The notes under the pieces: model-generated
Told to the model about the DNA's origin: nothing
What the model saw: the letters and a program-made list of their open reading frames with translations, nothing else
Database searches by the model: none
Made by a program: the position numbers and the translations under genes
Part shown: positions 1 through 32,000 of the stretch, piece by piece
How positions within the stretch are numbered: position 1 is the stretch's first letter
Layout of the letters: every line of letters starts with the position of its first letter
Origin: an uncultured archaeon
GTDB taxonomy: Archaea; Asgardarchaeota; Jordiarchaeia; Jordiarchaeales; Jordiarchaeaceae
DNA length: 32,000 nucleotides
NCBI GenBank assembly: GCA_964510585.1
Contig: CAZECW010000212.1
Span: forward strand, 1 to 32,000
Reading direction: 5' to 3'

Positions 1-2
1 TT

Positions 3-1061
3 CTAGGGGAGGGTAATGACCAAATAACACTAAGTCTGAGGGGGCCGGAGGATAAGAAGCCTCCAAAAACATTCTTACCCGCAGGGATTGTAACCAGCAA
101 CATAGAGCTCTACAAGGCGTACGTGCTTTCTGCAGCGATGGAGCCGACTGCGGATGGGTTAGTGGCGCTGCCTTTGATGGGTATAGGTGACCTTAAGCCC
201 ACGACTGGGACGCCTAGCGAAACTCTTCTAGGCTTGACTGAAGGGTTCATAATGAGGGAGGCTGCAATACGTGTTGGTAGACCAGGCATGTACCTAGGCA
301 TCCCTATGAGCGTTTCAAGTGCAAAGGCGGTGATGGGCTCATTCCACCCAGCGGGCTACACAAGGTACAATTGCATGTGCCCTGTACACATAATACAAGA
401 CATGAGAATCGACTATGACAGACTCAATCTAAGCTTCTTCGCCCAGCAAAACCACATCAAACCCTGGATCAGCAGCTGCCCCACTATGTATGCTTATATA
501 AGAGGACCTGAAGAAGCTGCGGTTGAGGGTATCGCCCACGTCCTTGGTATGATGGCTTATTCTGGGGGCTCGTTCGCGCAAGCCATGAGCGCCACAGTTG
601 AGGGTCGATATGAGGGAAGGGACGTCTTCTGGGCCAACTCAGCACAGGCTGCTGCAGCGGAGAGAAAAATACGGATTCCCTGGATTAGCTACGGAAGTGG
701 AGTAACTGGGCAGCTAGGCACCGAAGTTTCATTCTACTCCATAGCAGCAACAGTCATAACGAACACCATATCTGGCATGGAGGGAATGTGGCTAACGGGA
801 GCTGTGCCAGGAATCGAGGGAAGATGGGGTGGAGAAGTAGCAAGAGCCGCTTCTGGAATAAAGGTGAGCGACGGAGTCGAAATAGTAAAAGAACTCCTTA
901 AAAGGTATGAGGACAAAGCAAAAGTTGGAATGCCGAGTGAAGACCACATACTCAAACGCTACGACATGAAGACTCTAAAACCCAATAAGGAATACATCGA
1001 ACTCTACTCAAAAATGAAGAAAGAACTGCAAGACATGGGCCTAAACTACGAAGCTTGGTAA
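3..1061 (+). CDS. mtmB: Monomethylamine:corrinoid methyltransferase MtmB family protein, non-pyrrolysine homolog (5' truncated by the window edge)
   Basis: Frame is open from base 3 (LGEGNDQITLSLRGPEDKKPP...), upstream of the called start at 123. Recognisable MtmB segments: VGRPGM, EGRWGGEVARAASGIK, YDMKTLKPNKEYIELY, and C-terminal LQDMGL. Confidence 0.85.
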   Translation, partial: LGEGNDQITLSLRGPEDKKPPKTFLPAGIVTSNIELYKAYVLSAAMEPTADGLVALPLMGIGDLKPTTGTPSETLLGLTEGFIMREAAIRVGRPGMYLGIPMSVSSAKAVMGSFHPAGYTRYNCMCPVHIIQDMRIDYDRLNLSFFAQQNHIKPWISSCPTMYAYIRGPEEAAVEGIAHVLGMMAYSGGSFAQAMSATVEGRYEGRDVFWANSAQAAAAERKIRIPWISYGSGVTGQLGTEVSFYSIAATVITNTISGMEGMWLTGAVPGIEGRWGGEVARAASGIKVSDGVEIVKELLKRYEDKAKVGMPSEDHILKRYDMKTLKPNKEYIELYSKMKKELQDMGLNYEAW

Positions 1062-1087
1062 AAGAGAAGACCACACTCATTCCTCCA

Positions 1088-1094
1088 TTTTTTT
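1088..1094 (+). terminator. Oligo-T archaeal terminator candidate after mtmB
   Basis: T7 tract 27 nt after the stop codon, in a pyrimidine-rich context (cattcctccattttttt). Confidence 0.5.
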
Positions 1095-1392
1095 GTGGCC
1101 TCTTTATGCCCTTCACACTTTCCCTTTGTTATTGTTTCCTCTGATTGGAAATGCAAATATTATGGAGTCTCCCACTTCGCCTAGGTTCCTAGACGTTTAA
1201 GCGTTGTCTCTGATTTTTCTTCCCCTTAACTGCCATTTTAGCTTTTTTGATTATTCAACTGTTTAAACTTCTGCCCGTAATATTGAACTCTAAACTCTTT
1301 TGCTTACATCTCCTTCCGCGTTTGTAACTGTTAATCGCACTGTGGAGATGCTTCGACCGATAAAAATAGGTGTGAGATGCGATAATAAGAGA

Positions 1393-1399
1393 TTTATAT
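1393..1399 (+). promoter_or_regulatory. TATA box candidate for the FAD-oxidoreductase operon
   Basis: TTTATAT preceded by purine-rich aataagaga (BRE-like), about 90 nt upstream of the probable GTG start at 1487. Confidence 0.4.
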
Positions 1400-1438
1400 C
1401 AGATTTTACAATTAGAATTTTAATTTGCAGCTTAGCAA

Positions 1439-2971
1439 TTGTTTGATTTAATTCATTATAATAAATGGTGGTTGGAGAGTTTTAGTGTGGTTGGAAGCCG
1501 GTTTTTCGATGGGTTGGTTGAGATTGTTGGTCGGAGTAATGTTTCCCGAGAACCCGGAGTGTTAGAGGAGTATTCTAGGGATATCAGCTTCACTGTTTCT
1601 AAAAAGGCGTTGTGCGTGGTTTGGCCTAGGAGTGTTGATGAGGTTAGCAGAATAGTTAGGCTTGCGGCTGAGTACTCATTTAAACTTGTGCCTGTGAGTT
1701 CAGGTAAGCCTAGGCTGCGGGGGGACACTACTCCCATAGTGGACAATTCTGTTATTGTTGATTTGAGTAAAATGAACAGGATTATTAGAATTGATAGAAA
1801 GAATAGGGTAGTTATGGTTGAGCCCGGGGTAACATTTAGCCAGCTTTTGCCGGAAGCGAATAAGCATGGTCTTAGATTGTTGATGCCTCTTCTTCCAAAG
1901 GCCTCGAAATCGGTTCTTGCCAGCTGTCTTGAGAGGGAGCCAGTGACTATGCCTAAATATCACTGGGACTCCTCTGACCCACTGCTCTGTACCGAGGTGG
2001 TCTTTGGCACTGGCGATGTTTTCAGGACTGGTGCTGCTGCAGGTCCCGGAACTCTTGAGGAGCAGTTGGAGTCTGGTGGGGCTCAGAAAAGTCCCTTGGG
2101 CCCAACACAGTTTGATCCCTTTAGAATTTTGCAGGGAGCGCAGGGTACGATGGGCATTGTAACTTGGGCTACTGTTAAGTGTGAGGTTCTGCCTAGTGCT
2201 AGGAAGCTTTTCTTTGCCGCTTCGGATTTGCTTGAGAACTTCTTGGATTTTGCTTATGGTGTTCTGAGGCGTAGGTTGGGTGACGAGTTTTTCATCCTAA
2301 ACAATGTGAATCTGGCCACTGTTCTGAGGAAGGAGGCTTCTGATATTCATTCACTTAGTGGTGTTTTGCCTAAATGGATTTTAGTTCTCTGTATTTCGGG
2401 CCATGGGAAGCTGGCTCAAGACGAATTGGAATACCTGGAAGGAGACATCAGAGATATTGCTGGTGAGACTGGTGTTAATCTGTTGTCTGAGGTTAATGGA
2501 GTCTCAAATGGTGAAGTCTTGGGCTTACTTGGTAGGAGCTGTGAGGAGCCCTACTGGAAGCTGCGGTTAAGGGGAGGATGCCAGGAAGTGTTTTTCCTCA
2601 CAACCCTTGACAAAACTCCTGAGTTTCACAAAATGTTTACCCGAATAGCTGATGAAGAAAGGTTTCCGCCCGAGAATTTGGGCGTGTATATTCAGCCTCT
2701 TGTTCAGGGTTGCAACTGCCACTGCGAGTTTGACATTTACTACAACCCGCAGGACACAATGGAAACCAATAGGGCTAAATACTTATACATGAGAACAAGT
2801 GAAGCCCTTCTAAAAATGGGAGCCTTCTTCAGCAGACCGTACGGACCATTCACCGAAGTTGTTTACAGAAATTGTCCACCGGAAACCGTTGCAGCTCTGA
2901 GGAAGGTTAAATCAATTTTTGATCCAGAAAACCTGCTAAACCCGGGAAAACTATGTTTTGGAGGAGTGTGA
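1439..2971 (+). CDS. FAD-binding oxidoreductase (PCMH-type FAD domain; VAO/GlcD superfamily), subunit 1; true start probably GTG 1487
   Basis: VVWPRSVDEVSRIVRLA, LVPVSSG, IVDLSKMNRIIRID, VMVEPGVTF, EVVFGTGDVFRTG, and C-terminal LRKVKSIFDPENLLNPGK. Confidence 0.9.
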   Translation: MFDLIHYNKWWLESFSVVGSRFFDGLVEIVGRSNVSREPGVLEEYSRDISFTVSKKALCVVWPRSVDEVSRIVRLAAEYSFKLVPVSSGKPRLRGDTTPIVDNSVIVDLSKMNRIIRIDRKNRVVMVEPGVTFSQLLPEANKHGLRLLMPLLPKASKSVLASCLEREPVTMPKYHWDSSDPLLCTEVVFGTGDVFRTGAAAGPGTLEEQLESGGAQKSPLGPTQFDPFRILQGAQGTMGIVTWATVKCEVLPSARKLFFAASDLLENFLDFAYGVLRRRLGDEFFILNNVNLATVLRKEASDIHSLSGVLPKWILVLCISGHGKLAQDELEYLEGDIRDIAGETGVNLLSEVNGVSNGEVLGLLGRSCEEPYWKLRLRGGCQEVFFLTTLDKTPEFHKMFTRIADEERFPPENLGVYIQPLVQGCNCHCEFDIYYNPQDTMETNRAKYLYMRTSEALLKMGAFFSRPYGPFTEVVYRNCPPETVAALRKVKSIFDPENLLNPGKLCFGGV

Positions 2972-2974
2972 AAA

Positions 2975-4252
2975 ATGGCTACGAGCCTCAGCGACTATGA
3001 GAAATTAATGGCGGGCTGCATCAGGTGTTCAAACTGCAAGTTCATCCCCGCATTACAGGTGAAAAGCCAGAAGTTTTCAGCCATCTGTCCAGCCATTGAG
3101 CGATACAATTTCCACGCCTACTCAGGCGGAGGAAAAATGATTATTGCCCAAGCTATGCTCAAAAACAGAATCCAATACACCGAAGAACTCCTGAAGGTGA
3201 TTTACCGATGCACAGCCTGTGGGGGATGTGACATAGCCTGCAAATTCTTCTTTGAGTTAGAGCCCCTGGAAGTAATACTGGAGCTAAGAAACCACTGCGT
3301 AGAGAGCGGTGCTGGTCCCATGCCCCAGCACAAAAAGTACATCGAAAGCATTAAAATTAACCACAACCCATATGGCGAAAACCACGAGGAGAGACTTTCC
3401 TGGCTTCCAAAAAACACTACTTTTAAGGAGGATTCCGATACTGCCTACTTTGTGGGATGTACAACCTCCTACCGCAGAAGGGAGATAGCTCAAGCCACCG
3501 CAAAAATTTTTGACATGGTAGACCTAGACTTCACCATACTTGGTCCCGAAGAGTTCTGCTGTGGCAGTCCCCTATTAAGAATTGGTGACAGGAGAGACGC
3601 CCTTGAACTCATGCAAAAAAACGTTGAAAAACTCAAAAACCATGGAATAAAGAGAATCGTAACAAGCTGCGCCGGCTGCTACAGCATGTTCAAGGTGGAG
3701 TACCCCCGCTACCTTAAAACAGACTTCCAAGTCATTCACACCTCAGAGCTACTAGACAACATGCTGAAGAATGGCAAACTGGAGCTAGATAAAGAGGTTC
3801 CCCTAAAGGTGACTTACCATGACCCCTGCCACCTGGGAAGAAACTCTGAACCCTACACACCCTGGCAGGGACAAATGGTGAAAGTTGTTTCACGAGTCTA
3901 CATTCCAGTCCCCCCAAAGGCTATCAGGCGTGGAACAAACGGCGTCTACGAGCCTCCCCGAAACGTTTTGAGAAGCATTCCAGGCCTACAACTCATCGAA
4001 ATGGAGAGAATAAAAGAATACGCCTACTGCTGTGGAGCCGGAGGAGGTGTGAAATCCGCATTCCCAGATTTCGCACTCTGGACTGCAAGCAAAAGGGTTG
4101 AGGAGGCCAAATCCACGGGAGCGGAGGCCCTAGTTTCCTGCTGCCCATTCTGCGCCACGAACCTTAAGGACGCTATCAGAGAGAAGGGTGAAAAGATGAA
4201 ATTTTATGATTTAACTGAACTCGTTCTAAAAAGTATGGGAGGAAGCACATAA
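2975..4252 (+). CDS. (Fe-S)-binding protein, HdrD/GlcF-like: N-terminal ferredoxin-type Cys motifs plus two CCG domains
   Basis: CIRCSNC...CP and CTACGGCDIAC, then YFVGC, FCCGSP, TSCAGC, TYHDPCHLGR, YCCGAGGG, VSCCPFC. Starts 3 nt after the upstream stop. Confidence 0.92.
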   Translation: MATSLSDYEKLMAGCIRCSNCKFIPALQVKSQKFSAICPAIERYNFHAYSGGGKMIIAQAMLKNRIQYTEELLKVIYRCTACGGCDIACKFFFELEPLEVILELRNHCVESGAGPMPQHKKYIESIKINHNPYGENHEERLSWLPKNTTFKEDSDTAYFVGCTTSYRRREIAQATAKIFDMVDLDFTILGPEEFCCGSPLLRIGDRRDALELMQKNVEKLKNHGIKRIVTSCAGCYSMFKVEYPRYLKTDFQVIHTSELLDNMLKNGKLELDKEVPLKVTYHDPCHLGRNSEPYTPWQGQMVKVVSRVYIPVPPKAIRRGTNGVYEPPRNVLRSIPGLQLIEMERIKEYAYCCGAGGGVKSAFPDFALWTASKRVEEAKSTGAEALVSCCPFCATNLKDAIREKGEKMKFYDLTELVLKSMGGST

Positions 4253-5821
4253 ATGTTGGATAGAGAAGTTTACAGAGCTCTGGAAAAAATTGTGGGAAGC
4301 GAAAACATAACTGAGGAGCCAGCAATACTTGACACTTACGCCTACCAATGGTGCACCGAGGTCGAAAAGGCATCAAGAGGAGAGGAACCATCACGGTTCG
4401 GCCACAGGCCAGAAGCAGTGGTACTACCCTGCTGCACAAGCGAGGTCCAGGCAATAGTGAAAATCTGCAACCAGTATGGCATCCGCTTCAAAGCTCACAG
4501 CACTGGTTTGGGAGTGTGGGGAGCTGTATCCGGCCCCGGAACAATACAGCTGGACCTCAGGAGAATGAACAAGATCCTCGAGATAAATGAGAAGAACATG
4601 TATGCGGTAATTGAACCCTACGTGACCAACGCTCAGCTCCAATCTGAACTCATAAAGAGGGGATTAAACCACCACATGCAGGGAGCAGGCCCCCAAACTT
4701 CACCCCTAGCCAGCCACACCTCCATGGTCGGACCAGGCTTCACATCTGCCAGCACCGGTTTCAGCGGCCGCAACGTTCTGGCAGTAGAGTGGGTTCTACC
4801 AACGGGCGAAATTCTAAGACTAGGATCACTTAACTGCAGCGAAGAATGGTTCAGTGGAGACGGACCGGGGCCCAGCCTCAGAGGCGTTATGAGAGGCTTT
4901 ATGGGTGCCTATGGTGGACTCGGCGTTTTCACCAAATGTGCAATTAAGCTTTATCCGTGGCCAGGTCCTCGAGAATGGAAGGTGAGCGGAGTCATTCCAA
5001 ACTACGAGTTTGAGGTTCCACCATACTGGAAAATGTTTGTGCTCAACTTTCCTGACTGGGACTCCTTTGAGGAAGCTTACTATCGGATTGGGGAGGCTGA
5101 GGTCAGCATGATGGCTATGGCTTCTTCTCAGGAGGGATTGGCTACAATGTTTTCCAACACTAGGGAGCAGACTATCGAGAAAATTTTGTCGGATCTTATG
5201 ACTAAGGTTCAGAGGTATTTCATAGTTTTGGTAGCCGCTCATACTGAGAGGGAGTTCAAATACAAGACTAAGCTTGTGAATGAGATAGTTAAGGAGACGG
5301 GTGGTGAGGATCTCGTTGAGAAGGGTGTGGTGAAGCCGCCGTCAATTAGCTATGCTGAAGGCGTTAGGAACATGTTGGGGAGCCACGCCTTCCGCTTCAC
5401 AAGCTGCTTCCAAAGCACCCATGGAGGAATGGACACCATATCTATGGCTATAAACATAGCTAAGGTAAATGTGCCCATTAAACGCAAATACATAGAGAAA
5501 GAGTTAATCGGCGACGACAGAGGAGAGGGCATGTGGATTACTTTCTACGAGCAGGGACACTTTGCACACATGGAGATACCAACAATATATGACCCCGCCG
5601 ACCCTGAATCCTGTAAGGGATACGCAGACTACTCCATGGAGTGTAACAAGGCAGACATAGAGCACAGCTTGGGGATTCCTTTCTTCATAGTGGGAGACAG
5701 GATGCACGACATGTTCGGTCCCCACTGCTGTAACTATCAGAACTGGCTTCGCAAAATAAAGGAGGCATTCGACCCTAACTGCGTTTCAGACCCGGGACAC
5801 TACATATCCCCAAAAAAGTGA
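4253..5821 (+). CDS. FAD-binding oxidoreductase (PCMH-type FAD domain), subunit 2
   Basis: RPEAVVLPCCTSEVQAIVKICN, AHSTG, IQLDLRRMNKILEIN, AVIEPYVT, AVEWVLPTGEILRLGS, LRKIKEAFDPN. ATG directly abuts the upstream TAA (taaatg). Confidence 0.9.
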   Translation: MLDREVYRALEKIVGSENITEEPAILDTYAYQWCTEVEKASRGEEPSRFGHRPEAVVLPCCTSEVQAIVKICNQYGIRFKAHSTGLGVWGAVSGPGTIQLDLRRMNKILEINEKNMYAVIEPYVTNAQLQSELIKRGLNHHMQGAGPQTSPLASHTSMVGPGFTSASTGFSGRNVLAVEWVLPTGEILRLGSLNCSEEWFSGDGPGPSLRGVMRGFMGAYGGLGVFTKCAIKLYPWPGPREWKVSGVIPNYEFEVPPYWKMFVLNFPDWDSFEEAYYRIGEAEVSMMAMASSQEGLATMFSNTREQTIEKILSDLMTKVQRYFIVLVAAHTEREFKYKTKLVNEIVKETGGEDLVEKGVVKPPSISYAEGVRNMLGSHAFRFTSCFQSTHGGMDTISMAINIAKVNVPIKRKYIEKELIGDDRGEGMWITFYEQGHFAHMEIPTIYDPADPESCKGYADYSMECNKADIEHSLGIPFFIVGDRMHDMFGPHCCNYQNWLRKIKEAFDPNCVSDPGHYISPKK

Positions 5822-5887
5822 ACACACACTGTGATAATTAGAGGACGCACATTGGTGGTAGGGTTACTCCCTTAGAGTTAAAATTGG

Positions 5888-6670
5888 TTGTTTGAGGATG
5901 ACCTTGAGATGAAGGAGGAAACCCGTAGGGAGGTTAAACAGGCCATCATAGAATTTGCAGAGGCAAGTCTGAGTAGGGTTGAATTCACGGTTGAGGAGCT
6001 TAAAAGAGCTTTTCCATTTCACACTATATTCTTTCCCGATGAGGCTTTGCTGTCATTCAAGATACAGAGAAGTTTGGTAACGAGGATGGGTATGCGTCTT
6101 TATCCAGAAATAGCAGTAATAATTGCTAGGGATAATTTTGGTGGTGTGCACCGTAATTATCCGATTTCTGGCAGAATATTGGCGGATAGGGTGGGTGTGA
6201 TGGATCGGATTATAGATGAGTTGCGTTCTGGTAGGAGGAGCCCTAACCATGATGGCGAAATAAGAGAAATTTTCTCTGTGGCTGGTGGGAAACCGGTAGA
6301 AATATCCATTATTGCTGATTTATTTATAAGTGATTTTAGGCCGGGTCCGCTTTTCCTTGAAATTAAAAGTCCTAGGCCTAACTTGGATGTTTGCGCGGAG
6401 TCTAAGAAGAAGATGCTTTACTTCCAAGCATTATTTGAGGGTAAGAAGCCTGAGGCCTATCTTGCTTTTCCCTACAACCCTTTTGTTTACAGGGAAAAAT
6501 ACAATCATCGGTTCACCAAGCAAATCATGGATTTAGACAGGGAGGTCTTAATAGGAGAGGAAATGTGGGATAAGATTGGTGGTGCTGGAACCTACAAAGA
6601 ATTGTTGGAAATAGCTGATGAGGCGAAAAAGGAGATTTTGGGAAAGAATAAAAGGAATTTTGGCGATTAA
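5888..6670 (+). CDS. Type II restriction endonuclease, TdeIII/MjaII family (PD-(D/E)XK)
   Basis: IADLFIS...FLEIKSPRPN catalytic-like motif, AFPYNPF and IGEEMWDKIGG...YKELLEI segments typical of the family; adjacent to a DNA methyltransferase. Confidence 0.8.
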   Translation: MFEDDLEMKEETRREVKQAIIEFAEASLSRVEFTVEELKRAFPFHTIFFPDEALLSFKIQRSLVTRMGMRLYPEIAVIIARDNFGGVHRNYPISGRILADRVGVMDRIIDELRSGRRSPNHDGEIREIFSVAGGKPVEISIIADLFISDFRPGPLFLEIKSPRPNLDVCAESKKKMLYFQALFEGKKPEAYLAFPYNPFVYREKYNHRFTKQIMDLDREVLIGEEMWDKIGGAGTYKELLEIADEAKKEILGKNKRNFGD

Positions 6671-6683
6671 ATGTTTGGTTCTT

Positions 6684-7958
6684 TTATTCTACCTCATTAA
6701 TTTTCTTAAAGATTAGTATGTATTCATATCTCAGTCTAGCGTAACCGCCGAGGATGGGTCTTCTTATTATTTTGTCTAGGGTGAATCCAGCATTTTGGGC
6801 GAATTCTATGTACTTCCGGTGGATGGGGAGTTTCTTTTCTTTATAGGTGACGTCACCAATTATAGTTATACAGTACCTGTTGGGTTGTAAAACTTTGTTC
6901 ATCTCTTTAAAGGAATCTATCATGTCTTTATAGTAGTTATCTATTCTTTCGTCACCTTTTCCCCTTAGACCCACCATGTCTTTTACTAGGGCATCTGCGT
7001 TAATGTTCAAATAAGATAAGGCGTGCAGATCGTTTTTAATGTAGTCCACAGCTATGCTGTATGGTGGTGAGGTGATGATTCCGGCGAAGTACTCCCTAGG
7101 AAAAATTTCACTTAATTTTCTTGCGTCTCCTTCCAAAACTTCCACATTTCCGAGCTGAAAATCCAGTTTTTGCTTCAAGTCTTGGAATTTTTCAACAGTC
7201 TTCAGTATGGCGTCTAGGTTACTGTTGAAGCCCTCCCACAATGGTTTCTTAATGTAGGTATAATCAGATAGGGCATATAAATAGCATAATTGGTAGAATC
7301 GGTAAACCCGGTCATCGGATGTTAGTTTCGACTCATCCTCTAAGTTCTTAACGTATAACTCGAGATTTGAAGTTTTTCCAAGTACTCCTTTCGTTTTTCT
7401 GTTAAAATGGTGGAAAATCTTCTCCCTAGGAACCTCTTTTAGCATTTCAGTTGTGAGATCCAGAAGTTCACATTTTACTCTTGACATCAAAGTACATATT
7501 GGATTAATATCCACACCCCAACTGTCTACGCCTATCGTCTTAGCTTCAATAAGTGTCGTGCCACTACCAACAAAGGGGTCAAGAAGCCTATCTTCTCCCT
7601 TAAGCCCCATCCAGTTAATGAGAGCCTTTACCATCTGGGGATGAAATTTCGCTTTATACGGGTAGAACCAATGTGTTAAATATTGGCTTGTTCTACCAAT
7701 TTGCCCCTTTCCCTTAATATTTGAGATGTAATAGTGAAAAGATTTTTCGCCGTTTACCTCCTCAAAGTAGGCACACCTCCTCCTAAAAGCTTCTAGATCC
7801 CTCCACCAACTGGATAACTCCATCTTTGCAAGCTGAGCCTCATAAATAGAGCCAACATCGTCAAAAAGTTTAACATTTACAGGCTCAGGTATACCATTGA
7901 GAATCCAATCCATTATGGGTTCAGCCATGTACATGGTTGTCTTTTGATCTTCCACCAT
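6684..7958 (-). CDS. DNA methyltransferase, amino type (probably N4-cytosine, alpha motif order), cognate of the adjacent REase
   Basis: HWFYPYKAKFHPQ, SAM-binding LLDPFVGSGTTL, GVDINP, and catalytic IITSPPY located C-terminal to motif I. Confidence 0.9.
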   Translation of the reverse strand: MVEDQKTTMYMAEPIMDWILNGIPEPVNVKLFDDVGSIYEAQLAKMELSSWWRDLEAFRRRCAYFEEVNGEKSFHYYISNIKGKGQIGRTSQYLTHWFYPYKAKFHPQMVKALINWMGLKGEDRLLDPFVGSGTTLIEAKTIGVDSWGVDINPICTLMSRVKCELLDLTTEMLKEVPREKIFHHFNRKTKGVLGKTSNLELYVKNLEDESKLTSDDRVYRFYQLCYLYALSDYTYIKKPLWEGFNSNLDAILKTVEKFQDLKQKLDFQLGNVEVLEGDARKLSEIFPREYFAGIITSPPYSIAVDYIKNDLHALSYLNINADALVKDMVGLRGKGDERIDNYYKDMIDSFKEMNKVLQPNRYCITIIGDVTYKEKKLPIHRKYIEFAQNAGFTLDKIIRRPILGGYARLRYEYILIFKKINEVE

Positions 7959-8299
7959 CCTTAATTACCTCTATTCTCTTCAAAATCCTTCCATTACTGA
8001 TTTCCAAAGGCATTTCCTCTTTTTCAGGCTCTTTTAGGGTAAGTTTGAACAAAACCTACTAAAATATTTAATCGTAAAACTTCCAATTGCACTACCCCTA
8101 TAGAATTTTTAAATCCCACGTTAGATTATTAATTAGTGTCTCATTTTGAGACATTACCTTCCTTTTGATTTTGCGGAGACGAATGAGGAAATTCCCTACC
8201 CTAAAGATTATCCCCACAGGTGTCCTGATAATTCTCCCAGAAACATTCTCGCAGCTTTTCTGGTTAACCTTCCCTATTAAAGCTGCATAATCCCACAAC

Positions 8300-8611
8300 T
8301 TGTCATCATCCCTCTTCTTAACTAGCGTAACAGCTTTTGAACTCACGCTGGGAGCGAATCTCCCGTCAAAACGCGAAAAGAGAATAGTAGAAGTTGAAAG
8401 CCTACTTGATCAACATAACGTTCTTACCTTTACTCTTGAAGGTGCCAAAAAGGCAGCTGAAAAAGGGGCAGAATTAAGAGCTAAAGGTATATCTATAGAA
8501 ATTCGAGACCTCTTCAATGCTTCCATGTGCCTATTAAAGAAGATACCTTTCCTTACGGGGAACAAAGAACATTAGGAGCGAATCAAAGAGCTAATAGTGC
8601 TGACACCCTAA
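8300..8611 (+). pseudogene. vapC: VapC/PIN-domain toxin remnant (N-terminus missing, internal TAG at 8573-8575)
   Basis: TSVTAFELTLGA, AKKAAEKGAELRAKG, IEIRDLFNASMCL and LTGNKEH*ERIKEL match the PIN C-terminal two-thirds. An in-frame TAA at 8288-8290 lies upstream and no clear xDTx N-terminal motif is in frame. Confidence 0.7.
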
Positions 8612-8746
8612 CATGCCCCCCTCAAATTTAAAAAACGGAGCTTTCTTACCAAAACTCAACAAACAACGCTAGATATGGAAAGCATCGAGAAGGTGCAAAT
8701 CAGGAGGATGCGGCTATCATGAAAAATTTTTAATTGGGAAGTAGAA

Positions 8747-9172
8747 TTATTCTTCCAAAATGGCTAATCGTATTACGTCTGAGATTCCGTCGAAACCACT
8801 GTCGAAACTGTATATGGTTTTAATGTTTAGGTCTCTCATTACAGCCACGCTAATGGCGTCGGTGAAACTCAGCCGTTCATAAGTTTTAAATATTTGTATT
8901 CCAGCTTCAAAGTGTTTATTCTCAACTTTTATGAGTGTGAGTTTTGGAGAGGAAAGTATTGTGTCTAGGATTTCGATGGAAGCATTTGTACCCTTCTTTT
9001 TTCTAACAAATGTGACTATTTCGTCAAGAATATAATCGGTGATTACAGGTTTTCCCAAAATACCTTCTTCGACAGCATTGATGATTTCTTTACCTTCTTT
9101 GTGATGTTTTTCTTTAGGGAAAGATGCCGCTATGAACACCGTAGTATCCAAGAAGGGATTTTTAATGTTCAC
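8747..9172 (-). CDS. vapC: VapC PIN-domain ribonuclease toxin
   Basis: FLDTTVFIA, ITDYILDEIVT, SFTDAISVAVM, IYSFDSGFD: all four acidic PIN positions are present. Start overlaps the antitoxin stop by 11 nt. Confidence 0.92.
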   Translation of the reverse strand: MNIKNPFLDTTVFIAASFPKEKHHKEGKEIINAVEEGILGKPVITDYILDEIVTFVRKKKGTNASIEILDTILSSPKLTLIKVENKHFEAGIQIFKTYERLSFTDAISVAVMRDLNIKTIYSFDSGFDGISDVIRLAILEE

Positions 9173-9419
9173 CGCTGGCTACCTCATCGTGCTCTGAGAC
9201 AGAGTCAAACTCCTCTTCGGTGTCGTATTTTCCAATTATTTCTGTGAGCTTGGAGTTTTTCTTCAATGGCCTAATAAAAATTTCTTTACCAGTATCTATC
9301 CACACGATTTCGTCCCCAGGCCCCAAACCGTGCCTCTCCCTAGTTTCAGAGGGAACAGCGACCTGATACCCCTTCGAAATCCTCAACTTTTTAACCACCA
9401 CTGTCACAGGAATCACCAT
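9162..9419 (-). CDS. vapB: AbrB/MazE/SpoVT-family antitoxin (VapB)
   Basis: ISKGYQVAVPSETRERHGLGPGDEIVW swapped-hairpin motif, acidic C-terminus, directly upstream of vapC. Confidence 0.9.
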   Translation of the reverse strand: MVIPVTVVVKKLRISKGYQVAVPSETRERHGLGPGDEIVWIDTGKEIFIRPLKKNSKLTEIIGKYDTEEEFDSVSEHDEVASGEH

Positions 9420-9547
9420 GAATTACTAAGGAAATCATGGAATATATACTTTCTCATGATTTAAAATAAAAGAACAGAAAATATACATTCGTCCCGTTTT
9501 AGCAAAAAGTCTGAAGTAAACGGTCTAAAAAGGAATTGAAAAATTGA

Positions 9548-9700
9548 ATCAAAAGAAGAGTCGCAGAAATAAGTGGAGTATGTCCAATGGCCATGGTTGT
9601 AGCGTCAATCCTCCAAGAATTTACTGGTACCGAAGTGAATGTAGGTTGGTCCGAGTTAACGCCAAATGGAAGCAAAACAGAATTAAAACTACAGTTATAA
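9548..9700 (+). pseudogene. Possible C-terminal remnant of an archaeal protein (CP-motif, V4R-like appearance)
   Basis: Stop-to-stop frame not in the ORF track: IKRRVAEISGVCPMAMVVASILQEFTGTEVNVGWSELTPNGSKTELKLQL*. Protein-like pattern, but the family is a guess. Confidence 0.3.
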
Positions 9701-9822
9701 AATTAAATAAAACAAAATTAGTAACCAAAGTCTTTGGTCATGTTAAAGGGCATTGAACTGGTCAGGTATAAATCTTGGTTCTATCTATCCGAATTCAGTT
9801 AAGTATAGATAATTGAAAGCAA

Positions 9823-10641
9823 CTACTTTAATTCTCTAACATTTATTTTTTCCAGATCCGCTATACCCAAACCCTTTTCCTGCGCCAGTTTCAAGTGTTT
9901 TACAGAGAGTGGGGCAACCCCTAATATACTTGCGCCTACTGCGTCAGCCGCCACAGGGTCTAGGGAGAATATCATTGCATTGAATTTTTTGGTTTCCCCT
10001 CCCAGTTCCCCCCTTATGTTTCCCTCTATTCCATCTATTATGGCTAGGTCTGGAGCCTTGTAGAGGTTTATGTCTACTATGCTTTGGTGTATTCCTTTGC
10101 TATGGAATCTTCCCTTGCTTCCGCCTATTGTTGCCCCCAGCATGTTTTTGAGTGAGAGGGTGACGCCAGCCTCACCGTGCACTTTTAGTACTGCAGCCGA
10201 AACCAGGTAGCAATCCTTTAATGTTAGGGGAAACTCATATTCTTTTAGCACTGAGGCTTGGGGGTTTCTTAGTTTCTCATATTGGTCATTGTTTAGATCT
10301 ACCAGTTTTACTCCATACTTTTCGGCTACTTGCTTGTAACCCAGGTCTCGGTAAGCTTTGTTTGTGTCCGCCCATCCTGAGCCCTCTGCAATGATTATTT
10401 CTTTGCTGTGTTTTTTGAGGTTTTTGATAATGGCTTCTACGGTTTTTGGGGTGGTGGTTGTGGGGTAGGGCTTATTTGCGATGAGGTTGGGTTTTATTAC
10501 AATTTTTGTCTGGGGAATTTTGGGGTTCAATTCTCTGAGGCCAACTGTCACCATTCTTTCTGGATCATTGCCTCTCACAACTATTACTAAGGGTCTGGGT
10601 TTGTCCTGTTTGGGGGTTGTGTTTTGGGTCATTTTCATCAT
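9823..10641 (-). CDS. DUF362 domain protein (true start ATG 10641, not 10953)
   Basis: IVIKPNL, IIIAEGSG, VKLVDLN, AVLKVH...TLSLKNMLG, DLAIIDGI, DPVAADA, KHLKLAQEKGLG. ATG lies 2 nt after the upstream stop; the 104 extra codons in the track overlap the upstream gene. Confidence 0.85.
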   Translation of the reverse strand: MMKMTQNTTPKQDKPRPLVIVVRGNDPERMVTVGLRELNPKIPQTKIVIKPNLIANKPYPTTTTPKTVEAIIKNLKKHSKEIIIAEGSGWADTNKAYRDLGYKQVAEKYGVKLVDLNNDQYEKLRNPQASVLKEYEFPLTLKDCYLVSAAVLKVHGEAGVTLSLKNMLGATIGGSKGRFHSKGIHQSIVDINLYKAPDLAIIDGIEGNIRGELGGETKKFNAMIFSLDPVAADAVGASILGVAPLSVKHLKLAQEKGLGIADLEKINVRELK

Positions 10642-10643
10642 TT

Positions 10644-12086
10644 TTACTTTATTCCGGCTACTCTTTTGGCTCTTTCCTTGTATTCTTGGAGCTGCTTCTG
10701 GTATTCTCCATAGATTATCATTCTTTGGGCTTGAAGTGAGCCTTCGCCGTGGAGTGCCAGTACCTCTATGCCCCCTCCTATGTCGGAGGCCATCCATATC
10801 CTTATTAGTTGAAGCATTCTGAGCCTGTGTTCTGTTGGTATTCCCTTTTTGCCCCCCAAATATTTGTCTATGTAGCCTCTTAATTCTGGGTTTTGGTAGT
10901 CTAGGTAGGTTGGGGCTGTGACTAGGATTCCGCCGCACAGATCTTGTACCCACTTTACGAAGTTGTGGTAGTTTTCGGCGAAGTGGTATTTGGATATGTT
11001 GCTTATTACCGGGTTGGGCACCGCTATTCCGCCATATATTACGGGGTCGCTGCAGGAGGCTTTGGCTAGGGATTTCAGCATTTCCAAATAGATTATCATG
11101 TTGGTTATTTTTTCTCTGACGTGTGAAATTTGGTCGATTCCATTGTATTCAGCTATGGCTTGAGCCATTCCCAATTGTAGCTCGGTTAGGGCGATTCTGT
11201 AGCAGGATGCTGTGTGTCTGTGGAAAAACGAGAAATTGTAGGCGATGGTTCCCGCATACTGCCATTCGCCGCAGAGGAAAACTCTCTCCCAAGGTATGAA
11301 AACGTCGTCAAAAACTAGCAGAGACTCGGTATGCATCCTTATGGGTACATCTACTGGAAACTCAAGGGGACTTTGCTGGTACCTGAGGGGGTGACATATG
11401 TGTTTCAGCCCCTTAGCGTTTGCGGGAACAGCAAAGCACACAGCGTAGTCTCTGTCTCCCTCCCTCATAGCTCTGCAGGGCAGGACGAGAATCTCATCGG
11501 AGTACGCCGAGGCGGTTATATGCATTTTTGCCCCTCTTACTATTATTCCTTCATCGTTTTTGTCCACTACTCGAACATAGAAATCGGGATGCGTCTGTTC
11601 AGGAGAGGAGGGGTGCTGGCTTCTATCCCCCTTCACATCTGTCATTCCGCAAGCTATGCTTAAATCTTTTTTTCTAACGTGTTCATAGTATTCGGTGATT
11701 CTCTCAATGTATTCCTCCTTTCCCATTACTTGGGAGGTTACCCAAATGGCGTTTAGACAGTCTCCAGCAACATCTTTTGTGAAGGGTATTACTCCGTCGC
11801 CCAGCCGGGTTGCAGTAACTATTAGCTCATGTCTTTTTAGTAGGTCTTCAGCGGTTTTGGGAAGATAGTAGTGTCTGCTTATCGGCTCCCCTGTTTCTGG
11901 ATGTTGCGCCACAGCTAGGTCTCGGTACTTGGGGTTCTCAGCCATTTCATAATCTAAAGCCGCGGTTTCAACACCCACTTTAAGCATAGGATGGGTGGTT
12001 ACATCATTCACCTTTTCTCCAAGGATCCAGACTTGTCGGCCGTCCCTTAAACCTTCCTTATACTGCTTTACGGTCCTTAAACCCAT
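10644..12086 (-). CDS. 4-hydroxybutyryl-CoA dehydratase / 4-hydroxyphenylacetate 3-hydroxylase family flavoprotein (AbfD/HpaB fold, atypical active site)
   Basis: MTDVKGDRS, VRGAKMHIT, DYAVCFAVPANAKG, LVFDDVFIPWERVFLCGE, HGEGSLQAQR, C-terminal AKRVAGIK; SD GGAGGTGA at 12094-12101. Confidence 0.9.
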   Translation of the reverse strand: MGLRTVKQYKEGLRDGRQVWILGEKVNDVTTHPMLKVGVETAALDYEMAENPKYRDLAVAQHPETGEPISRHYYLPKTAEDLLKRHELIVTATRLGDGVIPFTKDVAGDCLNAIWVTSQVMGKEEYIERITEYYEHVRKKDLSIACGMTDVKGDRSQHPSSPEQTHPDFYVRVVDKNDEGIIVRGAKMHITASAYSDEILVLPCRAMREGDRDYAVCFAVPANAKGLKHICHPLRYQQSPLEFPVDVPIRMHTESLLVFDDVFIPWERVFLCGEWQYAGTIAYNFSFFHRHTASCYRIALTELQLGMAQAIAEYNGIDQISHVREKITNMIIYLEMLKSLAKASCSDPVIYGGIAVPNPVISNISKYHFAENYHNFVKWVQDLCGGILVTAPTYLDYQNPELRGYIDKYLGGKKGIPTEHRLRMLQLIRIWMASDIGGGIEVLALHGEGSLQAQRMIIYGEYQKQLQEYKERAKRVAGIK

Positions 12087-12142
12087 AAAAATATCACCTC
12101 CAAACTTGAAAATTGTTTTCGATATGGTAGTACTTTAATCTT

Positions 12143-12213
12143 TTCACAATTTATAGTGAACAATCTAAAGACATAATAGGATGGTGTTTTCGACAATTTT
12201 CACTTCATAGTGA
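12143..12213. promoter_or_regulatory. Paired inverted-repeat operator candidates in the divergent promoter; the first overlaps the TATA box of the AbfD-like gene
   Basis: TTCAC-aatttata-GTGAA at 12143-12160 (minus strand reads TATAAA inside it) and TCACT-tcat-AGTGA at 12200-12213. Confidence 0.5.
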
Positions 12214-12354
12214 GTCTTCACAATGCCTTTTTAATCCAGAATCCTAAAATGGAGGGGCCAAAACTTAACTTTCGTCGGCAGGGATAAGTATAGTAAAATT
12301 TAAGTGTTTCGAAAAATACTTAAGGGCAAGTCTATTTGAATGTGAGGTTTTAAA

Positions 12355-13980
12355 ATGAAGATTTATAAGGGAGGCCATTTATATTATCCCGAAATTCCCT
12401 TCTTTGGAATATTGGATGATACTGTGGGGCGTTTCCCTGACAGGTATGCTTTTCTGCACCCCAAAAAAATTACCTACAGAGAGTTCGGTGAATCTGTGGA
12501 CAGGATAGCAACTGCTCTGGCGGATATTGGAGTTAGGAAGGGTGACAGGGTGATAATTTATTCACCCAACTGCATCGAGTGGGAGATTGCCTGCTTTGGA
12601 ATATCTAAGGCGGGCGGTGTCTTCGTTCCAATGAATCCCATGTTCCGAGAGTCCGAAGTTGAATACGAAATCAAAGACGCTGAGGCAGAAACCATAATTA
12701 TCCACGAAGGCATGTATCCGACCATTAAGAATGTTAAGGAAAAAGCAGGGCTAAAAAACATAATAGTTATTGGGCAAAAACAGCCAGACACATATTCCTT
12801 CAGCGAACTTCTGGAAAAATACAAGCCTAACCCACCAAAATACAAATATAATCCCAAAGAGGATCTTGCCGCACTCCTATATACAAGTGGAACTACGGGT
12901 CTACCAAAGGGGTCAATGCTTACACACTACAATCTGGTCGCAAACACTATCCAGTGGTCTAGCCACACTGACTTTAACGAAACCGATGTTTTCATAATAC
13001 TCATTCCACTCTACCACATATTTGGACTCGCATTATCCATGAATCTCACAATTTGGAACGGCGGAGCACAAGTTGTAATGTCCAGCTTCAACCCTGCAGA
13101 GTGGTGTGAACTTGTGGAGAAATATAAAGTGACCTACAGCCTCTGTGTACCACCCCTACTCAACCTGATAGTGAGACATCTTGAGAACCCACAAGTCAAG
13201 GGCTACGATTGGTCTTCTTTCCATGTGATGGCTAATGGGGCAGCGCCTGTCCCCACTGAGCTCGCCAAAAAGTTTGAAAAATTAGCGAAGGAAAAGTGTA
13301 GGGGGACAGAGGATCTTCTGGTTGGTCAGGGATGGGGGCTCTCTGAGGCAGCTCCGGTGGCTGCAAATCCCTTCCACAGGAATAGGTTAGACACTCAGGG
13401 AATACTTATGCCGGACACCTACCACAAGATAATAGATGTCTTGACAGGTGAGGAGCTGCCTGAACCTGGCCAGATGGGAGAAATAGTAATTAGGGGGCCC
13501 CAAGTTTTTAAGGGGTACTGGAAGAGACCGGAAGCCACGGAGCAAGCCTTCTGGACTGATCCAAAAACTGGACTGAAATGGTTCCGGACAGGTGACGTCG
13601 CATTTATAGATGAGGAAGGTTACGAACACTTGGTTGATAGGATGAAGGAGATGATAAAATATAAGGGCTACGCTATTGCACCAGCCGAACTTGAAGACCT
13701 ACTCTTCAAGCACCCCAAAGTATTGGATTGCGCCGTGATACCAAAGCCGGCACCCGACCCAGCGCTTGGAGAAATTCCCAAAGCATTCATAGTGCCCAAA
13801 CCCGAATATAAAGGCAAAATAACTGAGCAAGAAATAATTGACTGGGTGGCTGAGAGAATAGCTCCCTATAAAAAGATTAGGGAGGTAGAGTTTGTAGAGG
13901 GTATACCGAGGGTTATTACCGGAAAGATTCTCAGAAGAGACCTGATAAAGAGAGAACGCGAGAAAATGGGACTAAAATAA
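12355..13980 (+). CDS. AMP-forming acyl-CoA synthetase (long-chain fatty acid / 4-coumarate-CoA ligase-like)
   Basis: LLYTSGTTGLPKG, QGWGLSE, WFRTGDVA, DRMKEMIKYKG, PAELEDLL, GKILRR. Confidence 0.95.
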   Translation: MKIYKGGHLYYPEIPFFGILDDTVGRFPDRYAFLHPKKITYREFGESVDRIATALADIGVRKGDRVIIYSPNCIEWEIACFGISKAGGVFVPMNPMFRESEVEYEIKDAEAETIIIHEGMYPTIKNVKEKAGLKNIIVIGQKQPDTYSFSELLEKYKPNPPKYKYNPKEDLAALLYTSGTTGLPKGSMLTHYNLVANTIQWSSHTDFNETDVFIILIPLYHIFGLALSMNLTIWNGGAQVVMSSFNPAEWCELVEKYKVTYSLCVPPLLNLIVRHLENPQVKGYDWSSFHVMANGAAPVPTELAKKFEKLAKEKCRGTEDLLVGQGWGLSEAAPVAANPFHRNRLDTQGILMPDTYHKIIDVLTGEELPEPGQMGEIVIRGPQVFKGYWKRPEATEQAFWTDPKTGLKWFRTGDVAFIDEEGYEHLVDRMKEMIKYKGYAIAPAELEDLLFKHPKVLDCAVIPKPAPDPALGEIPKAFIVPKPEYKGKITEQEIIDWVAERIAPYKKIREVEFVEGIPRVITGKILRRDLIKREREKMGLK

Positions 13981-14007
13981 GGAAAATGGTCACTTTTCCA
14001 TTTTTTT
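13981..14007 (+). terminator. Hairpin plus oligo-T terminator
   Basis: GGAAAA-tggtcac-TTTTCC followed by a T7 tract, immediately after the stop codon. Confidence 0.6.
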
Positions 14008-14209
14008 ATTCTTCACTATTATTTTTCGAAAGTTTAGGGCTGAGTCAGCTTCCAGTAGGGGATAGGCTTTGCTCCCAAAGATTTTCCTTTTTTTGAGTGA
14101 GTCGATGGTTTGAGAATTTACTCTGGAAGAGGTTAGGATTTTTTTGAAGACTAAATGGGTGTCAAACAATTTTTAAATGGGTAGTTGCCAAGAATAACTC
14201 TCTACCTAT

Positions 14210-15028
14210 CTATTTTAGGAAGCATGCCCCCATCCCCTGTGCCCCTTTTATGCAAATCCACTCTTTATTTCCATATTTCTCAGCTTCCAGCTTTTCAGCC
14301 ATTGCTATTTCTTCTTGCGTGTAGGTAGACTGTTTAAATTTAGTGTTTAATGACTGTGCATATCCCTTAATTATGTTATTTACGATTGTGTTTTCGACGT
14401 AGAGGTGGTCTATACATTTTTGGTTGAGTTCCTTTTTGACCGTAGTGTACCCACTTTCCACTTTCTCCAGTAGGGAGGGGTTTATTTTTTCTTCGGGAAT
14501 GTTGATTACTTTTAGCATTGTTAGAATATCGTAGTCTATGAGTATTGTTGAGTGGAACAAGAATGTTGAAGAAGCTGCGTGGATTCCGCTTCCCGCAATT
14601 TTTTTGCCATTAACAATGATATCAGTGGTTTTATAGCAATATGCAGCATTTATGTTTAGAGATTTTAGTCCGAGAAGTACGCCTTTATTTAATAGTTCGA
14701 ATTTTTGCGAAACTTTTGAGGGATACGTTCCATCGTCTGAGATGATGAGGGTGATTCCGATTTGTGAATACCACTTGGGACACCCCATTATTATTGCGCC
14801 TCCCCCAGTCATTCTTCTTGTGAGGCTCATATTATTCCTCTCTATGAATTCAAGGTTGACGTCGCTTATGTCTTGGCTGTGTCCAATAACAACTGATGGA
14901 CGGGAGAAAAAATAGAATCTTAGGACATTTGGGGATTTATGCTCCTCCACTCTCCTCAATAAAGTTTCATCCAAGGCCAGACCCTTGGGGGCAGGGTAAG
15001 CCTTATCCTTGATAACACGCCACTCCAT
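14210..15028 (-). CDS. Lipoate-protein ligase / octanoyltransferase catalytic domain (LplA/sLplA-like, no fused C-terminal accessory domain)
   Basis: LALDETLL, NVLRFY, SVVIGHSQ, RRMTGGGA, DIIVNGKKIAGSG, FLFHSTILIDYD. Confidence 0.92.
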   Translation of the reverse strand: MEWRVIKDKAYPAPKGLALDETLLRRVEEHKSPNVLRFYFFSRPSVVIGHSQDISDVNLEFIERNNMSLTRRMTGGGAIIMGCPKWYSQIGITLIISDDGTYPSKVSQKFELLNKGVLLGLKSLNINAAYCYKTTDIIVNGKKIAGSGIHAASSTFLFHSTILIDYDILTMLKVINIPEEKINPSLLEKVESGYTTVKKELNQKCIDHLYVENTIVNNIIKGYAQSLNTKFKQSTYTQEEIAMAEKLEAEKYGNKEWICIKGAQGMGACFLK

Positions 15029-15046
15029 AAGTAAATCACCCCTTTT

Positions 15047-16126
15047 TCATTTTTCTTGTGCTTTAATATCCTTGAAAATTAGCGAACAGCAGTGGTCATT
15101 AAACTCCAATCTGAAACCCTTTTTCTCGGCGTAATCTGCTCCTTCCTGACTAATGAAGGCTATACCGTTAACTCCGGATTTAATAGCCAAAATGTCAGTG
15201 GAAATCTTATGAGCGCCCTTAGGGCGGGCGCAGCCCAGGATTATTGGTGTTTTCGGCAGTTTTATCCGGCTATATGTGATGATATTAGCTATACTAGCTG
15301 GTTTCGGTGGCACGGTGTCCTGCATTGGTGTGTTTTCTAATGGCATAAGCGCAACTATCACTAGGGCTTTGGGTTTGTATTTCGAAATCATATCAACAGC
15401 GTTTAACTCGCCAACAATTTTTCCGTAGTTTAGCCCTACGACAATGTGTGGAACACTTGGAATATTATACATGTCGAGTAGTTCGAGTGAACGTTCGAAA
15501 TCTCTTGTAGTTTTTTGTAAATGATACACTTTTCGGATAGTTTCATTGTCACCAATAATGTCAAGCATTACTGCATCGACCCCCACCTCAGCAAGGCTTG
15601 AAGCTAAATCTTGATTAATTAAACCAGTGTGCATAACTATGGATAAATCATATTTTTCTTTGATTTTTTTAAGAGTGGGGATGAATTTCAATAGTGGAAC
15701 GGTGCCGTCTAATCTTGATCCACCGCTAATTAGAATTCCCTCGGTTCCTTTACTCACAAAATTATTGATTAGGGCTTCTAGGCGTTCAGGGGTTTCGGCT
15801 GGAAACATTGATTCTAAAATTTGTCCTCTACAATGATCACATTGAAGCTGGCATTTACTTCCAGTGATACTTATTGGGCAAAATCTGAAATTATCTGCAG
15901 GTTTGTGTTGGTCGATGGAATAAGTTTGTATGGACGGTGAATAGCACCAGATACTTTTCCCAAAATTTTTAATTTTTATATCTAAAGCTTTCTTTTGTTC
16001 CACAATATTTAGTGTGGTGCTCAATGTTTTCCTTCCCTGCCGGCTGATCCTGTTAAAGTTTGGCTTTTTATGGGAAATCTTCAGCCAGATTAATCGTGGG
16101 GGCAGCTGGTTTGTTTGAGTAATCAA
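15047..16126 (-). CDS. lipS1: Radical SAM lipoyl synthase subunit LipS1-like (true start probably near 16000-16030)
   Basis: CQLQCDHC (CxxxCxxC), GILISGGS, PHIVVGL, C-terminal GCAR and CC motifs, which I recall as the LipS1 signature; next to a lipoate ligase. Confidence 0.8.
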   Translation of the reverse strand: MITQTNQLPPRLIWLKISHKKPNFNRISRQGRKTLSTTLNIVEQKKALDIKIKNFGKSIWCYSPSIQTYSIDQHKPADNFRFCPISITGSKCQLQCDHCRGQILESMFPAETPERLEALINNFVSKGTEGILISGGSRLDGTVPLLKFIPTLKKIKEKYDLSIVMHTGLINQDLASSLAEVGVDAVMLDIIGDNETIRKVYHLQKTTRDFERSLELLDMYNIPSVPHIVVGLNYGKIVGELNAVDMISKYKPKALVIVALMPLENTPMQDTVPPKPASIANIITYSRIKLPKTPIILGCARPKGAHKISTDILAIKSGVNGIAFISQEGADYAEKKGFRLEFNDHCCSLIFKDIKAQEK

Positions 16127-17246
16127 AAATTTGTTTCTTTATTATGGATATATCTTCCTGGTTTGGTTTAAATGGGAAGTTTCTCAACTCACCCATATAT
16201 GCTTGAAATGGTGTACAGTCGGAGTAGGGTCTGTTGCAAGCCACATCCAAAGTTTTACCGGGGCATCCAGTCGTCATAAACGGTGTCCCCTTTGAAATGT
16301 GAAGATCCAATTGCTCCGCGTCCAAACCATAATCTACTATTTGACCCAATTCGTTGAACTCCAGCTTTTCAAAATGGGTTAAATTGTTGGAAATCAAATA
16401 GGACAGTAACTGGATACGGCGGTACTGACCAATACTTGGTTGGGGGTGATTCTCCATAAGAGAAAAGGGCTCCGGAAAGAATGAGAATAAGTGAACTCGC
16501 GCCCCCATATCTATTATTTTTTGAATGAGAAATGCCATTTCGGATTCGGACTCGCCGAGACCCACTATTATGTGAACCCCAACATTTCCTGTTCCAAACA
16601 CATCAAGAGACTCTTTTATAACATTCCAGTAATGAGACCACTTATGCGGCCCCTTTACGCCCTTACCCCTCAATCTGTCAAACAATTCCGGCGTTGCAGC
16701 ATCAACAGCAACACCAACTTTGTCGCAGCCATGCTCTTTCAACTTGTTCAGCCAATTTCCCTTTATAATTGTTGGACAGATTAACGTAGAAATAAGATGT
16801 TTGGTCCGCGTTCTAATTCTTTCAACAACTGTAAGTGTATCGGCGCATGCTCTTGGATTTGTAACCATTGAAACACAAACCCGCTCAACATGAGCGCAAG
16901 AGGAGGAGTTCAACGCAGAAACAATTTTGTCCAATGAGTAAATCGGCCAATCTACGCGAATAAATGATTTGTCCCTAAAGTGTTCACCAACCTTTCTGCC
17001 ACGGCTCAAACCACAATACGCACAATTACCTCTACAACCTTCCTCATAAGTTAAAAGTAGATTAATACAGTACAGTTTAGCCCCACGATAAAATAAACCA
17101 TTTTCGAAACCTAAAGTCATCGCAGCAGCCAAACTCACCTGCAAGTAATCAGGACTTTCCAACAATGCATCCTCCTCAACAAACAAATCTAAACAACCTC
17201 CAAAATTCCAAGTTCTCCTTCCAATCAACTGTATAATAGTAATCAA
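16068..17246 (-). CDS. lipS2: Radical SAM lipoyl synthase subunit LipS2-like (true start probably TTG 17165)
   Basis: CRGNCAYC, FIRVDWP, HIIVGLGE, TTGCP...CNRP resembling the TxGCPxC(N/D)RP LipS2 motif; GAGGAGG SD just upstream of TTG 17165. Confidence 0.8.
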   Translation of the reverse strand: MITIIQLIGRRTWNFGGCLDLFVEEDALLESPDYLQVSLAAAMTLGFENGLFYRGAKLYCINLLLTYEEGCRGNCAYCGLSRGRKVGEHFRDKSFIRVDWPIYSLDKIVSALNSSSCAHVERVCVSMVTNPRACADTLTVVERIRTRTKHLISTLICPTIIKGNWLNKLKEHGCDKVGVAVDAATPELFDRLRGKGVKGPHKWSHYWNVIKESLDVFGTGNVGVHIIVGLGESESEMAFLIQKIIDMGARVHLFSFFPEPFSLMENHPQPSIGQYRRIQLLSYLISNNLTHFEKLEFNELGQIVDYGLDAEQLDLHISKGTPFMTTGCPGKTLDVACNRPYSDCTPFQAYMGELRNFPFKPNQEDISIIKKQIFDYSNKPAAPTINLAEDFP

Positions 17247-17436
17247 AGAAAAACATAAATTTTAACTATTTCGCCCCCTTCCTGAAACGATTCCAGTGTT
17301 TCGCAGAAACATACAGGAAGGAGTCTCCTCTAAAGACAGGTAACGCAGAGTCCGCATCCTTTTAACACTCTTGGCGCTTGCCTGAGGCGTCCTACTCTCA
17401 CAGCAAAAATCAAAGAAAGATAAATACACGCAAGGA

Positions 17437-17444
17437 GTATATAA
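17437..17444 (-). promoter_or_regulatory. Consensus TATA box (TTTATATA on minus strand) upstream of the lipS2 leader
   Basis: Perfect archaeal TATA consensus; would place a start site near 17413. Confidence 0.45.
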
Positions 17445-17575
17445 ATCTGGCTAGTTTGGTGACTCCGGGTTTAACGTGCAGATTATATAACCAAAAAATG
17501 GGGGGGTAAAATCGATTAACTCTGCATCGCCGCTTAAGTCATAAAAAATGAAAAGGGAATATTGTGTTTTGATCC

Positions 17576-18022
17576 TTAGTAGCTGCTTCCTTGAATTCCC
17601 AACAAGAGTTCGAGTTCTGTTATGTGTTCCTGCTCCTCCGTAAGGATGTGTCTCACTTCATGTTCAAGCAAGTGGTCGTAGTATCCCTTCCCCTTTTCCT
17701 TCTTGAGGGCTTCAAGGATTCCCCTGTATGTGTCCACTGCTTCTTTCTCGTTTTTCAGGTTCTGTTCAAGGATTCCCTTCACATCCTTAGCAGGATAGGT
17801 GGCCGCTATACCCATACTGGGCACACCGCCAAGTGCTCCAATGAGTGTTCTAAACTTTTCCTGATGTTTCAGCTCATCGCCAGCAATTTCCTTAAGCCTC
17901 GCAATTATGGGCTCAGCGTTAATTCCATCCACAACTTCAGCATGACTTAGATATTGGACGTAGGCAGCATGCTCCAACTCAAGGGCGTGGTTCAATAACT
18001 GTAGAATACTTTCTTTGGTCAT
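17576..18022 (-). CDS. Ferritin-like domain protein (bacterioferritin/rubrerythrin-like di-iron four-helix bundle)
   Basis: ALELEHAA...DELKH...NEKEAV...EEQEH: two E-x(n)-ExxH di-iron halves; GAGGAG SD upstream. Confidence 0.9.
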   Translation of the reverse strand: MTKESILQLLNHALELEHAAYVQYLSHAEVVDGINAEPIIARLKEIAGDELKHQEKFRTLIGALGGVPSMGIAATYPAKDVKGILEQNLKNEKEAVDTYRGILEALKKEKGKGYYDHLLEHEVRHILTEEQEHITELELLLGIQGSSY

Positions 18023-18448
18023 TAATATCTCCTCTTACGCCTCCTCAATTGTGAGAGAAATACTTGCCACGAAACAATATAAACCTTTTGTTGAATGCTC
18101 CTAACACATATGCTGGAGATAGCAGAATTACGCATTATATTAAAATTTTTCAAATCACAAGCTAAAATTGCAAAAATCATCAAAACACCCAAGAAATAAG
18201 TAAGTAAAATTTTGCCGCATAACATTTTGATGCCGGGCTAATTGGAACAAGCCCTATTTCCCAATTTTTGATACTAAACTGGCGAAAGCCCATAAATTAT
18301 CCTGCTTTGAGATGATGCAATTTCTTTTTGGCACCTTTTTTGAGTTCTTCGATTAAGATTAGCTTTTATTTTCTGCTAGCCATAACATATTTATCACTAG
18401 TTGTCTGTGAAGCGATAAGGAGAAAAAAATGAGTGAAATTGCTGAAAA

Positions 18449-20188
18449 TTAGTAGAGAAATCCTGCACCCTTAGATGTTGGTTTGACAATCTTTGAGTAT
18501 ACGTCAAGGACTCCTTTCTTGACCTTGGGCTCTGGAGGCTTCCACTTCTTCAATCTTTCTTTCAATTCTTTTTCTGGAATCTTTAGATCCAGTATGCGGT
18601 TTGGAATGTCTATAGAAATTATGTCGCCATCTCTGACCACCGCTATGGGTCCTCCCTCCATGGCTTCGGGGTCTACATGGCCAATGCAGGGTCCCCTAGT
18701 GGCACCCGAGAATCTACCATCGGTAACTAGCGCGACACTATTTCCGAGACCAGTGCCTATCAGTGCTGCGGTGGGCTTAAGCATCTCCTTCATTCCTGGT
18801 CCGCCCTTCGGCCCCTCATACCTTATCACCACGACTTCTCCAGCGTTTATTTTCTTTCCCATAATTGCTGCCTGAGCATCCTCTTCAGAATCAAAGACTC
18901 GCGCCTTGCCCTCGAACTTCAGCATGTTTTCGTCCACGCCGGCCTGCTTAACCACAGCACCGTTGGGTGCCAGTGTTCCCTTCAGTATTGCGAGTCCTCC
19001 CTCTTTGTGCACTGGATTGTCTTTCGGTCTAATCACATCCCTATTTATCACAACTGCGTCTTTTACGTTTTCTCCAAGGGTTTTTCCAGTAACAGTCAAG
19101 GCGTCTTTGTGAATGCAGTCTTCTAATTCTTTGATAACAGCGGGTATTCCACCAGCCTCATCAAGCTCCTGTACTGTATAGGGTCCGCTGGGATCCATGT
19201 TGCAGAGGTGTGGAGTTTCTTTGCCGATTTTGTCGAATAGTTCTAGTGGCAAATCTATGCCCACCTGTGCGGCAATCGCGGGAAGGTGAAGCACGGTGTT
19301 CGTGGAGCCACCCAGCGCCATATCTACATGGATGGCGTTTTCGAATGCTTCTTGGGTCATTATATCGCGGGGTCGTATGTCTTGCTCTATAAGTTTCATT
19401 ATTTGCATCCCTGACTGCTTAGCTATTCTTAGTCTTCTGGCGTCAACCGCTGGAATTGTAGCGGATCCAGTTAATGACATTCCAAGCGCTTCAGTTAGGC
19501 ACGCCATAGTGTTTGCGGTGTACATGCCCTGGCAGGAGCCGCAGCCCGGAACTACGACTTCGGATATCTCTCTTGTTTGCTTTTCCAGTTGAGGGCTTGG
19601 GCCCAGCAGGATGTTCAGGAATTGCATTTCTAGCGCCCTTCTCCCAGTTATTTTCTGTCCCTGATAACATCCGGGAAGCATGGGTCCACCATTAACCACA
19701 ATCGCGGGGATGTTAAGGTAGCCTGCAGCCATCAGCATTCCTGGAACTATCTTGTCGCAGGAGCCTATTAGAACCATGCCGTCAAGTGAGTGTGCTTCCA
19801 CCATCATTTCCACTGAGGCCGCTATTAAATCCCTGCTCGGGAGGGGATATCTCATGCCCGGGTGCCCCATGGCAATGCCGTCACAGATTGCAATGGTGTG
19901 GAACTGGAGTGGTGTGCCCCCGGCCATTCTCACCCCTGCTTCAACCGCGTCAGCTACAGTATTAAGGTGTACGTGTCCGGGCACTATGTTAGTCCAGCTG
20001 TTTACGACTGCCACCAGTGGTCTGTCGAGTTCCTCCTCAGTGAATCCGCAGGCCTTCAATAGGGTACGTGCCATGAAACCTTCAATTTGACCATAAACCT
20101 TCCTACTTCTCAATTCAGAAGACATAAAATCAACCACCTTCTCCAAAACATCTTGGACAATTATTAGACATTTACTAAAATGAAACAT
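18449..20188 (-). CDS. ilvD: Dihydroxy-acid dehydratase (true start probably ATG 20125)
   Basis: [63 protein letters not shown]. Confidence 0.93.
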
Positions 20189-20446
20189 AACTAAAAAGTT
20201 TCCTATTCCTAAAAATCAAGGCAAGTTGGTTTCTGCACTCTTGAGATTAACTTCCTGTTCATCGACTTCGGATTTTAATAGTTCTGTTGGAGGAACCTTC
20301 GTGATGTATGTTTCTAATTTCTTACTGTCCCTAAATTCAACTAGAATGTGGATTATAAGGGAGCAAATTTAACTTTGGCAGAATTTAAATTAAGATTATA
20401 TGTAAATAAGATGAGGGGATGGGTGGGATTTATGTGTGTTTCTTTT

Positions 20447-22315
20447 CTATTTGCCTTTTTGGGCGTTTTCTAGTTTTTTTAGCTCGTCTTTGAGGCCCAG
20501 CTCTATTAGTTTTTGTTTTGTGGGTATGCCTGTTTTTTTGTCCCAGCCTCTCTCATTGTAGTACTCGTCAAGCATTTCTTCAACCATTTCCCTCGTTATT
20601 TCTCCTTTGCCGGTGTATTCCATGAATCGGGGTTCGGTGAACCACTGTTCTGGGGGTTTGTCCCGGGTTGTGAAGCCTTCTCTGACGTTTGCGATTTTTA
20701 ATAGGTTGTATATTCTTTCACCTGCTTTGAGCATTTCCTCTTTGGTTTTTTCTATTCCAGTTGCGGCTGCATATAGTTCGGGGTAGAGGTCTGCGTAGTA
20801 GAAGCGGTTTATCTGTGCTCTGGCGCATATTCCTAGGGCCGCCATTACCATGAAGTTGTCGTGGGCGTATTTTAGCAGTATGCCAACCTTTAATTCCTTT
20901 AGTTGAGGTAATATTTTTTCTATGGTTTCGTCTGGGACTCCTATTTTGTTTAGTAGTTTGGGGAATTTGTCTAGAGGCCTCTGAGCAAAGTATGTGGGTG
21001 AGCCTCCTGTGGCGGCGTGTGGGCCTCTGGGGTCTATGATTTGCCCCAGTTCCATGGTGCCCATGTACTGCCAGGGTAGGGGTCCCTTTGGATTTATGTA
21101 TGTGACCATCCCCCTACTGGTTGGAGGTGCTAATTCTCGGGCTTCCTCGCCATACTCTTTTACTATTCCCTCTACTCCTTCAGCCAGAAGGTCTCCTAGT
21201 CCTTCTCGGTATGCTACCTTTTTTATCCATTTTTCCAGGTTCTGGTAGTCGTAAATAATTTTGGAGTCTGGATAGTCTCCCAGTAGATTTTTCTCGACGA
21301 GTTTTTTTGCGAGGTCCAGTGTTCCGAAGAATTCAAAAATGTCCATTCCGTAGTCATCTAGATAGGAGGTGAGCTTCACATACTCCTGGTAGTCGGATAT
21401 TCCGTAGAGCATTGGAAGGATAAGGTTAACCGTGGAAGATGTGATTTTTGTGAAGCCCTTAAATTTTCCCTCCCGGAGTTGCAGGTAGTCTTTATCCCCT
21501 ATGGGGCATCCTATGCAGGCCATCCTTGCTTTAAAGAGTTTTTCCAAGTACAGGTTTTTGTCTATGTAGGGGAGGCTCATTATGAGCCCCAGTTTTTGCC
21601 ATTCTTTTAGCTGGTCATATTTTCGAATTCTCTCATAGAGTCCATCGCACACCTTCTTGAACCTCTTTTTATTGGAAACCCTTACTCCCTTCCTGCCCCT
21701 TACTATTACGGCTTTGAGTTTCTTTGAACCAAAAACTGCAGCCACTCCCCCTCTCCCAAAGGTGGATGCCCTATCAACCATAGCTATGGAATACTTTACC
21801 AAGTTTTCTCCTGCCTGGCCAATTGCAATAACGCCCAAAGGCCTACCATACTTATCATATAATGTGTCTGTGGCTTCGTCTATGCCTTTTCCCCAGAGGG
21901 ATTTTGCATCGCAGAATTCAACCTCGTCATCAAAAACCTTCAAGTACACTGGTTTATCCGATTTACCACTAATGACTATGTGATCGTAACCGGCGCATTT
22001 TTGCATACAGGCAAAATGCATTCCTCCACCGCCACACCACCCAATGGCATTGTTTATGGGCAGTTTGGTTGTGGCGAAAATTCTAGTTGCTCCTGGAGCA
22101 TAGGTACCCACCAGGACTCCTGCCCCAAGTATTATCAGATTCTCCGGAGATAGGGGATCAACTCCAGGCTTCATCAGATCGTATGCCAGTTTAATGTTGA
22201 CTCCTAATCCACCGATAAATCTTTCAGCAGTATCCAGGTTTAGGTCTTCTTTTTCCACTATGCCCTCGGACAGGTCTACATGTAGGATTTTTCCAGCGTA
22301 TCCTCCAGTTTCCAC
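20447..22315 (-). CDS. Aldehyde:ferredoxin oxidoreductase family protein (tungstopterin), atypical
   Basis: GYAGKILHVDLS, FIGGLG, IGQAGENLV, GRGGVAAVFGSKKLKAV, DDYGMD pterin-binding motif, YYNERGWDKKTGIP. Confidence 0.92.
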   Translation of the reverse strand: METGGYAGKILHVDLSEGIVEKEDLNLDTAERFIGGLGVNIKLAYDLMKPGVDPLSPENLIILGAGVLVGTYAPGATRIFATTKLPINNAIGWCGGGGMHFACMQKCAGYDHIVISGKSDKPVYLKVFDDEVEFCDAKSLWGKGIDEATDTLYDKYGRPLGVIAIGQAGENLVKYSIAMVDRASTFGRGGVAAVFGSKKLKAVIVRGRKGVRVSNKKRFKKVCDGLYERIRKYDQLKEWQKLGLIMSLPYIDKNLYLEKLFKARMACIGCPIGDKDYLQLREGKFKGFTKITSSTVNLILPMLYGISDYQEYVKLTSYLDDYGMDIFEFFGTLDLAKKLVEKNLLGDYPDSKIIYDYQNLEKWIKKVAYREGLGDLLAEGVEGIVKEYGEEARELAPPTSRGMVTYINPKGPLPWQYMGTMELGQIIDPRGPHAATGGSPTYFAQRPLDKFPKLLNKIGVPDETIEKILPQLKELKVGILLKYAHDNFMVMAALGICARAQINRFYYADLYPELYAAATGIEKTKEEMLKAGERIYNLLKIANVREGFTTRDKPPEQWFTEPRFMEYTGKGEITREMVEEMLDEYYNERGWDKKTGIPTKQKLIELGLKDELKKLENAQKGK

Positions 22316-22621
22316 TCAATCACCCTCCTCAATTTTTTCCAATGCTCCGTAGAAACAGTATTCAGCACATATTCCACAGTCTGTACACTCATCGGTGAAA
22401 ACTATTTTAGAGCCCTCAGGAGACCACTCAACAATTATTCTCGCCTCCAGGGGGTTAAATCTATCAGTATAAGTAAAAGAACACGCAAGCTGACACGTTA
22501 AACATCCCACACAATTTTCGGGGCGGACCCTTACCTTTTTCGATTCAACCATTAAATCATTTCCCAACCTTTTTCTAAACAGGATATACACCATATTCTT
22601 AAACTTTAGCACTAAAACCAA
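22316..22621 (-). CDS. 4Fe-4S dicluster ferredoxin associated with the AOR (true start probably ATG 22552)
   Basis: CVGCLTCQLAC and CTDCGICAEYC; its stop abuts the AOR GTG start. Confidence 0.92.
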   Translation of the reverse strand: MVLVLKFKNMVYILFRKRLGNDLMVESKKVRVRPENCVGCLTCQLACSFTYTDRFNPLEARIIVEWSPEGSKIVFTDECTDCGICAEYCFYGALEKIEEGD

Positions 22622-22751
22622 GCCAAAAATTCGACTTCAAATTGAACTGTAAGACGAAAAAAGAATTGGGGGTTTAAGAAATCTTAATTAGACAACACTC
22701 TGTCCATTGACGCCTCTTGGATTTGTTGAACTGCCGCGAATTATTGGTGGA

Positions 22752-23270
22752 TTATTTTCTTTTATATTTACCCATGAGAACTGCTTCCGCTATTTTGTTT
22801 TCCTCCACCTTCTTGTAGAAGCTCCTTTTATCGTTTACACCCTCCAGTTTATCAACCTTAAGAGCGTAGAGCTTAAAGAAGTATCGATGTGTTCCACTGG
22901 GCGGGCAGGGCCCACCATACTCAACTTTTCCAAAATCGTTTTTAACTTGTCTAGCATTTCTAGGCAGGCCATTTCTGGGAATACTTTTTACATTTGGCGG
23001 GATATCGCATACCAGCCAGTGAACCCATGTTCCCACGGGTGCGTCTGGATCGTCCACAATTAATGCGAAACTCTTGGTTTCCTTGGGTGCCTCACTCCAC
23101 TCCAAGTGCGGTGAAATATCTGGGCCGTCACAAGTAAACTGGGAGGGTATCATACCCTCATGTTGGAAATCCTTACTCCATAACTTCATAGCCCCAACTC
23201 CAATAATTTGATTATCATATTGGAGCTTTAAGGTTAAAGAGTTTTCGCAAATTTTTTCAACTATTTCCAA
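22752..23270 (-). CDS. YbhB/YbcL family PEBP (Raf kinase inhibitor-like) protein (true start probably ATG 23189)
   Basis: CDGPDISPHLEW, ALIVDDPDAP, WVHW, YGGPCPPSGTHRYFFKLYAL. Confidence 0.93.
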   Translation of the reverse strand: MEIVEKICENSLTLKLQYDNQIIGVGAMKLWSKDFQHEGMIPSQFTCDGPDISPHLEWSEAPKETKSFALIVDDPDAPVGTWVHWLVCDIPPNVKSIPRNGLPRNARQVKNDFGKVEYGGPCPPSGTHRYFFKLYALKVDKLEGVNDKRSFYKKVEENKIAEAVLMGKYKRK

Positions 23271-23367
23271 CCAGCTCTGCCAAATAAATCTTCATTTAAA
23301 AATAATATGCGAAGGATAGATGGAAAAAATAAAAGAGGGGTTACCCTTCTCGCAAGGTTTTCTATGT

Positions 23368-24087
23368 TTATTTTAGTTTTCTATGGCCAACCTTGTAGAG
23401 TACTGCGCCAATTAGAGCAGCCAATCCGCCTACGAACGCGTTTTCAGGAGGACTGAAATTGAGCATAACCAAGATTGCAAGAATAACGACCAGAATTAGA
23501 ACCATGTTCGCCCTCTCCAAAAGTTTCTGGGATCCTAAGGCCATTGAGAGTGAGAAAATTATTATCGAAGCTATAAAACTCAAGATTACGAACCAAAAGT
23601 CCAATGCGTTAGGCGCAAGAAGATCACCTATTCTTGTACTGGGAAGAAGGTCAAAGACATTTATAATTATGCCTAAAAGACCGCCCAGAAACATCAATAG
23701 TCTACCTGCTCTCATCTGTTTCTGAGAAGGTTCAATTTCCTCTGCCAACACGTAGGGCAAAACAACATAGAAAAGCGCTGCTAGAACAACTACTGCAACA
23801 ATAATGGCTATGGTTGTGAACGTTAAAAACCCCCAGAAATAGCCAGATGAGGGCTGTATAGTGTACCAAAGATACCCAAGCGCTGCTGTGAAACCATAAT
23901 TGGTGGAGAGGTAAACTAGTGTAACAATTGTTTCAAAGGAAAACTCCTTTGGCAGCTGAGGTCCTACAATCCAAGTTATGAGAGCTCCAAAAGCACTAAG
24001 TATCAAGATTATCAGTGCAACTGTTAGGATGATTCTCTTCCTAGACTTTTTAACATCTTCCATAAAAGGCAACTTCCATTTATTCAC
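23368..24087 (-). CDS. Hypothetical multi-pass membrane protein (paralog of 24268..24606 with extra C-terminal helices)
   Basis: About 6-7 hydrophobic segments; shares the GPQxPK..SFE..VTLxYLST..YLWY..QPS motif with its neighbour. Confidence 0.75.
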   Translation of the reverse strand: MNKWKLPFMEDVKKSRKRIILTVALIILILSAFGALITWIVGPQLPKEFSFETIVTLVYLSTNYGFTAALGYLWYTIQPSSGYFWGFLTFTTIAIIVAVVVLAALFYVVLPYVLAEEIEPSQKQMRAGRLLMFLGGLLGIIINVFDLLPSTRIGDLLAPNALDFWFVILSFIASIIIFSLSMALGSQKLLERANMVLILVVILAILVMLNFSPPENAFVGGLAALIGAVLYKVGHRKLK

Positions 24088-24267
24088 TCCAAGAATTTAC
24101 GACAGTTCAAATCTTCAGCTTTATTTTGACATCCACTTCTAGTCCCCAAATGTGGAAGCTTCCAAACGGGCTCCACACGCATTTGGAGTGAGGGAAATTA
24201 AACTTCCTATTTATTAAATTTTTCTAAAAAATGTTGGGAACGAAAAAAGTGCATAAAGGGTTTGAAC

Positions 24268-24606
24268 CTACTTCTTTATTTTTTCCAATTCCCTTCTCTC
24301 TGCTTCCCATATGGGGAAAACATAGTAAAACAAGAATGCAAGAACAACAAGCGCTATCACCATGGCAACTAGTAAACCCCAAACCCATCCAAAAGAGGGC
24401 TGCGAACTGTACCAAAGATATGCAAACGCCACCAAGGGACTAAACTCCGTCGAAAGATAATTTAAAGTAACCAGCAATTCAAAGCTCAGCTTTGGCATCT
24501 GAGGTCCCATAAGCCACATCACAACAACTACAGTAGGAATAGCTATTAGAAACGCTCCCACCACCAGTAAAAGTATCCTCGTCCTACCCTTCATTAAACC
24601 TTCCAT
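24268..24606 (-). CDS. Hypothetical small membrane protein (paralog of the N-terminal half of 23368..24087)
   Basis: 2-3 hydrophobic segments, charged C-terminal tail, GGAGG SD before the ATG, shared motif with its neighbour. Confidence 0.75.
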   Translation of the reverse strand: MEGLMKGRTRILLLVVGAFLIAIPTVVVVMWLMGPQMPKLSFELLVTLNYLSTEFSPLVAFAYLWYSSQPSFGWVWGLLVAMVIALVVLAFLFYYVFPIWEAERRELEKIKK

Positions 24607-24758
24607 TTAGCTTCCTCCATACACAAATTTTTGGATAAATCATCATTATATCCTTTTTAAAATTTATTCTCATATTTTTTTACAGTGAAACTTCTTTTCG
24701 AGTTTGTATTTAAAAAACGGAGTTTTTTCTTCTCATTAATTCTTCCTACAAGCACCTG

Positions 24759-25949
24759 CTAATCCATTACTGCTGCCACCACCATATCTGATAGTCTCTG
24801 ATGACGCATGATGCTGTGTCCCTCTTCTAGGAGACCCGCTGAAAGGAAAACATAGGTAAGGTCCCGTGAAGGATCAACCCAGAACACTGTTGAACCCGCT
24901 CCCAATCCTCCAAAAGTAGCTGGAGATGTGGTTAGCCCTAGGGGAGTGGGAAATATGCCCTCTCCTCTGATGAAGAAGCTGAGTCCCAGGTTGGCGGGGA
25001 AAACCGGCCACCCGTACATCTCGCGACAATAGTCAAAGAGGTGATTTGGAAGATCACCGGTATGGATAGTGGTAGCATACTTAACCATGTCCGGAGATAG
25101 GAGTCTGACCCTGTTCAGGGTTCCGCCCCGCCTGAGCATTTCTGAGAAGCGGAAAATGTCAAGGACCGTGGATACCGCCCCACCTGCTGGGAGCTCTGTC
25201 TCCTCGGTGGCAAGGAAGTTTAAGGACTCCAAGAGTAATGGGTCGAAGAGTCCAGGTGTTTTATCCCTCACCTTAACGGGTACGATGCGGCTTTTGAGCC
25301 GCTCCGGTAGTCCGAGAGCAGTGTCCTTCATCCCTAAGGGCTCGAAAACATCCTCTCTAAGGATTTGTCTGAATGGGCGTTTCCTTTCATCTAAACGCTG
25401 GACAATTGCTCCCAAGAGGGAAAACGCCGCTATGGCATTGTAGGAAACCATCCGTCCGGGGAGGACGAGTAAGCGTTCATTACTCATGGCGGCGGTGACT
25501 GCTTCAATATTTCCCACTTGGTCGATGGGTAGCCCGAAGGGAAGTTCGGTGTTTAAGCCGCTGGTGTGGGTGAGTATGTGGCCTATGGTGACCTTCTGCT
25601 TGCCCTTTATACCAAACTCTGGAATGACCTCACAGATGGGTGTGTTGAGGGTGAATTTTCCCTGCTCAATATCCATGAGAACCTTTGTTGTGGTTAACTG
25701 CTTGGTGATGGACATGATGAAGAATACGTCGTCGACTTTTGCTTGGCGATTTTTCTCTAAGTCCGTTTTTCCAACCGCCTCGTACATGGCTATCTTGCCA
25801 TGACGCGCTACGATAAAGGCGGCTCCATCATAAATGCCTTCCTCAGTGTCCTTCTCAATTGTCCGCTTCAACCGATTGAGGCGTTCCGGGTCTAGGCCCA
25901 CTTTTTGGGCAGGTACCACTTCGCTGGAAAAATCTTCTTTATTATCCAT
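24759..25949 (-). CDS. Serine hydrolase, beta-lactamase class C / family VIII esterase-like
   Basis: FFIMSITK (SxxK), HILTHTSG, SYN Tyr motif, VFEPLGMKDT, PAGGAVST, GSTVFWVDP. Confidence 0.9.
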   Translation of the reverse strand: MDNKEDFSSEVVPAQKVGLDPERLNRLKRTIEKDTEEGIYDGAAFIVARHGKIAMYEAVGKTDLEKNRQAKVDDVFFIMSITKQLTTTKVLMDIEQGKFTLNTPICEVIPEFGIKGKQKVTIGHILTHTSGLNTELPFGLPIDQVGNIEAVTAAMSNERLLVLPGRMVSYNAIAAFSLLGAIVQRLDERKRPFRQILREDVFEPLGMKDTALGLPERLKSRIVPVKVRDKTPGLFDPLLLESLNFLATEETELPAGGAVSTVLDIFRFSEMLRRGGTLNRVRLLSPDMVKYATTIHTGDLPNHLFDYCREMYGWPVFPANLGLSFFIRGEGIFPTPLGLTTSPATFGGLGAGSTVFWVDPSRDLTYVFLSAGLLEEGHSIMRHQRLSDMVVAAVMD

Positions 25950-26225
25950 AAAAGCCCTCCAAACTAATATTTAAAAACCCTCAAACCCAAAAAAATGGAT
26001 TTTTAAAATCTAGTTAATAACGTATCTAATAAACTTTATGTTCAATCATTTGGCAGCACAATCCTCCACTGTGGCTACCTCTTTAACCCCTCTTTTTAAG
26101 GCGTGAAAATAATTTTTTATCAAATAATATGCACTGATTTAGGGTGCTTCATAATTTTCATTTCAGCCACAAGTTGCCCACAATAGGTGAAACCATAGTT
26201 AATAATACCAATTGTTATTAAATAG

Positions 26226-26241
26226 CACAACACATTTGTGT
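26226..26241. promoter_or_regulatory. Inverted-repeat regulator site candidate in the esterase / ilvD2 divergent intergenic region
   Basis: CACAA-cacat-TTGTG (26226-26240) with nested ACACA-tt-TGTGT (26230-26241); further CACAA half-sites nearby. Confidence 0.35.
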
Positions 26242-26360
26242 ATAGAATATGAAGGTGTATTAAAAATCACTTAACCTTTGTTTGTATGGACAATTTATGA
26301 AGATGTTTTTGTAGCAATGATTGTGTTTGGCTGAAAACATAGTTTGATAGGTGAGGGTTT

Positions 26361-28061
26361 ATGTCTAAGATTTCTCAGGAATATTTTCCAAAACTTTTAG
26401 AGTTAGCTGCAAAGGTGGATACTCCTAAATGGTTCTACAAGTCTTCGGGTTTTATTGATGAGGAATTGGGGCGTCCACTCATAGGTATTGTGAATACCTG
26501 GCAGGAGGCCACATTGGGACACATGCATCTGAGGCAGGTGGCGGACGCCGTTAAGGCAGGAGTTTACCTTGGTGGTGGTACTCCCATAGAGTTTAATTTG
26601 ATGGGGCCCTGCACAGGGTATTCAGAGGCAACTCGTAATTATCGTTTTGATCTTCCGCAGAGAGATGCGATTGCGGATTCTATGGAGATTCAACTCGAAG
26701 TTCTTAGATGCAAGGGTATTGTTTGTATAGCCACCTGTGACAAGGAGATTCCCGGTGTTTGGTTGGGAGCAGCGAGAAAGGATCTTCCCACAATTATTAT
26801 TACTGGTGGGCCGGCTCTACCTGGAAAGTTTAGGGGAGAGGACATAACTTTTCCTACAGATTGTCTGGTGCCCTGCGCACGCGAAGTTATTTTGGGAAAA
26901 ATGTCTGAGGAGGAATTTTGGAGTATTACCCGTAAAATGGAGGAGGAATGGGTTTCCACATGTGGTGCCTGTCCCGAGATGACCACCTCAAACACGCTTC
27001 AAATGTTGTCTGAAGCTCTGGGCCTTTCTTTACCCGGAGCAAATACTGCTCCCGCGGTTAGTATGAAAAAAATTAGGTTCGCTAAAAAAACAGGCATCCA
27101 AATAGTGAAACTGGTGGAGAATCAGTTAAACTTCTCAAAAATTGTAACCAAGAAATCATTAGAGAATGCTATAAGGGTTCTTATGGCAGTTTCTGGGGGA
27201 ACAAATGGCGTCTTGCACCTTTTAGCACTGGCAAATGAGCTCAAATTGGACGTTACACTGGAGGATTTTGACCGCCTTGGCAAAACCACGAAGTATCTTT
27301 CACACCTCAGGCCCAGCGGACCCTACACTGTAGTCGATTTTGACAATGCAGGAGGAGTACCCGCCCTAATGAAAGAATTGGAAAAAGACCTAAATCTCGA
27401 TTGCATAACAGTTACCGGAAAAACAGTCAGAGAAAACCTCGCAGACGCCAAAGTTCTGAATCGAGAAGTAATAAGACCCAGAACAAACCCCATACTCAAC
27501 GAGGGGGGAATAGCTGTCCTTAGAGGAAACCTCGCCCCCAATGGTGCCGTAACCCGATTTACTGTGGTTAAGAAGGAACTCCACGAGTTCGAGGGCCCTG
27601 CCAAGGTTTTTGACACCGAGGAGGAAGCCATGTTGGCCATAGCATCCGGAAACATTAAGTCCGGTGACGCTGTTGTGGTTAGATATCAGGGGCCTAGAGG
27701 AGCACCGGGCATGCCAGACAATCTAGTGGTAGTTTTTATGGTGAGCATGATGGCGCTGGAGAACGTGGCAGTGGTTAGTGACGGAAGATTCTCTGGAACA
27801 ACCATAGGGGCATTATACGTTGGACATGTTTCACCAGAAGCATTTGTGGGAGGGCCAATCGCTGTTGTTGAGAACGATGACCTGATCAAAATTAGTATAG
27901 CGAAAAGAAGAATCGATGTTAGCCTCACAGATAAGGAGATTAAAGAAAGATTGACTAATTGGAAACCGCCAGAACCAAAAGTGAAGAAGGGAGTTCTTGT
28001 AAGCTGGCTGGAAACCGCTGAGCAAGCAGAAAAGGGCGCAGTGCTAAAACGCCACCTATAA
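26361..28061 (+). CDS. IlvD/Edd family dehydratase, divergent paralog (possibly a sugar-acid or other dihydroxy-acid dehydratase)
   Basis: LGHMHL, GPCTG, TCDKEIPG, GACPEMTTSNT, GGTNGVLHL, YQGPRGAPGMP, SDGRFSG, GHVSPEA. Confidence 0.9.
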   Translation: MSKISQEYFPKLLELAAKVDTPKWFYKSSGFIDEELGRPLIGIVNTWQEATLGHMHLRQVADAVKAGVYLGGGTPIEFNLMGPCTGYSEATRNYRFDLPQRDAIADSMEIQLEVLRCKGIVCIATCDKEIPGVWLGAARKDLPTIIITGGPALPGKFRGEDITFPTDCLVPCAREVILGKMSEEEFWSITRKMEEEWVSTCGACPEMTTSNTLQMLSEALGLSLPGANTAPAVSMKKIRFAKKTGIQIVKLVENQLNFSKIVTKKSLENAIRVLMAVSGGTNGVLHLLALANELKLDVTLEDFDRLGKTTKYLSHLRPSGPYTVVDFDNAGGVPALMKELEKDLNLDCITVTGKTVRENLADAKVLNREVIRPRTNPILNEGGIAVLRGNLAPNGAVTRFTVVKKELHEFEGPAKVFDTEEEAMLAIASGNIKSGDAVVVRYQGPRGAPGMPDNLVVVFMVSMMALENVAVVSDGRFSGTTIGALYVGHVSPEAFVGGPIAVVENDDLIKISIAKRRIDVSLTDKEIKERLTNWKPPEPKVKKGVLVSWLETAEQAEKGAVLKRHL

Positions 28062-28140
28062 AGAACTTACAGCAAATGGGCGCTTCGCTGTTGTGGTTAC
28101 ATAATAATTATTTGAATCTCCTTCATGAGAAGTGAATTAA

Positions 28141-29259
28141 GTGGGGTGTATTCTGATGAGTGGTGATGTTGTCTATATTGATGTGGCGACGCTTCGCAAT
28201 TTTATGGTTGATGTTTTTGTTGGTGTGGGTGTTCCGCGCGTGGACGCTGATATTTGCGCCGAGGTTTTGATTACCTCTGATCTTTGGGGTATTGATTCTC
28301 ACGGCATCCAAAGGTTGAAAATGTACTACGACCGCATAAAGGAGGGAAAACAGCTCCCTATCACAAAAATCAGCATTGTGAGGGAGGGTCCTACGACTGC
28401 TCTCATTGATGGCGGAAACGGTATGGGCCACGTGGTGGCTTACCGCGCTATGCAAATGGCCATCGCTAAGGCTAAAGAGTATGGCACCGGGGCTGTCGCT
28501 GTGAGGAACTCTAACCATTTCGGTATAGCAGGCTACTATGCTTTGATGGCGGTGAGGGAGGGAATGGTGGGGATGGCAGTTACAAATGCTAGACCCGCCG
28601 TTGCTCCCACGTTTGGAGTGGAGCCAATGCTGGGGACCAATCCTTTAACTTTTGGCTGCCCCACAGACGAGGAGTTTCCCTTCCTAATCGATTGTGCCAC
28701 ATCTATTACCCAGAGAGGAAAAATAGAAGTTTTAGACAGGCTCGGTGAACCCACCCCTGAAGGCCTAGTTATCGATGCCAACGGTGAACCTCTAACTGAC
28801 ACCAAGTCTATACTTAAAGGTCTAATCGAGGGCACCGCTGCACTTCTACCACTTGGCGGATTGGGCGAAACTACTGGAGGACACAAGGGCTACGGCTACT
28901 CCACCCTAGTTGAGATTCTCAGCGCCGCTTTTGGAGGCGGCCCCTATCTTAAGGGTCTCGCTGAGGCTGATAGGGACAAGAAAACCCCTTACAGGTTGGG
29001 CCACTTCTTTCTCGCCATAAATGTTTCCAGTTTCACATCCCTGGAGGAATTTAAGCGTACGGCGGGAAACATTGTGAGGCAGCTGAGAAGCTCCAAGAAG
29101 GCCCGGGGTCAGACTAGGATTTTCACCGCTGGCGAAAAAGAATACGAGAAGCAAAAGGAGAGACTAAAAACAGGCATACCCATAAATCCCAACCTGCAAA
29201 AGGACATACTAGTAATGAAGAATGAACTCGGCCTAAACCAGTACCAGTTCCCCTTCTGA
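28141..29259 (+). CDS. Ldh_2 family oxidoreductase (malate / L-lactate / L-sulfolactate dehydrogenase-like; true start probably ATG 28156)
   Basis: GIDSHG, IDGGNGMG, NSNHFG, MLGTNP, DCATS, GHKGYG, GHFFLAIN. Confidence 0.92.
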   Translation: MGCILMSGDVVYIDVATLRNFMVDVFVGVGVPRVDADICAEVLITSDLWGIDSHGIQRLKMYYDRIKEGKQLPITKISIVREGPTTALIDGGNGMGHVVAYRAMQMAIAKAKEYGTGAVAVRNSNHFGIAGYYALMAVREGMVGMAVTNARPAVAPTFGVEPMLGTNPLTFGCPTDEEFPFLIDCATSITQRGKIEVLDRLGEPTPEGLVIDANGEPLTDTKSILKGLIEGTAALLPLGGLGETTGGHKGYGYSTLVEILSAAFGGGPYLKGLAEADRDKKTPYRLGHFFLAINVSSFTSLEEFKRTAGNIVRQLRSSKKARGQTRIFTAGEKEYEKQKERLKTGIPINPNLQKDILVMKNELGLNQYQFPF

Positions 29260-29510
29260 TAAAAACGGGATTTTGGGCAATCACCAGAAAGGAGAGCATT
29301 TTAACATTTTCTAATTTGAAGCATTTCTCATTCAATAACAATAAAAGTACTGGGAGAAATGGGAACGATAATCCCCTATATATTTCTTTGTGGGAATTTA
29401 GTTGTGGTTATTGGTTTCATGGTTTTTGGTTCTCTTTGCATGATAATTTTTTAATATTTTAAGAGTTACTATAGGACAACCCAAAAAGGTGTTTTTATGG
29501 GAGGCTATTT

Positions 29511-30515
29511 ATGCCGGTGAGTGTTACCTGTGTGGGAATAATGGTGGTGGACTTCATAGCAGCAGACCTGCAAAGGGTTTCAGCTCCGGGGGAGGTTACA
29601 TTCACTCCAGTTGGGATGCACATAGGTGGGCATGCGGCTAATGTTTCAATAGATCTAGTAAAGCTTGGATTAAAGAGGGGAGAAGTAAGCAGTATAGGTT
29701 CGGTGGGGGAAGATTTGCTGGGAACCTTTGTGGAACAGAACCTAAACAGTTTTGGGGTGGTTACCCATTTAATTCGGACGCGTAAGGCGGATACTTCAAA
29801 AGACATAATATTGGTGGTTAGGGGGGAGGATAGGAGGTTCCACTTTGATGTGGGAGCCAACCTCTACTTGGACCCCGAATTTGTGAAGGGAGTACTCAAG
29901 TCTGAAAAGCCCCTCATACTTTATGTGGGTGCTGTGGGTCTTTTGGGCGAGTTTGACGAGAAGCTACTAGAAGTTCTCAAAATGGCTAAAGAACTGGGCT
30001 GCTTAACTTTCCTTGATCCCATCAGACCCTACAGTAAGGGTTGGGACTTTCTGGTAAGTGCGACTCCCCTAATAGACATATTCCACTGCAACAATTTGGA
30101 AGCCGCAGAAATCACCGGCAAAGAACAGTTGAGAGATGCTGTGAAGGAATTAGCAAATCTGGGAGTTAAAATGGCTGTAGTAAGCATAGGCGATAAAGGC
30201 CTGGTCGCAGCCTACGAAGGAGAAATATACTCTATGCCCGCCTTCAAGGTGGACGCCATAGACCCTACTGGAGCTGGAGACGCCTTCTGCGCCGGCTTCA
30301 TCAAAAAATTACTAGATTTGAAGGGTAAAACACTGAATGAAGGAATCAAACTGAATGAAGCCCAGCTTTTGGAGGTTCTAGCTTATGGAGAGGCTGCGGG
30401 TGCCGTCTGCGTTACGGCGCCGGGCACTACCACTGCGGTGGATAAGATGAAGGTTGAGAAACTGCTAAAAGAACAGGGCGAAAAAGTCCTATCAAAAGTG
30501 AAAAAAGTAAAATAA
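29511..30515 (+). CDS. PfkB/ribokinase family carbohydrate kinase
   Basis: IGGHAANVSIDLVKLG, GSVGEDLLG, NNLEA, DPTGAGDAFCAG signature; GGAGG SD. Confidence 0.93.
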   Translation: MPVSVTCVGIMVVDFIAADLQRVSAPGEVTFTPVGMHIGGHAANVSIDLVKLGLKRGEVSSIGSVGEDLLGTFVEQNLNSFGVVTHLIRTRKADTSKDIILVVRGEDRRFHFDVGANLYLDPEFVKGVLKSEKPLILYVGAVGLLGEFDEKLLEVLKMAKELGCLTFLDPIRPYSKGWDFLVSATPLIDIFHCNNLEAAEITGKEQLRDAVKELANLGVKMAVVSIGDKGLVAAYEGEIYSMPAFKVDAIDPTGAGDAFCAGFIKKLLDLKGKTLNEGIKLNEAQLLEVLAYGEAAGAVCVTAPGTTTAVDKMKVEKLLKEQGEKVLSKVKKVK

Positions 30516-30522
30516 ATAGTAG

Positions 30523-30541
30523 AATAAAAGATTTTTTTATT
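30523..30541. terminator. Probable bidirectional A/T-tract terminator between convergent genes
   Basis: AATAAAA-gattt-TTTTATT inverted repeat inside the 32-nt gap between two stop codons. Confidence 0.5.
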
Positions 30542-30547
30542 GTGGGT

Positions 30548-31999
30548 TTATGCTTTTTCTCCCTCGTATGCGCCCTGGAACTCTTTTCTGAGTACTTTTT
30601 TGAGGATTTTTCCGCTGGGATTCTTGGGAAGTGTATCCAGGATTATTACCTTTTTGGGTACTTTGTATCCTGCTAGGTTTTGTTTGCAGTATTGGATGAT
30701 TTCCTCTTCTGTTAGGGTTTGGTTTGGTTTGGGCACTACGAAGGCGGTGACTGCTTCCACCCATTTTGCATGTGGGAGACCAACCACGGTTGCTTCAGCT
30801 ACTTTGGGATGTCTGAATATTACTCCCTCAACTTCAACGGTTGAAACGTTTTCTGCTCCAGTTTTTACAATGTCCTTCTTTCTGTCTACAAAGTAGAAGT
30901 ATCCCTCTTCATCCATTATTCCTAGGTCTCCGGTGTGCAGCCACCCGTTTCTGAAGACTTCCGCGGTTTTCTTGGGTTCCTTGTAGTATCCCAGCATTAC
31001 GGAGGGGCTTCTAATAACCAGCTCTCCAATTGTTCCTGGGGGCACCTCATTATCATTCTCGTCAAACACCTTCATTTCCACGGTGTGGTGGGGTTGCCCT
31101 ATTGGTTCTGCTCCACCATACTTTTCATTTGCCTCCCTTAGTTTTCTTATGAAGTCGGGGTGCTGAATGGTTGTTCCCAGGGGTGTGGATTCGGACTGTC
31201 CATAATAATTCATGAAGTAAACGTTGGGGAGTAGTTCCATAAGTTTGGTCAGACTAGCCTCTGCTATGGGGGAGCCAAAAACGATGGCCTTCTTTACGCT
31301 TCCAAAGGCTTTACCCAGAAATTCAGCCAGATTAGGTATGTTTAGTGAGAGTAGGTTGGTGAAAACTGTTGGGGGATAAACTATGGATGTCACTTTCTCG
31401 TTCTGAATTAGGGAAATAATTTCTATGGGGCTGGGCTCATGGTGCATAATCACTCTGGCTCCCGCCGCCAGAGTTGCGAAAAATAGGTATTGTCCCGCTA
31501 CGTGGTAGAGGGGTATGGAGTCTATTACGGTGTCTTCCCTGGTCATGTGCAAATCTACTGGGGCGCTCATGAATGTGGAGTACCAATTGCCGTGGGTGTT
31601 GAGAACTCCCTTGGGCATAGCTTCTGTTCCACTGGTATACATGAGGGTTAAAACGTCATCCGCATTTATTATTACTTCGGGTTCAGTGTCTGGATACTTG
31701 TCTGACATAAGGTCGTCGAAATCGATCCAGCCTTTGGGAAGTTTCACTTCGTTCTTGAGGTTTATCATGCTGTATATTTTCACGCTGGGCATTTCTTTTG
31801 CGAGTTCCTTGACGTGTTCAACTAAATCGTCTTCTACGAAGAGAATTTTTGGCTTGGCGTGGTTTATTAGATCAGTAATCTCTTTTCCTCTAAGGGCAAA
31901 GTTTAGGGGGCATATCCAAGCTCCAATTTTCGCTATTCCGTAGAGGTACACTCCCATCTGTACACTGTTGTGCGAAATTATGCCTACAATGTCCCCCTT
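30548..31999 (-). CDS. AMP-forming acyl-CoA synthetase (5' truncated by the window edge)
   Basis: Frame is open to the window edge (KGDIVGIISHNSVQMGVY...); MYTSGTEAMPKG, NYYGQSE, WLHTGDLG, DRKKDIVKTG, NPSGKILK. Confidence 0.95.
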   Translation of the reverse strand, partial: KGDIVGIISHNSVQMGVYLYGIAKIGAWICPLNFALRGKEITDLINHAKPKILFVEDDLVEHVKELAKEMPSVKIYSMINLKNEVKLPKGWIDFDDLMSDKYPDTEPEVIINADDVLTLMYTSGTEAMPKGVLNTHGNWYSTFMSAPVDLHMTREDTVIDSIPLYHVAGQYLFFATLAAGARVIMHHEPSPIEIISLIQNEKVTSIVYPPTVFTNLLSLNIPNLAEFLGKAFGSVKKAIVFGSPIAEASLTKLMELLPNVYFMNYYGQSESTPLGTTIQHPDFIRKLREANEKYGGAEPIGQPHHTVEMKVFDENDNEVPPGTIGELVIRSPSVMLGYYKEPKKTAEVFRNGWLHTGDLGIMDEEGYFYFVDRKKDIVKTGAENVSTVEVEGVIFRHPKVAEATVVGLPHAKWVEAVTAFVVPKPNQTLTEEEIIQYCKQNLAGYKVPKKVIILDTLPKNPSGKILKKVLRKEFQGAYEGEKA

Positions 32000-32000
32000 C

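What the first reader, a model, noticed from the sequence alone, without database searches (positions are those of the whole stretch)
1439..5821. Flavoprotein / CCG Fe-S protein / flavoprotein triad that is neither a canonical lactate dehydrogenase nor alkyl-DHAP synthase
Two divergent PCMH-type FAD proteins flank an HdrD/GlcF-like CCG protein with 3-nt and 0-nt gaps, suggesting one heteromeric complex. Both lack the C-terminal GEHG metal-binding motif of D-lactate/glycolate dehydrogenases and the HHH motif of alkyl-DHAP synthase; they have GAFFSRPYG and GIPFFIVG there, with HCE and HME upstream. Their FAD loops (PVSSG, AHSTG) look more like the ISTG loop of p-cresol methylhydroxylase / vanillyl-alcohol oxidase enzymes. 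Inference: an alpha/alpha-prime alkylphenol- or aromatic-alcohol-oxidising dehydrogenase that passes electrons to a CCG Fe-S module instead of a cytochrome c. I know of no characterised archaeal complex of this kind.
Basis: partly seen in the sequence, partly recalled or inferred. Interest (0 to 1): 0.7.

Follow-up and report, generated by a model that had tools for sequence, protein, structure and literature searches.

The report
Asgard two-flavoprotein iron-sulfur dehydrogenase operon
Three tightly packed genes in a hot-spring Asgard archaeon encode two different flavoproteins and an iron-sulfur protein that most likely form one soluble dehydrogenase; it belongs to a widespread family, first described in 2026, whose substrate is still unknown and is probably not a phenol, glycolate or lactate.

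Summary
Three co-oriented genes sit 3 nt and 0 nt apart: A (probably starting at 1487, to 2971), B (2975-4252) and C (4253-5821). All quoted motifs are present.

A and C are diverged VAO/PCMH-fold flavoproteins. B is an HdrD-like protein with all Cys for two ferredoxin clusters and two CCG clusters.

The trio recurs four times in this genome, in three gene orders. All three genes lie adjacent in 52 of 80 related loci from Asgard archaea, Chloroflexota, Actinomycetota, Desulfobacterota and Acidobacteria. It also sits on an Allorhizobium ampelinum plasmid. Natural B+A and A+C fusions exist. An A-C dimer is predicted (ipSAE 0.94, best control 0.00).

In my tree, A and C fall outside the GlcD clade and group with a PCMH-like protein. 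The phenol-binding Tyr/Tyr/Arg triad is not kept: A has Arg/Ser/Arg plus Lys/Arg, and C keeps none. The alkylphenol reading is therefore not supported; an anionic substrate is more likely.

Two 2026 papers describe the same architecture as the most abundant proteins of anaerobic benzene degraders. This scan had already reported two paralogous triads from this genome. I class it as a new member of a known, biochemically unsolved kind.

The parts
1487..2971 (+). Subunit A: a 494-aa VAO/PCMH-fold flavoprotein (FAD_binding_4 + FAD-oxidase_C). The longest ORF starts at TTG 1439; the likely start is GTG 1487.
   Evidence: start site. AF2 pLDDT 87.7. Foldseek TMq 0.81-0.85 to vanillyl-alcohol dehydrogenase, PCMH and EUGO, and 0.76 to mouse LDHD. 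The family profile scores 117.7 bits on PCMH, 86.8 on LDHD and 53 on E. coli GlcD.
2975..4252 (+). Subunit B: a 425-aa HdrD/TfrB-like iron-sulfur protein with a 2x[4Fe-4S] ferredoxin domain and two CCG domains. No transmembrane segment.
   Evidence: Pfam Fer4_8 plus CCG x2. The best NCBIfam hit is TfrB, 209 bits, below its cutoff of 385. The 8 ferredoxin Cys and the 5+5 CCG Cys are conserved in 55-61 of 61 relatives; maximum hydropathy is below the transmembrane range. PDB sequence hits are HdrB chains and 9ojn.
4253..5821 (+). Subunit C: a 522-aa second VAO/PCMH-fold flavoprotein. It has a full FAD_binding_4 match and a cap domain too diverged for Pfam.
   Evidence: AF2 pLDDT 87.2 with a full two-domain fold. 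Foldseek TMq 0.72-0.74 to 4-phenol oxidoreductases and 0.65-0.70 to LDHD. About 256 clusters at 50% identity score E<=1e-30 against the C profile.
1456..1465 (+). TTATAATAAA, a possible archaeal TATA box about 27 nt upstream of GTG 1487. It lies inside the 1439 ORF extension.
   Evidence: Read directly from the sequence printed. This is inference only; no promoter tool for archaea was available.

Best explanation
A, B and C most likely form one soluble cytoplasmic flavin/iron-sulfur dehydrogenase, built like glycolate dehydrogenase GlcDEF but from different branches of the same superfamilies.

A and C, two anciently diverged VAO/PCMH-fold flavoproteins, form a heterodimer. B docks on it, with the fusion evidence pointing to A.

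Inferred mechanism: a C-H bond next to an oxygen function is oxidised by hydride transfer to FAD, most likely in A. Electrons then pass one at a time through B's two ferredoxin-type clusters to its two CCG (noncubane-type) clusters, and on to an unidentified acceptor (a disulfide, a quinone-like compound or another redox protein).

The substrate is unknown. At positions that line the PCMH/VAO pocket, A carries Arg/His78, Lys/Arg138, Lys141, invariant Arg450 and invariant His412. This points to an anionic substrate (carboxylate, CoA thioester or phosphate) rather than a phenol. Lipid-type neighbour genes in the closest Thor, Hermod and Loki relatives suggest the substrate also has a hydrophobic part.

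Shown: gene structure, folds, Cys sets, co-duplication, synteny and fusions. Predicted: the A-C interface. Inferred: direction of electron flow, which subunit is catalytic, substrate class and acceptor.
For: - This genome has four A+B+C triads in three gene orders (A-B-C twice, A-C-B, C-A-B). Their A, B and C identities run in parallel: 53/49/42%, 59/62/49% and 40/41/36%. The A and C clades have congruent branching.
- All three genes are adjacent in 52 of 80 GTDB loci across Asgard lineages, Dehalococcoidia, Actinomycetota, Desulfobacterota and Acidobacteria. A fourth order, B-A-C, occurs in Desulfobacterota.
- Rosetta-stone fusions exist: a 936-aa B+A protein (L103) and a 1066-aa A+C protein (P0266). 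P0266 was seen in two assemblies, directly after a B gene.
- The A-C model scores ipSAE 0.94 against a best control of 0.00. That mark was reached by 58 of 80 solved complexes and 2 of 110 mismatched pairs. The three runs agree in at least 99% of contacts, and the partner pLDDT is 90-91.
- B keeps every Cys for four clusters, and no transmembrane segment is present in A, B or C.
- A and C fall outside the GlcD clade (SH-aLRT 97) and inside a clade (99) that also holds a PCMH-like protein.
- Pocket-aligned residues of A are cationic and conserved.
- Conserved neighbours include a GGR-family flavoprotein with a ferredoxin, a CrtC/Svf1-like lipocalin and SCP2. ETF accompanies the triad in bacteria.
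- Toth et al. 2026 modelled the analogous ORM2a trio as a GlcDEF-like heterotrimer.
Against: - There is no biochemical datum for any member of the family.
- The window's own triad lacks the lipid-type neighbours. This genome has no CrtC-like or SCP2 homologue, and its best GGR homologue lies 13 kb from another triad. Its neighbours are an MtmB-like gene and a restriction-modification pair.
- Contexts of the three paralogous triads differ: a TPP enzyme with a Zn-ADH, an ADP-forming CoA ligase, and an amino-acid permease. No single substrate class follows from them.
- Pocket residues were assigned by sequence alignment to PCMH and VAD, not from coordinates. Residues 445-451, including Arg450, also lie in the predicted A-C interface.
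- The dimer model may partly reflect memory of solved VAO-family homodimers.
- The B+A fusion rests on a single genome.
- The tree used the quick method and only one long-branched PCMH-type sequence.
Confidence: 0.62

Rival explanations
1. It is the usual 'GlcD/HdrD' D-lactate (or other small D-2-hydroxy-acid) dehydrogenase proposed for uncultured archaea, coupling 2-hydroxy-acid oxidation to reduction of a heterodisulfide.
For: - Sources name relatives 'glycolate oxidase'.
- HdrD/GlcD pairs are interpreted this way in Bathyarchaeia, Methanomethylicia and Korarchaeia (PMC6783470, PMC10667645).
- The fold matches mouse LDHD at TMt about 0.8.
- The cationic pocket suits a carboxylate.
- Paralogue contexts fit amino-acid and 2-oxo-acid metabolism: a TPP enzyme, an ACD-type CoA ligase and an amino-acid permease.
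Against: - The His/His/Glu (H..H, EHG) residues of GlcD, LDHD and D2HGDH are replaced in both A and C.
- Scores are far below the GlcD equivalog cutoffs: 69 and 73 bits against 568.
- A and C lie outside the clade that holds E. coli GlcD and the six canonical EHG/HHH paralogues this genome already has.
- That reading does not explain a second full-length flavoprotein.
Confidence: 0.15
2. One reading: an alpha/alpha-prime 4-alkylphenol or aromatic-alcohol dehydrogenase of the PCMH/VAO type that uses a CCG protein instead of cytochrome c.
For: - The best PDB matches by sequence profile and by fold are PCMH, vanillyl-alcohol dehydrogenase or oxidase, eugenol oxidase and 4-ethylphenol oxidase.
- A and C group with a PCMH-like protein in the tree.
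- Arg450 aligns with PCMH Arg474.
- One paralogue (C212 39526-40959) has Tyr at the PCMH Tyr95 column.
- The A. ampelinum copy sits beside a P450 system and an aldehyde dehydrogenase.
Against: - In the A family the Tyr95 column is Arg in 34, His in 10 and other residues in 4 of 48 sequences.
- The Tyr473 column is Ser in 39 and Asn in 9.
- The VAO Asp170 column is Arg or Lys in 41 of 48.
- C keeps none of the three triad residues.
- A phenolate pocket cannot be built from these residues.
Confidence: 0.06
3. The complex does not simply oxidise a substrate. It works reductively or as a flavin-based electron bifurcating/confurcating machine. One possibility is thiol- or ferredoxin-driven reduction of an unsaturated compound, as in thiol:fumarate reductase TfrAB. 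Another is the unusual C-H activation proposed for the benzene-degrader enzymes.
For: - B's best family match is TfrB.
- The complex has two flavins and four clusters.
- EtfB and EtfA-like genes and a GGR/FixC-like flavoprotein with a ferredoxin accompany the triad in many bacterial and archaeal loci.
- Musat et al. and Toth et al. discuss bifurcation analogies for the same architecture.
Against: - No NAD(P)H- or ferredoxin-binding module is part of the triad.
- ETF genes are absent next to all four triads of this genome.
- VAO-family enzymes characterised so far are oxidative or non-redox; this rests on background knowledge of the family.
Confidence: 0.15

Closest known systems
BzS1_12970/80/90 ('putative benzene dehydrogenase', Musat et al. 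2026, PMC13416013) and ORM2a 'Magic' proteins #24-26 (Toth et al. 2026, PMC13101534)
   Same: The gene order and domain pattern are the same: a flavoprotein with FAD_binding_4 plus FAD-oxidase_C, a CCG Fe-S protein of about 46-48 kDa, and a flavoprotein in which only the N-terminal FAD domain is recognised. Both are presumed heterotrimers with a GlcDEF-like AF3 model. Both are uncharacterised.
   Different: Their third subunit is 577 aa against 522 aa here. Their operons sit among beta-oxidation, CoA-transferase and MaoC genes; the window's does not. Their sequences could not be fetched, so orthology was not measured here. The top BLAST hits listed for BzS1_12990 are proteins of about 510-520 aa at 37-40% identity, the size class of the C family.
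E. coli glycolate dehydrogenase GlcDEF
   Same: Two FAD_binding_4-superfamily subunits plus one subunit with a ferredoxin domain and two CCG domains, encoded in one operon.
   Different: The A and C profiles score only 53 and 38 bits on GlcD and do not hit GlcE; B scores 22 bits on GlcF. The EHG and H..H residues are absent. C is full length, whereas GlcE is 350 aa. A and C lie in a different clade from GlcD and GlcE. The gene order is different.
p-Cresol methylhydroxylase (PchF/PchC) and other 4-phenol oxidoreductases (VAO, EUGO, vanillyl-alcohol dehydrogenase)
   Same: These are the best fold and profile matches. They share the ISTG-type loop, the Arg474/Arg504 equivalent (Arg450) and the tree clade.
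   Different: Identity is only about 20%. The two phenolate-binding tyrosines and the VAO Asp170 equivalent are replaced by Arg, Ser and Lys/Arg. There is no cytochrome c subunit; the electron outlet is a CCG protein. The enzyme here is a heterodimer of two paralogues rather than a homodimer.
HdrD / TfrB / GlpC-type CCG proteins (for subunit B)
   Same: A ferredoxin domain followed by two complete CCG motifs, as in HdrB, HdrD and TfrB.
   Different: B is below every NCBIfam cutoff. No HdrE-type membrane partner or fumarate-reductase flavoprotein lies next to it. The acceptor is unknown.
Mammalian and bacterial D-2-hydroxy-acid dehydrogenases (LDHD, D2HGDH, LctD)
   Same: The same two-domain fold (TMt about 0.8) and a likely anionic substrate.
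   Different: The metal-binding His/His/Glu set is missing, and the enzyme is heteromeric with an Fe-S subunit.

Membership tests
GlcDEF glycolate dehydrogenase | Two FAD_binding_4-type subunits plus a Fer4/CCG subunit in one operon | tested here: met
   Pfam domains and gene spacing
GlcDEF glycolate dehydrogenase | Catalytic subunit reaches the GlcD equivalog score and keeps the H..H and EHG residues | tested here: not met
   TIGR00387 scores 69 and 73 bits against a cutoff of 568. The residues are replaced by Q...H.E and by S-R-P (A) or F-F-I-V (C).
GlcDEF glycolate dehydrogenase | Short GlcE-type second subunit and a GlcF equivalog | tested here: not met
   Neither profile hits E. coli GlcE. 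C is 522 aa with a full fold. B scores 44.7 bits against the GlcF cutoff of 333.
4-phenol oxidoreductases (VAO/PCMH group) | Two-domain VAO fold with these enzymes as the closest structural and profile matches | tested here: met
   TMq 0.81-0.85 for A and 0.72-0.74 for C. PCMH scores 117.7 bits against the A profile. A and C share a clade with a PCMH-like protein.
4-phenol oxidoreductases (VAO/PCMH group) | Phenolate-binding Tyr/Tyr/Arg triad (PCMH Tyr95, Tyr473, Arg474; VAO Tyr108, Tyr503, Arg504) | tested here: not met
   A has Arg or His / Ser or Asn / Arg; C has none of the three.
4-phenol oxidoreductases (VAO/PCMH group) | Covalent flavin link (VAO His422, PCMH Tyr384); cytochrome c subunit for PCMH | tested here: inconclusive
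   No cytochrome c gene lies next to the triad. The covalent-link positions were not aligned, because no coordinates or full reference sequences were available.
D-lactate / D-2-hydroxy-acid dehydrogenases (LDHD, D2HGDH, Dld-II) | Metal-binding His, His, Glu in the cap domain | tested here: not met
   Alignment with E. coli GlcD and the canonical paralogues of this genome
Alkyl-DHAP synthase (AGPS) | HHH loop | tested here: not met
   No HHH in A or C. Another paralogue (C155) has it.
HdrD/TfrB-type CCG proteins (subunit B) | 2x CxxCxxCxxxC(P) motifs plus two five-Cys CCG motifs | tested here: met
   All 18 Cys are present and conserved in 55-61 of 61 relatives.
HdrD/TfrB-type CCG proteins (subunit B) | Equivalog-level similarity to HdrD, TfrB or GlpC, with their partner subunits | tested here: not met
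   The best hit is TfrB at 209.5 bits against a cutoff of 385. The partners here are two VAO-fold flavoproteins.
BzS1_12970/80/90 - ORM2a #24-26 family | A(two Pfam domains)-FeS(CCG)-flavoprotein(N-terminal domain only) operon | tested here: met
   One search compared with the description in PMC13416013
BzS1_12970/80/90 - ORM2a #24-26 family | Sequence orthology to the benzene-degrader proteins and their CoA/beta-oxidation gene context | not testable with these tools
   The sequences were not retrievable. The window's gene context differs.

The most novel reading that the evidence does not exclude
The A/B/C family may be a new class of anaerobic dehydrogenases. It would act on hydrophobic, anionic substrates (lipid-, isoprenoid- or aryl-derived acids or thioesters) by chemistry not yet seen in the VAO superfamily, the same chemistry that underlies the unsolved first step of anaerobic benzene degradation. 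Its HdrD-like subunit would feed an as yet unknown thiol/disulfide or other carrier in Asgard archaea, which lack CoM and CoB. The four copies in this genome would be substrate-specialised versions.
Probability: 0.2. Interest if true: 0.8.

Novelty: new member of a known kind. Interest (0 to 1): 0.5.

Why it matters
Pipelines mislabel this trio as glycolate oxidase or lactate dehydrogenase. About 256 clusters at 50% identity match the C subunit alone, and 69 of 401 sampled Desulfobacterota genomes carry it. It is multiplied in Asgard archaea, and it supplies the most abundant proteins of anaerobic benzene degraders. Even so, no member has a known reaction or electron acceptor.

- natural B+A and A+C fusions that support the subunit contacts;
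- a copy on a plasmid of the culturable, genetically tractable Allorhizobium ampelinum S4;
- a conserved cationic pocket signature that argues against phenols and small 2-hydroxy acids.

For Asgard metabolism, this genome has about 20 HdrD-like proteins and no obvious heterodisulfide. That leaves open what these proteins reduce.

Tried and rejected
- Fetching the benzene-degrader sequences (BzS1_12970/80/90, WAC08368-70) for a direct comparison failed. The supplements hold only BLAST tables. Cluster look-ups of 574-613-aa C-type representatives gave Actinomycetota and Clostridia proteins. Accessions of my hits are not in the paper's tables.
- Desulfobacterota loci with a 576-aa C turned out to be B-A-C clusters, not the benzene cluster.
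- No RNA holder was listed for the stretch. The DNA is held by hot-spring metagenomes from several studies, one of which may be the source.
- A search of this genome for the lipid-type neighbours found no CrtC-like, SCP2 or 138-aa homologue, and only distant GGR copies. That context cannot be transferred to this window with confidence.
- No literature exists on the A. ampelinum locus.
- I did not attempt a promoter scan, because the tool covers sigma-70 promoters only.
- I could not inspect model coordinates, so the pocket assignments rest on sequence alignment.
Full report
OBSERVATION. The three + strand ORFs are as reported. A's stop is followed by AAA and then B's ATG. B's TAA is followed directly by C's ATG. 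The quoted motifs are all present. Relatives of A are 486-495 aa, and the 97%-identical P0124 begins at the equivalent of GTG 1487, so A is probably 1487-2971. A TTATAATAAA at 1456-1465 would suit an archaeal TATA box for that start; this is inference only. Pfam gives FAD_binding_4 plus FAD-oxidase_C for A, Fer4_8 plus two CCG domains for B, and FAD_binding_4 only for C. No NCBIfam cutoff is reached: GlcD scores 69 and 73 bits against 568, and TfrB scores 209 against 385.

ORGANISM AND COPIES. The closest relatives are named Freyarchaeota, Jordarchaeum and Njordarchaeota (83-97% identity). The DNA occurs in hot-spring metagenomes. The assembly (3.78 Mb, 96% complete) holds 23 FAD_binding_4 paralogues and about 20 HdrD-like proteins; only six of the flavoproteins carry EHG or HHH.

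The genome has four A+B+C triads:
- this window, order A-B-C;
- C32, order A-B-C;
- C162, order A-C-B;
- C212 38335-42495, order C-A-B.

Identities between copies run in parallel for A, B and C, and the A and C clades branch congruently. The whole trio was therefore duplicated as a unit.

DISTRIBUTION AND SYNTENY. A scan of GTDB species genomes with the C profile gave at least 563 confirmed stretches. Among the best 80 loci:
- 49 have A-B-C, some with an extra C, A or B;
- two have B-C-A and one has A-C-B;
- most of the B-C-only or C-only cases are cut by contig ends;
- about ten loci with complete flanks have C without A or B.

The hosts are Thor-, Hermod-, Hel-, Loki-, Hod-, Frey- and Jordarchaeia, Dehalococcoidia, Actinomycetota, Desulfobacterota and Acidobacteria. 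In Desulfobacterota, 69 of 401 sampled genomes have a C-family gene at E<=1e-50. Where C is about 576 aa, the order is B-A-C. The exhaustive profile search found 256 clusters at 50% identity with E<=1e-30. A tblastn search of plasmids found the complete A-B-C trio on pAtS4e of Allorhizobium ampelinum S4. It is 36.7, 34.4 and 33.1% identical to A, B and C, each subunit matching its own counterpart best. It lies next to an MFS transporter, a porin, a P450 with ferredoxin and reductase, and an aldehyde dehydrogenase.

ONE COMPLEX. Two natural fusions link the subunits. A 936-aa ORF in a Desulfobacterota genome joins B (residues 17-419) to A (448-933). P0266 (1066 aa) joins A (18-487) to C (505-1063). 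P0266 occurs in two assemblies, directly after a B gene and a Svf1/CrtC-like lipocalin gene. The A-C pair was modelled with family alignments. The result was ipSAE 0.94 against a best control of 0.00, with about 298 contacts, at least 99% contact agreement between runs, and a partner pLDDT of 90-91. That mark was reached by 58 of 80 solved complexes and 2 of 110 mismatched pairs. VAO-family homodimers have been solved, so part of this pass may be likeness rather than proof of binding. The interface takes in the loops that were disordered in the monomer models (A 195-219, C 200-220) and A 445-451. B keeps all eight ferredoxin Cys and both five-Cys CCG motifs. None of the three proteins has a transmembrane segment.

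WHICH BRANCH OF THE SUPERFAMILY. The AF2 models are confident (pLDDT 87.7 and 87.2). Both show the full two-domain VAO fold. A's best matches are vanillyl-alcohol dehydrogenase or oxidase, PCMH and eugenol oxidase (TMq 0.81-0.85), ahead of mouse LDHD (0.76). C matches both groups about equally. The A profile scores 117.7 bits on PCMH, 86.8 on LDHD and 53 on E. coli GlcD. The C profile scores 86 on 4-ethylphenol oxidase, 67 on LDHD and 38 on GlcD. Neither profile hits GlcE.

I built a 44-sequence tree (IQ-TREE quick search, LG+G4). It contained all 23 paralogues of this genome, E. coli GlcD and GlcE, a Pseudomonas GlcD-like protein, family representatives, the A. ampelinum pair, and a PCMH-like protein from N. 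aromaticivorans pNL2 flanked by two cytochromes c. The canonical GlcD clade (SH-aLRT 97) separates from the rest. The A clade (100), the C clade (100), the PCMH-like protein and one further group from this genome share a clade (99). Two caveats apply: the tree holds only one PCMH-type sequence, on a long branch, and no sequences were left out of it beyond those listed.

ACTIVE SITE. HMM and MAFFT alignments place PCMH Tyr95, Tyr473 and Arg474 opposite A positions 78, 449 and 450. Across 48 family members:
- position 78 is Arg in 34 and His in 10;
- position 449 is Ser in 39 and Asn in 9;
- position 450 is Arg in all 48.

The VAO Asp170 / vanillyl-alcohol dehydrogenase Pro151 column is Arg or Lys in 41 of 48. 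Lys141 is present in 47 of 48, and His412 is invariant. C keeps none of the Tyr/Tyr/Arg triad. A and C share a Q-G-x3-H-x-E signature where GlcD has its two histidines. A phenolate pocket is thus not conserved; a cationic pocket suggests an acidic substrate. These assignments come from alignment, not from coordinates.

CONTEXT. Across the 80 loci the recurrent neighbours are:
- a GGR-family flavoprotein of about 467 aa (23 loci, archaeal and bacterial), followed in L014 by a 90-aa 2x[4Fe-4S] ferredoxin;
- a CrtC/Svf1-like double lipocalin (18 loci);
- a 138-aa protein (17 loci);
- SCP2, PadR and EtfB (EtfB in 10 loci, all bacterial);
- aldehyde:ferredoxin oxidoreductase (7 loci).

This hints at lipophilic substrates and ETF- or ferredoxin-linked electron flow in those lineages. 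The window's own triad has none of these. Upstream lies an MtmB-like gene cut by the contig start; downstream lie a TdeIII-type endonuclease and a DNA methylase. The three paralogous triads sit next to a TPP enzyme with a Zn-ADH, an ADP-forming CoA ligase with an HTH-V4R regulator, and an amino-acid permease.

LITERATURE. HdrD/GlcD pairs in uncultured archaea are conventionally read as lactate-linked heterodisulfide reductases, without biochemical support. Musat et al. 2026 found that an operon of FAD oxidase, HdrC/B-like Fe-S protein and FAD oxidase (BzS1_12970/80/90) makes up about one fifth of the proteome of a benzene-degrading sulfate reducer. Its domain pattern is the same as here, and the paper's tree relates the subunit clusters to the GlcDE flavin subunits and sets them apart from the VAO/PCMH group, a placement that differs from my tree. 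Toth et al. 2026 found the homologous trio to be the three most abundant ORM2a proteins and modelled it as a GlcDEF-like heterotrimer with at most 23% identity to GlcDEF. Earlier follow-ups of this scan on two other triads of this genome (e1-5396191, e1-5396767) reached the same placement; the second gave me the lead to these papers. I could not obtain the benzene-degrader sequences, so their orthology to this window remains untested.

VERDICT. The operon most likely encodes one heterotrimeric flavin/iron-sulfur dehydrogenase that is not a canonical GlcD, Dld or AGPS enzyme. The alkylphenol reading is not supported. The family is widespread, was described in 2026 and is biochemically unsolved, so this is a new member of a known kind, and its substrate and acceptor remain open.

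Noticed in passing
window 3-1061 (+): An MtmB-superfamily ORF (Pfam MtmB, E 3.5e-32, profile positions 98-450), cut by the contig start. It runs open through the region where methanogen MtmB carries its in-frame amber (pyrrolysine) codon; that placement is from memory. It looks like a distant, non-Pyl relative of unknown substrate.
   Followed up: no
window 5888-6670 (+) and 6684-7958 (-): A convergent restriction-modification pair directly after the triad: a TdeIII-type type II endonuclease and an N6/N4 DNA methylase.
   Followed up: no
genome G000: The genome has 23 FAD_binding_4 paralogues of about 460-540 aa and about 20 HdrD-like CCG proteins, mostly as adjacent pairs or trios. Only six flavoproteins keep the EHG or HHH motifs, so non-canonical 'GlcD' enzymes are the majority.
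   Followed up: partly
L103:10297-13107 (-) and P0266 (L107:5001-8201): Natural fusions exist: a 936-aa B+A protein in a Desulfobacterota genome and a 1066-aa A+C protein. The A+C protein occurs in two assemblies, preceded by B and by a Svf1/CrtC-like lipocalin.
   Followed up: partly
L097:8851-13345 (NC_011981.1, Allorhizobium ampelinum S4 plasmid pAtS4e): A complete A-B-C trio (WP_015918697, WP_015918696, WP_015918695) lies in a culturable alphaproteobacterium, beside an MFS transporter, a porin, MarR, a P450 with ferredoxin and reductase, and an aldehyde dehydrogenase. The same trio is on plasmids of several A. vitis strains.
   Followed up: partly
L014:1519-3236, L014:7596-8021, L027:7982-9082 and 20+ other loci: A GGR-family flavoprotein with a small 2x[4Fe-4S] ferredoxin, an SCP2 lipid-carrier protein and a CrtC/Svf1-like double lipocalin recur next to the triad in Thor-, Hermod- and Lokiarchaeia. 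The GGR-family gene also recurs in Dehalococcoidia.
   Followed up: partly
window 8747-9172 (-) with 9162-9419 (-): A PIN-domain protein with a small overlapping upstream ORF, a possible VapBC-type toxin-antitoxin pair.
   Followed up: no
window 10644-13980: An HpaB/4-hydroxybutyryl-CoA-dehydratase-family protein (480 aa, - strand) lies divergent from an AMP-forming acyl-CoA ligase (541 aa). A DUF362 ORF overlaps the first by about 300 nt.
   Followed up: no
window 14210-22315 and 26361-29259: This stretch holds a lipoate-protein ligase, two tandem radical-SAM genes, a ferritin-like protein, two dihydroxy-acid/6-phosphogluconate dehydratase paralogues, an aldehyde:ferredoxin oxidoreductase and an Ldh_2-family dehydrogenase.
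   Followed up: no

What the first reader, a model, noticed from the sequence alone, without database searches (positions are those of the whole stretch)
9823..13980. Cluster-less AbfD-fold flavoprotein + DUF362 + divergent CoA ligase: candidate unknown acyl-CoA pathway
Compared with Clostridium aminobutyricum 4-hydroxybutyryl-CoA dehydratase as I recall it: SCFQRCVGMD (Cys99/Cys103) becomes VIPFTKDVAGD; HRQSYGGCK (His292/Tyr296/Cys299) becomes HRHTASCYR; TESMHGAGS (Glu455) becomes VLALHGEGS. The Glu257 equivalent (HTESLLVFD) is kept. The RxxDY motif of HpaB monooxygenases is also absent. So the canonical [4Fe-4S] site and radical dehydratase chemistry appear lost, without gaining the monooxygenase signature. 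A DUF362 gene starts 2 nt downstream and an acyl-CoA ligase is transcribed divergently from a shared palindromic control region. Inference: a module that activates an acid and carries out an undescribed FAD-dependent reaction on its CoA ester.
Basis: partly seen in the sequence, partly recalled or inferred. Interest (0 to 1): 0.68.

Follow-up and report, generated by a model that had tools for sequence, protein, structure and literature searches.

The report
Cluster-free dehydratase relative with dehydrogenase glutamate
This Asgard archaeal enzyme looks like the iron-sulfur radical enzyme 4-hydroxybutyryl-CoA dehydratase but lacks the metal site and carries the catalytic glutamate of ordinary acyl-CoA dehydrogenases, so it marks an apparently unstudied, mis-annotated branch of that family; its two neighbouring genes are only local companions.

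Summary
The three genes are real; the host is Ca. Freyarchaeia/Jordarchaeia. The 480-aa HpaB/AbfD-fold protein has Pro101, Asp105 and Tyr296 where 4-hydroxybutyryl-CoA dehydratase (4HBD) has its three cluster cysteines. His292 is kept, and the HpaB RxxDY motif is absent. This Glu is invariant (121/121) and aligns with the acyl-CoA dehydrogenase catalytic base (MCAD Glu376) by profile alignment and by structural register. Glu448 and the CxxxC motif never co-occur in 99 family representatives. Best reading: a cluster-free FAD enzyme doing ACAD-type alpha-deprotonation of an acyl-CoA, either a dehydrogenase (~45%) or a redox-neutral isomerase/eliminase (~30%). The substrate is unknown. The three-gene module does not hold: the DUF362 link is confined to Freyarchaeia, the divergent ligase to four close genomes, and the palindromes are at chance level. 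Bacterial relatives sit among beta-oxidation genes. Whether the cluster was lost or never gained is unresolved. This scan noted the same Glu-bearing branch before on other DNA (e1-969837).

The parts
10644..12086 (-). 480-aa HpaB/AbfD-fold flavoprotein of the cluster-free Glu448 (H-G/A-E-G-S) branch, PFxxD subclade; core of the finding
   Evidence: Pfam HpaB_N 1e-86 and HpaB 2e-56; AlphaFold pLDDT 93; best fold match 1u8v Z 44.1, rmsd 2.6 over 471 residues; motif conservation
10743..10745 (-). Codon for Glu448, the proposed catalytic base (equivalent to MCAD Glu376 and to 4HBD Ala460)
   Evidence: 121/121 invariant; hhalign places it on the YEGT Glu of ACADs; C-terminal register offset 72 to five MCAD structures
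9823..10632 (-). Stand-alone DUF362 protein (269 aa from the conserved ATG; other ATGs at 10641 and 10638), one Cys, no ferredoxin domain; probably co-transcribed; linked only in Freyarchaeia
   Evidence: Pfam DUF362 7e-45; start conservation; 64-67% orthologs lie in unrelated contexts
12087..12354 (.). 268-nt divergent intergenic region; by eye two back-to-back BRE/TATA-like promoters; palindromes at chance level
   Evidence: Alignment with relatives and shuffles; repeats. The promoter reading is by eye and was not tested with an archaeal tool.
12355..13980 (+). 541-aa AMP-forming acyl-CoA ligase (FadD-like, below all NCBIfam cut-offs shown); divergent neighbour in only 4 closely related genomes
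   Evidence: Pfam AMP-binding 2e-92; NCBIfam; linkage

Best explanation
The 480-aa protein is a cluster-free, FAD-containing enzyme built on the 4HBD/HpaB scaffold that performs acyl-CoA-dehydrogenase chemistry. Glu448 in the J/K loop removes the alpha-proton of an acyl-CoA, the beta-hydrogen passes as hydride to FAD N5, and the electrons leave via ETF or another carrier (or the reaction runs in reverse as an enoyl-CoA reductase). It serves anaerobic beta-oxidation-type breakdown of a specific acid, probably one with a polar or branched tail. SHOWN: the fold, absence of the three Cys ligands, invariance and position of Glu448, conserved flavin-binding motifs, and the neighbourhood bias of relatives. 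INFERRED: FAD binding, a CoA-ester substrate, the catalytic role of Glu448, net redox and the electron acceptor. DUF362 and the ligase are local neighbours, not required parts.
For: Glu448-Gly-Ser is invariant in 121/121 top homologs. hhalign of the family against an ACAD profile (prob 96%) pairs H-G-E448-G-S-L-Q-A-Q-R-M with I-Y-E-G-T-S-E-V-Q-R-M, and pairs Thr191, Asp150 and Gly385 with the ACAD flavin motifs. VIA end registers for five MCAD chains (3mdd, 4p13, 1t9g 467<->395; 1egd 468<->396; 1udy 465<->393) all give offset 72, i.e. 448<->376, assuming no gap in the last helix. Glu376 is the MCAD base, in the J/K loop (PMC11153573), and Glu448 lies between helices 439-447 and 451-461 of the model. 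Among 99 full-length representatives at 50% identity: 21 have Glu without CxxxC, 42 have CxxxC without Glu, 0 have both. 23/33 subclade loci carry ligase, ACAD, 3-hydroxyacyl-CoA dehydrogenase, thiolase, ChsH2 or MaoC genes; DegV lies directly upstream in three 63-67% relatives. The genome encodes an ETF.
Against: There is no biochemistry. ETF genes lie near only 1 locus searched. The genome already has 16 ACAD-domain matches. His289 (the 4HBD His292) and a subclade-specific polar set (Asp105, Asp109, His252, Thr292, Tyr296) are strictly kept, more than plain dehydrogenation needs. The loci are related, so neighbour counts are not independent, and cluster-type controls also have such neighbours in 5/13 loci. 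Some HpaB-side proteins also have Glu at this position (P0208, P0237, P0263). The structural equivalence rests on range ends, not on a residue-level superposition.
Confidence: 0.45

Rival explanations
1. Same Glu448 alpha-deprotonation but net redox-neutral: a delta3->delta2 enoyl-CoA isomerase, or an eliminase/dehydratase using FAD transiently or structurally, with His289 as the second acid/base. Comparable to the vinylacetyl-CoA isomerase activity of 4HBD, or to BbuA.
For: His289 is kept in 17/18 Glu-branch and 33/33 cluster-branch representatives. ETF is almost never adjacent. In Desulfomonile/Syntrophaceae/Chloroflexota loci the gene sits beside genuine ACADs plus CrtI-like, SDR and FabK-like flavoenzymes, which looks like an auxiliary set. 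BbuA shows that ACAD-fold enzymes can catalyse eliminations (10.1101/2021.01.25.428109).
Against: 4HBD Glu455 and Tyr296, needed for dehydration (10.1101/2020.02.05.935528), are replaced. The flavin-redox residues Thr191 and acid-254 are retained. No conserved CoA-transferase or leaving-group gene was found.
Confidence: 0.3
2. An alternative ligand set (His289, Asp105, Cys295, Cys110) rebuilds a [4Fe-4S] site and the enzyme is still a 4-hydroxyacyl-CoA dehydratase.
For: His289 is kept and Asp105 is invariant at the Cys103 position. Cys295 has the H-x5-C spacing of the Nitrosopumilus enzyme.
Against: Cys295 is present in 10/121 and Cys110 in 3/121 homologs; Tyr296 occupies the Cys299 site in 121/121. 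Grouping with canonical 4HBD is rejected (AU p=1.8e-5). The genome already has a canonical 4HBD on contig C107.
Confidence: 0.06
3. An HpaB-like FADH2/O2-dependent monooxygenase with an altered substrate pocket.
For: Same fold (Z 39-42 to HpaB-type chains).
Against: Arg100, Tyr104 and His142 of HpaB are absent. TIGR02309 scores 223 against a cut-off of 480. Close relatives are from anaerobic lineages. No flavin reductase is adjacent in the window or in the Pfam-annotated loci read.
Confidence: 0.05
4. The first reader's module: ligase, flavoprotein and DUF362 form one obligatory pathway.
For: DUF362 follows the gene in all 7 Freyarchaeia loci and was duplicated together with it. The divergent ligase is present in 4 genomes. 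AMP ligases of other subtypes lie near 17/33 subclade loci.
Against: The complete genome G005 has two flavoprotein copies and no ortholog of this ligase (best hit 63%, the paralog); G002 has the 91% ortholog on another contig. Lokiarchaeial orthologs lack DUF362 in the DNA held. DUF362 orthologs at 64-67% identity lie in unrelated contexts. DUF362 genes near bacterial members are only 29-31% identical and not adjacent in line.
Confidence: 0.12

Closest known systems
[quoted passage not shown]
   Same: Whole fold (Z 44.1, rmsd 2.6 over 471 residues; ~31% identity), length, FAD-binding motifs, and the Thr190, Glu257 and His292 equivalents.
   Different: Cys99/103/299 are Pro/Asp/Tyr; Tyr296 is Ala; Glu455 is Leu; Ala460 is Glu. 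It lies outside the 100*-supported clade that holds all CxxxC proteins.
Acyl-CoA dehydrogenases of the MCAD/SCAD type (Glu376 in the J/K loop)
   Same: Superfamily fold (Z 21-22), Glu at the catalytic-base position in an E-G-S/T-x-x-x-Q-R motif, N5-contacting Thr, helix-G Arg equivalent (Arg297, weaker alignment).
   Different: 12-17% identity; about 100 residues longer, with the AbfD/HpaB N-terminus and insertions; only a sub-threshold hit to Acyl-CoA_dh_M and none to the N or C Pfam domains; activity untested.
HpaB-type group D flavin monooxygenases (T. thermophilus HpaB 2YYG, HadA, TftD, SgcC)
   Same: Fold (Z 39-42), no iron-sulfur cluster, the Asp of RxxDY.
   Different: Arg, Tyr and His substrate/catalytic residues absent; far below TIGR02309/02310 cut-offs; no adjacent HpaC.
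Archaeoglobaceae 4HBD homologs (AF0333/AF0885/AF1027 type)
   Same: Same Pfam pair; multi-copy in acyl-CoA-rich anaerobes (PMC3949148).
   Different: All 30 Archaeoglobaceae copies read keep CxxRC plus the later Cys and have Ala or Gly at position 448, so the target is not of this type.

Membership tests
4-hydroxybutyryl-CoA dehydratase (AbfD) | [4Fe-4S] ligands Cys99, Cys103, Cys299 | tested here: not met
   Pro101, Asp105, Tyr296, each 121/121
4-hydroxybutyryl-CoA dehydratase (AbfD) | His292 ligand; Thr190/Glu257 dyad | tested here: met
   His289 120/121; Thr/Ser191; Asp/Glu254 121/121
4-hydroxybutyryl-CoA dehydratase (AbfD) | Tyr296 and Glu455 | tested here: not met
   Ala293 and Leu443
4-hydroxybutyryl-CoA dehydratase (AbfD) | Groups with canonical 4HBD in a tree | tested here: not met
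   Outside the 100* cluster clade; AU p=1.8e-5
HpaB monooxygenase | RxxDY motif and His142 | tested here: not met
   F-T-K-D-V and Cys146
HpaB monooxygenase | TIGR02309/02310 cut-off | tested here: not met
   223/480 and 143/885 bits
HpaB/AbfD superfamily (PF11794+PF03241) | Both Pfam domains above cut-off, whole-fold match | tested here: met
Acyl-CoA dehydrogenase (MCAD type) | Catalytic Glu in the J/K loop | tested here: met
   Glu448 by hhalign and VIA end register
Acyl-CoA dehydrogenase (MCAD type) | Pfam Acyl-CoA_dh_N/M/1 above cut-off | tested here: not met
   Only Acyl-CoA_dh_M, 25.8 against a cut-off of 33.3
Acyl-CoA dehydrogenase (MCAD type) | alpha,beta-dehydrogenation of an acyl-CoA with bound FAD and ETF as acceptor | not testable with these tools
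   Needs an enzyme assay; ETF is present in the genome but not linked
Conserved three-gene module | DUF362 and ligase linkage kept across lineages | tested here: not met

The most novel reading that the evidence does not exclude
The Glu448 proteins are a surviving ancestral grade: true acyl-CoA dehydrogenase-type enzymes on the enlarged AbfD/HpaB scaffold. From them the radical [4Fe-4S] dehydratases (gain of three Cys, loss of the Glu) and the HpaB monooxygenases arose separately, so they would be the link between ACADs and both specialised families.
Probability: 0.3. Interest if true: 0.78.

Novelty: new variant of a known kind. Interest (0 to 1): 0.55.

Why it matters
I found no solved structure or paper for this branch (limited library), yet it spans Asgard archaea, Desulfobacterota, Chloroflexota, Acidobacteriota, Bacillota and Vulcanisaeta. 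Databases name many members '4-hydroxybutyryl-CoA dehydratase', the marker gene of the 4-hydroxybutyrate carbon-fixation cycles, so they can produce false autotrophy calls in MAGs. The motif pair CxxRC versus H-G/A-E-G-S separates the two types. One residue gives a direct test (E448Q) and a route to asking how radical dehydratases and flavin monooxygenases relate to acyl-CoA dehydrogenases.

Tried and rejected
Alternative Cys ligands (Cys110, Cys295): not conserved. Palindromic operator: chance level and not conserved. The sigma-70 promoter scan is unsuitable for archaea. Rooting with ACADs: the free tree roots among the Glu proteins, but the ACAD columns were mapped through a profile biased to the target's subclade, and AU tests reject neither a root on the cluster branch (p=0.52) nor inside it (p=0.45), so the direction is unresolved. 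DUF362: no PDB relative by sequence; the Atlas returns only DUF362; the literature says only that it shares clan CL0471 with LarA/DUF2088 (PMC11770544). RNA runs: none was listed. The 4HBD structure and mutagenesis papers (Martins 2004, Zhang 2015) were not held, so the role of Ala460 in 4HBD rests on my own knowledge. Paper searches found no characterised member. No complex prediction was sent, because I do not claim binding.
Full report
Setting. The window is contig C212 of a 3.78-Mb genome. Its nearest relatives are Ca. Freyarchaeota/Jordarchaeia (90-98%) and the complete SRVP19 Freyarchaeia chromosome (81%). The finding spans three genes: DUF362 (9823-10632, -), a 480-aa HpaB_N/HpaB protein (10644-12086, -) and a divergent AMP-forming ligase (12355-13980, +).

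Observation. Aligned to 1u8v (numbering), Cys99, Cys103 and Cys299 are Pro101, Asp105 and Tyr296; Tyr296 is Ala293 and Glu455 is Leu443. His292, Thr190 and Glu257 are kept as His289, Thr191 and Glu254. In the target plus its 120 best homologs, Pro101, Asp105 and Tyr296 are 121/121 and His289 is 120/121, whereas Cys295 (10/121) and Cys110 (3/121) are not conserved, so an alternative cysteine set is unlikely. The HpaB residues Arg100, Tyr104 and His142 are absent and the HpaB models score far below cut-off. The AlphaFold model (pLDDT 93) matches 4HBD best (Z 44.1), then HpaB-type enzymes (Z 39-42), then ACADs (Z 21-22). The genome also holds four cysteine-bearing paralogs, one of them a canonical 4HBD on C107.

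4HBD Ala460 is Glu448 here, in H-G/A-E-G-S, with E-G-S invariant. Profile-profile alignment to ACADs from this genome and related loci puts Glu448 on the YEGT glutamate and matches the following Q-R-M helix (prob 96%; posterior 0.64-0.73 for positions 448-455). The structural range ends for five MCAD chains give a constant offset of 72, which maps 448 to 376 if the last helix is ungapped. Glu376 is the MCAD catalytic base in the J/K loop (PMC11153573). Among 99 full-length representatives at 50% identity, 21 have this Glu and no CxxxC, 42 have CxxxC and no Glu, and none has both. That the Glu acts as base is inference; nothing was assayed.

Phylogeny. With the motif columns removed, all CxxxC proteins fall in one clade (SH-aLRT 100). 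The Glu proteins lie outside it, between that clade and the HpaB side. Grouping the target's subclade with canonical 4HBD is rejected (p=1.8e-5). All 30 Archaeoglobaceae homologs read are cysteine-type. ACADs have the Glu and no cluster, so parsimony favours 'cluster never gained'. However, ACAD rooting is biased and AU tests do not reject other roots, so neither loss nor retention is shown. Sampling was ranked by similarity to the target's profile. In 301 Asgard genomes this subclade was found in the six genomes of the host genus and in two others, and not in the five searched genomes of the sister family. Its next relatives are bacterial.

Neighbours. DUF362 follows the gene in the window and in six other Freyarchaeia loci. 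In two of these the pair was duplicated, and the first DUF362 copy decayed to a remnant, so co-transcription is likely. But lokiarchaeial orthologs lack it in the DNA held, DUF362 orthologs at 64-67% lie in unrelated contexts, and the five DUF362 genes near bacterial members are 29-31% identical and not adjacent in line. It has 0-2 Cys in most orthologs, so it is not an iron-sulfur carrier. The ligase is divergent in four genomes only; G002 has it elsewhere and the complete genome G005 lacks the ortholog. The intergenic palindromes do not exceed shuffles. What recurs is acyl-CoA catabolism: of 33 subclade loci of at least 10 kb, 23 hold a ligase, ACAD, 3-hydroxyacyl-CoA dehydrogenase, thiolase, ChsH2 or MaoC gene, 21 an SDR, 15 a CrtI-like flavoprotein (usually directly upstream) and 14 a FabK-like enzyme. 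These loci are related, and cysteine-type controls score 5/13, so this is moderate support. ETF is encoded in the genome but lies near only one locus.

Mechanism. Most likely (0.45): bound FAD, Glu448 removes the alpha-proton of an acyl-CoA, hydride goes to N5, and ETF or another carrier reoxidises the flavin. Main rival (0.30): the same first step with a redox-neutral outcome (isomerisation or elimination), using the retained His289 and the subclade's polar residues; BbuA is a precedent for elimination on this superfamily fold. A rebuilt cluster (0.06) and a monooxygenase (0.05) are unlikely. The substrate cannot be named.

Verdict. This is a member of the HpaB/AbfD superfamily that is neither a 4HBD nor an HpaB, and it most plausibly works like an ACAD: a new variant of a known kind. 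No characterised member turned up in the PDB or in the papers searched. I noted the Glu reading before finding that an earlier agent had reached it on another genome (e1-969837); that agreement is not independent evidence. The enzyme branch is the interesting part; the three-gene module is local. Interest 0.55.

Noticed in passing
L025:11443-11776 and L103:6594-6956: Between the tandem copies of the Glu-type gene lies a decayed 5' remnant of DUF362, so the two-gene unit was duplicated and one DUF362 copy was lost.
   Followed up: partly
L024:39-2549, L025:7415-9898, L103:2338-5059; homologs at own genome C113:46588-47730 and C202:17463-18596: Two paralogous 385-410-aa proteins (no Pfam hit for either; no NCBIfam hit for the one scanned) precede the flavoprotein in three Freyarchaeia loci, where the ligase sits in the others.
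   Followed up: partly
own genome C107:1314-2756, C48:6841-8265, C85:2253-3692, C29:8707-10149: Four cysteine-bearing AbfD paralogs. C107 is canonical; the other three keep the cluster ligands but lack the Glu455 equivalent, so they may act on other substrates.
   Followed up: partly
L027, L028, L031, L034, L037, L038, L041, L042, L175: A conserved Desulfomonile/Syntrophaceae operon: sigma-54 activator, CrtI-like ~527-aa flavoprotein, Glu-type enzyme, SDR, Liv-type ABC transporter with ligase, FabK-like enzyme, ACAD. The best lead for a substrate.
   Followed up: partly
L104:4971-7303, L109:7076-9434, L110:6391-8766: DegV (fatty-acid-binding) gene directly upstream of 63-67% identical homologs.
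   Followed up: no
L101:10001-16776 and L244: The lokiarchaeial ortholog (76%) is followed by hydantoinase A/B and acetone-carboxylase gamma genes.
   Followed up: no
L105, L108, L071: A Glu-type gene lies close to a second AbfD/HpaB-family gene in the same locus (cysteine-type in L071).
   Followed up: no
P0132/P0148/P0191, P0151/P0164/P0170/P0230, P0137/P0155/P0213, P0208/P0237/P0263: Further branches of the superfamily with neither CxxxC nor the Glu, and HpaB-side proteins with F-A/S-E-G-S/P; they look uncharacterised.
   Followed up: partly
window 14210-17246 (-): LplA-type ligase plus two radical SAM genes; from memory this resembles the LipS1/LipS2 lipoate assembly route. Only Pfam was checked.
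   Followed up: no
window 5888-9400: Restriction-modification pair (DNA methylase 6684-7958 with a convergent gene; HinfI-like in L103) and a PIN toxin (8747-9172) with a small AbrB-like gene read by eye just upstream.
   Followed up: no
window 30548-31957 (-): A second AMP-binding ligase (29% identical to the first) that runs past the window end; about 20 such ligases are in the genome.
   Followed up: no
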